Source: an uncultured Candidatus Rokubacteria bacterium (lineage in GTDB: Bacteria > Methylomirabilota > Methylomirabilia > Rokubacteriales > DASRDR01). Taken from it: 64,000 bases of DNA. Of the stretch, positions 1-64,000 are shown one piece after another. The stretch lies in the NCBI GenBank assembly GCA_963826115.1, contig CAWGVS010000012.1, forward strand, positions 768,001 to 832,000, in the 5' to 3' direction. The position numbers and the translations under genes were made by a program. The stretch's first letter is position 1. Each line of letters opens with the position of its first letter. The notes under the pieces were generated by a model. The model ran no database searches. It saw nothing but the letters and a program-made list of their open reading frames with translations, and was not told where the DNA came from.

Positions 1-30
1 GGCCCGGATCCGGAGCGGTGCCCCCGGGGC

Positions 31-3000
31 TCATGCCTGCCGCCGGCCGTCCAGCCCGGCCTCGAGCCCGGGCTCGAGCGCGGGGCGCCGCCGCGAGGCC
101 GGCCGCCACGCGAGGAGGCGCCCGGGCGAGCCGCGGAGGTCGTCGAAGAAGGAGTAAACGACGGGCGTGATCACGAGCGTCACGATGAGGCAGAGCGCCT
201 GCCCGCCGACGACGGCGATGGCGAGCGCCGCCCGCGACGCCGACCCGTCGCCGCGCCCGAGGGCCACCGGCAGCATGCCGAACACGATCGCGAGCGTCGT
301 CATGAGGATCGGGCGGAGGCGGGCGCGGTCGGCCTCGAGCTGGGCCTCGAAGCGCGCGAGCCCGCGGCTCCGGAGGACGTTCGTGTAGTCCACCTGGAGG
401 ATCGCGTTCTTCTTCACGACCCCGATCAGCAGGAACATCCCCATGATCGCGTAGATGTTGAGCGTCATCCCGGCGAGGACCAGCGCCAGGAGCCCGAACG
501 GGATCGCGAGGAACATCGAGACCATGATCGTGATCGGGTGGACGAAGCTCTCGAACTGCGCGGCCAGCGCCATGTAGATGAAGGCGAGCGCGAGCAGGAA
601 GGCCATGAGGAAGTTCCGGAACGCCTCCGCCATGAGCTTGGCCTGGCCGAGCTGGACGGCCTGGTAGCCGGGCGGCATGCCGAGCTCGCCCACGATCCGG
701 AGCGCCTGCGACATCGCTTCGCCGAGCGGCTTCTCGTAGAGGTTCGACACCACCGTGATCTGGCGCTCCTGGGCGTAGCGGTCGATCTGGGCCGGGCTCA
801 TCCCGGGTTGAAGGCGCGCGAGGTTGCCGAGCCGGACGAGCTGCCCGGACGCCGTGGGCACGGTGACGTCGGCGAGCGCGCTCGCGTCCCGGCGGAAGGA
901 CTCGGCCAGCCGGAGCCGGACGTCGTACTGCTCGCCCTCCTCCCGGTAGAAGCCCACCTTCTCGCCCCCGACCAGGACGCGGAGCGTGGACGCCACGTCC
1001 GCCATCCGGACGCCGAGGTCCGCGGCCCGCTGGCGGTCCACGATCGCCTGGAGCTCCGGGCTCCGCTGGGCCTGCGCGGTGTCCACGTCGACGAAGCCCG
1101 GGATCGCGGCCAGGCGCTGGACGAGCGTCCCGGCGTAGCCCGTCAGCCGCTCGAGATCGGGGCCGCGGAGGATCAGGTTGAACGGCGTCTGGCGGAAGCC
1201 GCCGCCCGAGACCAGGCTCACCTGCTGGACGCTGGCGCGTAGCGCCGGGTAGGCGCGGAGGCGCTGCCGGACCTCCTGCATGATGTCGAACTGGCTGCGT
1301 CGCCGCACCGACAGGTGCTGGAGCCCGATGTAGATCGACACGTCGGTGACGTTGGACTGGACGCCGCTGCGGACCCCGATGTTCGTGAAGACGTGCTCGA
1401 CCTCGGGGATCGCCCGGAGCCCGGCCTCGATCCGCCCCGCGATGGCGCTGGACTGGGCGAGGGCCGACCCCGGGGGCATCTCGACCACCACCTCGAACTC
1501 CGACATGTCGTCGGCCACGATGAAGTCCGGCTTGAGCCCGCGCGCCAGGAAGAGCGTGACGCCGATCAGGAGCGCCGTGGCGGCGACGGTGGCGAGCCGG
1601 TGCCGGAGGGTCACGCGGAGGAGGGCCTCGTAGGCCGCCTCGATCCGCGCGTACACCCCCCGGCGGGCGGGATGGGCCCCGGGCGCTCCGGCGCGGTGAG
1701 GCCGGAGCACGCGGGCGGCGAGGGTCGGGACCAGCGTGAAGGCGACGAGGAGCGAGACCACGATCGCGAAGCTGACCGTGAGCCCGAAGCTCCGCCAGAA
1801 GCGGCCGACCAGGCCGCCCATGAACGCCACCGGGAAGAAGATCGCGATCAGGGAGATCGTGGTGGCGACGACCGCGAGCACGATCTCCTTCGCGCCGGTG
1901 ACCGCCGCCTCCCAGGGCGACTTCTTCTCCTCGTCCATGTGCCGGAAGATGTTCTCCAGCACGATGATCGCGTCGTCGATCACGATGCCGGTCGACACCG
2001 AGAGCCCGAGCATCGTGACGTTGTTCAGCGTGAAGCCGGCCCAGCGCATGACGAAGAAGGTGGCGATGATCGACGTCGGGATCGAGAGGGCGGCGATCAT
2101 CGCGGGCCGCCAGTTCCGCCAGCCGAGGAAGACCCACACGATCAGGCTCGCCAGGAGGGCCCCGAGGACGAGGTGGTGCTGCACCTCGCCGAGGGCGCGC
2201 TTGATGAAGCGCGACTGGTCCCGCACGACGTCGATGGTCACGTCGGCGGGGAGCGTCCGCTGGATCTCGGCCAGGCGTGCCTTGACCCGGTCCACGACCG
2301 CCACGGTATTGGTGCCCGACTGCTTCCGGACGAGCAGGGAGACGGCGGTGTTGCCGTCGAGGCGCGACAGGGTCCGCGGCTCCTCCTCGGCGTCCAGCAC
2401 CCGCGCGACGTCCCGGATCCGGACCGGCCCCCGCGGGCTCTCGGCGACGACGATCGTCTCGAAGTCGGCGACGTCGGTGACGCGGCCGAGCGTGCGCAGG
2501 CCCTCCTCGCGGCCCTCGCCGGTGAGCCGGCCGCCGGGGACCTCGACGTTCTGCCGGAGGAGGGCGGTCTGGACCTGCTGGATCGAGAGCCCGTAGGCGG
2601 CGAGCCGGTTGGGGTCCACCGCGATCTGGATCTCGCGCTTCCGCTGGCCCACCAGCGTGACGGCGCCGATGTCCTTTACGCCCTCGAGCGCCCGCTTGAT
2701 CCGCTTGTCGGCCAGCTCCGTGATCTCGCGCGGCGACCGGCGGCCGGAGACGACGAGGGCCAGGACCGGCGCCGCGTCGAAGTCGAACTTCTCCACGACC
2801 GGCGTCTCGGTGCCCTGCGGGAGCTGGGACAGGATCGTGGCGACCTTCTCCCGCACGTCCTGGGCGGCCGACTCGATGTCGCGGTCGAGGATGAAGGAGA
2901 CGAAGACCTGGCTCTGCCCCTCGATGGTGGTCGAGCGCAGCTCGTCGATCCCGCTGATCGTGTTGACGACCTCCTCGATCCGCTTGGTCACCTGGCTCTC

Positions 3001-3177
3001 CACCTCCTCGGGGCTGGCCCCGGGGAGGCGGGTGGTGACGGTGACCGTCGGGATGTCGACCTTCGGGAAGATGTCGAGGCCGAGATCCCGGTAGGAGGCG
3101 AGCCCCAGCACCACGAGGGCGACCACCAGCATCGTCGCGAAGACGGGCCGCCGGACGCAGAGATCGACGAGCGCCAC
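31..3177 (-). CDS. RND efflux transporter permease (AcrB/AcrD/AcrF family)
   Basis: 1048 aa ORF; N-terminal [22 protein letters not shown] (TM4), KNAILQVD and RLRPILMTT motifs. Confidence 0.95.
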
Positions 3178-3181
3178 GGGC

Positions 3182-4558
3182 CTACGGCTTGGGCGCGGCG
3201 CCCGGGGCCGCCCCCGTCGGGGGCGCGGCCGTCACCGGCGCGCCGTCGTAGAGCTGCGCGAGCCCGGAGGTCGCGACCGTCTCGCCGGGCTTCACGCCTT
3301 CCAGGATCTCGACCCAGCCGGTCTCGCGGAGCCCGGCCTTCACGAGGCGCTCCTGAGCCCGGCCCTCGGCGACGACGAAGACCTTGCTGATCCCGACGAC
3401 GTAGAGGAGCGCCTCCGCGGGGACGAACGGCACTCGCGCGTCGCGGCGGATCAGGACGGTGCCGCGCGCGAAGAACCCGGGCCGGAGGAGCCCCTGACCG
3501 TTCGGCACGCGCGCCTCGAGGGCGAGGGTCCGCGTCGGCACGTCCACCACCGGCGCGACGCGGGTGACCTGCCCCGCGAACGTGCGGGCGCCGAAGGCCT
3601 CGACCGCGAGGCGCACCTCCTGTCCGGCCCGGATCTCGGGGGCGGCGCGCTCGGCCACGGTGCCGGCGTACTTCAGCGGATCGGTCGCGACCACCGTGAA
3701 GAGCGGGGTGTTGTCCTTCACGAACTCCCCGACCCCGACGTGGCGCTTGGCCACGACCCCGGTGAGGGGCGCCGCCACCACGGTGTCGGTCAGGCGCTTC
3801 CGCCCGAGCTCGATGGCGGCCTCCCGCTGGCGGACGAGCGCCTCCGCGGCCTTGACGGCGCCCAGATCCGCGGCGAGCTGGGCGTCGGCGCCCCGGAGCT
3901 GGTCGCCGTGCTGGGCGAGCGCGGTCTCGGCCATCTGGACGAGGGCGTCCGCCGCCTGGGAGAGGGCGCGCGCCTGGTCGACGTCGCGCGTCGCGATGAG
4001 GTCCTTGGCGCGGAGCTCCTGGGTCCGCTCGAGCTCGCGCCGCTTCCACTCCGCGTCGGCGCGGGTGCGCTCGAGGTCGGCCGCCAGCGCGCGGCGGTTC
4101 TCGCGGGTGCGCTCGAGGTTGGCGCGGCTCGCGTCCGCAGTGGCGTGCGCCCGCGCGAGGCTCTCGCGCGCGCCGGCGAGGTCCGCGGCGAGCTGGTCGA
4201 TCGTCAGATCCGCCTCGCGGCGGTCCAGGTCCGCGAGCGGCTGCCCCTCGCGCACCGCATCGCCGAGGTCGACGTGCAGCCGCACGATCGTGGCCGAGAC
4301 CTGCGAGCGGGCGACGGCCTCCTCCCAGGCGAGGAGACTCCCGACGGTGTCGACGGTGCGCTGGACGGTCCGGCCCTCGACGGCCGCGGTCGTGACGCGG
4401 AGGGGCGCGGGCTCGGGGGCCGCGCCGCCCTTCGCCGGGCCGGGCGCGCGCGGCTGTGCGCCGGCGATGCCGCCGAGCGCGCCGACGCCGAGCAACAGCA
4501 CGGCGGCCAGGCGCACGCAGGGGGCGGAGGCGCGGGCGAGCGGGGGTTTGGGCGCCAC
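3182..4558 (-). CDS. RND periplasmic adaptor (membrane fusion protein)
   Basis: Hydrophobic N-terminus, lipoyl-like halves ([14 protein letters not shown]; [18 protein letters not shown]), long coiled coil, [10 protein letters not shown]; directly upstream of the RND permease. Confidence 0.92.
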
Positions 4559-4571
4559 GGAGCGTGGCGCT

Positions 4572-4597
4572 CATTGTACCAGGGGGGTAGTACAATG
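4572..4597. promoter_or_regulatory. Symmetric divergent promoter/operator between the adaptor gene and greA
   Basis: Perfect inverted repeat CATTGTAC-N10-GTACAATG, which places a TACAAT -10 hexamer on each strand. Confidence 0.55.
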
Positions 4598-4654
4598 GCC
4601 GCTCGGACGGCGCTTCGGGCGCCGTCGACCACCAAGGCGCGAGGGCACCCACCC

Positions 4655-5143
4655 ATGATCCAGCGCACGCCGATGACCCGCGAAGGGCACGCCCGTCTCC
4701 AGCAGGAGCTCGACCAGCTGAAGCGCGTCGAGCGGCCGGGCATCATCAAGGCCATCGCCGAGGCGCGCGCGCACGGGGACCTCTCGGAGAACGCCGAGTA
4801 CCACGCGGCCAAGGAGCGGCAGGGCTTCATCGAGGGCCGGATCCGCGAGCTCGAGTCCAAGCTCGGAGCCGCCGAGGTGATCGAGCCGCCGAAGGACGGC
4901 ACGCGGATCACCTTCGGGTCCACGGTCCGGCTCCGCGCGCCCGACGGCAAGGAGGTCCGCTACCAGATCGTCGGCTCCGACGAGACCGATCCCGCCATCG
5001 GGCGGATCTCGATCCTGTCCCCCATCGCGCGGACCTTGATCGGGAAGGAAGTCGGCGACGAGGTCAAGGTCCAGGCGCCCGGTGGGGCCCGCGAGCTCGA
5101 GATCGTGGCGGCGAACTTCCCCTGGGCGGGGCCGGCGGGCTAG
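4655..5143 (+). CDS. greA: Transcription elongation factor GreA
   Basis: [12 protein letters not shown]...[18 protein letters not shown]...[14 protein letters not shown]; start taken at ATG 4655 inside the long ORF. Confidence 0.97.
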
Positions 5144-5185
5144 CTCGCGCGCGATCCGGGCCGCGCGCGCCGCGGCCGCGGGCCG

Positions 5186-6313
5186 TCAGGCCCGGAGGGC
5201 GTCGCGGAGCTCGCGGGCGAGGGTCTCGACGGTCCCCCGCGTGCCGCCCGCCAGCTTCTGCCGCCACTCCCCCTCGGTCAGGAAGCGGCGGTCGCCGAGC
5301 CGCTCGGCCCAGGGCCGGAGCGCCTCCCGGATGGCGCGGAGCTCGTACGCGTCACCCCGGACCTCGCGGGCCTTCGCCATCACGTCCGGCACGACCCGGA
5401 TGAACGCACGGAGCGCGGTGCCGGTCTTGATGGAGTACTTCCGGCCGGCCCACGCGTGCGGGAAGGTCTGGGAGAGCGCCTTCACGTAGTTCAGGAAGAA
5501 CCGCCGGCCCGCGTCGCGCAGCTCCTTCGCCCGGCCGCGGCCGCCCATCTTCTCGACGCTCTCGACGAGGTCGACGATCTCCTCGGCGAGCGGCGCCTGG
5601 GCGACCCGCCCGCGCCCGATCCCGAGCATCTTGATCTCGCCCTGGAGGGGCGAGGTCTCGTCCTCGTTGAGCGCGCGGATGATGTCGTGGGCGAGCGCCT
5701 GGGTCTCGTCGGGGTAGAGCTTCCGCCCGGCCAGGCTCACGAGGTGCGACGGGTTCAACCGCGTGTGCTTGGCGTTGATCGTGACGAACAGCTCCACGAT
5801 CTGCTGGGCATCGAGGGTGTCGAACAGGACCGCGGGCACGTCGAGGCCCCGGAGGTCCCCCTCGGCCGCGAGTGCGTGGAGGGCGAGCAGCCGGTGCTGG
5901 CCGTCCAGCACCCGGAGGACGCCCGCCTCCTCCGGGATCTCGAGGAACCCGAGGTCGGGGTGGTGGGGCACGGCCCGGAACCCGAGCCGCTTGTCGGAGG
6001 TGATGATCACGGCCCCGGGGATGGCGGGGAGCTTGCCGGCCTCCCGGCAGTCGCGGAAGTACGCGACCAGCTCCTCGATCTTGCGGCGGATGACCGGGCG
6101 CTGGTAGGCGTCCGAGGTCTCGCCGATCCGGCTCTCGAGGATCTCCCAGTTCACCCGCGTCCGGGCGACGCGCTTCTTGGACTTGTCGGCGGGGAGGCCC
6201 CCGTAGCCGAGGACCTCGAACTTGACGAGCTGGTCGATCTCGCGGGCCGAGAACGAGGCCTGGTAGAATTCGACGCCGTACTGCTTGATGCGGTGCGCGG
6301 CGACGCTGATCAT
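5186..6313 (-). CDS. DGQHR-domain protein (DndB/ParB-like superfamily)
   Basis: YQRP motif, VLDGQHRLLAL, LFVTINAK; 375 aa. Confidence 0.88.
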   Translation of the reverse strand: MISVAAHRIKQYGVEFYQASFSAREIDQLVKFEVLGYGGLPADKSKKRVARTRVNWEILESRIGETSDAYQRPVIRRKIEELVAYFRDCREAGKLPAIPGAVIITSDKRLGFRAVPHHPDLGFLEIPEEAGVLRVLDGQHRLLALHALAAEGDLRGLDVPAVLFDTLDAQQIVELFVTINAKHTRLNPSHLVSLAGRKLYPDETQALAHDIIRALNEDETSPLQGEIKMLGIGRGRVAQAPLAEEIVDLVESVEKMGGRGRAKELRDAGRRFFLNYVKALSQTFPHAWAGRKYSIKTGTALRAFIRVVPDVMAKAREVRGDAYELRAIREALRPWAERLGDRRFLTEGEWRQKLAGGTRGTVETLARELRDALRA

Positions 6314-6324
6314 CGACGAGCCCG

Positions 6325-6353
6325 ACTCTAGCTGGCCGGTCCCCGGGTGTCAA
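6325..6353 (-). promoter_or_regulatory. sigma70-type promoter of the DGQHR gene
   Basis: Minus strand TTGACA-17 bp-TAGAGT, ending 11 nt before the ATG. Confidence 0.6.
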
Positions 6354-6400
6354 CGCCGGGCCGCCCCGCGGGTCCCGAGCGCGCGAGCGAATGAGGAGCC

Positions 6401-6694
6401 ATGGCAACGGTCCGGATCACGTACTGGCGCGACATCCCGATGCTGGTGACCGCGCGGGACGACGGCGGCGAGGTGAGCGTGCCGCTCAGCCCCGGGTTCC
6501 AGGACCTCGTGGACCGGGTGGCGATGCAGGAAGGCCTCGCGGGCGAGGACCAGTACCTCGCGGAGTGGCACGTGGGACCCCCCGAGGAGGCCCCCGGCGC
6601 GGCGGGCCCGGTCGCCCGGGCCCGGGCCGGCGAGCTCGAGGCCGGCTTCGACGCGCTGCGGGACCGCTATCTCCGGGCCCCGCGACGGGAGTGA
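6401..6694 (+). CDS. Small 'virulence factor'-family protein (YWRDIP motif)
   Basis: MATVRITYWRDIPMLV...FQDLVDRVAM...YLAEW; GAGGAG RBS upstream. Confidence 0.75.
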   Translation: MATVRITYWRDIPMLVTARDDGGEVSVPLSPGFQDLVDRVAMQEGLAGEDQYLAEWHVGPPEEAPGAAGPVARARAGELEAGFDALRDRYLRAPRRE

Positions 6695-6811
6695 CGCGGG
6701 CCCGACCAAGGCCGCCGGGAGTGATAGGATGACACGCGGCTCCGGGACCGGGCGCCCAGGGCGTCCCCCGCGAGCGCTATCCGCCAGGATCCCCTCAGGA
6801 AGGAGACACTC

Positions 6812-7327
6812 ATGTCCGGACGGACGGTGAAGATGCGCGGCAACCCCTTGCCCGTGGCGGGCCCGGAGCTCCACGCCGGCGACCGCGCCCCCGATTTCAA
6901 GCTCCACCAGCGAGGCCCCGACGGCCTGCGGGACGTCACGCTCCACGACTTCTCCGGCAAGACGCTGATCCTGAGCGTGGTGCCCTCGCTCGACACGCCG
7001 GTGTGCGAGGCGCAGACCAAGCGCTTCAACGACGAGGCCGCGAAGCTCCCGGCGACCGTGGCGGTCCTCACGGTCAGCATGGACTTACCCTTCGCCCAGG
7101 CGCGCTTCTGCGGCGCCAACGGCGTGAACCTCGTCCAGACCGCCTCCGACCACCGCGACGCCGGATTCGGCCGCGCCTACGGCACCCTGATCGAGCCGCT
7201 GCGGCTCGAGGCGCGGGCGCTCTTCGTGGTCGGGAAGGACGGGCATCTCAAGCACGTCCAGTACGTGCCCGAGGTGACCGAGCACCCGAACTACGACGCC
7301 GCCCTCACCGCCGCGCGGCACGGCTAG
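6812..7327 (+). CDS. tpx: Thiol peroxidase (atypical 2-Cys peroxiredoxin)
   Basis: SVVPSLDTPVC, SMDLPFAQARFCG, EHPNYDAAL; AGGAG RBS. Confidence 0.95.
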   Translation: MSGRTVKMRGNPLPVAGPELHAGDRAPDFKLHQRGPDGLRDVTLHDFSGKTLILSVVPSLDTPVCEAQTKRFNDEAAKLPATVAVLTVSMDLPFAQARFCGANGVNLVQTASDHRDAGFGRAYGTLIEPLRLEARALFVVGKDGHLKHVQYVPEVTEHPNYDAALTAARHG

Positions 7328-7430
7328 CCGCCCGCCCTCCGGGCCGCGCCCGCGACCCGCGCGGGGGCGCGGCCCGGAGGCCGTTCCCCGTCCCCGGGCC
7401 TCGCCCGGGGCCACGGCCCGACCACCCCGC

Positions 7431-7904
7431 GTGCCGCCCGCGTCGACGTTGATCGGCGTGGTGTCGGATACCCACGGGCTCCTCCGGCTCGAGGCCGTCC
7501 GGCGCCTCCGCGGCGTCGACCGGATCGTCCACGCGGGCGACGTCGGGACGCCCGCCGTGCTGAGGGCGCTCCGCGCCCTGGCCCCGGTCACCGCCGTGCG
7601 CGGGAACAACGATCATGGCGCCTGGGCCCGCCGGCTTCCCGAGACGGTGACCCTGGCGGTCGGCCGCGTCCGCCTCCACGTCCTCCACGACGCGACGGCG
7701 CTCGGCCTCGACCCGGGGGCGGCGGCGATCCGGGTCGTCATCGCCGGCCACTCCCACCGCCCCTCGCTGGTCGAGCGGGGCGGCGTGCTGTTCCTCAACC
7801 CCGGCAGCATCGGCCCGCGCCGGTTCACGCTCCCCGTGACCCTGGCGCTCCTCCGGGTCCGCGGCGCCGGCGTCCGCGCCCGGATCGTCCACCTCGCGGT
7901 CTGA
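7431..7904 (+). CDS. Metallophosphoesterase (YfcE/MJ0936 family)
   Basis: SDTHG, HAGD, VRGNND, GHSH and NPGS motifs. Confidence 0.9.
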   Translation: MPPASTLIGVVSDTHGLLRLEAVRRLRGVDRIVHAGDVGTPAVLRALRALAPVTAVRGNNDHGAWARRLPETVTLAVGRVRLHVLHDATALGLDPGAAAIRVVIAGHSHRPSLVERGGVLFLNPGSIGPRRFTLPVTLALLRVRGAGVRARIVHLAV

Positions 7905-7960
7905 GCGGCCGGTCGTGCTACGGTCTCTCGCAGGATGCGGGCCCGGCCGCGGAGGCGCGC

Positions 7961-8404
7961 GTGAGCGAGACGTGGCGACGGTGGGGGCTCTACCTCGCCG
8001 GGGCCTGGAACATCATCGGCGGGGTCACGGCCCTCGCCGATCCGGCCCGCCACTTCGCCCAGCTCTACGGCACCGCCCTGTCCCTCGGCGACCCCCTCCA
8101 GGCGTTCTTCTACCGCGCGACCTGGATCAACGTGATCGCGTGGGGTGTGGGCTACGCGCTCGCCGCGCGCCATCGGGCCGGGCGCGCGCCCGTCCTCATC
8201 GCGGGGGCCGCGGGGAAGGTCGCCTACGCGGCGGCGTGCGTCGGGCTCTACGTCTACGGGATCGGGGGGGCCGCGCTCCTCGTCTCGGGCGCCCTCGACC
8301 TGCTCTTCGCGGCGTTCTTTGCCGCGGTCCTGTGGGGCCCGCGTCCGACGCCACCCGGCGACGGGCCGGGCGCGTTCCTCGAGCTCCGGACCGGAGGCGG
8401 ATGA
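7961..8404 (+). CDS. Small integral membrane protein (about 4 TM)
   Basis: Four hydrophobic segments; GGAGG RBS before the GTG. Confidence 0.7.
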   Translation: MSETWRRWGLYLAGAWNIIGGVTALADPARHFAQLYGTALSLGDPLQAFFYRATWINVIAWGVGYALAARHRAGRAPVLIAGAAGKVAYAAACVGLYVYGIGGAALLVSGALDLLFAAFFAAVLWGPRPTPPGDGPGAFLELRTGGG

Positions 8405-8426
8405 GGCGGGAGGCCGGCGGCCGCTA

Positions 8427-9740
8427 GTGGGCTATCGCGCGGTGCGGGGCGTCATCCGGCTTCTGCTCTGGCTCTTCTACCGCCGGATCGACGTGGTCGG
8501 CGCCGACCGCATCCCCGCCGCGGGCCCGCTCCTCGTCACCGCGAACCACCACAACTCGATCGTGGACGCCATGCTGGTCATCGCCACGATGCCGCGCCCG
8601 GTGACCCCGCTCGCCAAGGCGCCGCTCTTCCGCCACCCCTTCATCGGCCCGTTCCTGTGGCTGGTCGGGGCCGTGCCGGTGCACCGGCGCGCGGAGAGCG
8701 GCGACGATCCTCGGCGGAACGAGGCGATGTTCGCCGCGGTCGTCGCGGCGCTGCGGGGCGGCGCGGCGATCCTCATCTTTCCCGAGGGCGTGTCGCAGCC
8801 GCGCCCGACGCTCCTGCCTCTGAAGACGGGCGCCGCGCGCATCCTCCTTCAGGCGGAGGCGGTCCCGCCGCCGCCCGGGACGGTCCTTCTGCCCGTCGGC
8901 CTCGTCTTCGACCGGCCCGGCACGTTCCGCGAGGCGTCCGCGATCGTCGCGATCGGCCGGTCCGTGCCGACGGACGACTGCGTGGCGGGGTACGCGGCCG
9001 CGCCCGAGGAGGCCGCCCGCCAGCTTACCGCGCGCCTGGCGGACGCCCTCCGCGGGGAGCTGGTCGAGGCGGAAGACCAGCAGACGCTCGAGCTCCTCGG
9101 CGTCCTCGAGGGCGTGGTGCACCGGGCGGCGGGCCTGCCCCCGCCGGCCGAGCCCGCGGCGTCCCTCGCCTGGCGGCGCCGGACGATGGAGGCCGCGCGC
9201 GCGCTGGCGGCGCGCGCGCCCGAGCGGGTCACGGAGCTCCGGGAGCGGCTCGAGCGCTACCGGCGCCGGCTCGAGGAGACCGGGCTCACCGACGCGGAGC
9301 TCGGCAGCCCCTACACGCTGGGTGCGGTCCTCCGCTGGGCGGTCCGGAACGCCGTGCGGCTCGCCGTCAGCCTGCCGCTGGCGCTCCTTGGGATCGCGGC
9401 GCACGCGCTGCCGTACTGGCTCACGGACGTGGCCGCCCGGCGGCTCGGCACCACCGAGGAAGAGGCGGCGACCGACAAGATGGCGGTGGGCCTCGTGCTC
9501 TATCCCGTGTGCTGGGCGGTGGAGGCCTGGATTCCGTGGCGCCTCGCCGGCGGCGTCGGGGTCGTCCTGTGGGTGCTCCTCCTGGTGCCCTCGGGACTGG
9601 TCGCCCTCGCCTGGCGCGATCGGCTCGCCCGGGTCGCGCGACAGATCCGCGCGTTCCTCGGGTGGGCCGCCGACCGGCGGCTCCACCGGGATCTCCTGGC
9701 CGAGCGCGAAGCGCTCGCCCGGGAAGTGGCCGCGCTGTGA
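8427..9740 (+). CDS. Glycerolipid (PlsC-like) acyltransferase with C-terminal TM region
   Basis: NHHNSIVD (HX4D) and FPEG motifs; start at GTG 8427 inferred. Confidence 0.85.
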   Translation: MGYRAVRGVIRLLLWLFYRRIDVVGADRIPAAGPLLVTANHHNSIVDAMLVIATMPRPVTPLAKAPLFRHPFIGPFLWLVGAVPVHRRAESGDDPRRNEAMFAAVVAALRGGAAILIFPEGVSQPRPTLLPLKTGAARILLQAEAVPPPPGTVLLPVGLVFDRPGTFREASAIVAIGRSVPTDDCVAGYAAAPEEAARQLTARLADALRGELVEAEDQQTLELLGVLEGVVHRAAGLPPPAEPAASLAWRRRTMEAARALAARAPERVTELRERLERYRRRLEETGLTDAELGSPYTLGAVLRWAVRNAVRLAVSLPLALLGIAAHALPYWLTDVAARRLGTTEEEAATDKMAVGLVLYPVCWAVEAWIPWRLAGGVGVVLWVLLLVPSGLVALAWRDRLARVARQIRAFLGWAADRRLHRDLLAEREALAREVAAL

Positions 9741-11011
9741 CGACGTCCTGGCGGGAGTCGCCCCGGGTGGTGCTCGGGACCCTCACGGGGCTGAACGGCC
9801 TCAACTACGTGGACCGTTACGTGGGGGCGGCGACGCTCCCGCTCATCCTCGCCGCGTTCTCGCTCTCGGACGCCGCGGGTGGGTTCCTCCAGTCCGTGTT
9901 CATCGTCACGTATGCGCTCGTGTGCCCGATCATCGGGTGGCTCGGCGACCGCGGAAACCGGACGCGGCTCGCGGCCGCGGGGGTCTTCGTGTGGAGCGCC
10001 GCCACCGTCGCCTCGGGCCTCGCCCCCACGTACGCGGCGCTCCTCCTGGCGCGGGCGGTGGTGGGCGTGGGCGAGGCGAGCTACGCCGTGGTCACGCCGT
10101 CCCTCCTGTCGGACTGCTACCCGGCGGACCGGCGCGCGCGCGTCCTCGGGATCTTCTACGCCGCGATCCCCGTCGGCACGGCGCTCGGCTACATCCTCGG
10201 CGGGCTCGTCGGCGAGCGGGCCGGCTGGCGCCACGCCTTCTTCATCGCGGGCGCGCCGGGGCTCCTCCTCGCCTTCGTGCTGCTCGGGCTCCGCGAGCCG
10301 GTCCGCGGCGCCCACGACGCGCCGGGCGCGGCGCCGGCCACCGCGCCCGGCCTCAGGGCGTCGCTCCAGGCGCTCCTCGTGCGGCGGAGCTACGTCTACA
10401 ACACGGCGGCGCAGGTGATCTACACCTTCGCGATGGGCGGGCTCGCGACCTGGATCCCGACGTACTTCGTCCGCGCGCGGGGGATCCCGCTCGCGACGGC
10501 GGCCTCGACCTTCGGGCTCCTCCTGGTGGTCGCGGGCTTCCTCGGGACGCTCCTCGGCGGTCGGCTCGGCGACGCCGTCGCGCGCCGCCGACCCGGCGGT
10601 CACTTCCTCGTCTCCGGCGTGACCCTCGTGGCCTCGATCGCGTTCACGGTGCCCGCGGTCCTGGCGCCGTCGCCTGTCGTGTTCTGGCCGGCGATGTTTC
10701 TCACGCTCCTCATGCTCTTCGTGAACATCGGGCCGCTCAACGCGGCGATGGCGAACGTCCTGCCCGCGGACCTCCGGGCGCGCGGGTTCGCGGCGACCAC
10801 GATGGTGATGCATCTCCTCGGCGACGCCGCGTCCCCGTGGCTCATCGGCGTCGCGTCGGACGCGATCGGGCTCACGCTCCCCGTGCTGGTGACGGGCACG
10901 ATGCTCGCCCTCGCGGGGGTCGTCCTCCTCGCCGGGCGCCGGGCGCTCGAGCAGGACCTGGCGGCGCTGGGCGCGCCGCCCGTGGCGGCGGGGCGGAGCC
11001 CCCTACACTAG
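9737..11011 (+). CDS. MFS transporter (spinster-like)
   Basis: NYVDRY, LLLARAVVGVGEASY, about 12 TM; GTGA overlap with the acyltransferase stop. Confidence 0.9.
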   Translation: MTTSWRESPRVVLGTLTGLNGLNYVDRYVGAATLPLILAAFSLSDAAGGFLQSVFIVTYALVCPIIGWLGDRGNRTRLAAAGVFVWSAATVASGLAPTYAALLLARAVVGVGEASYAVVTPSLLSDCYPADRRARVLGIFYAAIPVGTALGYILGGLVGERAGWRHAFFIAGAPGLLLAFVLLGLREPVRGAHDAPGAAPATAPGLRASLQALLVRRSYVYNTAAQVIYTFAMGGLATWIPTYFVRARGIPLATAASTFGLLLVVAGFLGTLLGGRLGDAVARRRPGGHFLVSGVTLVASIAFTVPAVLAPSPVVFWPAMFLTLLMLFVNIGPLNAAMANVLPADLRARGFAATTMVMHLLGDAASPWLIGVASDAIGLTLPVLVTGTMLALAGVVLLAGRRALEQDLAALGAPPVAAGRSPLH

Positions 11012-11188
11012 CCCGGGCCCGTCGGCGGGGTGGCGGGGACCGCCGGCGCCCCGAAGTACCGCGTCACCGCCGCGTGCACCGGGATCGTGATCCCGCGGAG
11101 GGTGCGTCGCTTCGAGATCTTGGCGCACGGCCCGGACGCGCCCGCACAGGCGCGCCCCGCCGGGGCCTCGCCCGCCGCACGGGCCTCG

Positions 11189-12584
11189 CTACTGCGCCCA
11201 GCCGCCCCCGAGCGCTCGGTAGAGCTGGACGACGTTCAAGAGCTCGTCCCGCTGGGCCCGCGAGAGGTCCAGCTCCGCGGAGAAGAGCTGCCGCTCGTTG
11301 TCCAGGACCTCGAGGTAGTTGGTCACGCCCCCGTCGTAGCGGAGGTTCGAGAGCTTCGTGGCGTTCCGCAGCACCTGGACGAGGGTCTCCTGCTCCCGCC
11401 GGGCATCCTGCCGCTTGCGATACCCGACCAGGGAGTCGGACACCTCGCGGAGCGCCTGCTGGACGGTCTGCTGATAGCGAAGGACAGCTTCCTGGGCGCG
11501 CGCCTCCGCGGAGTCGACGCCGGCCCGGACGCGGCCCATGTTGAAGATCGGGACCGAGAGCGTGGGACCGATCCCGAAGAAGCCCATGGGGCCGAAGGAC
11601 ACGCTGTTCTGGACGCCTCCCGCCACGCCGATCGAGCCGAGGAGGAAGATACGCGGGAAGTAGTCGGACTTGGCCACCCCGATCCGCGCGTTGGCCGCGA
11701 CCAGCTGCTGCTCGGCGAGGCGGATGTCGGGCCGCCGCTCCAGCAGGGCGGCCGGCAGGCCGGCGGGAACGGTGGGCCGGCGGATCTGCCCTTCCAGCCC
11801 TCGGCCGCGCAAGATCGATCCGGGGTTCCGGCCGATGAGCACGCTGATGAGGTTCTCCGTCTGCTCGATCTGCCGCTCGAAGTCCGGGATCTCCCGCAAG
11901 GCCCCCGAGAGCAGCGTCTCGGCCTGGTACACGTCCATCAGCGACACCACGCCGCCTTCCTCGCGGAGCTGGACGAGCCGCAGCGAGTCCTGGCGGAGCC
12001 CGACGGTCCGGCGGGCGATTTCCAGGCTGAGGTCCAGGGTGCGCAGCTGGAAGTACGCGATGGCCACGCTGGAGACCAGGTTGCTCAGGACCACGTGGCG
12101 GCCTTCCTCGGAGGCGAGCAGGTCGGCGCGGGCGGCCTCGGTGGCTCGGCGCCACCGGCCCCAGAAGTCGAGCTCGAAGGAGAGATTGACACCGCCCTGC
12201 GCGAGGAACGAGTTCTCGAGCGTGAACAGCGGCGGTCGGTCACCGAAGGTGGTCGCGAAGGGGGCCTCGGCCGTACCCTCGACGGTGGGGAACTGGTTCG
12301 ACCGCGTGATGACCACCTGGGCCTGGGCGTCGAGGATGCGCGCCACGGCGAGCCGGAGGTCGTAGTTCTCGGCCAGCGCGGTCCGGATCAGCGTCTGGAG
12401 GACCTCGTCCTCGAAGAGCGTCCACCAGGCGACGTCGGCGAGCGACCCCGGCTCGGCCGGGCGCGGTGGGATCGAGCCCGCGGTAGAAGGACGGCAGCGG
12501 CACATCCGGCCGGCGATAGTCGGGCCCCATCGTGCACGCGGCGAGGACGATCGGGATCAGCGCCAGCAGGAGACCGCGTCTCAC
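11189..12584 (-). CDS. RND outer-membrane factor lipoprotein (OprM/NodT family), split by a +1 frameshift near 12460
   Basis: Lipobox start VRRGLLLALIPIVLAACTMGPDYRRP in one frame continues as AEPGSLADVAWW...LLERRPDIRLAE...LYRALGGGW in the next; one extra base in the G run at 12459-12461. Confidence 0.88.
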
Positions 12585-15500
12585 GGGTGCTCCCCCCGGA
12601 ACGCCGCCTCCGCTGGCTCGGGCACGGGTTCCTTGCCGGGATCCTTCGCCCGCTTGTGGCGCCGCCCCAGCTGCTCCACGAAGGCGAAGTTGCCCGGAAT
12701 GATGAACACGCCGAGGAACGTGGCGACCAGCATGCCCCAGAAGACCGCCGTGCCCATGACGTTCTGGGCGCCCGCGCCGGCCCCGCTCGCCCGCATGAGC
12801 GGGACCACGCCCAGGATGAAGGCGAAGGCGGTCATCAGGATGGGCCGGAAGCGCAGCCGGGCGGCCTCGAGCGCCGCCTCCTGCGCCGGCTTGCCCTCCT
12901 CGTGCCTCACCTTCGCCACCTCGACGATGAGGATCGCGTTCTTGGCCGCGAGACCGATGAGCATGATGAGCCCGACCTGGACGTACACGTTGTTGTCGAA
13001 GCCCGCGAGCCAGACGCCGAAGAAGGCGCCGAGCGCAACCAGCGGCGAGCCGAGGAGCACGGCCCACGGCAGGCGCCAGCTCTCGTACATCGCGGCCAGC
13101 AGGAGGAACACGAAGAGGATCGCCATGACGAAGGTCGGGCCCGCGGGCGGCGCCACCTTCTCCTGGTAGGAGAGCTTCGAGTAGGCGAAGCCCATCTCCT
13201 TCGGCATCGTCTTTCCGAACACGTCCTCGAGGGTGGCCAGCGCCTGGCCGGAGGTGAAGCCAGGGCCGGGCACGCCGCTGATCTCCACCGAGCGGAACAG
13301 ATTGAAGCGGGTGGTGATCTCCGTGCTCGGCACTTCCCGGATCGTTAGCAGGGTCGAGAGCGGGATCATGGTGTTCGTGGTGTTGCTGCGCACGTAGATC
13401 TGTCCGATGTCGTCGGGCTTGCGGCGATAGTCGGCGTCCGCCTGGACGTAGACGCGGAACAGGCGCCCGAACCGGTTGAAGTCGTTCACGTAGGCACCGC
13501 CCAGCACGGCGGACATGGACTGGAACACGTCGTTGACGGGGATGCCGAGGGTGCGTGCCTTCTCCCGGTCGAGCTCCACCTTCACCTGGGGATAGTTCGG
13601 ATCGAAGGAGGTGAACAGGTTGGCGAGCTGCGGACGCTGGCGCGCCTCGGTCAGGAAGGCGCGCGACTGGACGCCGAGGTCGTCGACGCTCAAGGTGCCG
13701 CTCCGGTCCTGGAGCAGGAAGTTGAAGCCGGCCGAGGCGCCGAAGCCGGCGATCGTGGGGATGTTGAAGGGGAAGATGACCGCCTCCGGGATCGCCGCGA
13801 ACTGCGGGGCGAGGTGTCTGATGATCCCCTTCACGTGCAAGGCCTCGCCGTGGCGCTCCTCCCAGTCCTTGAGCCGGATCAGGATGGTCCCGAAGTTCGG
13901 CTGGTAGGTATTCGTCACGAGCCCGAACCCGCCGATCGTCGTATAGGCGTCGACGCCCTCCGTCTTCCCGACGATCTGCTCGACCCGGGTCAGGATGGCG
14001 GCCGTCCGCTCGAGGGACGCGCCGGGCGGGAGCGTCACGTTGACACCGAGGAGCCCCTGATCCTCATCGGGGATGAACCCGGCGGGAAGTCTCTTGCCGA
14101 AGAATCCGGCGCCCACGACCACGACCCCGATGAGCAGGATCGTCAGCACGGCGCGCCGGACGAGCAGCCGGGTCACCCCGATGTAGCCGTTGGTCGCCCG
14201 GTCGAATACCCAGTTGAACCCCCGGAAGAACATCCCGAGCGGCCCCCGCCCGGGCCCGTGGCCCGGCTTCAGGAGCAGCACGGAAAGGGCGGGCGAGAGG
14301 GACAGGGCGCTGAAGGCCGAGAGCAGCACGGAGATGGCGATGGTCAGCGCGAACTGCTGGTACATCCGGCCGGTGAGGCCCCCGAGGAACGCGACAGGCA
14401 CGAACACGGCCGAGAGGATGAGGGCAATCCCCACGACCGGGCCCGACACCTCCTTCATGGCCTGGATCGTCGCCGCTCGCGGGTCGAGCCCGCGCTCCAT
14501 GTGATGGATCACGGCCTCCACCACGACGATGGCGTCGTCCACGACGATGCCGATGGCCAGCACGAGCCCGAACATCGAGAGCGTGTTGACCGAGAAGCCG
14601 AGCATCGGGAAGAAGATGAAGGTGCCGATGATCGAGACGGGCACGGTCAGGAGCGGGATGATCGTCGCCCGCACGTTCTGGAGGAAGATGAACACCACGA
14701 GCGTGACCAGGATCAGCGCCTCGATGAAGGTGTGCACGATCGATTCGATCGAGGCCTCGACGGCCGGCGTCGTGTCGTAGACGATCTTGTAGTCCATGTC
14801 GGGCGGGAAGAGCGTCTTGGCCCGCGCCATGGTTTCGTAGATCTGCTTCGCCGCCTCGAGCTGATTCGCCCCCGGGAGGAGGTAAACGGCCATCGCTCCG
14901 GCCGGCTTGCCGTCCAGCCGGCCGAACGAGTTGTAGTCCTGGGAGCCGAGCTCCGCCCGGCCCACGTCCTTGATCCGGACCTGGGCGGCGGTGGCGGTGC
15001 CCCGGATGATGATGTTCTCGAACTCCTCCGTGGTGATCAGGCGGCCCGGCGCGGCCACGGTGTAGGTGAACTGCTGGTCCTTGGGGGAGGGCGCGCCGCC
15101 GACCCGCCCGGCGGGCGCCTGGAGGTTCTGCTCCTTGATCGCCGAGATCACGTCGGCCGGCGTCAGCCCGAGCTTGGCCAGCTTGTTGGGCTCGAGCCAG
15201 ACGCGCATGCCGTAGTCGGTGCCGCCGAAGAGATCGACCTGGGCGATCCCGGGGATGCGGAGGATCTGGTCCCGCAGGTTGATACCGGCGTAGTTGATCA
15301 GGAAGTTCGCGTCGTAGCTCAGCCCCGGCGAGTAGACCGAGATGACCATCAAGATGCTGGGGCTCTGCTTCTTGACGGTGACCCCCTGCTGGATCACCTC
15401 CTGCGGGAGCCGCGCCTGGGCCACCGTGACCCGGTTCTGCGTGAGGACGTTGGCGGTGTCCTGGTCGACGCCGACCTCGAAGCTGACGTCGAGCAGCATG

Positions 15501-15760
15501 CGGCCGTCGCTCGTGTTCGACGACTGCATGTAGATCATCTTGTCGACGCCGTTGACCTCCTGCTCGATCGGGGTGGCGACCGACTGCTCCACCGCGACCG
15601 CCGAGGCGCCCGGGTAGGTCGCCGTGACGCGGATGGACGGCGGGGCCAGGAAGGGGTACTGCTCGAAGGCGAGCTTGAGGAGCGAGGAGGTCCCCAGCAA
15701 CACGGTCAGGATCGCGATGACGATCGCGACGATCGGACGGCCGATGAAGAACTGCGCCAT
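12581..15760 (-). CDS. HAE1-family RND efflux permease
   Basis: MAQFFIGRPIVA, GIVVDDAIVVVE, AKNAILIVE, RFRPILMT; 1059 aa. Confidence 0.95.
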   Translation of the reverse strand: MAQFFIGRPIVAIVIAILTVLLGTSSLLKLAFEQYPFLAPPSIRVTATYPGASAVAVEQSVATPIEQEVNGVDKMIYMQSSNTSDGRMLLDVSFEVGVDQDTANVLTQNRVTVAQARLPQEVIQQGVTVKKQSPSILMVISVYSPGLSYDANFLINYAGINLRDQILRIPGIAQVDLFGGTDYGMRVWLEPNKLAKLGLTPADVISAIKEQNLQAPAGRVGGAPSPKDQQFTYTVAAPGRLITTEEFENIIIRGTATAAQVRIKDVGRAELGSQDYNSFGRLDGKPAGAMAVYLLPGANQLEAAKQIYETMARAKTLFPPDMDYKIVYDTTPAVEASIESIVHTFIEALILVTLVVFIFLQNVRATIIPLLTVPVSIIGTFIFFPMLGFSVNTLSMFGLVLAIGIVVDDAIVVVEAVIHHMERGLDPRAATIQAMKEVSGPVVGIALILSAVFVPVAFLGGLTGRMYQQFALTIAISVLLSAFSALSLSPALSVLLLKPGHGPGRGPLGMFFRGFNWVFDRATNGYIGVTRLLVRRAVLTILLIGVVVVGAGFFGKRLPAGFIPDEDQGLLGVNVTLPPGASLERTAAILTRVEQIVGKTEGVDAYTTIGGFGLVTNTYQPNFGTILIRLKDWEERHGEALHVKGIIRHLAPQFAAIPEAVIFPFNIPTIAGFGASAGFNFLLQDRSGTLSVDDLGVQSRAFLTEARQRPQLANLFTSFDPNYPQVKVELDREKARTLGIPVNDVFQSMSAVLGGAYVNDFNRFGRLFRVYVQADADYRRKPDDIGQIYVRSNTTNTMIPLSTLLTIREVPSTEITTRFNLFRSVEISGVPGPGFTSGQALATLEDVFGKTMPKEMGFAYSKLSYQEKVAPPAGPTFVMAILFVFLLLAAMYESWRLPWAVLLGSPLVALGAFFGVWLAGFDNNVYVQVGLIMLIGLAAKNAILIVEVAKVRHEEGKPAQEAALEAARLRFRPILMTAFAFILGVVPLMRASGAGAGAQNVMGTAVFWGMLVATFLGVFIIPGNFAFVEQLGRRHKRAKDPGKEPVPEPAEAAFRGEHP

Positions 15761-15765
15761 CGGGC

Positions 15766-17253
15766 CTAGCCGCCGCCCGGTGACTTGGCCGCGGGCGCCT
15801 TCGGCGGTGCGGTCGGCGGCGCGGCGTCGCTAGCGGCGGGCGCTGCCGCCGGAGCCGGCCCCGCCGGCGGCGCGCCGGCGGCGGGTGGCGCCCCGGCCGG
15901 CGGGGCCATCTCGGGCTTCACCTGCATCCCGGGCCGGACTTTCTGGAGGCCCTCGACGATCACGCGCTCCCCGCCCTCCAGCCCGCGCGTCACGATGATG
16001 AGGTCCCCGATGCGCTCGTTCAGGGTCACGCTCCGGAGCGCGACCTTGTCGCCCTGGTCGACCACCAGAACGGACTTCTGCCCCTGGGTCTCCGTGATGG
16101 CGCGCTGGGGGACGAGGACGGCGTTCTGGCGCTCCTCGACGACGGCGCGCACTCGTCCGAACTGCCCCGGCCGCAGGAGCTTCTCGGGATTGGGGAACAG
16201 CGCCTCGAAGACGATCGTGCCGGTCTTGGGGTCGACGGTCCGGTCGAGCGTGGTCACCCGACCCTTGTGCGGGTGGAGCGTGCCGTCGGCCAGGACCAGC
16301 TCGAGCTGCACGGGCTCGCCGGCGGCCGAGCGGCCCGCGGCGCGCCGGGCGAACCGGAGGTAGTCCGCCTCGCTCACGGTCGTGGTGGCCTTGATCGGAT
16401 CGACGGTGGACATCGTGGCCAGCAGCGTCGGCTCACCCCGGCCGACGAGGTTGCCCTCGTCCACGTCGAGCCGCCCGATGATCCCGCTCACCGGGGCGCG
16501 GATGGTCGTGTAGGCGAGATCGAGCTCGGCCTGCGTGACGGCGGCGCGCGCCGACTCGACAGCGGCCTGCGCCTGCTGTATCCCGATCCGCTGGGAGAGC
16601 TTGGTGTCCTTGAGGGCGGCTTCCGACGCGACCACGCCCGCGCTGGCCACCTGCTCCGCCGCGAGGGCGTTGTCGAGGTCGACCTGCGGCACGGCCTTCG
16701 CCTGGGCGAGGGGCTTCAGCCGGGCGACGTCGAGCTTGGCCTTCGCGAGAGCGGCCTTGTGCTGCTCGAGTTGGGCGGCAGCCCGTTCGACCTCGACTGA
16801 CTCCTGCGCCTTGGCGAGTTCGGCCTGCGCCTTGCCGAGCTGGGCGCGCGCGCTCTGGAGCGTCGCCTCGTACTGCGTCTTCTGGATCTCGAAGAGGATC
16901 TGGCCCTCCTTGACCTCGGCGCCCTCCTTGAAGCGCACGTGCTCGAGCACGCCCTGGATGCGCGCGCGGAGCTCGACCGTCTGGACGGCGTCGGTCTGCG
17001 CCACGAACTCCGCCACGATCGGGACCGTCTTCTTGACGACCTCCGCCACGACGACCGCCGGGGGCGGCGGGGCCGGGGGCGCGGCCTCCTTCGCCTTCGT
17101 GCGGTCGCAGGTGGTGAGCGCGGGGAGGAGCGCGCCGAGGGCCAGGAGGCCCATGAAGACCACCGAGCCGTTACGGCGCGGGGGCTTGGGGCGGATCCGG
17201 CGCTTCCAGCGGGGTGGGGCTGTCGCAGTCTTCCGCACGCGTCGCTCTATCAT
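15766..17253 (-). CDS. RND periplasmic adaptor (AcrA-like)
   Basis: VELRARIQGVL, YTTIRAPVSGIIG, LLRPGQFGRV, GLQKVRPG; start uncertain (17253 or 17154). Confidence 0.9.
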   Translation of the reverse strand: MIERRVRKTATAPPRWKRRIRPKPPRRNGSVVFMGLLALGALLPALTTCDRTKAKEAAPPAPPPPAVVVAEVVKKTVPIVAEFVAQTDAVQTVELRARIQGVLEHVRFKEGAEVKEGQILFEIQKTQYEATLQSARAQLGKAQAELAKAQESVEVERAAAQLEQHKAALAKAKLDVARLKPLAQAKAVPQVDLDNALAAEQVASAGVVASEAALKDTKLSQRIGIQQAQAAVESARAAVTQAELDLAYTTIRAPVSGIIGRLDVDEGNLVGRGEPTLLATMSTVDPIKATTTVSEADYLRFARRAAGRSAAGEPVQLELVLADGTLHPHKGRVTTLDRTVDPKTGTIVFEALFPNPEKLLRPGQFGRVRAVVEERQNAVLVPQRAITETQGQKSVLVVDQGDKVALRSVTLNERIGDLIIVTRGLEGGERVIVEGLQKVRPGMQVKPEMAPPAGAPPAAGAPPAGPAPAAAPAASDAAPPTAPPKAPAAKSPGGG

Positions 17254-17680
17254 GTCGCGCTCCCGGGGGTGATCTCGCGCACCCTTGGAGTCGGTGTCAG
17301 CAGTCGTTCGCGGGCCTGGTGCCGGCGTCCGCACCGGCCCCCGCACGCAGTGCCGGCGGGGATCATCCCGGCAAGATGCATTCCATGGGCACCATATCCT
17401 GAAACCACCCGCCAATAAAGGGCACCCGGCCCGCCGCCGCCGGCGGGGGACCGGGCCGCTGCCGCCGCGGACGGCGGAGGGCCGTCGCATCCGGCGGCCG
17501 GGCGCGGGTGCTTCGTGGCATGCGGGCCCTGGGGGCCCGGGTTAGACTGCGCCCCGATGATGGCAGCCGGCGTGCGTCTGTCCGGGCGAGTGGCCGTGGG
17601 TCGAATGGCCCCGGGGCGGACCGCGGGACAATTTGTCGCCCCGCGCGCGAGGCGCGGCGCCCGTTGAGCGCGGCACCGAG

Positions 17681-18910
17681 GTGAGCGTCGGGCGGATCGC
17701 CGTGCTCGGCGCCGGCCTGACGGGCGCCGCGACCGCCCTCGAGCTCGCCCGGCAGGGCCGGGACGTCGACCTCTACGACGAGACCCCCCAGCCCGTCAGC
17801 CGGGCGAGCCAGAGCAACGAGGGGAAGATCCACCTGGGGCTCGTCTACGCCCACGATCCGTCGGCACGCTCCGCCCAGACGATGATCACGGGCGCCGTGC
17901 ACTTCCTCTGGTGCCTTCGCCGCTGGGTCGACCTCCCCCCGGACGACCTGCCGGTCTCGACGCCCTTCTACTACGCCGTGCACCAGGGGTCGATGGTCGA
18001 CGTCGAGACGCTCGAGGCCCACTATCACCGGTGCGCGCGGCTGTTCGCCGACGCATCCGCGGCAACGGGGCTCGCGTATCTCGGCGCGGACCGCGCGCTC
18101 CTCGCGGAGCGGTGCTCGCCTGGCGAGACGGCGCGGATCGTCTCCCGCGACCACTGCGTGGCCGCGTTCCGGACCTCCGAGCGGGCCGTCGATCCGCGGG
18201 CCATCGCGCAGCGGGTTCGGGAGGCGCTCGCCGCGTCGTCGCGCGTCCGGTTCCACGGCTCGACGGAGATCTGCGGGATCGCCTGGACCGACGACCGCCG
18301 CCTCCGCGTGGCGTGCCGCCACGAGGGCCACGACCGCGCCGAGACGTACGACCACGTGGTCAACGCGCTCTGGCAGGGGCGGCTCGCGATCGACGCGAGC
18401 CTCGGCCTCGCGCCCGCCCGGGAGTGGCTCTACCGGTACAAGATCGGCGGCTGGCTGCCGGGCGCTGCGGCGGCCGGCGCGGTGCCGTCCCTGACCTTCG
18501 TGCTCGGGCCGTTCGGGGACATCGTCGACTTCGGCGCGCGCGGGGTCTATTTCTCCTGGTATCCGACGGGCATGGTCGGCTCGTCCCGCGCGCTCCGGCC
18601 GCCGGACTGGGAGGCGTCGCTCGGGCTCGCGGACCGGCGCGCCATCCTCCGGCGGAGCTACGAGGCGGTCGCGGCGCGCTGCCCGGCGCTCCGCGCCCGC
18701 GGCTTCGCCGAGGCCCGTGTGGACCCCGTGGGCGGCGTCATCTTCGCCTGGGGCGCGACCGACATCCACGCGCCCGACAGCCGCCTCCACACGCGGCACG
18801 AGATCGGGATCCACTCGGTCGAGAGCTACCACTCGGTGAACACGGGCAAGTACACGATGGCCCCCTACCTCGGCTACAAGACCGCTGAGCGCATCCTCGG
18901 GCGCGCCTGA
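17681..18910 (+). CDS. FAD-dependent oxidoreductase
   Basis: Rossmann motif IAVLGAGLTG...DLYDE, ASQSNEGKIHLG, C-terminal GKYT. Confidence 0.8.
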   Translation: MSVGRIAVLGAGLTGAATALELARQGRDVDLYDETPQPVSRASQSNEGKIHLGLVYAHDPSARSAQTMITGAVHFLWCLRRWVDLPPDDLPVSTPFYYAVHQGSMVDVETLEAHYHRCARLFADASAATGLAYLGADRALLAERCSPGETARIVSRDHCVAAFRTSERAVDPRAIAQRVREALAASSRVRFHGSTEICGIAWTDDRRLRVACRHEGHDRAETYDHVVNALWQGRLAIDASLGLAPAREWLYRYKIGGWLPGAAAAGAVPSLTFVLGPFGDIVDFGARGVYFSWYPTGMVGSSRALRPPDWEASLGLADRRAILRRSYEAVAARCPALRARGFAEARVDPVGGVIFAWGATDIHAPDSRLHTRHEIGIHSVESYHSVNTGKYTMAPYLGYKTAERILGRA

Positions 18911-19079
18911 GAGCCGCCGAGGGGCGCACGCCGCGCGCGGTGGCCCCTGAGCCGAGTCCGCCGCGGATCGATTCGCGCCGACTTCTCGACCCCGGCATGC
19001 TAACGTGCCGCACGGACGGCCAGAGGCTCTGGAGCGGAGCGCGCGAACGACTGACACCCATGCGAGAAAGAAGGGGCCG

Positions 19080-19631
19080 ATGATGCGTCGCAGGGCGGTG
19101 ACATGGACACTCGCGATGACCTTCATCGCATTCGGCGTGACCACCCCCGCGCTGGGCCAGGCCTCGAAGGTCCAGGGAACCGTCACGGTGGGCAAGACCA
19201 AGGTGACCATCGCGAGCGCGATGGCGGTCGGCTACAAGGCGCCGAACGGGCAGCTGATCTCAGTCCTGCTGTCGGACAAGCCCGCCAACGCGAAGGAGTT
19301 CGCGACCGACACCCGCATCGGCCCCGGCGAGAGCTACGTGGCGGGCATCTTCGAAGGGGCCTGGAAGAGCCAGCACGGCGGCAAGCGATTCTCGGGGTTC
19401 ACGTTCACGATCGGGCCCAAGGGCACCTTGGTGACCGACGAGTTCCTCGTCGGCGGTCAGAACAACGCGTTCTCGATCGGGACCGATGAGTTCGTCCTCG
19501 AGCTCAAGTCGACCGCGCCGCGCCTCGTCGGCTCGATCAAGACGAAGAAGCCGGCCGTTGACATCGGGGGCGGGCGCACGGCCGGCCTGGATGCGACGTT
19601 CGACGTCGCGGTCGGAGCGCCGGGCAAGTAG
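19080..19631 (+). CDS. Secreted beta-rich hypothetical protein
   Basis: Signal peptide MMRRRAVTWTLAMTFIAFGVTTPALG; AAGGGG RBS; coding-like codon bias. Confidence 0.75.
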   Translation: MMRRRAVTWTLAMTFIAFGVTTPALGQASKVQGTVTVGKTKVTIASAMAVGYKAPNGQLISVLLSDKPANAKEFATDTRIGPGESYVAGIFEGAWKSQHGGKRFSGFTFTIGPKGTLVTDEFLVGGQNNAFSIGTDEFVLELKSTAPRLVGSIKTKKPAVDIGGGRTAGLDATFDVAVGAPGK

Positions 19632-19890
19632 CGGGCCGGGACTAGGCGCCCGGGGCGCAGAGCGCCTTCGCGACCCCACCGGAGCTGACCGGCAACGACG
19701 GCGGGGTCGCTCGGGCGGCCGAGCAACATGTGGCGCCGGGAGGCCGGACCGCGCAGCCCCGCCCACCGGACTCGGAAGCTGCTGCTCCCGGTGGGCCTGC
19801 CGCGACTCCCTGACTACCTCGAGCTGCCACCCCGGGTCGGAGTCGAGAGCGTGAAGCAACCCGACACTTGGGGTCTCGGGCGGTTCCCGT

Positions 19891-20478
19891 TCACCGCTTT
19901 CCGTAGTCCGTGAAAACGTAGTCCCGCGCCTTCACGATCGTGTGGCACCCGAGCCCGCACTTGGCGTCGTTCCCCTGCGGCGGCTCGTCGGCCGTGGTGA
20001 AGGGCGTGAACGTATCGGACGCGGCGACATACTTGAAGGCCGCCCATCCCCATCCGCCGCTGTCCGCGAACCGCTTGCTATCCTTCACCATGAAATCGAC
20101 GTCGTGCAGGGTTCCCGGCACCATCGTGGTGGGGAACGTCTCGTGCTTCTTCGGGTTCCAGTGGATCTTCGCCATCTTGGAGCCGTCGGGGAACGGCTTG
20201 CCGTTGCCGGGAATGCCGGACTGGTACGCCTTGATCATCACGGGATTGGCGAGGATCACGGACATCAGCTTCTCGTTCTGACTGATGGCGACCGTCTGCC
20301 AGCCTTCGTATCCCCTGAACTCGGAGAACGCGAGCCCATTCGGCACTCGCACGGTGTACTTGGCCTGACCGGCGTCCTGCGCGGAAATGGCCCGGCCGCC
20401 CAGGACGGCCAGCACTGCAACAGCTAGCGAGGCCACAACGATCACGCCCGCCGGGATCCGTCTGCTCTTCATCGCCAC
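19891..20478 (-). CDS. Cytochrome P460 / c'-beta family protein
   Basis: Signal peptide, FPDGSKMAK, MVKDSKRFADSGGWGW, C-terminal CGLGCH and DYVF. Confidence 0.85.
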   Translation of the reverse strand: MAMKSRRIPAGVIVVASLAVAVLAVLGGRAISAQDAGQAKYTVRVPNGLAFSEFRGYEGWQTVAISQNEKLMSVILANPVMIKAYQSGIPGNGKPFPDGSKMAKIHWNPKKHETFPTTMVPGTLHDVDFMVKDSKRFADSGGWGWAAFKYVAASDTFTPFTTADEPPQGNDAKCGLGCHTIVKARDYVFTDYGKR

Positions 20479-20499
20479 TCCCCCTCGTTGCCTGCTGGT

Positions 20500-20704
20500 T
20501 GCCGGCTACCGCAAGGATCTGAACGATCGGACTGCGAAGTGCCGGCTCTTGTCGCCCTCCGGGAAGTTGATCAGGTTGCGAGAGGCGGGTCAACCTGGCC
20601 GGCCCCCGATGCTGGGGAAGCTGGCCGGGCCGCTCAGGATCAGCGTGTGCGATTTCTTTCCGATGGGGAGCGCGAAGCGCCGACCGCCCACGAAGCGGAG
20701 GTGA
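20500..20704 (+). pseudogene. Possible decayed XRE-type HTH regulator remnant
   Basis: LIRLREAGQPGRPPMLGKLAGPLRISVCDFF loosely resembles the C-terminal half of an HTH_3 domain; no clear start. Confidence 0.2.
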
Positions 20705-20910
20705 CCCGTGGCCAAGTGAGGGGAAACGCGACCGAGCCGGAGCACCCGGAAACCGCGGACCTCTATTCGGCATTGCAGCGGGAGCGTGGGCGATTCGGTC
20801 GACGTGGTGCCGCGCCATGGTTCCCGCTGCGGCCGCGGCGCGGGCCGGGGGTGACGGGGGCGGGCGCCGGGACCGAGAAAGGTGCCTGGTGAGTCCTGCG
20901 CTCGCGCGGG

Positions 20911-21450
20911 CTAGTTGGAGATGATCGCCTCGACTCGCCGGTTCTTCGCCCGGCCGGCCGGGTCGTCCGACCCGTCTGGCTTCCGGTTCGGCACGACGGG
21001 CCGCGTCCCGCCGAACCCTTCGACCGAGATCCGATCGGGCTGCATCCCTTGCTTGGCGAGCTCCTTGGCGACCGCGTCCGCCCGGTTCTTCGACAGCGTG
21101 AGGTTATATGCGGGCGCGCCGACGTTGTCGGTGTGGCCCTCGAGCTTGATCTTGCGATTCGCGGCGCGGGGCTGGTTCAGGACCTTGGCCATCTGATCGA
21201 GCACCTGCTGCGCCGGCGCGTCGAGGTCGGCCCGGTCGAAGGCGAAGAACGTGTTCGGCATGGTGATGACGAGGCCGCGCGGGGTCTCCGTGATCTCGGG
21301 GCCGTCGATGCCGACGCCGGCCCCGCGGGTGACGCCCTGCCGGCGCAGCTCCCCGGCGAGCTCCTGGTTCGTGAAGGGCTTGGCCGCCGACGTGGCGCAG
21401 CCCGCGCCCAGGAGGATGACGCCCACCATGATCCAGCCGATCGGTCTCAT
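20911..21450 (-). CDS. OmpA-family peptidoglycan-binding lipoprotein
   Basis: Lipobox LLGAGC; FAFDRADL, EGHTDNVG, NLTLSKNRADAV, NRRVE. Confidence 0.9.
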   Translation of the reverse strand: MRPIGWIMVGVILLGAGCATSAAKPFTNQELAGELRRQGVTRGAGVGIDGPEITETPRGLVITMPNTFFAFDRADLDAPAQQVLDQMAKVLNQPRAANRKIKLEGHTDNVGAPAYNLTLSKNRADAVAKELAKQGMQPDRISVEGFGGTRPVVPNRKPDGSDDPAGRAKNRRVEAIISN

Positions 21451-21743
21451 ATGTCCCAGCCCTCCTCGCGGAGTCCAGCTCCATGCGCGGACGTGGCTCG
21501 CGGCGCCGTTCGGGTCGACGCCGGCCCGATCATAGGCGGGGGGGCGGCTGGGGCGCAACTTTTGTCGTCGCGCGGGCCCGCGCGGAGCGGCCTCGTGACG
21601 CCCCGGCTCGTCCTGGCCACGGCGGCTCCGGCAAGGTCCGCGCGTTCGCGCGCCTCCGGGCCGGCCTCGGGTACACGGTCCAGTCGATGGCCGACGCACT
21701 TCATCGGCACGCTCGTGGCGCACGCTCGTCGACTCGCCGCGGA

Positions 21744-21943
21744 CTGTGCCCGTTCTGTGCTCCTTCTCGCCGGGAACGGCACCACCACGGGTTGCCGGGT
21801 TGCCGGCCGGCGGACTCCCCAGTGTGAAGCACGGCCAGCTTCTTCACGCCCTCCACGAGGTCGGACCGCGCCACGATCGCGTGGCGCCGGTACACGCTCT
21901 CGGTCTTGTGCCCGGTGAGCTTCACCGCGGCCGACCGCGGGAT
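21744..21943 (-). pseudogene. C-terminal remnant of a tyrosine integrase
   Basis: IPRSAAVKLTGHKTESVYRRHAIVARSDL matches box II (LxGH...Y) with the catalytic Tyr position read as His; followed by two GCACAG hexamers 11 bp apart. Confidence 0.75.
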
Positions 21944-22036
21944 CCGGTCCGCTCCAGGTTCGGGACCGACGCGGGGCACCCCATTCCAGGCTGTCGACTG
22001 CCCCCGGAGCCCCTGCCCGGGCCGGGGGCCACTGGA

Positions 22037-23677
22037 CTAGCCGAACGGCAGCGCGGCCGCGCCGTTTTCCCGGCGGTCCCGTCCGAGCCGGTGAAGGTGC
22101 AGGATCTTGCCCGAGGACAGCGCCAGCGGCGGCGCCCGCTCGATGCCCAGGAATCCCGGGGTGCGCCACTGGTGTGCCATCACGCGCCCGGCCTCGGTGC
22201 CGCTACCGATGGCCGTGAGGAAAGCGTCGATGACCGCACCCGGCTCGACCGGGCCGACCGCGGGATCCACCCGGAGCTGCAGCCGGGCCCGACCATCGGC
22301 GTCCTCGTCCTCGATGAGCTGGTAGTGGACCGGGCCCCCGCCGAAGCGCGAGGGGAGGACCTCTTCCAGCACGCGGACCACGGCCGTGTCCTGGAACGTC
22401 ATGCCCCCCGCGGTGAGCTTGTCGTAGCCCCTGATGGACTCGACGTGGGTCGGCCAGCCCAGATCGTCCAGCGGGCAGCCACACGCCCGGCGCACGAGGT
22501 CGCCCCGGTCGCCGAGCGCCACGTTCAGGAGCGTCAGCGGAGCGGTCGGGCGAAGGGTGGTGAGGAGCAGGGCGTTGGGCGGCATCCCGTTGCGGGGTCC
22601 CTCCGGTCCGGCCTGGATCAGCGCGTGGAGATCGTGCAGGAGGTGCACGTCGTCGGGCGCCGCCGGCGACAGGCATCCGTGACCGATGGCGTCGGCCTCG
22701 GCGGTCCCGTAGATCGGGAAGGCCTGGCCCCCGGCCCGCCGCACGGCAGCCAGGCGCGCCGCCGTCACGGGCTCGCCGCCCACGGTGAACTGCGCTCCGC
22801 GGAGGTCCAGACCGGCGGCAAGGGCCGCGCCGCACAGAACGGCGGCGGAGCTGGTGAAGGTGAGCACGTGCGGGGTGGCGCCCGCTGCGAGGACGTCGCG
22901 GATCCAGCGGACGATTGGCCAGGGATCGGCGAGCGGCACGTGCTGCGGGGTGGGCAGCCGGCGCCCGGCCAGCCAGCCGCCCGCGCGAAGCACGCGGGCG
23001 CTCCAGCGGTACCGTGGATGCAGCCGCCCGTCGGCCATGTCGACCTGCGTGAACCAGCGCTCCGGCCCGTGGCCGAAAGCGGCGTACTCCAGCAGCCGGG
23101 CGATCGCCACGCCGCCGGGCACGTGCCAGCTCGCCTTGCGCCAGCTCGCGCCGCCGCGGGCCTCCATCGCCAGGCGCAGGTCCACGGCACAGTCCCGGAG
23201 GTACGCGAGATCGACCGGCACGATGGTTTCCACGCTGCGGCTGGCGCTGGTCTGGATGGTGAAGTGGCCCGCGGGGCCCGCGGCGCGAAGGTCGCCTGGT
23301 CGGAGGGCCACCACGCGGCCGCCCCGGACCAGCGGCGTCCGGCCCTTGAACTCGTCCGCGGAGAGGTAGACCCCGTGGCGAGCCAGCACGCGGAGCGTGG
23401 ACTCGACGCCCTCCCGCTGGACGAGCGCCGTGAGGTCGCCTTCGTCGCAGCCCGCCAGGTCGAGGAGCCGCCGATAGGGGCCCGGGGGCCGGGCACGGAG
23501 GAGCCGCCGGAGCAGCGCGAGGAGCGCGTCCTCGCGCCGCTCTAGGCGGTAACGGAGCGTAGCGTGCGCTTCCTCGGTCGAGACCGGGCGGCGGAGGTAC
23601 GCGGGCAGATCCCGGAGAAAGCGGACGCCGGACCGGAGATCCTCCCGCGACACCGCAGCGGCCAGGCGCGTCCACAT
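22037..23677 (-). CDS. Divergent adenylate-forming enzyme (phenylacetate-CoA ligase-like)
   Basis: TSASRS (P-loop-like), GGEP, IYGTAE, LLNVALGDRG, CGCP, SSGKILH motifs. Confidence 0.7.
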   Translation of the reverse strand: MWTRLAAAVSREDLRSGVRFLRDLPAYLRRPVSTEEAHATLRYRLERREDALLALLRRLLRARPPGPYRRLLDLAGCDEGDLTALVQREGVESTLRVLARHGVYLSADEFKGRTPLVRGGRVVALRPGDLRAAGPAGHFTIQTSASRSVETIVPVDLAYLRDCAVDLRLAMEARGGASWRKASWHVPGGVAIARLLEYAAFGHGPERWFTQVDMADGRLHPRYRWSARVLRAGGWLAGRRLPTPQHVPLADPWPIVRWIRDVLAAGATPHVLTFTSSAAVLCGAALAAGLDLRGAQFTVGGEPVTAARLAAVRRAGGQAFPIYGTAEADAIGHGCLSPAAPDDVHLLHDLHALIQAGPEGPRNGMPPNALLLTTLRPTAPLTLLNVALGDRGDLVRRACGCPLDDLGWPTHVESIRGYDKLTAGGMTFQDTAVVRVLEEVLPSRFGGGPVHYQLIEDEDADGRARLQLRVDPAVGPVEPGAVIDAFLTAIGSGTEAGRVMAHQWRTPGFLGIERAPPLALSSGKILHLHRLGRDRRENGAAALPFG

Positions 23678-23814
23678 GAGCGGGGCTCCGGGTCGAGTCT
23701 ACTGTGTCGCCGGCGCATCCCCTCCGCTCCGGTCCGCCACGCCGGAGGTGCCGACGGTCGGGACCGGCGCGGCGCGAACGGTCGTCGGCCCGGAACCCTG
23801 GCGGCCCGGCGGGC

Positions 23815-23988
23815 CCGCTCGTCGCGGGCATCGTGGCGAACTGGTGGCGGGGCTTCCCGGTCATCGGTGTGTCGTGCCTGGCCCCAATGCAGGCGATCCC
23901 CGGCGAGTTCTACGAAGCCGCCGCCGTCGACGGCGCCAGTCACTTCCGCCGGTTCTCGCACATCAGGCTGCCCGGCCGTCGCCACGTA
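23815..23988 (+). pseudogene. Internal fragment of a carbohydrate ABC permease
   Basis: IVANWWRGFP...MQAIPGEFYEAAAVDGASHFRRFSHIRLP carries the EAA loop; no N- or C-terminus; abuts the tRNA-Leu 3' end. Confidence 0.75.
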
Positions 23989-23990
23989 GT

Positions 23991-24078
23991 TGGTGCCGGG
24001 AGGGGGAATCGAACCCCCACGGGCTTGCGCCCACCAGATTTTGAGTCTGGCGCGTCTGCCTAGTTCCGCCATCCCGGC
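23991..24078 (-). tRNA. tRNA-Leu(CAA)
   Basis: GCCGGGATGGCGGAACTAGGCAGACGCG-CCAGA-CTCAAAA-TCTGG, long variable arm, GGTTCGATT, ends CCCGGCACCA. Confidence 0.97.
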
Positions 24079-24089
24079 AAGTGCTCCCG

Positions 24090-24118
24090 AGTCTAGGGGT
24101 GGCCTCCCGGGGGGTCAA
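24090..24118 (-). promoter_or_regulatory. sigma70 promoter of tRNA-Leu
   Basis: Minus strand TTGACC-17 bp-TAGACT. Confidence 0.7.
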
Positions 24119-24189
24119 GAATTGGGCGACGGCGGACTGGTCGCCGGCGCGGAACCCCGCGTGGAAGCGGCCCGTTCGGGCCCCGCGCC

Positions 24190-24219
24190 TTGACAAGGGC
24201 GCGACGCGCACGGTACCGT
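24190..24219 (+). promoter_or_regulatory. sigma70 promoter of tRNA-Ala
   Basis: TTGACA-18 bp-TACCGT just upstream of the tRNA. Confidence 0.55.
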
Positions 24220-24230
24220 CCATGGTCTAC

Positions 24231-24306
24231 GGGGCTGTAGCTCAGCTGGGAGAGCACGAGGCTGGCAGTCTCGGGGTCAGGGGTTCGATCCCCCTCAGCT
24301 CCACCA
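24231..24306 (+). tRNA. tRNA-Ala(GGC)
   Basis: 76 nt cloverleaf, G3:U70 pair, anticodon loop CTGGCAG, GGTTCGATC, encoded CCA. Confidence 0.97.
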
Positions 24307-24350
24307 TTCGAATCCGCGGGGTTGGGCACCGGTCCCACCCCGCGGATTCT
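24262..24350 (+). repeat. Left att repeat (tRNA-Ala 3' half plus terminator)
   Basis: Identical to 26782-26869 apart from one G in a G run. Confidence 0.95.
24310..24349 (+). terminator. Hairpin terminator after tRNA-Ala
   Basis: GAATCCGCGGGG...CCCCGCGGATTC stem followed by TCTGTTT. Confidence 0.75.
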
Positions 24351-24756
24351 CTGTTTCGGGGTTCTGATTGCGCGGGGGTTGCGGATGGTTGCGCCATCCG
24401 TATGGCTTCGACGGCGTCGAGCCCGTCGACGGCGGCCTTGCTCGCCCCCGGGACGAGCTTCCCGTAGATGTCGACGGTCACCTTGATCGAGTGGTGGCCC
24501 GTCTGCTCCTTCATCTAGGCGAGGGACTCCCCGTTCTGGATGACCCGCGCGGCGAAGGTGTGCCGGAGGTCATGGAAGCGGATGCGCCGGAGACCCGCCT
24601 TGGTGAGCAGGCGGTGGAAGACGTGGCGCTCGAAGCCGGACTTCCAGATCGGCCCGCCATCCTGGTTGCAGAAGACCCACTCCGGGACCTGGCGCCAGCC
24701 CCTGGCGAGGGCCTCCTTCTCCCGCGCCATATGCCTCGCCGGGCCGAGGACCCTCA

Positions 24757-24785
24757 TTGACTATGTGAGTACGTGGTCATATACT
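24757..24785 (+). promoter_or_regulatory. sigma70 promoter with an overlapping candidate ArsR operator
   Basis: TTGACT-17 bp-TATACT; imperfect palindrome TGACTATGT-GAGT-ACGTGGTCA covers the -35 and spacer; AGGAGG RBS follows. Confidence 0.75.
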
Positions 24786-24803
24786 ATCGGTAGGAGGATT
24801 TCA

Positions 24804-26114
24804 ATGATGACGACCGCGACCGGCACGAGGTTCCTCGTCCTGGACACGTTCCGCGCTGAGCGGGATGGCTGCCTGGCCTACCTCGTCGTGGACGAGGCGA
24901 GCCGCACCGCTCTGGCGATTGACCCGCGCCTGGATCAGGTCGACGAGATCCTCGGGACCCTGGCGACCCGCGAGGTCCGCCTGACCCATGTGCTCGATAC
25001 CCACACGCATGCCGACCACCTCTCGGGGGTGCGCCGCCTCGCCCAGCGGACCGGCGCCACCGTGCTCGCGCACACGGCCTCGAAGCTCAAGCAGCCGGCG
25101 CGGCGCATCACTGGCGGCGCGACCTTCGAGCTCGGCACGACGACGGTGACCATCTTGGACGCCCCGGGCCACACGCCCGACTCCCTCGCCATCCTCGTGG
25201 ACGGCCACCTGTTCACGGGCGACGCCCTCTTCGCCGGCGGCGCCGGCCGGACCGACTTCATGGGCGGGAGCGCCTCGGATCTCTTCGATACGCTTCGGGG
25301 CTTCGAGGCCCTCCCGGACGACACGGTGGTCCACCCCGGCCACGACTACGTCGGCCGTCCGGTGACCACGATCGGCGACGAGAAGACCGGGAATCCCCTC
25401 CTGCGCGAGCACGACCGCGGGGCCTTCGTGGCTCGCCTCTCCGGCAGGGCGGTGCCGCCGGCCAACATGGCCGCGATCCTCCGGCACAACCTCGGCGAGG
25501 TTGAGACGCCCACCATCGCGCCCCGGGAGCTGCACGCGCTTCGCGCGCAGACGTCGGAGCCGTCTGGGCCAGTGGTCCTCGACGTGCGAAGCGCGCTGGA
25601 GTTCGAGGGCGAACGGATCGAGGGCGCGCGTCTCCTTCCGCTGGATGAACTCGAAGGCCGACTCGACGAGATACCGGAGCAGGCCGAGGTCATCGTGGTG
25701 TGCCGCACGGGCGTGCGCGCGACGATCGCGGCCGAGGTGTTGGCTCGGGCGGGGCGCCGACCGCGCGTGCTCGAGGGGGGCATGATGGCCTGGCGTCGGG
25801 CCCGGCTCCCCGTGCGTGAGGGCCCGAAGCGCCTTCCCGTCGATCGCCAGGTGCAGCTGATCGCCGGGGGCATGGTACTCACCGGCCTCGCCCTCGGGAC
25901 GCTCGTCAATCCCTGGTTCCTGGGCATCTCGGCGTTCTTCGGTGCTGGGCTGACGTTCGCCGGGGCGACCGGTACCTGCGGCCTGGCGCTCCTCCTGCTG
26001 AGGATGCCGTGGAATCGGCCGCGGCCGGTCCCATCCGCCGGACCCGCGGCGGTCTGCGCCACGGGTGGCGGGACGACCGCCCCCTGTGCGGCGCCGACCG
26101 ATCCAAGGATCTGA
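24804..26114 (+). CDS. Persulfide dioxygenase (ETHE1-like MBL fold)-rhodanese-DUF2892 fusion
   Basis: HTHADH, GHT, GRTDF, PGHDY; rhodanese loop CRTGVR; YgaP-like C-terminal TM (RQVQLIAG...GTCGLALLLLRMPWN). Confidence 0.9.
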   Translation: MMTTATGTRFLVLDTFRAERDGCLAYLVVDEASRTALAIDPRLDQVDEILGTLATREVRLTHVLDTHTHADHLSGVRRLAQRTGATVLAHTASKLKQPARRITGGATFELGTTTVTILDAPGHTPDSLAILVDGHLFTGDALFAGGAGRTDFMGGSASDLFDTLRGFEALPDDTVVHPGHDYVGRPVTTIGDEKTGNPLLREHDRGAFVARLSGRAVPPANMAAILRHNLGEVETPTIAPRELHALRAQTSEPSGPVVLDVRSALEFEGERIEGARLLPLDELEGRLDEIPEQAEVIVVCRTGVRATIAAEVLARAGRRPRVLEGGMMAWRRARLPVREGPKRLPVDRQVQLIAGGMVLTGLALGTLVNPWFLGISAFFGAGLTFAGATGTCGLALLLLRMPWNRPRPVPSAGPAAVCATGGGTTAPCAAPTDPRI

Positions 26115-26116
26115 CC

Positions 26117-26458
26117 GTGCCCCGGAAGTCTGCCAAGGCGACGCTCTCGCGTGAGGCGCTCGAGATCCTCGCGCGGCGTTTTCGAGCGCTCGGCGACGCG
26201 ACACGTCTGGCGTTGCTCCAGGCCCTGTTCCGCCAGGAGCGCACGGTCCAGGAGCTGTGCGCGCTGGCCGATACGACCCAAGCCAATGCGAGCAAGCACT
26301 TGGCGCTGCTCTTCGAGCAGGGCCTCGTGGCGCGCCGGCGGGACGGCCTGTTCACTCGCTACCGGATCGCGGACCCCACGCTCGAGCAGCTCTGTCGTCT
26401 CGTGTGCGGATCGCTGGCCGAGCGACACGAGGTCATGCGCACGCACCTCGCGTCCTAG
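26117..26458 (+). CDS. ArsR/SmtB-family regulator
   Basis: FRALGDATRLALL, QANASKHLALL, GLVARRRDG, C-terminal LCRLVC. Confidence 0.92.
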   Translation: MPRKSAKATLSREALEILARRFRALGDATRLALLQALFRQERTVQELCALADTTQANASKHLALLFEQGLVARRRDGLFTRYRIADPTLEQLCRLVCGSLAERHEVMRTHLAS

Positions 26459-26781
26459 CGCCATGGCCGCCCGCTCAAGGCTGAAACACGGCGCGAGGCC
26501 TGATGGATAGCTCCTCGTGCGCTTCTTGCGCTCGTTTCGTGCCGATCCTAGGCCGCATGGGCAATGCCGCGAACCGGGACGGTCAGCGCCCGGGCCGCCA
26601 CCGGGCGTGTTGGGGGAACCGAAGGCCGGTAGTGCTGCGCCGGTCCACCACGCACGGAGGGGTTACGGTGGCGCGACGCCGCCCTTCCGGTTGCGGCGGG
26701 GTTGCGGGGCCTGCCACCCCTTCCTACGGTTTGCCGAGGGGCGCGTCTTAGCCTGCGTGGACTTCAAAGCTGGGGGTGGGC

Positions 26782-26869
26782 CTGGCAGTCTCGGGTCAGG
26801 GGTTCGATCCCCCTCAGCTCCACCATTCGAATCCGCGGGGTTGGGCACCGGTCCCACCCCGCGGATTCT
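26782..26869 (+). repeat. Right att repeat (duplicated tRNA-Ala 3' half plus terminator)
   Basis: CTGGCAGTCTCGGGTCAGGGGTTCGATCCCCCTCAGCTCCACCA plus hairpin; no tRNA 5' half upstream. Confidence 0.95.
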
Positions 26870-26913
26870 GCGTTTCGAGGGCCGCCCGCCCCGGTCCGCG
26901 GGCGGGGTGGCGC

Positions 26914-28143
26914 CTACGCGCGGCCCCGCACGAGGGCGAGCAGCCGGTCGAGCACGCGCTCCCCGTCGGCGCGGAGGCCGTTGTGCTCGTACTCGTCCGT
27001 GATCCACGGACGGAGTCCCCGGATGAGGCGCGCGGTTTCCATGGCGTACTCACGCTCCACGTACACGTCGTTGACGTAGATCGTCGCCGCGACGGGGACC
27101 TCGTTGGCGCGGAGCCGATCCGCGTCGTAGAGCCGGGGCCACGGGTGCTCGGCGAGGAGCTCGGCCGCGGCCCGGTGCGGCCGGAGCCGCCCGTACTCCT
27201 CCCACATCCACGGGAAGACCTGCTCGGCGGTGAAGAATCCCTCCGCGTCCACCTCGGCGGGCAGCGTGCGGGCCGACGACCAGCGGGTCGGGAAGCCGTC
27301 GGCGTAGCTCGACTCGTGGAGCGTGGCGTAGATGGGGTTCCGGCCCCAGCGCACGCCGGCCTCGGCGTCGTAGAGGAACGCCGGCGAGCCGAAGGGGAGC
27401 TCGATCACGTGGTGGAGGAGCTCCCAGCCCGCGCTGTCGCCGAGCCACATCCCCAGCTGGCGGAACCGGCGCGGCGTGAGCCGCTCGCCCGACGGGAGGC
27501 GCACGTCTTCCGCCGCGAGCCGCGCCAGGATCTCGCGGACGCGGGCGCGGTCGCCCGGATAGCGCGCGAAGTACGCGTGGTTCTTCTCGACGAGCCGGCC
27601 CGCCGTCGCGCCGTACACGTCGTCGGGCGGGCGCCCCACCGGCGAGAGCCCTCCCGTGATGAGCGCCTCGGCGAGCCCCTCGGGCGCGATCGAGAGGTAG
27701 GTCATCGTGGTGAAGCCGCCGAAGCTCTGGCCGAGGACGCTCCAGCGCGGGACGCCGAGCTCCCGCCGGATGTGCTCCGCGTCGCGGACGATGGCGTCGG
27801 CCCGGAAGTGCGTGAGGTACCGGGCCTGCTCCTCCGCGGTCCGGCCGGGAAGCTCGGGCCCGACCGGCGTGGAGCGCCCCGTGCCGCGCTGGTCGAGGAG
27901 CAGGACCCGGTAGTCCTGGAGGGCCCGCTTCATCCAGCCGGACGGCGGGCTCGTCGGGCGCGTGGCCTCGATGCCCGGGCCGCCCTGGAGGAAGACGAGG
28001 TACGGCCGGGCGGCGCCGTCCGGCGCGGCGACCTCGCGCGTGAACACGGTGATCCGCGGCCCGTCCGGGCGGGCGTGGTCGAGCGGGATCGCGTGCTCGC
28101 GCTCCGTCAGGAGGGCGCCAGGGACGCGGTAGGTGACGCTCAT
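26914..28143 (-). CDS. Proline iminopeptidase (alpha/beta hydrolase)
   Basis: LQGGPG, LDQRGTGRS, FRADAIVRDAE, GQSFGG, YEHNGLR; GAGGAG RBS. Confidence 0.9.
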   Translation of the reverse strand: MSVTYRVPGALLTEREHAIPLDHARPDGPRITVFTREVAAPDGAARPYLVFLQGGPGIEATRPTSPPSGWMKRALQDYRVLLLDQRGTGRSTPVGPELPGRTAEEQARYLTHFRADAIVRDAEHIRRELGVPRWSVLGQSFGGFTTMTYLSIAPEGLAEALITGGLSPVGRPPDDVYGATAGRLVEKNHAYFARYPGDRARVREILARLAAEDVRLPSGERLTPRRFRQLGMWLGDSAGWELLHHVIELPFGSPAFLYDAEAGVRWGRNPIYATLHESSYADGFPTRWSSARTLPAEVDAEGFFTAEQVFPWMWEEYGRLRPHRAAAELLAEHPWPRLYDADRLRANEVPVAATIYVNDVYVEREYAMETARLIRGLRPWITDEYEHNGLRADGERVLDRLLALVRGRA

Positions 28144-28409
28144 CGGGTCGACTCCTCGCGTGAGTGCGGTGTGACGATGGAAGCCGGGCCGGCACGTCGG
28201 CCGGCCCGCGCCCCGGCGGCGCGGTCTCGGACGATCTCCTCGCTCATCGGCCCAGCTTAGCCGATCGGTGACGCCGCGCCGCGGCCGGCGCCCATTGACG
28301 GCGGCGGGCGGCGATGGTCTGCTCCCTGCCGGGCCGGCCGGCGGCGGCCCGGGCGCGGGCGCTCATCTCGGCGGCCCACGCCCGACCCCTCGCGCGAGGA
28401 GAGATCGGC

Positions 28410-28847
28410 ATGACCCGCACCCTCGGCTGGCTCCTCATCGGCGGCGGCGTGTTCGCCGTGCTCTTTCCCCTCGTCTCGTGGATGCGCGCGCGCGCGAGCC
28501 GCAGCTGGCCCGGCGTCAGCGGGCGTATCATCGAGTCCACCCTGGACGTGGAGCCCCGGGCCGGCAAGAGCGACAGCTACATGCCGCGCATCCGGTACGA
28601 GTACGCGGTGAAGGGTGAGACCTACGAGAGCAGCCAGCTGAACTTCTGGGGCTCGATGGGAGGCAGCCGGGCGGTTGCCGAGCGGACGACGGCGCGCTAC
28701 CCCGCGGGCGCCACGGTGACCGTCTACTACAACCCCGAGAGCCCGTCCGAGGCCGTCCTCGATCGGGCCTTCTCGCCCCTCGTCCTGGTCCTGCCTCCGA
28801 TCGGCGTCGTGCTGGCCGGGTTCGGTTACACCCTGCTCCAGCGATAA
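28410..28847 (+). CDS. DUF3592-type membrane protein
   Basis: TM, SWPGVSGRIIES, YEYAVKGETY, YPAGATVTVYYNPESPSEAVL, TM. Confidence 0.8.
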   Translation: MTRTLGWLLIGGGVFAVLFPLVSWMRARASRSWPGVSGRIIESTLDVEPRAGKSDSYMPRIRYEYAVKGETYESSQLNFWGSMGGSRAVAERTTARYPAGATVTVYYNPESPSEAVLDRAFSPLVLVLPPIGVVLAGFGYTLLQR

Positions 28848-28923
28848 CGTCGGCCCCGCCGGGGTGGGGCCGCGCGCCGCCGTTCGGTCCCCAGCCGGAG
28901 CCCGCCCTCGCGCCCCGGCGCGC

Positions 28924-28952
28924 TTGACCCCCTCCGGCCCTTTCGCTAGGCT
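28924..28952 (+). promoter_or_regulatory. sigma70 promoter of the PqqD-kinase-GT operon
   Basis: TTGACC-17 bp-TAGGCT; GGGAG RBS before ATG 28997. Confidence 0.6.
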
Positions 28953-28996
28953 CGGGCCGGTTCGACGAGCGCGCGCGTCGCCCACGGGAGCCGCCC

Positions 28997-29437
28997 ATGC
29001 CGCGATACACGATCAAGAGCCCGCAGGTCATTCACGAGACCGTCGACGCCGAGGCCGTGATCGTGAACCTCGAGACCGGCAACTACTACATGCTGAAGGA
29101 GACCGGCGAGCGCATCTGGGCGGCCCTCGCGCGCGGCGCGTCGGTCCGCAACATCGTCGACGAGCTGGGCGGGGCCGCGGACGGCACCGACGGTGTGCTG
29201 GAGGCCACGGTATCGGCCTTCCTCGGCGAGCTCCTCGAAGAGGGGCTGATCGTACCCGCGCCCGAGGCGGCGGACGCGCCGCGCGCCGCGGGCGCGCCAG
29301 CGGGGGCGGGCCGGGGCACCCCGGTTCCGCCGCCCGTCCTCCAGAAGTTCCAGGACATGAAGGAGCTCATCCTCCTGGACCCCGTGCACGAGGTCCACGA
29401 GGACCTCGGCTGGCCTCATCCGAGGCCCGCGGGCTGA
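28997..29437 (+). CDS. PqqD-family / RiPP recognition element protein with a C-terminal leader-like extension
   Basis: ETVDAEAVIVNLETGNYYMLKETGERIWAAL...FLGELLEEGLI (RRE pattern), Ala/Gly/Pro linker, then PPVLQKFQDMKELILLDPVHEVHEDLGWP. Confidence 0.88.
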   Translation: MPRYTIKSPQVIHETVDAEAVIVNLETGNYYMLKETGERIWAALARGASVRNIVDELGGAADGTDGVLEATVSAFLGELLEEGLIVPAPEAADAPRAAGAPAGAGRGTPVPPPVLQKFQDMKELILLDPVHEVHEDLGWPHPRPAG

Positions 29438-29441
29438 CCGC

Positions 29442-30512
29442 GTGAGCGCGGCGCCCCCCCTGGCCGGCGCCGCCGCGCGCGCGTGCGCGGTCGAGATGGA
29501 GGCGGCCTTCGAGGCCGCCGCGATCGCGGCGGGCGGGGTGGTCCTGCGCCACTACCTGATCGCCGGCCTGTCGGTGACGCTCCGCTTCGCGGGGCCCGCG
29601 CTGGTCGACCGGCTCACGGCGGCGCTCGAGCATCACCCGCGCGGGCGGCCCGGCGCGCCCGGGCTCACGGTCTCGCTCTGGGACACGGCGTCCACCGGCG
29701 TGCCGCCGCCGCGATTTCCCGCCGACGCCATCGACGGCGGGACGAGCGCCGCCGCGCGGTCGGGGGCGGCGCCCACCGTGCGGCTCAAGTACCGGGCGGA
29801 GCAGCGGAGCCTCTCCGTCCTCGACCGGGCCACCGACCGCGCGGTCTTCGGCGCCGCCGCCGCCGCCGGCCTCCCCTACTGGGAGACCGGCACGCCGCTG
29901 CGCGTGATCCTCCACTGGTGGATGGCCGACCACGGCCGGCAGCTCGTGCACGCGGCGGCGGTCGGCACCGCGGACCGGGGGCTCCTGCTGGTGGGCCGGG
30001 CCGGGTCGGGCAAGTCGTCCACCGCGCTCGCCTGTCTCGGCTCCCGGCTCCGCTACGCGGGCGACGACTACTGTCTCGTGAGCGTCGATCCCGACCCGCG
30101 CGCGCACAGCCTCTACGGCTCGGCCAAGCTTCACGCGGACCAGGCGCGGCGGTTCCCGGGGCTCGCGCCGGCGCTCGTCAACGCCGACCGGCTCGAGACG
30201 GAGAAGGCCCTCTACATGGTGCGTCGAGCCTTTCCGGACCACCTCCAGCCGAGCGTCCGGGTGAGCGCCCTCGTGTTGCCCGTCCTCGCCGCGGACGGCC
30301 GCACATGGCTCGAGCCCGCGTCGGCCGGCGCGGCCCTCCTGGCCGTCGCGCCGAGCACGATCCTCCAGCTTCCCGGCGCCGGGCGCGCGGCGTTCGACAC
30401 GATGTCGGGGCTCGTGCGGCAGGTGCCGTGCTACCGCCTCCATCTCGGCGGCGACCTCGCGGTCCTGCCGCGGCTGCTAGAGGGCGTCCTGGCCGAGCCG
30501 GACGCCGCCTGA
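29442..30512 (+). CDS. HPr-kinase-related P-loop kinase
   Basis: LVHAAAV, Walker A GRAGSGKSST, YAGDDYCLV (HprK/PEPCK-type DD motif). Confidence 0.85.
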   Translation: MSAAPPLAGAAARACAVEMEAAFEAAAIAAGGVVLRHYLIAGLSVTLRFAGPALVDRLTAALEHHPRGRPGAPGLTVSLWDTASTGVPPPRFPADAIDGGTSAAARSGAAPTVRLKYRAEQRSLSVLDRATDRAVFGAAAAAGLPYWETGTPLRVILHWWMADHGRQLVHAAAVGTADRGLLLVGRAGSGKSSTALACLGSRLRYAGDDYCLVSVDPDPRAHSLYGSAKLHADQARRFPGLAPALVNADRLETEKALYMVRRAFPDHLQPSVRVSALVLPVLAADGRTWLEPASAGAALLAVAPSTILQLPGAGRAAFDTMSGLVRQVPCYRLHLGGDLAVLPRLLEGVLAEPDAA

Positions 30513-30515
30513 CCG

Positions 30516-31943
30516 ATGCCCCCCGCGCGGGTCAGCGTGATCATCCCCGTCTTCAACGCCGCGCGTTTCCTCGTCGAGGCGCTCGACAGCATCTGGGTCC
30601 AGCGCTACCCGGCGCTGGAGGTCCTCGTCGTCGACGACGGATCCACCGACGGGAGCGCCGCCCTCGTCTCGGCGCACCTCGCGCGGCAGCCCGCGCTGCG
30701 CTTCCTCAGGCTTCCCGGGAACGCCGGGCCCGCCGCGGCCCGCAACGTGGGGCTCGCGATGGCCCGGGGCGACCTCCTCACCTTTCTCGACGCCGACGAC
30801 CGGATGGCGCCGGAGCGGCTCGCGTTCCAGGCGGCCTACCTCGGGGCGCACGGCGACGTCGACGTGGTCGTGGGAACCGAGGCGATCGAGCTTGCGCCGG
30901 GCGTCCGGCCGCCCGTGTGGCTCGGGCTCCGCCGCGGGGCGCGGCCCCGCTACTACCAGATGTCGATGATGGCGCGCCGCGCCGCCTTCGAGCGGGTCGG
31001 GCCGTTCGACGAGTCGTTCCGCATGGGCTCGGACCACGAGTGGATGTGCCGGGCGGCGACCGCCGGCGTCCGGACGGCGCTCGTCGACCGCGTCCTCCTG
31101 GTGCGCCGGCTCCACGGCGGGAACCTCACGTACCGGATCGACGAGATGCGCCAGGCGATGGAGCGCGTGCTCCTGAAGTCGGCGCGCGACCGGATCCGGG
31201 GACGCGCGTCCCACGGGAGCCGGGCGGTTGTCTCGGTCGTCGTGCCGTTCCACGCCGCGGCCCGCTATCTCGGCGAGGCCGTGGCGAGCGTTCTCGCGCA
31301 GACCTACCGGCGCTGGGAGATCCTGCTCGTGGACGACGCGTCGGCCGACGGCAGCGCGGCCGTCGCGGCGGGGCTTGCCCGGACACACCCGGAAGTCCGT
31401 CTCCTGCGCCTTCCGGAGAACCGGGGCCCTGCGGCCGCCCGCAACCATGGCCTCGCGGCCGCGCGGGGCGAGCTGATCACCTTCCTCGACGCGGACGACG
31501 CGATGCTGCCCGACCGCCTGGCCACGCAGGTCGGGTATCTTGCGGCGCACGCGGACACGGACCTCGTCCTGGGCGCCGAGGAGCTGACGGTCGAGCCGGA
31601 CGCCCCGGCGGCGACCCGGCCCCGTCAGGCGGCCCGCGGGCCGGGCCCGCGGTATCACGTCATGTCGATGATGGTGCGGCGCGACGCGCTCCGGCGGGTG
31701 GGCGGGTTCGACCCGTCCTACCGCGTGGCGGAGGACCTCGACTGGCTGTTTCGCGCCGCGGCGGCCGGTCTCGTCGTCGGGATGCTCGACCGCGTCCTGA
31801 CGCGTCACCGGTGGCACCAGGCCAACCTCTCGTACCGGATTCCGGAGATCGAGGCGGGGATCCTCCGGTCCCTGCGGCAACGGCTCCGCGAGCGGCAGGC
31901 GGATGGGCTCCCCGCTGGTCAGCGTCGTCATCCCGTTCGCTAA
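30516..31943 (+). CDS. Tandem two-domain GT2 glycosyltransferase
   Basis: Two copies of SV(I/V)(I/V)P, VDDxSxDGS, GPAAARNxG, FLDADD, GxFD, HxxNL. Confidence 0.9.
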   Translation: MPPARVSVIIPVFNAARFLVEALDSIWVQRYPALEVLVVDDGSTDGSAALVSAHLARQPALRFLRLPGNAGPAAARNVGLAMARGDLLTFLDADDRMAPERLAFQAAYLGAHGDVDVVVGTEAIELAPGVRPPVWLGLRRGARPRYYQMSMMARRAAFERVGPFDESFRMGSDHEWMCRAATAGVRTALVDRVLLVRRLHGGNLTYRIDEMRQAMERVLLKSARDRIRGRASHGSRAVVSVVVPFHAAARYLGEAVASVLAQTYRRWEILLVDDASADGSAAVAAGLARTHPEVRLLRLPENRGPAAARNHGLAAARGELITFLDADDAMLPDRLATQVGYLAAHADTDLVLGAEELTVEPDAPAATRPRQAARGPGPRYHVMSMMVRRDALRRVGGFDPSYRVAEDLDWLFRAAAAGLVVGMLDRVLTRHRWHQANLSYRIPEIEAGILRSLRQRLRERQADGLPAGQRRHPVR

Positions 31944-32586
31944 CCACGAGCGGCACCTGGACGCCGCCGCGCGCGGCGTCCTCGGGCAGACGTACGCGCC
32001 GGTCGAGCTGATCCTGGTCGACGACGGGTCCACCGACGGGAGCGCCGCGCTCGCCCGGGCCTACGTTCCGCCGGCGCGCTACGTGCGGCGCGCCAACGGC
32101 GGGGCCGGCGCTGCCCGCAACACCGGGGTCGCGCGCGCGACGGGTGCATTCCTCGCGTTCTGCGACGTCGACGACGTGTGGCGCCCGACGAAGCTCGAGC
32201 GCCAGATGGCCGCCGTGCGGGGGGATCCGACGCTCGACGTGGCCTTCACGGGCGTCACGGAGGTCTGGACATCGGACGAGGCCGGCCCGCGCCCGGCGCC
32301 GCGGCAGAACGTCCCCGGGGCGCTCCCCTCGGCGATGCTGGTCCGGCGGGTGGCCTTCGAGCGCGTCGGCCCGTTTGCCGAGGGGCTCCGGGTCGGCGAG
32401 TGGGCAGAGTGGTACACGCGGATGCGTGCGGCCGGACTCCGGGAGGCCTGGCTGCCGGAGGTACTGGTCGTCCGGGGTCTCCACGCCCGCAACCACAGCG
32501 CGCTCCAGGCCGCGGCGCGGCTCGAGTACTGCGAGATCCTCCGCGCGCACATCCACCGCCAGCAGGCGCGAGGCGCGGGCGCGTGA
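31903..32586 (+). CDS. GT2 glycosyltransferase
   Basis: VSVVIPF, VDDGSTDGS, GAGAARNTG, FCDVDD. Confidence 0.9.
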   Translation: MGSPLVSVVIPFANHERHLDAAARGVLGQTYAPVELILVDDGSTDGSAALARAYVPPARYVRRANGGAGAARNTGVARATGAFLAFCDVDDVWRPTKLERQMAAVRGDPTLDVAFTGVTEVWTSDEAGPRPAPRQNVPGALPSAMLVRRVAFERVGPFAEGLRVGEWAEWYTRMRAAGLREAWLPEVLVVRGLHARNHSALQAAARLEYCEILRAHIHRQQARGAGA

Positions 32587-33335
32587 GCGACGGCCTCGTG
32601 TCCGTCGTCATCCCGTTCTACAACCCAGGCGTCTATCTGGCCGAGGCGGTCGCGAGCGTCCTTGGCCAGGCCTATCGGCCCCTCGAGGTCCTCCTGGTCG
32701 ACGACGAGTCGACGGACGGCTCGGCCGACGTGGCGGCGCGCCTCGCCGGGTCCGCGGCGCCGGTGCGGCTCCTCCGCCTCGCCACGAACCAGGGGCCGGC
32801 GGCCGCGCGCAACGCGGGACTCCGGGCGTCGCGGGGCGACTTCGTGACGTTCCTCGATGCCGACGACCTCATGGTCGCGGACCGTCTCGTCGTCCAGACC
32901 GCTCATCTCCGGGCCCACCCGACGGTCGATGCGGTCGTCGGCCTGGCGGACAACGTCCTCGAGCCCGGGGTCGTCCCGCCGGTCTGGCTCCGCTGGGTCG
33001 GCACCGGGGCCCACCCCGGCTACGCGTACGCGATGTCGGTGCTCACCCATCGCCGCGTCTTCGACCGGGTCGGTCTCTTCGACCCCGCGCTCCGCGTCGG
33101 CGAGGACACGGACTGGATGCTCCGCGCGCGGGCGGCCGGTGTCCGCATCGCCCGGATCGACCGGGTGCTGCTCCGTCGCCGGATCCACGGGGCCAACCTC
33201 TCGTACCGGACGGAGGAGATGCGCGCGGCGGCCCACCGGAGCGTCCTCCGCCTGGCGCGGCAGCGCATCACCCAGCGGGCGGGCGCGAGGGACGCGCCGC
33301 GCCGCCCGGCTCCCGCGGACGAAGCTCTTCCATGA
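32583..33335 (+). CDS. GT2 glycosyltransferase
   Basis: VSVVIPFYN, VDDESTDGS, GPAAARNAG, FLDADD, GEDTDW; GTGA overlap with the previous gene. Confidence 0.9.
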   Translation: MSDGLVSVVIPFYNPGVYLAEAVASVLGQAYRPLEVLLVDDESTDGSADVAARLAGSAAPVRLLRLATNQGPAAARNAGLRASRGDFVTFLDADDLMVADRLVVQTAHLRAHPTVDAVVGLADNVLEPGVVPPVWLRWVGTGAHPGYAYAMSVLTHRRVFDRVGLFDPALRVGEDTDWMLRARAAGVRIARIDRVLLRRRIHGANLSYRTEEMRAAAHRSVLRLARQRITQRAGARDAPRRPAPADEALP

Positions 33336-33519
33336 GCGCGGCCATCGCGAGGACGTAGGGCTCGGCCCAGCGGAGCTCGGGCCCGCCCCGCGAGGTCTGG
33401 TAGAGGCGCCCCCGGCCCCCGGCCACCGGCGAATTCCTGCCGCGCGCGGCCGAGACCGATGGGAGAGTGGCGTGCGAGATCGCCGGGGCCCTCCCGTGCC
33501 ATCTCCGGGAGGAGCCGCC

Positions 33520-34759
33520 GTGGGCGTCGCCGAGCGCTCGACCGTCCGAGCCCGTCTGGATCGCGCCCGCGGGCGTCGTCCGGGTCGCGTGCTCGTCCCG
33601 CTCGCCGTCTTGCTCCTCGTGTCGCCGGCCGCCGCGGCCGTGATCCGTCTCACCAGCGGCGGCGTGATCGAGGCGCAAGCGTGGCGCGAGGTGGGGGACG
33701 AGCTCGAGGTCGCCCTCGAGGGCGGGACCCTGCGCGTCCCGAAGGTGGACGTCCTGCGGATCGAGGGCCCCCCGCCGCGCCCCGCCGCCCCGCCGGTGCC
33801 CCCGCCGTCCGCGCGACCGATTCCCCCGCCCGTCGCGAAGGCCGCGCCGCTGGCGCCGAGCCCGACCTCGCCGCCGACGGCTGCCGCCGGTCCTCCCGAT
33901 CGCGGCTGTGCCCCGCCCGGTCTCCGTCACGCTCCCGGCCCCGCCGGCGGCGCACTCGATCCCCGCGTCGGTCGCGAAGGGCACGCCGAGCGCGCCGAGC
34001 CCGACCCCGTCGCTCCGGCCGGCGCCCGCAGCGCCGCCCCCGCCGGCCGCCGTCGCGCTCCCGGCTCCGCCGCCGGCCGCGCCCCCGATCCCGGAGGCCG
34101 TCGCGAAGACCGCGCCGAGTGCCCCGGCATCCCCACGGCCGACTCCCGCCCCGGTGCCGCCCGCCGCGTCGATCGCGGCGGCGCCCCTCACACCCCGACC
34201 CCCGACGGTGGTGGCGGATGGCCGCCCGGTGGACCAGTGGCGGCGCGACCTCGTGTCGCCGGCGGTCGAGGTCCGGCGCCGGGCCGCGAGCGCGCTCGCG
34301 CAGCTCGCCGAGAGCGACGCCGACACCGTCGTTCCCCTGCTGACCCCGGCGCTCAAGGACGGCGACGCGCAGGTGCGGGTCGCGGCGGCGCTGGCGTTGG
34401 GGCCGCGCGGGCGGGAGCCACAGGCCGTCACGGCGGTGCTCGTCTCGACCCTGGGCGCGACCGACGTCGCGCGGCGCCGGACGGGCAGCCAGGTCCTCGT
34501 GATGATGGGGCCGGCGGCGAAGGACGCGGCGCCGGCGCTGCTCCTCGCGTTCGCGAGCGACCCGGACGCGACGGTCCGCCAGAATGCCGCGACGGCGCTC
34601 CGCCAGATCGGCCCCGCGGCCGAGGAGGTCGTCCCGGGCCTGACGAGCGCGCTCCGGCACAAGGACCCCGCGGTGCGTCGCGCCGCGGCGACGCTGCTCG
34701 GCGACCTCGGGAGCGCCGAGTCGGCGATCCCGAAAGGCGCGCCCGCGCCGCGCCCCTAG
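33520..34759 (+). CDS. Exported Pro-rich-linker HEAT-repeat protein, frameshifted near 33890
   Basis: GGAGG RBS, signal-like LAVLLLVSPAAAA and a small beta domain; the Pro/Ala linker switches frame into ORF 33908-34759 with repeated VR..AA.AL HEAT units. Confidence 0.7.
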
Positions 34760-34834
34760 CCAGTCGCCCGCGTCGCGGCGGCCGGCGCCGAATTCCTGTC
34801 GGGCGCGCCGGAGGCGGTGGGAGACTGGAGGCCG

Positions 34835-35215
34835 ATGCTCCGGACCCGCATCCTCCGCCCGCGCTGGCTCAGCGTGGCCCTCGTGGTGTGGGCCGCCGCG
34901 TGGTGCGCCCTCCCCGCGCCGGCCGACGGGGCGCCGCTTCCGCCGACCCGGGCGCCGGCCGCCGAGGGGGCGCCGGCGGACGTCGAGCTCCAGGTCCTCC
35001 GGACGGCCCTGGTCGGCCAGGGCCTCACCCCCGCGGACGCCGACCTCGTCATGGCACGCCTCACGCCCGCGGAGCGCGCGGAGCTCGCCCAGCGCGCCGG
35101 CGAGGCGGCCGTGGGGGGGGACCCCGCCCTCCTCCTCATCATCGGCATCATTCTGGTGGTGGCGATCCTCCTCTATCTCCCCATGGCGGGCCGCATGCAG
35201 GGGTGGTGGCAGTAG
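34835..35215 (+). CDS. PA2779-family-like exported membrane-anchored protein
   Basis: Signal peptide, GLTPADA...ARLTPAERAELA...AVGGD followed by a TM segment. Confidence 0.7.
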   Translation: MLRTRILRPRWLSVALVVWAAAWCALPAPADGAPLPPTRAPAAEGAPADVELQVLRTALVGQGLTPADADLVMARLTPAERAELAQRAGEAAVGGDPALLLIIGIILVVAILLYLPMAGRMQGWWQ

Positions 35216-35262
35216 TCCACGCCGCCTGACCCGGCCCGCCCGGGCGGCCCGTCGGGGCCGCG

Positions 35263-35291
35263 TTGACAGCCCTCCCGGTGGGGCATAGAGT
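35263..35291 (+). promoter_or_regulatory. sigma70 promoter of the CBS gene
   Basis: TTGACA-17 bp-TAGAGT. Confidence 0.6.
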
Positions 35292-35351
35292 CGCGGAAAG
35301 TCGCCCGGCGGGCGCCGTTCCGCCGGGTCCGACCGTTGGAGGTGGCGGGCC

Positions 35352-35882
35352 ATGGAAGCACGGGAGTACCACGACGCCTACTCGGAGTCGCTCGAGGCGG
35401 ACTTCCAGGAGCTCGAGAGCGCCCTCCTCAGCGACACGGTCAAGATCCTGGCGCCGAACGAGCCGATCAAATGCTCGCCGGACACGACGGTCCACGCGGC
35501 CATCCTGCAGATGGCGGAGAAGCGCCGGGCGTCGGTCGTGATCGTCGACAAGCAGGGCCAGCTGCGCGGCATCTTCACCGAGCGCGACCTGCTACGCCGG
35601 GTGGCGGTGCCGGGGCGCGACCCGAAGACGACGCCGCTCTCCGACGTGATGACGCGGGACCCCGAGTCGCTGGGCCCGGATGCGCTGATCGCCTACGCGA
35701 TCAACCGGCTCCACAACGCGAGCTACCGGACGATTCCCCTCGTGGACGCCCAGGGTCGCCCGATCGGCGTCATGACCGTGAACGACATCGTCCAGTGGCT
35801 GGCGGAGCTGTTCCCCGAGGCGATCCTCAACGCGCCGCCGGGGGGCGCGCTGAAGCGCCCGCACGACGTCGACGCGGGCTAG
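35352..35882 (+). CDS. CBS-domain pair protein
   Basis: GIFTERDLL, DVMTRDP, IPLVD...IGVMTVNDI; GGAGG RBS. Confidence 0.9.
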   Translation: MEAREYHDAYSESLEADFQELESALLSDTVKILAPNEPIKCSPDTTVHAAILQMAEKRRASVVIVDKQGQLRGIFTERDLLRRVAVPGRDPKTTPLSDVMTRDPESLGPDALIAYAINRLHNASYRTIPLVDAQGRPIGVMTVNDIVQWLAELFPEAILNAPPGGALKRPHDVDAG

Positions 35883-35976
35883 GGCCCGCGCGCGCCGGTC
35901 CCCGAAACGCAAACCGCCCCCGGAGTCCGTCCGGGGGCGATGTCGCGCGAGCGCGCGTCGGCCTGGTCGTGGGCCG

Positions 35977-36264
35977 CTACTTCACCTGCTCGGCGAGCCA
36001 CTTCGCGGCCTTCGCCTGCGCCTCGGAGATGCCGTGCTTGCCGGTGGCGTGCGACGCCTCGGCGTCCTTCGAGAGCGCCTTGGCCTCCTCGATCATGCCG
36101 GCGTTGCGCGCCTTCTGCCGGTCGTCGCCCATCCCGGCCTTGGGCTCGGCGGCGGCGATGGCCTCGTTGGCGGCCTTGACCAGCGTGGGGCAGCTGAAGG
36201 CCCAGGCGGAGCCGGCGGCGAGCCCCACCACGAGCGCGAGCGAGAGCGTGAGCCACGTCCGCAT
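35977..36264 (-). CDS. Small secreted helical protein (FSCP...H motif)
   Basis: GAGGAGG RBS, signal peptide ending AWA, mature N-terminus FSCPTL. Confidence 0.75.
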   Translation of the reverse strand: MRTWLTLSLALVVGLAAGSAWAFSCPTLVKAANEAIAAAEPKAGMGDDRQKARNAGMIEEAKALSKDAEASHATGKHGISEAQAKAAKWLAEQVK

Positions 36265-36373
36265 CGTCGACCTCCTCAGCGGGTGAGCATGGACGGCGCG
36301 ACAGCCTCGCCAGGGGAACGGCCCGTCGTCCGGCAAGGTTCCCGGGGTGCCGGTGCCCGGGGCGGAACGTCCC

Positions 36374-36382
36374 TGGTATAAT
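36374..36382 (+). promoter_or_regulatory. Extended -10 promoter of the nuo operon
   Basis: TGGTATAAT ending 10 nt before the nuoA GTG. Confidence 0.65.
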
Positions 36383-36392
36383 ACCGGCCGCC

Positions 36393-36746
36393 GTGGCAGA
36401 GTACCTCCCCGTTCTCGTCTTTCTCGTGATGATCGTGGCCTTCGGGGGCGCGAGCCTCGTCGCGGCCGCGCTGGTGCGCCCCTCGCGTCCGACCGTGGCG
36501 AAGCTCCAGAGCTACGAGTGCGGCCCCGATCCCGTCGGACCCGCCTGGATCCGGTTCCCGGTGGGCTTCTACCTGGTGGCCCTCGTCTTCATCGTCTTCG
36601 ACGCCCTGGTGGTCTTCCTCTTCCCCTGGGCCCTCGTCCTCCGCGCGCTCGGCTGGGCCGCCTTCGGGCCGATGGCGCTCTTCCTCGCGATCCTGGGGCT
36701 CGGCTGGCTCTACGCCTACCGGGAGGGCGTGCTCGCGTGGAAATAA
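36393..36746 (+). CDS. nuoA: Complex I subunit A
   Basis: [32 protein letters not shown]. Confidence 0.95.
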
Positions 36747-37375
36747 AGCCGCCGATCCCGGTCATTCCCCCGCCGGCCTGGGAGGAGATGAAGGATCTCC
36801 AGGAGTGGGTGAAGTACCGGCAGGAGCGGCCGAGCGGGGACCACGTCTCGGCGACGGTGGCGGCGCTCTGGGACCGGCTCGAGCACTTCCCGGGGGGCTG
36901 GCTCGCGGTGACCTCGACCAGCAAGCTGTTCAACTGGGCGCGGAAGTCGTCGATGTGGCCGGTGACGTTCGGGCTCGCCTGCTGCGCGATCGAGATGATG
37001 GCGACGTTCGCGTCCCGATTCGACGTGGAGCGCCTGGGGATGGTGCCGTGGGCCTCGCCCCGCCACGCGGACCTCATGATCGTGTCGGGGACCGTGACGA
37101 TCAAGATGGCGCCCATGCTGAAGCGGATCTACGAGCAGATGGCGGATCCGAAGTGGTGCATCTCCATGGGCTCGTGCGCCAACTCGGGCGGGCCCTTCCG
37201 CCACGGGTACCACGTCGTGAAGGGCGTCGACCGGGTCGTTCCCGTCGACGTGTACGTCCCGGGCTGCCCGCCGACGCCCGAGTCCCTCATGTACGGCATT
37301 CTCAAGCTCCACGAGAAGGTCGCCGAGTACCAAGAAACCGGCCATCGCACCCCGCCGGGCGCGCCCCCGGACTGA
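36737..37375 (+). CDS. nuoB: Complex I subunit B
   Basis: [30 protein letters not shown] (N2 ligands). Confidence 0.95.
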
Positions 37376-37387
37376 GCCCATCCGCCG

Positions 37388-37858
37388 GTGACCGCGGAGA
37401 CGGCGATCGCGCGCCTGCGGGAGACCCTCGGGGTCGAGGCCACGGGCGAGGATCCCAAGCGCCCCCTCGACCTCCGGCACCTCGTCGCCACCGTGCCCGT
37501 CGAGCGCTGGGTCGAGGCCCTCACGTTCGCGCGGGACGGGCTCGGGTGCCGCTACTTCTGCCATCTCACTGCGGTCGACTGGAAGGCGGAGGGGTTCGAG
37601 GTGGTGTGCCGCGTGGAGAACCTCGAGACGCACCTGGGGTTGACCCTCAAGACCCGGGTCGGCCGCGAGGCGCCGTGCCCGAGCCTCACCGGCCTCTTCC
37701 GGGGCGCGCTCTGGATGGAACGCGAGTGCCACGAGCTGTTCGGGATCCGCTTCGAGGGGCACCCCGACCTCCGGCGGCTCCTGCTCCCGGAGGACTGGGA
37801 AGGCTATCCCCTCCGCAAGGACTACGCGGTCGACACGCCGCATCCCCCATACCGATGA
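37388..37858 (+). CDS. nuoC: Complex I subunit C
   Basis: [41 protein letters not shown]. Confidence 0.95.
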
Positions 37859-37877
37859 ATCCCGACGGGAGGCCCCG

Positions 37878-38516
37878 ATGATCCACGAGCTCCGCCGCTA
37901 CCAGGTCAAGCCGGGTAAGCTCGCCACCTACGTCGAGCAGTCCGGCTCGATCGGCCGGCCCATCCGGGGCGACCGCTACGGGAAGCTCCTCGGCTACTGG
38001 TCGACGGAGCTCGGGCCCCTCAACCAGGTCGTCCACCTGTGGGAGTACCCGGACCTCGCGGCGCGGGCGACCGCGCGCGCCGGGCTCGCGAAGGACGAGC
38101 GCTGGGTCAAGGAGTACCTGCCGGTGAGCGGTCCGCTCCTCGAGGCCCAGGAGAACATGATCCTGACGCCCTTCGACTGGGCGCCCTTCCGGCCGACCAC
38201 CGGGATGGGGCTCCACGAGCTGCGCGTCTACCGCCTCCACCCGGGGAAGCTCGCCGCCTACGGCGAGGCGATGCGGGAGGCGCTGCCGATCCGGGAGAAG
38301 CACTCCGCGCCCGTCGCGTACTGGCTCGTCGAGATCGGCTCCCTCAACACGGTCGTCCACCTCTGGGGCTACCGGGACCTCGCCCACCGCGCCGAGGTGC
38401 GCAAGGGGCTCGCTGCCGACGCCGCGTGGCAGACGGCCGTCGGCCGCCTGATGCCGCTCCTCCAGGCCCAGGAGGCGACGATCCTGGTCCCCACGAGCTA
38501 CTCCCCCTGCCGGTAG
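37878..38516 (+). CDS. Tandem NIPSNAP-domain protein
   Basis: Two repeats of HELRxY..PGK...G.LNxVVHLWxYxDLAxRA; GGAGG RBS. Confidence 0.92.
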   Translation: MIHELRRYQVKPGKLATYVEQSGSIGRPIRGDRYGKLLGYWSTELGPLNQVVHLWEYPDLAARATARAGLAKDERWVKEYLPVSGPLLEAQENMILTPFDWAPFRPTTGMGLHELRVYRLHPGKLAAYGEAMREALPIREKHSAPVAYWLVEIGSLNTVVHLWGYRDLAHRAEVRKGLAADAAWQTAVGRLMPLLQAQEATILVPTSYSPCR

Positions 38517-38541
38517 GCCCCGGGAGGCAAGGACCGACCCC

Positions 38542-39702
38542 ATGACCGCGCCCGCCCGGACCGTCGTCGAGTACGGCTACGGCGGCAACGAGCGCCTCGT
38601 GATGAACATGGGGCCGCAGCACCCGTCCGCCCACGGCGTCTTCCGCATGATCCTCACGCTCGAGGGCGAGACGATCGTCGACGTCGACCCGGTGATCGGC
38701 TACCTCCACCGGTGCCACGAGAAGCTCGGCGAGTCCTTGACCTACGTCCAGTACCCGTCGATCGCCTCGAAGACCGACTACGTGTCGGCGATGACCGCGG
38801 AGCTCTGCTACGTGCGCGCGGCGGAGCAGCTCGGCCAGATCGAGGTGCCGGCGCGCGCCCAGCACCTCCGGGTGCTGGTGGCGGAGCTCCAGCGGGTGGC
38901 GTCGCACTGCCTCTGGCTCGGGACCTGGTGCATGGACATGGGGGGCGCCCTCGGCGGCGGGGCCACCATGTTCCTCTACTGCTTCCGCGAGCGGGAGATG
39001 ATCCTGGACCTGTTCGAGGCGCTCACGGGCGCGCGCCTCCTCTACGGGTTCCACCAGGTCGGCGGGATCCGGTACGACATCCCCGCCGGGTGGGCGGGCA
39101 AGGTCCGCGAGACGCTCGCCCACATCGAGGGGCGGCTCCACGAGTACGAGGCGCTCCTCGAGGGAAACACGATCTTCCTGGTCCGCACGCAGGGCGTGGG
39201 CGTGATCTCCCCCGCGCTCGCCCAGGAGGTCGGGGTGTCGGGCCCGCTCCTCCGGGGCTCCGGCTTCGCCCACGACCTCCGGCGGGTGGAGCCCTACGCC
39301 GCGTACGAGGCGTTCGCCTTCGACATCCCCGTCGAGACCGCCGGCGACTGCTTCGCGCGCTACCGCGTCCGGATGCAGGAGTTCCGGCAGGCGATCCGGA
39401 TCGTCCGCCAGGCGCTGGACGGCTTGCCCGAGGGTCCGATCTCGTCGCGCCCCGGCGTGAAGTCGATCGGCCAGGTGAAGCTCCCGAAGGGCGAGGCGTA
39501 CGCGCGCGTCGAGAGCCCGCGGGGCGAGGTCGGCATCTACCTGGTGTCGGACGGGTCGACGAAGCCCTACCGGATGAAGTGGCGCGGCGCCTCGTTCTCG
39601 AACCTCGCGGTGGCCGGCCACATCCTCCCGGGCCACAAGATCGCCGACGCCGTCGCGATCCTGGGCTCGATCGACCCGGTCTTCGGCGAGGTCGACCGCT
39701 AG
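38542..39702 (+). CDS. nuoD: Complex I subunit D
   Basis: NMGPQHPSAHGV, IGYLHR, VESPRGE, GSIDPVFGEVDR; no NiFe CxxC pairs. Confidence 0.95.
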   Translation: MTAPARTVVEYGYGGNERLVMNMGPQHPSAHGVFRMILTLEGETIVDVDPVIGYLHRCHEKLGESLTYVQYPSIASKTDYVSAMTAELCYVRAAEQLGQIEVPARAQHLRVLVAELQRVASHCLWLGTWCMDMGGALGGGATMFLYCFREREMILDLFEALTGARLLYGFHQVGGIRYDIPAGWAGKVRETLAHIEGRLHEYEALLEGNTIFLVRTQGVGVISPALAQEVGVSGPLLRGSGFAHDLRRVEPYAAYEAFAFDIPVETAGDCFARYRVRMQEFRQAIRIVRQALDGLPEGPISSRPGVKSIGQVKLPKGEAYARVESPRGEVGIYLVSDGSTKPYRMKWRGASFSNLAVAGHILPGHKIADAVAILGSIDPVFGEVDR

Positions 39703-39706
39703 CGCG

Positions 39707-40696
39707 ATGACCGACCTCCTCTGGACCGTCGGGCCGCCGTTCCTGCTCCTGAACGGGGTCCTGATCATCGTGACGTACCTCACCCTGCTCGAGCGGAAGG
39801 TCGCGGCGCGGCTCCAGTCCCGGGTGGGGCCGTACGAGGTCGGGCGCCCGCACGGGTGGCTCCAGCCGATCGCCGACGCGATCAAGCTCCTCCTCAAGGA
39901 GGACATCGTCCCCACGGCCGCCGACCGCCCGGTCTACAACCTGGCGCCGATCGTGTTCCTGGTGCCGGCGTTCCTCATGTACGCGGCGATCCCCTTCGCG
40001 CAGGGCTGGGCCCTCGCCGACGTGGAGATCGGGCTCGTCTTCGTGCTGGCGGTGTCGTCGCTCGAGGTCGTGGGCCTGTTCATGTGCGGGTGGGGCTCCA
40101 ACAACAAGTACGCGCTCCTCTCGGCCATGCGGGCCGTGAACCAGATCATCTCGTACGAGGTGCCGTTCATCCTGGTGGCGCTGGTCCCGGTGGTGCTGAC
40201 GGGGTCGCTCCGCCTCTCGACGATCGTCGAGGCGCAGCACGGCCTCCTCGGCTGGTTCGTGTTCTACCCGGTGCTGGGGCAGCTGGCCTTCCTCGCCTTC
40301 ATGGTGATGTCGCTCGCCTCGGAGAACCGCATCCCGTTCGACATCGTCGAGGCCGAGTCGGAGCTGGTCGCGGGCTTCCGGGTGGAGTACTCCGGGATGA
40401 AGTTCGCCCTGATCCAGCTGGCGGAGTTCGTCCACCTGTTCGGGGTGTCGTGCCTCGGCACGCTCCTGTTCCTCGGCGGGTGGCTCGGCCCCGGGCCGGC
40501 GGCGCTCGGCCCGCTCTGGTTCCTGCTGAAGTCGCTCTTCCTCTTCGTCGTGATCGTCTGGGTGCGCTGGTCGTTCATCCGGATCCGGGTGGACCAGATC
40601 CTCGCCCTGTCGTGGAAGGTGTTCCTGCCGGCGTCGGTCGCGCTGCTCCTGGCCGCGGGCGCGATCGTGGCGGCGCGCGGAGGCCCCGGTGCCTGA
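39707..40696 (+). CDS. nuoH: Complex I subunit H
   Basis: LERKV..R.GP, LQPIADAIKL, SYEVP, PFDIVEAESELVAG. Confidence 0.95.
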   Translation: MTDLLWTVGPPFLLLNGVLIIVTYLTLLERKVAARLQSRVGPYEVGRPHGWLQPIADAIKLLLKEDIVPTAADRPVYNLAPIVFLVPAFLMYAAIPFAQGWALADVEIGLVFVLAVSSLEVVGLFMCGWGSNNKYALLSAMRAVNQIISYEVPFILVALVPVVLTGSLRLSTIVEAQHGLLGWFVFYPVLGQLAFLAFMVMSLASENRIPFDIVEAESELVAGFRVEYSGMKFALIQLAEFVHLFGVSCLGTLLFLGGWLGPGPAALGPLWFLLKSLFLFVVIVWVRWSFIRIRVDQILALSWKVFLPASVALLLAAGAIVAARGGPGA

Positions 40697-41237
40697 GGGC
40701 GGCGTGGCCGGCGCCTGGGGGATGGTGCGGGCCGTGGGCACCGCGATGGCGGTGACGCTCCGGAACTTCCTCCGGCCCCCGGTGACGGTGCACTACCCGC
40801 GGGTGACGCGGCCCTACCCGGACCGCTTCCGGGGCGTGCTCGCGCTCACCTACGACCCGGAGACCGGCGAGGAGAACTGCATCGGGTGCCGGCTCTGCGA
40901 GTTCATCTGCCCGCCGCAGGTGATCAAGGTCGAGATGCTGAAGGCCGAGAAGCGGAACTACGCGAAGCTCTTCACGCTCGAGCTCTACGCGTGCGAGTTC
41001 TGCGAGCTCTGCGTTCAGGTCTGCCCGACCGACGCGATCATCATGCTCCGGACGTTCGACCTGGCCACCACCGACCGCCGGGAGCTCCTGCTCGACAAGG
41101 ACCGCCTCCACGCCCTCGGCCGGCAGTTCCCGGCGTCCTGGGCGACCGGGACCGGGCTCCGGGCCATGCAGGCGCCGCCGGCCCGGGGCAAGGGCGAGCA
41201 CGGGAAGGACGCCGCCGCGAAGGACGCGGCCGAGTGA
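40689..41237 (+). CDS. nuoI: Complex I subunit I
   Basis: Two CxxCxxCxxxCP motifs. Confidence 0.95.
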   Translation: MPEGGVAGAWGMVRAVGTAMAVTLRNFLRPPVTVHYPRVTRPYPDRFRGVLALTYDPETGEENCIGCRLCEFICPPQVIKVEMLKAEKRNYAKLFTLELYACEFCELCVQVCPTDAIIMLRTFDLATTDRRELLLDKDRLHALGRQFPASWATGTGLRAMQAPPARGKGEHGKDAAAKDAAE

Positions 41238-41247
41238 GGCGGCGTCG

Positions 41248-41739
41248 ATGACCGCCGGCGCGCTCGGTCTCGGCGGGATCGCCCTCCTCGTCCTCGGCGC
41301 GAGCCTGGGCGTCGTCCTCGCCCGGAACCTCTTCCACGCGGTCCTCTGGCTCGCGCTGGCCCTCGTGGGGACGGCCGGCCTCTTCGTGCTCCTCCACGCG
41401 GAGTTCCTCGCCGCCGTCCAGGTGCTGCTCTACGCGGGCGGCGTGGTCACGATCGTCGTCTTCGCGATCATGCTGACCGAGCGGCTCGTCGGCGACTCCC
41501 TCCGCCAGACGAACCGCGGGATCGCGGCCGGCGCCCTGGCCGCGGTTGCCGTGTTCGCCGGGCTCGCCGGGACCATCCTGCGCGCGCCCCGTCCCGGGGC
41601 CCCGGCGACCCCGGCCCTCACGACCGAGCTCCTCGGCCGGGCCGTCCTCACCGAGTGGGTGCTCGCCTTCGAGGTGCTGGGCCTCCTCCTTCTCGCCGCC
41701 CTCCTCGGCGCGCTCTACCTCGCGCGGACGGAGGAGTAG
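41248..41739 (+). CDS. nuoJ: Complex I subunit J
   Basis: AEFLAAVQVLLYAGG, FEV. Confidence 0.93.
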   Translation: MTAGALGLGGIALLVLGASLGVVLARNLFHAVLWLALALVGTAGLFVLLHAEFLAAVQVLLYAGGVVTIVVFAIMLTERLVGDSLRQTNRGIAAGALAAVAVFAGLAGTILRAPRPGAPATPALTTELLGRAVLTEWVLAFEVLGLLLLAALLGALYLARTEE

Positions 41740-41744
41740 CGACC

Positions 41745-42041
41745 GTGCTGCAGGCCTTCCTCCTCGTCGCCGCGGCCATGTTCGCGATCGGGCTGTTCGG
41801 CGTTCTCACGCGGCGGAACGCGGTCGGCATCCTGCTCGGTCTCGAGCTCATGCTGAACGCCGTCAACATCAACCTGGTCGCGTTCGCCCACTTCAACGGG
41901 GCGGTGGGGGGCTGGGTGCTCGCGCTCTTCACGATCGCCATCACGGTGACGGAGGTCGCCGTCGGCCTGGCGATCGTCATCGTGATCTTCCGCGTGCGCC
42001 GCACGGTCGACGCGGACCACCTGAACCTCCTGCGCGGCTGA
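41745..42041 (+). CDS. nuoK: Complex I subunit K
   Basis: LELMLNAVNINL, EVAVGLA, NLLRG. Confidence 0.95.
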   Translation: MLQAFLLVAAAMFAIGLFGVLTRRNAVGILLGLELMLNAVNINLVAFAHFNGAVGGWVLALFTIAITVTEVAVGLAIVIVIFRVRRTVDADHLNLLRG

Positions 42042-42051
42042 GGCGATCGGC

Positions 42052-43953
42052 GTGAGCGAGAACGGCCTCGCGCTCCTGGTCCTGGCGAGCCCCTTCGTCG
42101 CCGCGTTCGTCCTGGGCGTGGTCCCGCCCCTCCGGCGGACCGGGCGCCTGGCGGCGCTCGTGTCCCTCGCGGGCATCGGCGTCGCGTTCGTCGCGGCGGC
42201 GCGCCTGGCGGCCGGGCTCTGGCACGGCGGGGTCGTGGCCGACACGCGCGGGGGCTTCGTCGTCCGGGACGTCACGGTCACCGTGTCGTGGCTCCCGCAG
42301 GCCGGGCCGGTGCCGCTCGCGACCGTGGGCCTCTACGTCGATCCGCTCTCCGCCGCGATGGCGGTCCTGGTCACGCTGGTCGCCGCGCTCGTCCAGCTTT
42401 ACTCGCTCGGCTACCTCGGGGACGAGCCGCCGCCGGCGCTCGGGCGCTACTACCTCTACCAGTCGCTCTTCGCCTTCGCGATGCTGGGCCTGGTCTTCGC
42501 CCCGAACTTCCTCCAGCTCTTCGTCTTCTGGGAGCTGGTCGGGCTCTGCTCGTACCTCCTGATCGGCTTCTACTACCAGCGGCCGGCGGCGGCGCGCGCG
42601 GCGGTGAAGGCGTTCTGGGTGACGAAGCTCGGGGACGTCGGCTTCCTCCTCGGGATCGTGCTCCTGTGGGGTGCGACGGGCACGTTCGAGTTCGCCACCC
42701 TGTTCCACGCGGTGGCGGGCGGCGCGGTGCCGGCGAACCTCGCGCTCTACATGACGCTCATCTACCTCGGCGCCGTCGGCAAGAGCGCCCAGTTCCCGCT
42801 CCACGTGTGGCTGCCCGACGCGATGGAGGGCCCGACCCCCGTCTCCGCCCTGATCCACGCCGCCACCATGGTCACCGCCGGCGTGTTCCTGGTGGCCCGG
42901 GCGCTCCCGCTGTTCGTCGCCACGCCGTGGGTGATGGTCCTGATCGCCTACGTGGGGGCGTTCACCGCCCTCCTGGCGGCGACCCTCGCCCTCGGGGAGT
43001 CCGACATCAAGCGCGTCCTCGCGTACTCCACCGTGTCCCAGCTCGGCTACATGATGGCGGCGCTCGGGGCCGGGGCCCTCGTGGCGGGGGTCCTCCATCT
43101 CCTCCTCCACGGCTTCTTCAAGGCGCTCCTGTTCCTCGCCGCGGGCGCGGTGATCCACGCGGTCCACACGAACGACATGGGGCGGATGGGCCGGCTCGCG
43201 CGGGCCATGCCGAAGACCGCGATCGTGTTCGTCGTGGGCACGCTCGCGCTGGCCGGCGTGCCGCCGTTCTCGGGCTTCGTGTCGAAGGAGGCGATCCTCG
43301 GCGGCGTGTGGGAGGCGGGGCTCCACGGGCCGTTCGTCCTCCTGTCGGTCACCGTGTTCCTGACCGCGTTCTACATGTTCCGGGCCGTGTTCCTCACGTT
43401 CTTCGGGCCGCGCGGCGCGGGCGGGCACCCCCACGATCCCCCGGCGGTGATGATGGGCCCGCTCTGGCTCCTGGCGCTCCTGTCGATCGCCGGCACGGCG
43501 CTCGGGAGCGCGGTCCTCGGCCAGACGTTCGCCGCGTTCCTGACGCGGGGCGTGCACGGGGAGCTCCCGCACGGGCCGCACTGGCTGACGTACTTCTCGG
43601 TCGGGCTCGCGCTCGCCGGCATCGGGCTGGCCTGGCTCGTCTACCAGCGCCGGACGGTCTCGGTCGAGGCGCTGACGCGCGGGCTCGGGCCGCTGCCCGC
43701 CTGGGCGGCCCGGGGGTACGGGCTCGACGCGCTCTACGTGCTCGTCTACCGGGGCGTCGTCCTCGCCGTCGCCCGGGTCGTGGGATGGACGGACCGGTAC
43801 CTGGTCGACGGGCTGGTGAACGTGGCCAGCGCGTTCACGCTCCAGGCGGGCGCGGACCTCCGGCGGATCCAGACCGGCCGCGCCCAGGACTACCTCTACG
43901 GCGTGACGGCGGGGCTCCTGTTCGTCCTGCTCCTGTGGCGGCTCTGGGCATGA
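42052..43953 (+). CDS. nuoL: Complex I subunit L
   Basis: GKSAQFPLHVWLPDAMEGPTPVSALIHAATMV, DIKRVLAYSTVSQLG. Confidence 0.96.
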   Translation: MSENGLALLVLASPFVAAFVLGVVPPLRRTGRLAALVSLAGIGVAFVAAARLAAGLWHGGVVADTRGGFVVRDVTVTVSWLPQAGPVPLATVGLYVDPLSAAMAVLVTLVAALVQLYSLGYLGDEPPPALGRYYLYQSLFAFAMLGLVFAPNFLQLFVFWELVGLCSYLLIGFYYQRPAAARAAVKAFWVTKLGDVGFLLGIVLLWGATGTFEFATLFHAVAGGAVPANLALYMTLIYLGAVGKSAQFPLHVWLPDAMEGPTPVSALIHAATMVTAGVFLVARALPLFVATPWVMVLIAYVGAFTALLAATLALGESDIKRVLAYSTVSQLGYMMAALGAGALVAGVLHLLLHGFFKALLFLAAGAVIHAVHTNDMGRMGRLARAMPKTAIVFVVGTLALAGVPPFSGFVSKEAILGGVWEAGLHGPFVLLSVTVFLTAFYMFRAVFLTFFGPRGAGGHPHDPPAVMMGPLWLLALLSIAGTALGSAVLGQTFAAFLTRGVHGELPHGPHWLTYFSVGLALAGIGLAWLVYQRRTVSVEALTRGLGPLPAWAARGYGLDALYVLVYRGVVLAVARVVGWTDRYLVDGLVNVASAFTLQAGADLRRIQTGRAQDYLYGVTAGLLFVLLLWRLWA

Positions 43954-45494
43954 CCGGCTTCCCCGTCCTCTCGGTCATCACGGCGACGCCGTTCGTGGCC
44001 GCCTGCCTCATCATGCTGCTCGGCCGGACCCGCCCGCTCGGCGTCCGGCTGATCGCCGTCGGCGCGGGGGCGCTGACGCTGGCGCTGTCGCTCTACCTCT
44101 ACTGCGAGTACGACACGGCGGCGGGCGGCTTCCAGTTCCGCGAGCAGTACCCGCTCGTGCGGGCCCTCGGCATCTCCGTCGAGCTCGGCGCCGACGGGAT
44201 CTCGGTGCTGATGGTCCTCCTGACCGGGATCATCATCTTCGCCGGCGCCTTCGCGTCGTGGACCGTGCGGGTCCGCGGCCAGGAGTTCTACGCGCTCCTG
44301 CTGCTCCTGGTGACCGGGGTGTTCGGGGTCTTCGTCTCGCTCGACCTCTTCGTGTTCTTCCTCTTCTACGAGATCGCGGTGCTGCCGATGTACCTCCTCA
44401 TCGGCATCTGGGGCTCGACGGGCGAGGTCCGCCCCCAGGGCATCTTCGCGTGGGCCTTCCGCGAGACGGGTGTGGGCACCAAGGAATACGCGGCGATGAA
44501 GCTGACCCTCTACCTCCTCCTGGGGTCGGCCTTCATCCTGGTCGGGCTGTTCGTCCTCTATTTCGCCGCGGGCGTCCAGTCGTTCTCGCTGCTCGCGCTC
44601 TCCGAGGTGACGTTCTCGCCGGCGATCCAGCGCTGGGTGTTCCTCGCCCTCTACGTGGGGTTCGGCATCCTCGCCGGCATCTGGCCGCTCCACACCTGGT
44701 CGCCCGACGGCCACGCCTCGGCCCCGACCGCGGTCTCGATGCTCCACGCCGGCGTCCTCATGAAGCTCGGGGCCTTCGGCGTCATCCGGGTGGCGATGAC
44801 CCTCCTGCCCGAGGCGACGCAGTACTGGGCGCCGCTCGTCGGGACGATCGCGGTGATCAACGTCGTCTACGGCGCCTTCTCGGCGATGGCCCAGACGGAT
44901 CTCAAGTACGTCATCGCCTACTCCTCGGTGTCCCACATGGGGCTCGTGATGCTGGGTGCGGCGACCCTGACCGAGGCCGGGGTCAACGGCGCGGTGTTCC
45001 AGATGTTCGCCCACGGCATCATGACGGGCCTCTTCTTCGCGCTGGTCGGCCTCATCTACGAGAAGTCGCACACGCGCGAGATCGAGCGGATGGGCGGCTT
45101 CGGCCGGCGGATGCCCGGGGTCGCGGCGGGCTTCACGCTGGGCGCGCTCTCGTCCCTCGGGCTCCCCGGGCTCGCGGGGTTCGTCGCCGAGATCCTGACC
45201 TTCCTCGGCGCCTGGCAGTCGGCCGCCCGGTGGTGGCTCTTCCCCGCCGTCCTCGGCACGCTCCTGACCGCGATCTACGTGCTCCGCGCGGCGAAGCGGA
45301 TCTTCTGGGGGCCGCTCGCCGAGGGGCCGCACGGCGAGTGGGCGAGCCTCCCCGACGCCCGGGGCACCGAGTGGGTGAGCCTCGTGTTCCTCTCGGGCGT
45401 CCTCATCCTCTTCGGCCTGATCCCGGGGCTCGCGCTCTCGCTGATCGATCCGGCGGTCGTGAGCCTGCTCGACCGCATCGGGGTCCTGCCGTGA
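43950..45494 (+). CDS. nuoM: Complex I subunit M
   Basis: PLHTWSPDGH, MKLG, IAYSSVSHMG, GLPGLAGFVAE; ATGA overlap with nuoL. Confidence 0.95.
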   Translation: MTGFPVLSVITATPFVAACLIMLLGRTRPLGVRLIAVGAGALTLALSLYLYCEYDTAAGGFQFREQYPLVRALGISVELGADGISVLMVLLTGIIIFAGAFASWTVRVRGQEFYALLLLLVTGVFGVFVSLDLFVFFLFYEIAVLPMYLLIGIWGSTGEVRPQGIFAWAFRETGVGTKEYAAMKLTLYLLLGSAFILVGLFVLYFAAGVQSFSLLALSEVTFSPAIQRWVFLALYVGFGILAGIWPLHTWSPDGHASAPTAVSMLHAGVLMKLGAFGVIRVAMTLLPEATQYWAPLVGTIAVINVVYGAFSAMAQTDLKYVIAYSSVSHMGLVMLGAATLTEAGVNGAVFQMFAHGIMTGLFFALVGLIYEKSHTREIERMGGFGRRMPGVAAGFTLGALSSLGLPGLAGFVAEILTFLGAWQSAARWWLFPAVLGTLLTAIYVLRAAKRIFWGPLAEGPHGEWASLPDARGTEWVSLVFLSGVLILFGLIPGLALSLIDPAVVSLLDRIGVLP

Positions 45495-46894
45495 TGCTGC
45501 TCACGCTCGAGCTGGGCGTCGCGGGACTCGCCCTCGTCGTCTTCGCGCTGGGCCTCGGCGGGGGCGCCCGCCGCGCGCGCGAGATCGGCCTGGTGACCGC
45601 GGTCGGGCTCGCCGGGCTCGTCGGCCTCTCGCTGGTGATCGACGCCCGGGGCCCCCTGTTCGACGGCGCCTTCGTGGTCGATGGCCTCGCGGTGTTCCTG
45701 AAGCAGGTCTTCCTCCTGGCGACCCTCCTCGCGGTCGTCGGCGGCCTCGCGCGCCCGGACCGGGCCGGCCGGGCCCTCGAGTACCACCTGCTCGTGCTGA
45801 CCGCGCTCCTCGGGATGATGGTCCTCGCCTCGGCGCGGGAGCTGGTGCTGCTCTTCGTGGCCTTCGAGCTGATGTCGATCCCGCTCTACGTCCTCGCGGC
45901 CTTCGCCAAGCGGGACGCGCGCGCGGTCGAGGCGTCGCTCAAGTTCTTTCTGGTGGGGGGCCTCTCGACCGCGCTCCTCGCCTACGGGCTCTCCTTCGTC
46001 TACGGCATCGCCGGGAGCACGCGCCTCGACGCCGTCACGCGCGCGGCGGCGGGCGGCGATCCCCTGCTGATGCTCGGGCTGCTCCTGGTCCTCGGCGGGG
46101 TGGGCTTCAAGATCGCCGCGTTCCCGTTCCACATGTGGGCCCCGGACACCTACGAGGCGGCGGAGACCCCGTTCGTCGCGTGGCTGTCCGTGGCGCCGAA
46201 GGCCGCAGGGTTCGCCGTCCTCCTGCGGGTCTTCGTCGAGCATGCCGGCCCGCCGGCCGCCCTCTGGGCGGGCGTGGCGGGGGTCCTCGGCGGCCTCACG
46301 ATCGTCGCCGGGAACCTGATGGCGATCCCCCAGACCGACGCCAAGCGCCTCCTCGCCTACTCCGGCATCGCGCACATCGGCTACATGCTGCTCGGCGTGG
46401 CGGCGCTCTCCGCGCACGGCGTGGCGGTGCTGCTCTTCTACCTGGTCGCCTACCTCTTCTCGAACATGGGCGCCTTCATGGTCGTGGAGGCGGTGGCGGC
46501 GAGCGAGGGCACCTCGGCCCTCCGCGCGTTCCGCGGGCTCGCCCAGCGCTCGCCGGTGCTGGCGCTCGCCATGCTCCTCTTCCTGCTGTCGCTCGGCGGG
46601 ATCCCGTTCGTGGTGGGGTTCTGGGCGAAGCTCTACGTCTTCTGGGCGGCGGCGCAGGCGGGGCTCTACGGGCTCGTGCTCCTCGCCGCGATCCTGACGG
46701 TGGTGGCGCTCTTCTACTACTTGCTGGTCGCGAAGCAGATGTACATCGACGCGCCGGCCCGCGCGACGCCGGTGCCCGTCCCGCCGGCGCTCGCCCTCGT
46801 GCTCCTGGTCAGCGCTGCCGCGATCGTGCTGCTCGGGCTCTACCCCGGCCCGCTCCTCGACACCGCGCTCCGCGCCGCGACCCCGCTCTTCTAG
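45494..46894 (+). CDS. nuoN: Complex I subunit N
   Basis: EASLKFF, GFKIAAFPFHMWAPDTYE, KRLLAYSGIAHIGY. Confidence 0.95.
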   Translation: MLLTLELGVAGLALVVFALGLGGGARRAREIGLVTAVGLAGLVGLSLVIDARGPLFDGAFVVDGLAVFLKQVFLLATLLAVVGGLARPDRAGRALEYHLLVLTALLGMMVLASARELVLLFVAFELMSIPLYVLAAFAKRDARAVEASLKFFLVGGLSTALLAYGLSFVYGIAGSTRLDAVTRAAAGGDPLLMLGLLLVLGGVGFKIAAFPFHMWAPDTYEAAETPFVAWLSVAPKAAGFAVLLRVFVEHAGPPAALWAGVAGVLGGLTIVAGNLMAIPQTDAKRLLAYSGIAHIGYMLLGVAALSAHGVAVLLFYLVAYLFSNMGAFMVVEAVAASEGTSALRAFRGLAQRSPVLALAMLLFLLSLGGIPFVVGFWAKLYVFWAAAQAGLYGLVLLAAILTVVALFYYLLVAKQMYIDAPARATPVPVPPALALVLLVSAAAIVLLGLYPGPLLDTALRAATPLF

Positions 46895-46917
46895 CGGGGG
46901 GCGCGCGGCGACGCGCG

Positions 46918-47211
46918 TCACTTCCGCCAGCGGCCCTCGACGTAGACCCAGCCCTGCGGGGTCTGCTGGTAGCGTCCGGGAATCCACGCGCCCTGCGCTT
47001 CCACCCAGTGGCCGGACACCCAGGCCCAGCGCCCGCCCTGCCAGGCCCAGTGTCCCGCGATCCAGACGAACTGGGGGCCGGGCGATGGCGGCGGCTTCTC
47101 GACCTGGGGCGGCGGCGGGGGCGCGGGGGCCTGGGCGAGCGCGGGCAGGGCCATGAGGGTGCCGAGGGCGAGGCCGGCGAGGAGCCCCCGGACGCGAGTC
47201 CACATCGTCAT
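46918..47211 (-). CDS. Secreted WXXGXW/YXWGXW-repeat protein
   Basis: Signal peptide, then WIAGHW, WVSGHW, WIPGRY, YVEGRW. Confidence 0.85.
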   Translation of the reverse strand: MTMWTRVRGLLAGLALGTLMALPALAQAPAPPPPPQVEKPPPSPGPQFVWIAGHWAWQGGRWAWVSGHWVEAQGAWIPGRYQQTPQGWVYVEGRWRK

Positions 47212-47339
47212 ACGCTTTCCCCTTCGCTAGGTTCCGACGCGCCGGCGCGCCGCGCATTCAGCCCGGGCCCCAGCTAAGCAGGGCCGGCCACGGCCGGTCA
47301 AGTGATCTCCACGCCTGGCCGTCGCGGGGTCCCGTTCCC

Positions 47340-47387
47340 TTGACAGCCCCCGGATCGGGCGCTAGTGTACCGACCGGTCGGTACACT
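47340..47387 (+). promoter_or_regulatory. sigma70 promoter with a perfect 24-bp TetR-type operator
   Basis: TTGACA-17 bp-TAGTGT; palindrome AGTGTACCGACCGGTCGGTACACT at 47364-47387 overlaps the -10 and +1. Confidence 0.85.
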
Positions 47388-47391
47388 CATC

Positions 47392-48018
47392 ATGACGCGA
47401 TCCCCCGTCAAGGAGCAGATCCTCGAGGTGGCCACGCGGCTCATGGCTCTGCGCGGGTACCATCGCACCGCGCTCGACGAGGTCCTGCAAGAGAGCGGCG
47501 CCGGAAAGGGTAACTTCTACCACTACTTCCGGTCCAAGGAAGACCTCGGGTACGCCATCCTCGATCGGCTCCTCGAGCGCTTCGAGGCGCGCACCCTCGC
47601 CCCCATCTTCGCGGACGGGACGCGGGACCCCCTCGACCAGGTCGAGGCGTTCCTGGACGAGGTCCTGGCGACCCAGCGGGCCCGAAACTGCGTGGGCGGA
47701 TGCCCCCTCGGGAACCTCGCCACCGAGCTCGCCGACGCCCACGAGGGCTTCCGTCAGCGCTTGTCGGACGGGTTCGAGCGGTGGCGCCAGTACCTCGCCG
47801 CCGCCCTCGCGCGCGCCCAGGCGGTCGGCGCGATCACCCAGGACGTCGAGCCTACGACCCTCGCGCGCTTCCTCGTCGCCGGGATCGAGGGGGCGATCCT
47901 CCTGGCGAAGGTCCAGAAGGATATCGGCGTGATGGAGCATTGCATCGGCGAGCTCCGCCGCCACCTCGCGCTCTACCGACGCGACGCGCCCGCGCTGCCG
48001 GCGGGGCTCGGGCGATGA
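47392..48018 (+). CDS. TetR-family regulator (NemR/ComR-like)
   Basis: HTH GKGNFYHYFRSKEDL; GGCPLGNL. Confidence 0.92.
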   Translation: MTRSPVKEQILEVATRLMALRGYHRTALDEVLQESGAGKGNFYHYFRSKEDLGYAILDRLLERFEARTLAPIFADGTRDPLDQVEAFLDEVLATQRARNCVGGCPLGNLATELADAHEGFRQRLSDGFERWRQYLAAALARAQAVGAITQDVEPTTLARFLVAGIEGAILLAKVQKDIGVMEHCIGELRRHLALYRRDAPALPAGLGR

Positions 48019-48629
48019 CCACCGAGCGGGCCCCCGTGGTGTCGGCCGAGACGCCGGACCAGCGGCTCCACCAGGACCTCCTGGCCCAGGCGCCGGGGGC
48101 GACGGAGGCGCTCGTCCACCGCTATGGCGTGAAGATCTACCGTCTCGCGCTCCGGATCACGGGCAGTCCCGAGGACGCGCAGGAAGTGAGCCAGGACGTC
48201 CTCTGGACCATCGTCCGGAAGATCGGCACGTTCAAGGGCGAGTCGGCGCTCGGGAGCTGGATCTATCGCATCACCGCGAACGCGGCGTACGAGAAGCTCC
48301 GGAGCCGGCGCGGCAAGGACGAGGTCTCGTGGGAAGCCCTCCTCCCGGCCTTCGACGGCGACGGCCACTTCGTCGAGCCGGGCCACGACTGGAGCCAGCA
48401 GATCGAGGATCCGGCGCTCCAGGCCGAGGCGCGGCGCCGGCTCCGCGACGCCATCGACAGCCTGCCGCCGGATTACCGGACGGCCTTCGTCCTCCACGAC
48501 ATGGAGGGGCTGTCGAACCCGGAGATCGCGGACATGCTGGGCATCAGCCTGCCGGCCGTGAAGTCGCGCGTCCACCGCTCGCGCCTGTTCCTGCGGCAGC
48601 GGCTCGGGGAGTACTTCCGGGCAGGATAG
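48015..48629 (+). CDS. ECF RNA polymerase sigma factor
   Basis: DAQEVSQD, SWIYRITAN, EIADMLGISLPAVKSRVHRSR; ATGA overlap with the TetR gene. Confidence 0.93.
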   Translation: MTTERAPVVSAETPDQRLHQDLLAQAPGATEALVHRYGVKIYRLALRITGSPEDAQEVSQDVLWTIVRKIGTFKGESALGSWIYRITANAAYEKLRSRRGKDEVSWEALLPAFDGDGHFVEPGHDWSQQIEDPALQAEARRRLRDAIDSLPPDYRTAFVLHDMEGLSNPEIADMLGISLPAVKSRVHRSRLFLRQRLGEYFRAG

Positions 48630-49338
48630 TCGCGGGCGGCCGCGCCTCAGCCCTCGGGCTCGACGGCGGCCGCGCGCGCCAGCGCATCGCGAGCCACGCC
48701 CCGGCGCCGATCAGCGCCGCGGCCCCGAGGGTCAGGACCGTCACGGTTCCCGTCGAACTCCCGCTGAGGTCGCCCGCCCAGGCCATGAGAAAGATCGCGG
48801 GGGTCATCCCGATCGCCGTGGCGACGAGGAACGGCCCGAGGCGCATCGGCGTGAGCCCGGCGGCGAAGCTCAGGAGATCGAACGCGGTGAACGGCAGGAG
48901 CCGCGCCAGGAGCACTGCGAGCCAGCCGTGCCGCGCGAAGAGCGCGTCCGTCCGCCGGAGCGCCGCGGGGTTCACCAGGCGCTCGACCACGGGCCGCCCC
49001 CAGCGGCGCGCGAGGCCGAAGCAGAGCGCCGCCGACACGAGCACGCTCGCCCAGGAGAGGAGGCCGCCCCAGAGCGTGCCGAAGAGGAGCCCGCTCGCGT
49101 AGACGATCGGGAACGACGGGAGCGGCGCCAGCACCGCCTGAACCTGGATCAGCGTGAAGGTGACGAGCGGCGCCCACGCGCCGAAGCCGCGGAGGTAGTC
49201 GCGCACGCCGGGGAAGTCCCCGGCGGCGATGAGGCGTGTCACCTCGAGGAACCCCGCGCGGCAGGGGCCCCAGCCGGCGGCGACGGCGAGGCCGGCGAGG
49301 GCGACGAGGAGGATGGGGAGCGCGGGCCGGCGACGCAC
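48544..49338 (-). CDS. TVP38/TMEM64 (VTT/DedA superfamily) membrane protein
   Basis: GLLFGTLWG, FGLARRWGR, LARLLPF, FLVATAIG; the 3' tail overlaps the sigma gene so the end is uncertain. Confidence 0.85.
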   Translation of the reverse strand: MRRRPALPILLVALAGLAVAAGWGPCRAGFLEVTRLIAAGDFPGVRDYLRGFGAWAPLVTFTLIQVQAVLAPLPSFPIVYASGLLFGTLWGGLLSWASVLVSAALCFGLARRWGRPVVERLVNPAALRRTDALFARHGWLAVLLARLLPFTAFDLLSFAAGLTPMRLGPFLVATAIGMTPAIFLMAWAGDLSGSSTGTVTVLTLGAAALIGAGAWLAMRWRARPPSSPRAEARPPATILPGSTPRAAAAGTGASGGRATSRPAG

Positions 49339-49467
49339 CCGGCCATGCTACCACCGGTCGCGCGGCCCGCCGGGGCCGGTCCGAGACGTTGACACTGCGC
49401 GATCGGTATGGTCAAATTGGCGCTTCGGATAGCCCGCGCTCGCCGTCATTCTCCGAGGAGGCCACCC

Positions 49468-49785
49468 GTGGAAGCCGTCATCATCTCCGGAGGCAAGCAG
49501 TATCGGGTCCGAGAAGGGGACGTCGTGCGTCTCGAGCGTCTCCCGACCGGGCAGGGCGACACGGTGGAGTTCCGCGAGGTGGCGTACCTCCGGGCCGAGG
49601 GCGATCCCGTCGTGGACCCCGCCCGCCTCGGCGCGGCGCGCGTCCTCGGCCAGGTCGTGCAGCAGGGCCGGGACAAGAAGATCGTCGTCGTGAAGTTCAA
49701 GCGCCGGAAGAACTACCGGCGCCGGCAGGGTCATCGCCAGGCGTTCACCGCGGTCCGGATCACCCGGATCGAAGCGGGCGCCTGA
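49468..49785 (+). CDS. rplU: 50S ribosomal protein L21
   Basis: [24 protein letters not shown]; GAGGAGG RBS. Confidence 0.97.
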
Positions 49786-49804
49786 GGACACGGAGCCCCA
49801 GACC

Positions 49805-50065
49805 ATGGCGCACAAGAAGGGCGTCGGCAGCTCGCGGAACGGCCGGGACAGCCAGCCGAAGATGCTGGGCGTGAAGCGCTTCGCCGGGCAGTGGGTGCCC
49901 GCCGGCTCGATCCTGGTCCGGCAGCGCGGGACGCGGTTCTTCCCGGGCCGGAACGTCGGGCTCGGCGTCGACTTCACGCTCTTCGCCAAGGCGAACGGCG
50001 TGGTGGCCTTCGAAGAGCGGAACGGCCGCCGCCTCATCAGCATCCACGAGGCCGCCGCCTCCTAA
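49805..50065 (+). CDS. rpmA: 50S ribosomal protein L27
   Basis: [24 protein letters not shown]. Confidence 0.98.
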
Positions 50066-52236
<2,171 letters not shown>

Positions 52237-52260
52237 GCCCGCAGGCCACGTGATACCCTA

Positions 52261-53532
52261 ATGGCCGTGGCGGCGATCGACGTGCGCGAGCTGGTCGAGA
52301 CGCGTGCCCGGGCCGCGCGCGACGCCGCCCGGAGCCTGGCGCTCGCCAGCGCGCGGGTGAAGGGGGACGCGCTCCTCGCCATGGCGCGCGGCGTGGAGGA
52401 GAAGGCGCCGGCCATCCTCGAGGCGAACCGCGCCGACCTCGACCGGGCGCGCGGCCAGGGCCACCCCCGCGCGTTCCTGGACCGGCTCACCCTGACCGAG
52501 GCGCGCATCGAGGACATGGCGGCGGGGATCCGCCAGGTCGCGGCGCTGCCGGATCCGGTGGGCGAGATCGTCCGCGGCTGGCGCCGGCCGAACGGCATGG
52601 AGATCACGAAGGTCCGCGTGCCGCTCGGCGTGATCGGGTTCATCTACGAGAGCCGCCCCAACGTCACCGCCGACGCCGCCGCGCTCTGCATCAAGAGCGG
52701 GAACGCCTGCGTGCTCCGCGGCGGGCGCGAGGCGCTCGAGTCGAACGCGGTGATCGCCGCGATCCTCGGGAAGGGCCTCGAGAAGGCCGGGCTCCCCGCG
52801 GAGGCGCTCGGCTTCATCGACGTCCCCGACCGGGCGGCCGTCGAGATCCTCATCACGCTGGACCGCCTCGTCGACCTCATCGTGCCGCGCGGCGGGGAGG
52901 CGTTCGTGCGCTTCGTCACCGAGCGCGCCACCGTCCCGATCCTCAAGCACGACAAGGGCGTCTGCCACGTCTACGTCCACGCGGGCGCGGACCTCGGCAT
53001 GGCGGCCGACATCGCGCTGAACGCGAAGGCTCAGCGTCCGGGCGTGTGCAACGCCATGGAGACGCTCCTCGTCCACGCGGACGCGGCGCCCACGTTCCTG
53101 CCCGCGGTCGCCGCGCGCTTCCGCGCGGCGGGCGTCGAGCTCCGCGGCTGCCCCCGGACGCTCGAGCTCGTGCCGGAGGCGCGCCCGGCCACGGACGCCG
53201 ACTGGGACACGGAGTACCTCGACCTCATCCTGTCGGTGCGGGTCGTGCCGAGCCTCGACGAGGCCATCGCGCACGTCCGGCGACACGGCTCGGGTGTGGC
53301 GGAGGCGATCGTCACGCGGGACCTCGCGGCCGCGCGCCGCTTCGTGGCGGAGGTGGACGCCGGGTGCGTCCTGATCAACGCGTCCACACGGCTCGTCGAC
53401 GGCAACCAGTTCGGCATGGGCGCGGAGCTCGGCATCTCGACCTCGAAGCTCCACGCGCGCGGGCCCGTCGGCGTCGAGGAGCTCACCACGACGAAGTTCG
53501 TGGTGACCGGCTCCGGCCAGATCCGCGAGTAA
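52261..53532 (+). CDS. proA: Gamma-glutamyl phosphate reductase
   Basis: IYESRPNVT, CNAMETLL, GISTSKLHARGP. Confidence 0.97.
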   Translation: MAVAAIDVRELVETRARAARDAARSLALASARVKGDALLAMARGVEEKAPAILEANRADLDRARGQGHPRAFLDRLTLTEARIEDMAAGIRQVAALPDPVGEIVRGWRRPNGMEITKVRVPLGVIGFIYESRPNVTADAAALCIKSGNACVLRGGREALESNAVIAAILGKGLEKAGLPAEALGFIDVPDRAAVEILITLDRLVDLIVPRGGEAFVRFVTERATVPILKHDKGVCHVYVHAGADLGMAADIALNAKAQRPGVCNAMETLLVHADAAPTFLPAVAARFRAAGVELRGCPRTLELVPEARPATDADWDTEYLDLILSVRVVPSLDEAIAHVRRHGSGVAEAIVTRDLAAARRFVAEVDAGCVLINASTRLVDGNQFGMGAELGISTSKLHARGPVGVEELTTTKFVVTGSGQIRE

Positions 53533-53565
53533 CCGTGGCGGGAGCCCGCCCCTGAGGCGCCGCCG

Positions 53566-54234
53566 ATGGCGGAGTGGCGGCTCGGCATCCTGGGCGGCAC
53601 GTTCAACCCGATCCATCTCGGGCACCTGGTCCTCGCCGAGGCCTTCCGCGAGCGGCTCGCCCTCGACCGCATCCTGTTCGTGCCCGCGGCGACGCCGCCC
53701 CACAAGCCGCCCCTCGGACTCGTGCCCGCGCTCCACCGCTACGCGATGGTGAGCCTCGCGGTGGCGGGGCACCCCGGCTTCGTCGCGTGCCCGACCGAGC
53801 TCGAGCGCGCGGGGCCGTCCTACTCCGCCGACACCGTGGAGATCCTCGCCGGCGACTGGCCCGGCGCGCGGCTCTTCTTCCTGATGGGGAGCGACACGTT
53901 CCTCGACCTGCCGACGTGGCGGACGCCGGAGCGGCTCGGCGTGTTCGCGACGCTCGGCGTCGGGTACCGGGCCGGCAGCGCCTTCGAGCCCGAGGGGCCG
54001 GCCGCGCGGGCGGTCCTGGCCCGGTACGGGCGGCCGGGCTGGCGCCGCGTGCCGCCGGTCGCTCCGGAAACGCTCGCGCCCGGCGACTGCGCGCTCGTCG
54101 AGATGCGCTCCGTCCCCGTGTCGGCGCGCGGGGTGCGCGAGCGGCTCGCGGCCGGGGAGAGCGTCCGGGACCAGGTGCCGCTGGCCGTGGCCGAGTACAT
54201 CACCGATCATCGCCTCTACGGGAGACCCATCTAG
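53566..54234 (+). CDS. nadD: Nicotinate-nucleotide adenylyltransferase
   Basis: GGTFNPIHLGH, PPHK, FLMGSD. Confidence 0.93.
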   Translation: MAEWRLGILGGTFNPIHLGHLVLAEAFRERLALDRILFVPAATPPHKPPLGLVPALHRYAMVSLAVAGHPGFVACPTELERAGPSYSADTVEILAGDWPGARLFFLMGSDTFLDLPTWRTPERLGVFATLGVGYRAGSAFEPEGPAARAVLARYGRPGWRRVPPVAPETLAPGDCALVEMRSVPVSARGVRERLAAGESVRDQVPLAVAEYITDHRLYGRPI

Positions 54235-54235
54235 C

Positions 54236-54586
54236 GTGGCTGGTTCTGTCAGCGAGAAGGCCCAGTTGTCGGCGCGCGCCGCGCTCGACAAGCGGGCGCA
54301 GGCCCTCCAGCTCCTCGATCTCGCCGCCCTGTCCGGGATCGCCGACTACTTCGTCCTCTGCACCGGCTCGTCGACGACCCACGTCTCGACGATCGCCGAG
54401 GCGGTGGAGTCGGCACTCAAGGCCGCCGGCTACCGCGCCCTCCACCGGGAGGGCGTGGCCGCGTCCGGATGGCTCCTCCTCGACTACGGCGACGTCGTCG
54501 TCCACGTCTTCCTCCCCGAGACGCGCGCGTTCTACGCGCTCGACCGGCTCTGGGGCGACGCGCCCGAGGTGCCGATCGAGGCGTGA
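54236..54586 (+). CDS. rsfS: Ribosome silencing factor
   Basis: ADYFVLCTG, WLLLDYGDVVVHVF, YALDRLWGDA. Confidence 0.95.
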   Translation: MAGSVSEKAQLSARAALDKRAQALQLLDLAALSGIADYFVLCTGSSTTHVSTIAEAVESALKAAGYRALHREGVAASGWLLLDYGDVVVHVFLPETRAFYALDRLWGDAPEVPIEA

Positions 54587-54675
54587 AGGCCGCGCGGCTG
54601 GACACCCCTCCGGCCGCATGCTACGGTGACCTCACGCGCCGGGCGCGTTGGGGTCGGCGCGGTGGAGGAGGGCGA

Positions 54676-55059
54676 ATGGCGATGGCGACCAAGCTCGGCC
54701 AGCACCGGCTGAAGGCGTTGCGGGAAGCCCTCGTCGCCAAGCGCCGCCAGCTCGAGACCGAGGTCGGCCGCAGCGTCCTCTACGAGAAGGGCCTCGACGA
54801 CGACGCGACCAAGGACCTGGGCGACCAGGCCAACACCGCCTACACGCGCGAGTTCCAGTTCGAGCTCGGGAACGGCGACCGTCGCCTCCTGCGGGAGGTG
54901 CTGACCGCGCTCCGGAAGCTCGACGAGGGCGGCTTCGGCGAGTGCGAGCGGTGCAGCGAGCCGATCGGCGACAAGCGCCTCGACGCGCTCCCGTTCGCCC
55001 GCTACTGCATCGACTGCCAGCGGCGCCTCGAGCGCGAGGACAAGGCCGCCGCCGGCTAG
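54676..55059 (+). CDS. dksA: DksA/TraR C4 zinc-finger protein
   Basis: DLGDQA (DxxDxA), CERC...CIDC; GGAGG RBS. Confidence 0.85.
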   Translation: MAMATKLGQHRLKALREALVAKRRQLETEVGRSVLYEKGLDDDATKDLGDQANTAYTREFQFELGNGDRRLLREVLTALRKLDEGGFGECERCSEPIGDKRLDALPFARYCIDCQRRLEREDKAAAG

Positions 55060-55086
55060 GCCGGCTTCCCCCCGAGGGGCCCCTCG

Positions 55087-55833
55087 ATGGCCCTCGCCGT
55101 CGCGCGCTGGCTCGATCCCCTTCTCGACCTCGTCTTCCCGGCCGTCTGCCCGGTCTGCGAGACCCGCTCCGACGATCCCGCGCATCGCCCGTTCTGCGGT
55201 CCCTGCTGGGCCGCCCTCCCGGTCGGCGTCGGCCCGGGGTGCGTCGTGTGCGGCGAGCCCTTCCCGGGGCTCGCCGGGCGCCGGCCCTGCGACGCATGCC
55301 GCCGGACCCCGCCGCCCTACGCGTTCGCGCGGGCCGTCGCGCCCTACCGGGACGGCATGCGCGAGGCGATCCACGCGCTGAAGTTCGGGGGCCGCCCCGT
55401 CCTCGCGACGCCGCTCGGGGCGCTCCTCGCCGAGGCGGGCGCCGGCGTCCTGCCCGCGCCGCCCGAGAGCGCCATCGACGGCCTGGTGCCGGTCCCGCTC
55501 CACCCGGCCCGGCTCGCCGAGCGCGGGTTCAACCAGGCCGAGCTCCTGGCGGCGCCGTGTGCGGCCCGCTGGGAGGTGCCGGTGCTCGGGCGCGCCCTCA
55601 TCCGCGCGCGGCCGACGCGGCCCCAGACGGACCTCGACGCCGCGGCCCGGCGCGCGAACGTCCGGAGCGCGTTCCGCGTGCCGCGTCCCGCGGCGGTGCG
55701 CGGCCGGCGGCTCCTGCTGATCGACGACGTCCTCACGACGGGCGCGACGGTCGGCGCGGCCGCCGCGACGCTCCGGGCGGCCGGGGCCGCGGCGGTCGGC
55801 GTCCTGACCCTCGCCCGCGTCGTCCAGCGCTGA
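55087..55833 (+). CDS. comF: ComF-family zinc-ribbon phosphoribosyltransferase
   Basis: Four CxxC pairs, PVPLH, RGFNQA, IDDVLTTGAT. Confidence 0.92.
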   Translation: MALAVARWLDPLLDLVFPAVCPVCETRSDDPAHRPFCGPCWAALPVGVGPGCVVCGEPFPGLAGRRPCDACRRTPPPYAFARAVAPYRDGMREAIHALKFGGRPVLATPLGALLAEAGAGVLPAPPESAIDGLVPVPLHPARLAERGFNQAELLAAPCAARWEVPVLGRALIRARPTRPQTDLDAAARRANVRSAFRVPRPAAVRGRRLLLIDDVLTTGATVGAAAATLRAAGAAAVGVLTLARVVQR

Positions 55834-56967
<1,134 letters not shown>

Positions 56968-57017
56968 GCCCGGCCCTCCGGGCGCGGCCGGGCCCGGCCG
57001 GCCGCCGCGCCCCCGCC

Positions 57018-58205
57018 ATGTCGAAGCGCACGATCGAGACCGTCGACCTCCGGGACCGCCGCGTCTTCGTGCGCGTCGACTTCAACGTCCCGCTCGGCGC
57101 CGACGGCGAGGTGAGCGAGGACGCGCGCATCCGGGCGGTCCTGCCGACCCTCCACCACGCGCGGACGCACGGCGCGCGCACGATGATCGTCGCGTCCCAC
57201 CTCGGGCGCCCCAAGGGCGGGCCCGAGCCGAGGTTCTCGCTTGCGCCGGTCGCGCGGCGCCTCGGCGCGCTCCTGGGCGAGACGGTGCCGCTCGCCGGCG
57301 ACTGCGTCGGGCCGGCCGTCGAGCGGCAGGCGACCGGCTTGCCCAGGGGCGGCCTCCTCCTCCTCGAGAATCTCCGCTTCCACGCCGGCGAGGAGGCGAA
57401 CGATCCCGCCTTCGCGGGCGCGCTCGCGCGGCTCGGCGACGTCTATGTGGACGACGCGTTCGCGGCGGCGCACCGGGCCCACGCCTCGACCGAGGGCATC
57501 ACGCGGCACCTCCGGCCGGCGGTGGCCGGGCTCCTCATGAAGCAGGAGCTCACCGCGCTCGCGCGGATCTTCGACGCGCCGGCGCGCCCGCTGGTCGCGA
57601 TCCTCGGGGGCGCGAAGGTCTCCGACAAGCTCGCGCTCATCTCGTCCCTCCTCGGCAAGGTCGACCGGCTCCTCGTCGGTGGCGGGATGGCGTTCACGTT
57701 CCTCCGGGCCCAGGGCCACGCCGTCGGGCGGTCCCTCCTCGAGGCGAGCCTGGTGGACACGGCGCGGAAGCTCCTCGACGAGGCGCGCGCCCGCGGGGTC
57801 GACTTGCGCCTTCCCGTCGACACGGTGGTCGCGGCCGGGCCCGACGCCGCCGCGGGCACGGTCGTCGGGAGCGACGCGATCCCGGCGGACCTGATGGGCC
57901 TCGACATCGGCCCGGCCACCGTGCGCCACTTCGCGGAGGGCCTCCGCGACTGCCGGACCATCATCTGGAATGGCCCGATGGGCGTGTTCGAGCGGGCCCC
58001 GTTCGCCGCCGGCACGCTCGGGCTGGCGCGGGCCGTCGCGGACTCGGCCGCGCTGTCGGTCGTCGGCGGCGGGGACTCGGTGGCCGCCGTGGAGGCCGCG
58101 GGGGTCGCCGACCGCATCGGGTATCTCTCCACGGGCGGCGGCGCGTTCCTGGAGTACCTCGAGGGGCGAACCCTCCCGGGCGTCGCCGCGCTGGACGACG
58201 CGTGA
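57018..58205 (+). CDS. pgk: Phosphoglycerate kinase
   Basis: RVDFNVPL, SHLGRP, LENLRF, WNGPMGVFE, STGGGA. Confidence 0.97.
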   Translation: MSKRTIETVDLRDRRVFVRVDFNVPLGADGEVSEDARIRAVLPTLHHARTHGARTMIVASHLGRPKGGPEPRFSLAPVARRLGALLGETVPLAGDCVGPAVERQATGLPRGGLLLLENLRFHAGEEANDPAFAGALARLGDVYVDDAFAAAHRAHASTEGITRHLRPAVAGLLMKQELTALARIFDAPARPLVAILGGAKVSDKLALISSLLGKVDRLLVGGGMAFTFLRAQGHAVGRSLLEASLVDTARKLLDEARARGVDLRLPVDTVVAAGPDAAAGTVVGSDAIPADLMGLDIGPATVRHFAEGLRDCRTIIWNGPMGVFERAPFAAGTLGLARAVADSAALSVVGGGDSVAAVEAAGVADRIGYLSTGGGAFLEYLEGRTLPGVAALDDA

Positions 58206-59023
58206 TGGGGCGTCCGGTGGCCGAGCGCCCCGCGCCGCGCACGCCGGTGATCGCGGGCAACTGGAAGATGCACACCAGCCTCGCCGAGGCGCGGACGCTG
58301 GCCGCGGCCGTGCGCGACGGCTGCCGGGGGCTCGCGGACATCCGGGTCGCCGTCTGCCCGCCCTTCACGGCGCTCGCCGCGGTGGCCGAGGTCCTGGCCG
58401 GCTCGAGCATCCTCGTCGGGGCCCAGGACGCGCACTGGGAGGCGGCGGGCGCGTTCACGGGCTCGGTCTCGCCCGCTCAGGTGCGGGACGCCGGCGCCCG
58501 TCTCGTCATCCTCGGCCACTCCGAGCGGCGCCACGGCCTCGGCGAGACCGACGAGGTCGTGCGGGACAAGGTGACGGCCGCGCTCGCCCACGGGCTGACG
58601 CCGCTCGTCTGCGTCGGCGAGACCGCCGCCGAGCGGAAGGCGTCGCGCACGCTGGCCGTGGTCACCGCGCAGCTCGCCGACGCGCTCGGCGAGCGGCCGG
58701 CGGCCGAGATCGGGCGCTGCTGGCTCGCGTACGAGCCCGTGTGGGCGATCGGCACCGGGCAGACCGCGACGCCCGCCCAGGCCGGCGAGGTGCACGGCGA
58801 GCTCCGGGCCGCGCTCGCGGGGCTCGCGGGCGCCGCCGTCGCCGCCGCGTGCCCGATCCTCTACGGCGGGAGCGTCAAGTCCGAGGTGATCCCCGCGCTC
58901 ATGGCCCAGCCCGACATCGACGGCGCCCTCGTGGGGGGCGCGAGTCTCAAGGCCGCCGAGTTCATCGCCATCGTCCGGGCCGGCCTCGACGCCAAGGGCC
59001 GCGCGGGCGTGGCCGCGCGCTGA
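58205..59023 (+). CDS. tpiA: Triosephosphate isomerase
   Basis: AGNWKM, LGHSERR, AYEPVWAIGTG, LVGGASL. Confidence 0.97.
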   Translation: MGRPVAERPAPRTPVIAGNWKMHTSLAEARTLAAAVRDGCRGLADIRVAVCPPFTALAAVAEVLAGSSILVGAQDAHWEAAGAFTGSVSPAQVRDAGARLVILGHSERRHGLGETDEVVRDKVTAALAHGLTPLVCVGETAAERKASRTLAVVTAQLADALGERPAAEIGRCWLAYEPVWAIGTGQTATPAQAGEVHGELRAALAGLAGAAVAAACPILYGGSVKSEVIPALMAQPDIDGALVGGASLKAAEFIAIVRAGLDAKGRAGVAAR

Positions 59024-59058
59024 CCGACCATGACCCAGCCACCAGTGAGGTGCCTCAC

Positions 59059-59388
59059 GTGTACTACGTGCTGATTGCCGTGCACGTCCTCGTCTGTCTC
59101 GCCATCATCGGGATCGTGCTGCTCCAGGCCGGGAAGGGCGCCGACATCGGCTCGGCGTTCGGCGGGGGCGGGAGCCAGGCGGTGTTCGGCTCCATGGGCA
59201 CGCCCACGATCCTGGGCAAGATCACGACCGTCGTCGCGATCCTGTTCATGATCACGTCGTTCAGCCTGGCGAAGCTCTCGTCGCGGGCGGCGTCGGTCGT
59301 GCCGGCCAGCATGCCGGCCCCCGCCGCGGAGACGCCGGCGCCGGCGGCGCCGGGCGCGCCGGCGCCCGCGCCCGCGCAGCCGAAGTAG
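59059..59388 (+). CDS. secG: Preprotein translocase subunit SecG
   Basis: VLLQAGKGADIGSAFGGGGSQAVFG between two TM segments; follows tpiA. Confidence 0.95.
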   Translation: MYYVLIAVHVLVCLAIIGIVLLQAGKGADIGSAFGGGGSQAVFGSMGTPTILGKITTVVAILFMITSFSLAKLSSRAASVVPASMPAPAAETPAPAAPGAPAPAPAQPK

Positions 59389-59399
59389 CCCGTCGCGAC

Positions 59400-61276
59400 A
59401 TGATCCCGACGCCGGGTCGCGGCCGGGTCCTGGCCTCGCTGGGCGCGCTCCTGGCCGTTGCGGGGCTGGCGCTGCTCCTCCCGCGCCCCGCCGCGCCCCA
59501 GGCGGCCGGGGCGAAGGTGACGGTCGCGCACGCGTTCTCGATGCACGGGGACCTCAAGTACCCGGCCGGCTTCCCGCACTTCCAGTACGTCAATCCCGAG
59601 GCCCCCGGGGCGGGGACGTCCGGCTCGCGGCCATCGGCACCTTCGACACGCTGAACCCGTTCGTCCTGAAGGGCGTGCCCGCGGTCGGGCTCGGGAACGT
59701 GTTCGACACGCTCACCGTGGCGTCCGAGGACGAGCCGTTCTCGCAGTACGGACTCATCGCCGAGACGATCGAGATGCCGGCCGACCGCTCGTGGGTGGCC
59801 TTCAACCTCCGCCCCCAGGCCCGCTTCCACGACGGGAGCCCCATCACGGTCGAGGACGTCGTCTGGACGTTCGACGCGCTCAAGACGAAGGGGCGGCCCT
59901 TCTACCGGAGCTACTACGCCCAGGTCGTGAAGGCCGAGAAGGCGGGCGACCGCAAGGTGCGCTTCGCGTTCGCGCCCGGAGAGAACCGCGAGCTGCCGCT
60001 GATCGTCGGCCAGCTCCCCGTGCTGTCGCGCACGTACTGGAGCAAGCGCGACTTCGAGAAGACGACGCTCGAGCCGCCCCTCGGCAGCGGGGCGTACCGC
60101 ATCGACGCCGTCGACCCCGGGCGCTCCATCACGTACCGCCGGGTGAAGGACTACTGGGCCGCGAAGCTCGCCGTGAACGTGGGCCGGGACAACTTCGACG
60201 CGCTCCGCTACGACTACTACCGCGACTCCACGGTGGCGATCGAGGCGTTGAAGGCGGGCGAGTACGACTTCCGCCTGGAGAACGTGGCCAAGAACTGGGC
60301 CACCGCGTACGCGACGCCGGCGGTGACGCGCGGGCTCCTCCGGAAGGAGGAGATCCCGAACGAGGTCCCGACCGGCATGCAGGGCTTCGTCTTCAACACG
60401 CGCCGGCCGATCTTCCAGGACGCCCGCGTGCGCCGCGCGCTCGCCTACGCGTTCGACTTCGAGTGGAGCAACAAGAACCTCTTCTTCGGCGCGTACACGC
60501 GCACCCGGAGCTACTTCTCGAACTCGGAGCTGGCCTCGAGCGGCCTGCCGAGCGGCGAGGAGCTGAAGGCGCTCGAGCCGTTCCGGGGCAAGGTCCCCGA
60601 CGAGGTCTTCGCCAAGGAGTACCAGCCGCCGGCGACCGACGGGAGCGGCAACGTCCGGGACGGCGCGCGGGAGGCGCTCCGGCTCCTCGGCGAGGCCGGC
60701 TGGACCGTCAAGGGCCAGAAGCTGGTCGACGGCCGCGGGGAGCCGATGCAGTTCGAGATCCTGCTCGACGACCCCACCTGGGAGCGGATCGCGCTGCCCT
60801 TCGCGAAGAACCTCGAGCGGCTCGGCGTCACCGCGCGTGTCCGGGTCGTCGACGCGGCTCAGTACGAGAAGCGGTCGGACGACTTCGACTTCGACATGAT
60901 CGTCGGGCTGTGGCCGCAGTCGCTGTCGCCGGGCAACGAGCAGCGCGAGTTCTGGGCCTCCCAGACCGCCGCGGAGCGCGGGAGCCGAAACCTCGCGGGC
61001 ATCAAGGACCCCGCCGTCGACAAGCTCATCGACCTGGTGATCCAGGCGCCCGACCGGCCGGGCCTGGTCGCCCGGACCCGCGCCCTCGACCGGGTGCTCC
61101 TGTGGGGGCACTACGTCATCCCCCACTGGCACATCCGCGCGTTCCGCGTCGTCTACTGGGACAAGTTCGCGCGGCCCGCCGTCTCGCCCCGGTTCGCGCT
61201 CGGCTTCGATACCTGGTGGGTCGACGCGGCGAAGGAGGCCGCCCTCGCCCGTCGAAAGGGCGAGATTCCGAAGTAG
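59400..61276 (+). CDS. yejA: YejA-type ABC substrate-binding protein, split by a -1 frameshift near 59605
   Basis: Signal peptide + HAFSMHGDLKYPAGFPHFQYVNPEAP, continuing in another frame as GGDVRLAAIGTFDTLNPFVLKG...ALDRVLLWGHYVIP. Confidence 0.88.
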
Positions 61277-61291
61277 CCCCGGCGCGCGCCG

Positions 61292-62398
61292 ATGCTCGCC
61301 TACGCGGTCCGCCGCCTCCTGCTGTTCGTCCCCACGCTGTTCGGCATCATGGTCGTCAACTTCCTCATCGTCCAGGCCGCGCCGGGCGGACCCGTCGAGC
61401 TGATGATCTCCCGCCTGCGCGGACACGGCGTCGAGGCGACGGCGCGCGTCGGCGGCTCCGGCACCGGCGAGACCCGGACGGTCCCGGGCAGCGGCCCGGC
61501 CGGCGACGTGACCGACAAGTACCGCGGGGCCCGCGGCATCGATCCGGAGCTGATCCGCCAGCTCGAGCGCCAGTACGGATTCGACCGCCCCGCCCCCGAG
61601 CGCTTCGCGCGCATGATCCGGAGCTACCTCGCGTTCGATTTCGGATCGAGCTTCTACCGAGATCGCCGCGTCGTCGACCTGATCGTCGAGAAGCTGCCGG
61701 TGTCGATCTCGCTCGGCCTCTGGACGACGCTGGCCGTCTACCTCGTGTCGATTCCGCTCGGGATCGCCAAGGCCGTGCGCGACGGCTCGACGTTCGACGT
61801 CTGGACCAGCGGCATGGTCATCGTCGGCTACGCGATCCCCAGCTTTCTGTTCGCCATCCTGCTGATCGTCCTGTTCGCCGGCGGCAGCTTCCTCGACTGG
61901 TTCCCGCTCCGCGGTCTCTTTTCGGACCACTGGCAGGAGCTCGCCTGGCCGGCCCGGATCGCCGACTACGTCTGGCACATCACGCTGCCGATCGTGGCGC
62001 TCCTCGTCGGCGGGTTCGCCACGCTCACGATGCTGACCAAGAACTCCTTCCTGGACGAGATCAACAAGCAGTACGTGATCACCGCGCGCTCCAAGGGCCT
62101 GACCAAGCGCCGCGTGCTCTACGGCCACGTCTTCCGCAACGCGATGCTGCTCGTGGTGGCGGGCTTCCCGGCCGCGTTCGTGGGCATCCTGTTCACGAGC
62201 GCCCTCCTGATCGAGGTGATCTTCTCGCTCGACGGGCTGGGGCTCCTCGGCTTCGAGGCGGCGATCAACCGGGACTACCCGATCATGTTCGGGACCCTCT
62301 ACATCTACACGGTCGTGGGACTCCTCCTGACCCTGATCAGCGACCTCACCTACGTCGCCATCGACCCGCGCATCGACTTCGCCAGCCGGGAGAACTGA
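61292..62398 (+). CDS. yejB: YejB-type ABC permease
   Basis: VQAAPGGPVE, LTKNSFLDEINKQY, HVFRNAML. Confidence 0.92.
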   Translation: MLAYAVRRLLLFVPTLFGIMVVNFLIVQAAPGGPVELMISRLRGHGVEATARVGGSGTGETRTVPGSGPAGDVTDKYRGARGIDPELIRQLERQYGFDRPAPERFARMIRSYLAFDFGSSFYRDRRVVDLIVEKLPVSISLGLWTTLAVYLVSIPLGIAKAVRDGSTFDVWTSGMVIVGYAIPSFLFAILLIVLFAGGSFLDWFPLRGLFSDHWQELAWPARIADYVWHITLPIVALLVGGFATLTMLTKNSFLDEINKQYVITARSKGLTKRRVLYGHVFRNAMLLVVAGFPAAFVGILFTSALLIEVIFSLDGLGLLGFEAAINRDYPIMFGTLYIYTVVGLLLTLISDLTYVAIDPRIDFASREN

Positions 62399-62401
62399 CG
62401 G

Positions 62402-63445
62402 GTGCCCTCCTTCCGGGTCGGCCGGGGCCTGAGCCCGCTGACGCGCCGTCGCCTCCGGAACTTCCGCGCCAACCGCCGTGGGTTCTGGTCGCTCTGGATC
62501 TTCACCGTGCTGTTCGGCGCGAGCCTCTTCGCCGAGGTGATCGCGAACGACCGTCCGCTGCTGGTCCGGTTCGACGGGGGGCTCTACTTCCCGGTCCTGC
62601 GCACGTACCCGGAGACGACGTTCGGCGGCGTGTTCCCCACCGAGGCGGTGTATCGCGACCCGACCGTCACCGCCCTGATCCGCGAGAAGGGGTGGCTCCT
62701 CTGGCCGCCCATCCCGTTTCGCTACGACACCATCAACTACGCGCTGCCGGTGCCGGCGCCGGCCCCGCCCTCGCCGGTGAACTGGCTCGGGACCGACGAC
62801 CAGGGGCGCGATCTCACCGCGCGGCTGATCTACGGCTTCCGGATCTCCGTCCTGTTCGGCTTGACCCTGACCTTGCTGAGCTCGGTCATCGGCGTCGCCG
62901 CCGGCGCGGTCCAGGGGTACTTCGGCGGGCTGACGGACCTCCTCTTCCAGCGGGCCATCGAGATCTGGTCCGGGCTGCCCGTGCTCTACCTCCTCATCAT
63001 CCTCGCCAGCATCGTCGAGCCGACGTTCTGGTGGCTTCTCGGCCTCATGCTACTCTTCAGCTGGATGTCGCTCGTCGGCGTGGTCCGCGCCGAGTTCCTC
63101 CGCGCGCGCAACTTCGACTACGTGCGCGCGGCGCGGGCGCTGGGCGTCCCGGCCGGCGTCATCATCGTCCGGCACGTCCTGCCGAACGCCATGGTCGCGA
63201 CGCTGACGTTCCTGCCGTTCATCCTGAGCGGCTCGATCACGACGCTGACGTCGCTCGACTTCCTGGGCTTCGGCCTGCCGCCGGGGTCGCCGTCGCTCGG
63301 CGAGATCTTGGCCCAGGGCAAGGCGAATCTCCAGGCGCCCTGGCTCGGCATCACCGGCTTCGTCGTGCTGGCCCTGATGCTGAGCCTCCTCGTCTTCATC
63401 GGCGAGGCCGTGCGGGACGCGTTCGATCCCCGGAAGACCGCCTGA
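62402..63445 (+). CDS. yejE: YejE-type ABC permease
   Basis: NRRGFWSL, YPETTFGG, LGTDDQGRD, VRAEFLRARNFDYV. Confidence 0.92.
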   Translation: MPSFRVGRGLSPLTRRRLRNFRANRRGFWSLWIFTVLFGASLFAEVIANDRPLLVRFDGGLYFPVLRTYPETTFGGVFPTEAVYRDPTVTALIREKGWLLWPPIPFRYDTINYALPVPAPAPPSPVNWLGTDDQGRDLTARLIYGFRISVLFGLTLTLLSSVIGVAAGAVQGYFGGLTDLLFQRAIEIWSGLPVLYLLIILASIVEPTFWWLLGLMLLFSWMSLVGVVRAEFLRARNFDYVRAARALGVPAGVIIVRHVLPNAMVATLTFLPFILSGSITTLTSLDFLGFGLPPGSPSLGEILAQGKANLQAPWLGITGFVVLALMLSLLVFIGEAVRDAFDPRKTA

Positions 63446-64000
63446 TGGCGACGGCGCCCCTCCTGGCGGTCCGGGACCTGTCGGTGTCGTTCGACACGCC
63501 CGGCGGCGAGGTGGCGGCCGTGCGGCACGTGTCGTTCGACGTCGCGAAGGGCGAGACGGTCGGGCTCGTGGGCGAGAGCGGCTCCGGGAAGTCCGTGACG
63601 GCGCTGTCCGTCCTCCAGCTCCTGCCGTACCCGAAGGCCCGGCATCCGTCCGGCAGCCTCCGCTTCCAGGGCCAGGAGCTCCTCGGCGCCGACGAGGCCA
63701 CGCTCCGGCGCGTCCGCGGGAACCGGATCGCGATGATCTTCCAGGAGCCCATGACGTCGCTCAACCCGCTCCACACCATCGAGAAGCAGATCGGCGAGGT
63801 CCTGTTCGTCCACAAGCGGCTCGACCGCCGGGCGGCGCGGGCGCGAACGCTCGAGCTCCTCGGCCTGGTCGGCCTGCCCGAGGCGGCGCGGCGGCTCGAC
63901 GCGTACCCGCACCAGCTCTCGGGCGGCCAGCGCCAGCGCGTGATGATCGCGATGGCGCTCGCCAACGAGCCGGACCTCCTGATCGCGGACGAGCCGACGA
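63445..64000 (+). CDS. yejF: YejF-type ABC ATPase (5' part, cut by the window end)
   Basis: GESGSGKS, IFQEPMTSLNP, YPHQLSGGQRQR, LIADEPT. Confidence 0.9.
   Translation, partial: MATAPLLAVRDLSVSFDTPGGEVAAVRHVSFDVAKGETVGLVGESGSGKSVTALSVLQLLPYPKARHPSGSLRFQGQELLGADEATLRRVRGNRIAMIFQEPMTSLNPLHTIEKQIGEVLFVHKRLDRRAARARTLELLGLVGLPEAARRLDAYPHQLSGGQRQRVMIAMALANEPDLLIADEPT

Follow-up and report, generated by a model that had tools for sequence, protein, structure and literature searches.

An RRE protein with a lasso-leader-like tail, an HprK-related kinase and GT2 enzymes in a widespread, uncharacterised cassette

A five-gene operon without a cyclase or a separate precursor gene

The window analysed here, a 64-kb stretch of DNA taken as a whole, carries five translationally coupled plus-strand genes at 28997–33335, delineated by GC3 frame analysis and Pfam. 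They encode a PqqD/RRE protein, an HprK-related kinase and three GT2 proteins with four GT2 domains, as a preliminary description of the locus had proposed. The features are as follows.

28924..28952, + strand: promoter-like TTGACC-17 nt-TAGGCT, a candidate with a weak −10, read from the sequence
28997..29437, + strand: PqqD/RRE protein with tail, 146 aa (PF05402, E=1e-13, 51.8 bits against a cutoff of 23.4)
28997..29260, + strand: RRE (winged-helix) domain, residues 1–88 (secondary structure, pLDDT 86–97 in the AF2 model)
29324..29341, + strand: leader-like (F/Y)xxPxL motif, residues 110–115, VPPPVL in the window copy (column counts in 62 relatives)
29348..29416, + strand: conserved tail (Y/F)xDMxxLLLLDPxHE...GWP, residues 118–140 (column counts, 62 sequences)
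29442..30512, + strand: ScmC/HprK-type P-loop kinase, 356 aa (PF07475, E=0.0018, 18.3 bits, under the cutoff of 33.3)
29994..30017, + strand: Walker A/P-loop GRAGSGKS, kinase residues 185–192 (sequence, alignment to relatives and HprK/P)
30516..31943, + strand: tandem GT2 protein, 475 aa, two domains, both with FLDADD (PF00535 in two stretches, E=5e-68)
31903..32586, + strand: GT2, 227 aa, FCDVDD, of the 'second/last GT2' type (PF00535, E=3e-28)
32583..33335, + strand: GT2, 250 aa, FLDADD, true start GTG at 32583 (PF00535, E=7.5e-31)
33520..34759, + strand: Pro-rich HEAT-repeat protein with a membrane anchor and an apparent frame change (HEAT repeats, E=3e-22)

All five operon genes are intact (GC3 0.91–0.96), and their junctions are, in order, a 4-nt gap, a 3-nt gap, a 41-nt overlap and a GTGA overlap, so that the earlier wording 'abutting or overlapping' was correct. 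A GGGAG Shine-Dalgarno sequence lies upstream of the first ATG, that of the RRE gene. The single promoter previously assigned to the operon has partial support: a candidate TTGACC-17 nt-TAGGCT element lies at 28924–28952, but its −10 hexamer TAGGCT matches only 3 of 6 consensus positions and a consensus scan made no call there. Downstream, the HEAT-repeat gene has a GTG start and a GGGAGGAG Shine-Dalgarno sequence, and its coding frame shifts from 0 to 1 near 33850–33900; in other genomes HEAT families do not rank among the frequent neighbours of the cassette, and membership of this gene in the operon is uncertain.

The absences reported for the locus (lasso cyclase, radical SAM, pqq, nucleotidyltransferase, flippase and precursor ORF) held up across the 64 kb. 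SGGxDS, the PP-loop motif of Asn-synthetase-type cyclases, occurs in none of the window ORFs of at least 300 aa. Radical SAM, pqq, flippase and transglutaminase families were not found among the 54 window ORFs (16 + 38) scanned by Pfam, the NTP_transf_5 nucleotidyltransferase family was absent by tblastn and family HMM, and the 149-nt leader region of the operon contains no start-to-stop ORF. No exporter for this operon copy was seen in the window, where by Pfam the cassette is surrounded by housekeeping genes, without polysaccharide genes.

The cassette recurs across phyla

We compared the operon with 80 genome loci fetched via the kinase, 71 of them assessable for the RRE protein and 50 full enough for counts of GT2, NTP_transf_5 and ABC genes. 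The loci span Cyanobacteria, Chloroflexota, Acidobacteriota, Actinomycetota, Planctomycetota, Verrucomicrobiota, Chlamydiae, Bacteroidota, Proteobacteria and others, and this recurrence across phyla places the operon arrangement far beyond chance. An RRE protein is encoded within 4.2 kb of the kinase in 68 of the 71 assessable loci (immediately upstream in 57), and every full locus has a GT2 gene (50/50). No locus carries the PP-loop cyclase signature (0/80), and when the Pfam families of 440 neighbour genes are ranked by frequency, the top 25 include neither Asn_synthase nor transglutaminase. The co-occurrence of RRE, kinase and GT2 without lasso B2/C genes, on which the preliminary description had staked its proposal, was thus clearly borne out. 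An NTP_transf_5 nucleotidyltransferase is present in 45 of the 50 full loci and absent from 5, so its absence is a peculiarity of the window copy rather than of the family; an ABC ATPase is found in 21 of the 50.

Clustering revealed no conserved small ORF in the 80 loci, and the intergenic space 5′ of the RRE gene was short in the locus maps inspected. Natural fusions join the RRE protein to the kinase (L041 and L064, 2 of the 80 loci), the kinase to a GT2 (L002, L033, P0060 and P0095), a GT2 to the RRE protein (L023) and the kinase to an epimerase (P0098, P0127 and P0128). The other neighbour genes, 440 in all, belong most often to the Pfam families GT1/GT4, NAD-dependent epimerase/dehydratase, sulfotransferase, methyltransferase, SDR, Polysacc_synt flippase, Wzy_C, GtrA and ABC2_membrane. 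We found no published description of the cassette.

The RRE protein carries a lasso-leader-like tail

The 146-aa RRE protein starts with a PqqD/RRE domain, followed by a variable linker and, at the C terminus, a conserved tail. Its AF2 model (pLDDT 84) is most similar among PDB structures to the lasso B1 protein TbiB1 with bound leader (5v1v, E=1.2e-5, target TM 0.88); this predicted likeness to a leader-bound lasso B1 is new here, as is the tail, which by sequence comparison bears a lasso-leader-like motif followed by an invariant DPxHE...GWP segment. Within the RRE domain, E19, G28 and Y30 are kept in 60–62 of 62 sequences. The motif columns in 62 relatives hold F in 39 and Y in 16 at position 110, P113 in 56 and L115 in 44, matching the YxxPxL motif that lasso precursor leaders carry according to two reports (PMC6784204, PMC10368454). 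After a low-confidence linker, the model places a confident β-strand at residues 113–118, a strand predicted to lie in cis and putatively paired with the leader groove; residues 121–146 reach a pLDDT of just 60–74 in the monomer.

Conservation is strongest further along the tail: D128, P129, H131 and P140 are found in 62/62 sequences, D120 and G138 in 61 and W139 in 60, and in 47 of 48 the motif Leu and DPxH are spaced 13 residues apart. In 65 of the 80 loci there is a single copy of the tail, and in none is it encoded by a separate small ORF. No Ser, Thr or Tyr of the tail is invariant among the 62 sequences; 48 of them have Thr or Ser at position 119, where the window copy has Gln, and 27 of 61 have no hydroxyl among the residues past GWP, so a classical O-phosphorylation site is missing on the RRE protein. 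The window copy also has V110 where most relatives have F or Y.

The kinase is predicted to bind the RRE protein

The kinase has 264 homologues, and kinases 62–88% identical to it occur in metagenomes. All 28 sequences compared share its H170, G188, G190, K191, S192, D208 and D209, and the His/P-loop/DD core aligns without gaps to Lactobacillus casei HprK/P. The AF2 model (pLDDT 92.9) matches ATP-PEPCK most closely over the whole fold and HprK/P over the C-domain. One relative has a weak match to the phosphonate kinase FomB.

A complex of the RRE protein with the kinase, a new result, was predicted with an ipSAE of 0.90 (best control 0.00), a mark that 116 of 157 solved complexes and 2 of 215 mismatched pairs attained; these counts hold only roughly because our own alignments were used. 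Three runs shared at least 91% of contacts, with a partner pLDDT of at least 76. RRE residues 9–32 would face kinase residues 294–326, and tail residues 118–125 and 136–142 would contact kinase residues 82–140 and 186–187; residues 126–135, including D128 and H131, are absent from the confident contacts. Translational coupling, the fusions in 2/80 loci and the strong complex prediction together support physical coupling of the two proteins.

The first GT2 type is triplicated in the window

The tandem protein has two domains of the 'first GT2 after the kinase' type, and with the 250-aa GT2 they form a monophyletic triplet in the tree (support 0.978); by phylogeny the 250-aa protein is a third paralogue of the first type, which is triplicated in the window. 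The 227-aa GT2 sits in a clade of 44 leaves, mainly second or later GT2s. The catalytic motifs of the kinase and of all four GT2 domains are intact.

Relationship to known systems

Mycofactocin MftF and glycocin S/O-glycosyltransferases such as SunS are GT2 enzymes whose substrates are ribosomal peptides or their products, and the operon GT2s resemble them in being soluble and in having a DxD motif. MftF is also the best NCBIfam hit for both the tandem GT2 and the last GT2, but the scores (165, 72 and 84 bits) are below the cutoff of 280, no mycofactocin genes are present, and the polysaccharide GT2s TuaG, EpsD and PRK10073 score about equally. SynChlorMet cassettes (ScmC/ScmD) are defined by radical SAM partners, of which the window has none. 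PF27840 (ScmC, Pfam 38.1) is precomputed on the window kinase and many relatives, and the RRE protein weakly matches ScmD (TIGR04248); that match scores 24 where the cutoff is 100, however, and the kinase has no NCBIfam ScmC match at E<=0.01.

HprK/P itself shares with the kinase the gap-free catalytic segment with conserved His, GxxGxGKS and DD, and a structural match across the C-domain (1kkl). It differs in the N-domain, the two-domain fold being better matched by ATP-PEPCK, in profile scores (Hpr_kinase_C 18.3 bits against 33.3; TIGR00679 16.8 against 240) and in context, the cassette having no HPr or PTS genes nearby. The HPr-rel-A system likewise pairs a PqqD-family protein with an HprK-related kinase, and its models TIGR04352 (HprK-related kinase A) and TIGR04353 (PqqD family chaperone) are the best or near-best NCBIfam matches; yet the kinase scores 40 against 200 bits and the PqqD protein 20.9 against 35, and relatives from four other loci are also below cutoff. 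On sequence grounds the cassette is a distinct sister family to HPr-rel-A.

For lasso peptides that are phosphorylated or phosphoglycosylated, the tailoring and export genes were compared through the B1 RRE, the kinases PadeK, ThcoK, BsfK and PsmK, the nucleotidyltransferases PsmN and BsfN, and the ABC transporter D. The RRE fold nearest to TbiB1, the YxxPxL-type tail motif with F or Y, NTP_transf_5 in 45/50 loci and half-size ABC exporters in many loci are all shared features. Kinase residues H170, K191, S192, D208 and D209 are spaced as H148, K169, S170, D186 and D187 of BsfK, residues shown to matter in a report on that enzyme, which also describes strong enhancement by the RRE BsfB1 of precursor phosphorylation by BsfK (PMC10368454). 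Further reports describe lasso kinases that phosphorylate precursors, with the nucleotidyltransferase PsmN adding hexoses onto the phosphate (PMC8498205), and Butyrivibrio lasso clusters that combine a nucleotidyltransferase, an HPr kinase and a GT2 (PMC7533575). Unlike in lasso systems, neither the window nor any of the 80 loci has a gene for a precursor, a B2 peptidase or a C cyclase, the leader-like motif of the cassette is fused to the RRE protein itself, and two conserved GT2 types are obligatory (50/50 loci). The NCBIfam lasso PqqD models stay below cutoff on the RRE protein (46.7 against 80 and 29.5 against 70), and the window copy lacks counterparts of N and D.

Proposed mechanism and alternatives

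We tentatively favour reading the cassette as a lasso-related module for phosphorylation and glycosylation whose putative acceptor is the tail of the RRE protein itself, a reading that is possible though short of probable. In the mechanism we propose, the RRE would bind its own (F/Y)xxPxL motif in cis via the flexible linker, as lasso B1 holds a leader, and its exposed β-sheet face would dock onto the conserved LAPSTILQL helix of the kinase. Docking would set the invariant DPxHE...GWP tail into the cleft between the two kinase domains, beside the P-loop, where the kinase might phosphorylate the tail or a group that it holds. The GT2 enzymes, of the 'first' type (triplicated here) and the 'last' type, may then attach a short glycan, and in most genomes the NTP_transf_5 enzyme and the ABC exporter, neither of them in the window, would complete the pathway. 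Phosphorylation, glycosylation and the identity of the acceptor we infer by analogy. The preliminary description had suggested phosphorylation followed by glycosylation on a peptide or on the RRE protein; the RRE–kinase coupling speaks for this scheme, but such chemistry on the RRE protein is not established because the tail has no invariant Ser or Thr and the window copy has Gln in place of Thr/Ser. The accompanying idea that the RRE protein is itself the carrier gains support because a lasso-leader-like tail is built in, and is weakened by the same want of an invariant hydroxyl residue. Against a module acting on the tail also stand the whole fold of the kinase, nearest to PEP carboxykinase, a small-molecule enzyme; the size of the RRE protein, a folded 15-kDa protein being an unlikely cargo for the half-size ABC exporters of many loci; the modest pLDDT and missing confident contacts of the stretch around D128 and H131; the polysaccharide-type gene neighbourhoods in other genomes; and the lack of NTP_transf_5 and exporter in the window copy.

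A role in surface glycan synthesis is a serious, if somewhat unlikely, rival. Here the enzymes would act on a sugar, a sugar phosphate or a lipid-linked glycan of a surface polysaccharide, with the kinase and nucleotidyltransferase, for example, activating or capping a sugar or the GT2s lengthening a chain. As a subunit of the kinase the RRE protein would then only regulate or scaffold it, with its pseudo-leader tail as a tether or autoinhibitor. Cassette neighbourhoods elsewhere show an enrichment in GT4, NDP-sugar epimerases, sulfotransferases, methyltransferases, flippases, Wzy and ABC-2 permeases, a pattern that fits polysaccharide synthesis and therefore allows such a role. The Wzm/Wzt-type pair with a Wzt_C domain in one locus (L004), the kinase–epimerase fusions, the PEPCK-like kinase fold with the FomB match of one relative and the absence of an invariant tail hydroxyl point the same way. 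This rival leaves unexplained, however, why 68/71 loci retain an RRE of the lasso-B1 type that bears a lasso-leader-like motif and why a GT2 is fused to the RRE protein; the window cassette, moreover, lies amid housekeeping genes, and NTP_transf_5 to our knowledge lies outside the usual sugar-1-phosphate nucleotidyltransferase family. It is improbable that the RRE–kinase complex and the GT2s instead modify in trans a separate peptide or protein encoded elsewhere, possibly a lasso precursor, whose true leader would displace the cis tail. The lasso-cluster relatives in the reports cited do act on separate precursors with the RRE enhancing the kinase, small and diverse RiPP precursors could slip past ORF clustering, and 4 loci have radical SAM/SPASM genes close to the cassette; yet neither a conserved small ORF in the 80 loci nor a lasso cyclase signature there or in the window was found, the space 5′ of the RRE gene is short, and strong purifying selection and fixed spacing of the tail exceed what an inert placeholder would need. 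Decay of the window copy, which would have lost nucleotidyltransferase and exporter and ceased to make the family product, is very improbable. The missing NTP_transf_5, V110 and Q119, and the apparently frameshifted adjoining gene fit such a remnant, but the five genes and their kinase and GT2 catalytic motifs are intact, triplication of a GT2 is a gain rather than a loss, 5/50 full loci also lack NTP_transf_5, and closely related kinases occur in metagenomes.

The operon represents a widespread but uncharacterised cassette, in a copy reduced by the lack of the nucleotidyltransferase and exporter. By analogy with lasso peptide tailoring, the cassette probably builds a phosphate- and sugar-decorated peptide or protein.

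Architecture of the cassette

Because the window is approximately 73% G+C, coding frames were picked by third-position GC (GC3). Together with Pfam matches, these frames confirmed the five plus-strand genes named in the preliminary description, which encode a PqqD/RRE protein, an HprK-like kinase and four GT2 domains and form the cassette studied here.

28314–28847: DUF3592 gene, 5′ of the cassette, with a 149-nt gap between
28997–29437, + strand: 146-aa PqqD/RRE protein (PF05402, E = 1e-13)
29442–30512, + strand: 356-aa HprK-like protein (weak HPr kinase C-domain match, E = 0.0018, under the Pfam cutoff)
30516–31943, + strand: 475-aa protein with two GT2 domains
31903–32586, + strand: 227-aa GT2 protein
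32583 (GTG start)–33335, + strand: 250-aa GT2 protein

The genes abut or overlap as had been claimed, with gaps of 4 nt and 3 nt at the first two junctions and overlaps of 41 nt and of GTGA at the last two. The single promoter proposed for them fared less well: TTGACC-17-TAGGCT is readable at 28924–28952, but a consensus scan did not call it, and the sole promoter-like site of that scan lies at 35263–35291, ahead of a CBS gene.

Lasso peptide gene clusters contain an Asn-synthetase-like cyclase (C), a transglutaminase-like B2 leader peptidase and a separate precursor, none of which was found in the window. The reported lack of a lasso cyclase and of radical SAM, pqq, flippase and nucleotidyltransferase genes at the locus was borne out by searches of the window. 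Of the 54 window ORFs scanned with Pfam, none belonged to a radical SAM, pqq, flippase or transglutaminase family; no Asn_synthase-type cyclase family turned up among the scanned window genes, and no window ORF of at least 300 aa carried the SGGxDS PP-loop motif, which we take to be the signature of Asn-synthetase-type lasso cyclases. Cassette-type ABC genes were also absent from the window, where the one ABC match was an unrelated ATPase at its end (63.4–64.0 kb).

The cassette is flanked by diderm housekeeping genes: two RND efflux operons, OmpA, the nuo operon and gap-pgk-tpi. Both RND systems (31–4558 and 11189–17490) encode an AcrB-type pump and a membrane-fusion protein, and the second includes an outer-membrane factor gene. 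Inside the nuo operon, a NIPSNAP-domain gene (37878–38516, E = 7e-57) lies between the genes for the 30-kDa (37388–37858) and 49-kDa (38542–39702) subunits. Downstream of the NuoL-like gene, the segment 44001–46000 has an AT skew of −0.34 to −0.37; the GC3 filter returned no long ORF there, long ORFs are present in several frames, and the segment probably holds membrane subunit genes. On the 3′ side of the last GT2 gene, the product of 33520–34759 comprises a signal anchor, a small domain, a Pro-rich part in which IPxxVAKxxPxAPSPT units recur, and HEAT repeats; around 33850–33900 the gene passes from coding frame 0 into frame 1, suggesting a frameshift or an assembly error in the GC-rich repeat. 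A PA2779-family gene (34817–35215) follows. Elsewhere in the window we noted a DndB-like (DNA-sulfur-modification-associated) domain protein (5186–6313), with no further dnd genes among the scanned ORFs, and a 524-aa fusion of metallo-beta-lactamase/glyoxalase II-like, rhodanese and YgaP-like membrane domains (24540–26114).

Family assignment of the cassette proteins

The RRE protein scored 51.8 bits against PF05402 (gathering score 23.4) over residues 19–85 and stayed below the cutoffs of the NCBIfam lasso PqqD chaperone models (46.7 versus 80 and 29.5 versus 70) and of the ScmD model (24 versus 100). Scores of the kinase were below cutoff for Hpr_kinase_C (18.3 versus 33.3 bits) and TIGR00679 (16.8 versus 240), and the cutoffs of the HPr-rel-A models TIGR04352 (40 versus 200 for the kinase) and TIGR04353 (20.9 versus 35 for the RRE protein) were not reached either; on relatives from other loci the HPr-rel-A models gave 32–46 bits. 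PF27840, named ScmC in Pfam 38.1, is precomputed on the window kinase (P0009 among the homologues) and on many relatives, and the NCBIfam ScmC model had no match on the window kinase. The SynChlorMet cassette has radical SAM/SPASM partners, in contrast to the window, where no such family occurs among the scanned genes. All four GT2 domains matched PF00535 with E values from 3e-28 to 5e-68 and carry DxD motifs (FLDADD in three, FCDVDD in one), and the MftF equivalog TIGR03965 scored below cutoff on the GT2 proteins (165, 72 and 84 bits versus 280). No cassette protein, from the window or from four other loci, reaches any NCBIfam cutoff; the parts are of known kinds, and their Pfam and NCBI names are generic.

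In an alignment of 28 kinase homologues, H170, G188, G190, K191, S192, D208 and D209 are invariant, and these catalytic residues align without gaps to the core of Lactobacillus casei HprK/P (1jb1 residues 21–72). The window kinase shares with HPr kinase/phosphorylase the catalytic His, the Walker A motif, the Asp-Asp pair and their spacing. The same spacing separates H148, K169, S170, D186 and D187 of the lasso kinase BsfK, residues that were found by mutation to matter (PMC10368454). An AF2 model of the kinase (pLDDT 92.9) matched ATP-dependent PEP carboxykinase over both domains (E ~1e-11, query TM ~0.55) and HprK/P over the C-domain only (E = 8.7e-7).

The cassette recurs in many phyla

Searches returned 264 kinase homologues at E ≤ 0.001, mostly metagenomic and some named 'serine kinase'; the closest are 62–88% identical to the window kinase, and fusions to GT2 domains or to an NAD-dependent epimerase occur in some. 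A profile built from the 28-homologue alignment (A1) retrieved, at 30–48% identity, at least 80 loci from species-representative genomes across many phyla, and their six-frame translations were searched with HMMs made from window and locus proteins.

Cassette genes near the kinase in the listed loci
RRE-protein relative at most 4.2 kb from the kinase: 68 of 71 listed loci with at least 1 kb upstream
RRE-protein relative directly upstream on the same strand: 57 of 71 listed loci with at least 1 kb upstream
GT2 within 5 kb (1–5 domains, mostly 2–3): 50 of 50 listed loci with at least 5 kb on both sides
NTP_transf_5 (PF14907) within 8 kb: 45 of 50 listed loci
ABC ATPase within 8 kb: 21 of 50 listed loci

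Pfam confirmed the identities of these genes on example loci, where half-size ABC exporters were seen and, at L004, a Wzm/Wzt-type pair. RRE, kinase and GT2 genes therefore co-occur outside a lasso context, as proposed, with the SGGxDS cyclase signature absent from ORFs of at least 300 aa in all 80 loci listed. NTP_transf_5 is a usual but not constant member of the conserved cassette; tblastn and HMM searches found none in the 64-kb window. The parts are further tied together by natural fusions, of RRE to kinase (L041, L064), kinase to GT2 (L002, L033) and GT2 to RRE (L023). A tree of 134 GT2 domains resolved two conserved types: one as a rule comes first after the kinase, the other as a rule comes last. 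Of the four window domains, three are recent paralogues within the first type (support 0.978) and the remaining one is of the last type.

Among 440 of 475 neighbour genes, analysed in three batches (ten proteins of at least 818 aa and the last 25 genes, from L052–L055, were left out), neither Asn_synthase nor transglutaminase was among the 25 commonest Pfam families of a batch. Common families were GT1/GT4 glycosyltransferases (8–11 members per batch), NAD-dependent epimerases/dehydratases, sulfotransferases, methyltransferases and SDRs, as well as Polysacc_synt flippases, Wzy_C, GtrA and ABC-2 permeases.

Several loci have features of their own. Radical SAM/SPASM genes lie a few kilobases from the cassette in L011 (4760–5761), L033, L040 and L047; they form one gene family in our clustering, of which the L011 member was scanned with Pfam and NCBIfam. 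The related actinobacterial MAG loci L057, L059, L063, L069 and L075 have a sortase gene immediately before the RRE gene, and a Wzz/P-loop protein, a Wzy_C protein and two-component regulators are encoded nearby. The labels Klebsiella pneumoniae and Akkermansia muciniphila on the MAGs of L016 (71% G+C) and L071 (66%) look wrong. L023 (6273–7882), from a Margulisiibacteriota single-cell genome, encodes a tail-less 87-aa RRE and, adjoining the kinase, a GT2 fused to a second RRE domain; we had considered this a fusion of GT2 to the tail described below, and rejected it on the identity of the fusion partner. No DPxH...GWP tail was found in the locus.

The RRE protein carries a conserved leader-like tail

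Foldseek assigned the RRE protein a winged-helix fold, and its best PDB matches were lasso B1 proteins solved with leaders: TbiB1 (5v1v, E = 1.2e-5, target TM 0.88) and TfuB1 (6jx3, E = 1.3e-3). In the AF2 model (pLDDT 84) this fold occupies residues 1–88 and is followed by a low-confidence linker, a confident beta-strand at 113–118 and a less confident end. Three parts can be told apart in an alignment of 62 relatives (A7): the RRE domain, a linker of low complexity that varies, and a C-terminal tail under strong conservation. Numbered as in the window, position 110 is F in 39 and Y in 16 of the 62 sequences, P113 occurs in 56 and L115 in 44; position 118 is aromatic in 61, D120 is present in 61, and positions 124–127 are hydrophobic. 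D128, P129, H131 and P140 are found in 62 of 62, G138 in 61 and W139 in 60, and the distance from the motif Leu to DPxH is 13 residues in 47 of 48 sequences. The window copy keeps P113, L115, D128, P129, H131, G138, W139 and P140 and has V110 in place of the F/Y, and Q119 in place of the T/S, of most relatives. Loss of the hydroxyl at position 119 was compared by eye with loss of NTP_transf_5 and showed no pattern (Thr/Ser in L019 and L032, Ala in L026), so that a tie between the two was dropped.

The first part of the tail, (F/Y)xxPxL, corresponds to the YxxPxL motif of lasso leader peptides, which occupies positions −17 to −12 and is recognized by the B1 RRE (PMC6784204, PMC10368454). The RRE may bind this leader-like motif in the present protein as well, the predicted strand 113–118 carrying it.

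The tail was found only as part of larger proteins. The DPxH...GWP pattern occurred once per locus in 65 of the 80 listed loci, always at least 95 residues into the ORF, and never as a free small ORF in the 80; among proteins of 30–79 aa, the tail region had two matches, both fragments of full-length proteins. Fused, longer versions of the RRE protein were sought among 7,681 candidates and none passed. This is weak evidence, and such fusions exist in L041 and L064. A separate precursor ORF, whose absence the preliminary description had noted, did not emerge: the 149-nt gap 5′ of the RRE gene offers no room for one, and clustering of 2,829 small ORFs (18–110 aa) from the 80 listed loci and the window region yielded no conserved precursor, only antisense artefacts of kinase and GT2 genes and three lineage-specific groups.

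Predicted complex of the RRE protein and the kinase

Structure prediction placed the RRE protein on the kinase with an ipSAE of 0.90, against 0.00 for the best of three controls. Of 157 solved complexes 116 reached this ipSAE mark, as did 2 of 215 mismatched pairs, a calibration that holds only roughly here because we used our own alignments. Three runs shared at least 91% of contacts, with partner pLDDT of at least 76, and at the level of models these results support binding of the RRE protein to the kinase. In the predicted complex the RRE beta-sheet (residues 9–32, including E19 and Y30) packs on kinase residues 294–326, a conserved LAPSTILQL segment, and tail residues 118–125 and 136–142 touch kinase residues 82–140 and 186–187, beside the P-loop; residues 126–135 are not among the confident contacts.

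Possible function

The closest characterized relatives of the cassette are lasso peptide tailoring enzymes. HprK-like kinases phosphorylate lasso precursors and a nucleotidyltransferase adds hexoses to the phosphate in pseudomycoidin (PMC8498205), the RRE BsfB1 of the Bradymonas bsf cluster strongly enhances BsfK (PMC10368454), and Butyrivibrio lasso clusters combine a nucleotidyltransferase, an HPr kinase and a GT2 (PMC7533575). With its RRE, kinase, nucleotidyltransferase and ABC exporter, the cassette looks like this lasso set minus the precursor, peptidase and cyclase, and differs from it in that GT2s are obligatory and the leader is fused to the RRE. Beyond anatomy, conservation and folds, which are observed directly, we infer the phosphorylation and glycosylation chemistry. 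We tentatively propose, at somewhat less than an even chance, that the RRE protein binds its own leader-like motif and docks on the kinase, presenting the invariant tail, and that the tail or a group held by it would be phosphorylated and then glycosylated by the GT2s. A narrower version, which we consider unlikely, is that the 146-aa protein is an RRE fused to its own leader and core and receives a phosphate-linked glycan on His131, Asp128, another non-hydroxyl residue or the tail end; such a self-recognizing precursor or carrier would offer its own DPxHE...GWP tail first to the kinase and afterwards to the GT2s.

Several observations speak against modification of the tail: no hydroxyl residue in it is invariant, the kinase has a fold like that of a small-molecule enzyme, many polysaccharide genes lie near the cassette elsewhere, and a folded 15-kDa protein would be odd cargo for an ABC exporter. 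The main rival, to which we give rather less than one chance in two and regard as somewhat unlikely, is that the cassette serves glycan synthesis, the RRE protein being no more than a kinase adaptor; the window copy, among housekeeping genes and with no transporter, is easier to reconcile with a self-contained reaction in the cytoplasm than with polysaccharide export. A peptide encoded elsewhere could be modified in trans; we consider this improbable, the small ORFs around the listed loci having given no conserved candidate. Decay of the reduced window copy appears very improbable.

In the full-text literature, subscription journals lying outside it, we found lasso precedents only, and no description of a lasso-less cassette, of an RRE with a leader-like tail in cis or of an RRE–kinase complex. 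RREs are viewed as adaptors whose role is to deliver a separate precursor peptide to its enzymes. What the cassette adds is a lasso B1-type RRE of which a leader-like motif and an invariant peptide are permanent parts; dozens of genomes, spread over more than 10 phyla, encode it together with a kinase and glycosyltransferases and show no lasso enzymes there. Cultured carriers include Anabaena sp. UHCC 0187, Novosphingobium sediminis NBRC 106119, Roseobacter sp. GAI101 and Verrucomicrobium sp. BvORR106. If the RRE protein is an adaptor only, RRE/leader recognition would have been recruited to assemble glycan-synthesis enzymes. If the tail is the substrate, the cassette would represent a new route to a modified peptide or protein and a new kind of phospho-glycan linkage; and were the protein its own precursor, it would define a new, phylum-spanning class of ribosomal glycoconjugates that descends from lasso machinery and has no lasso fold.
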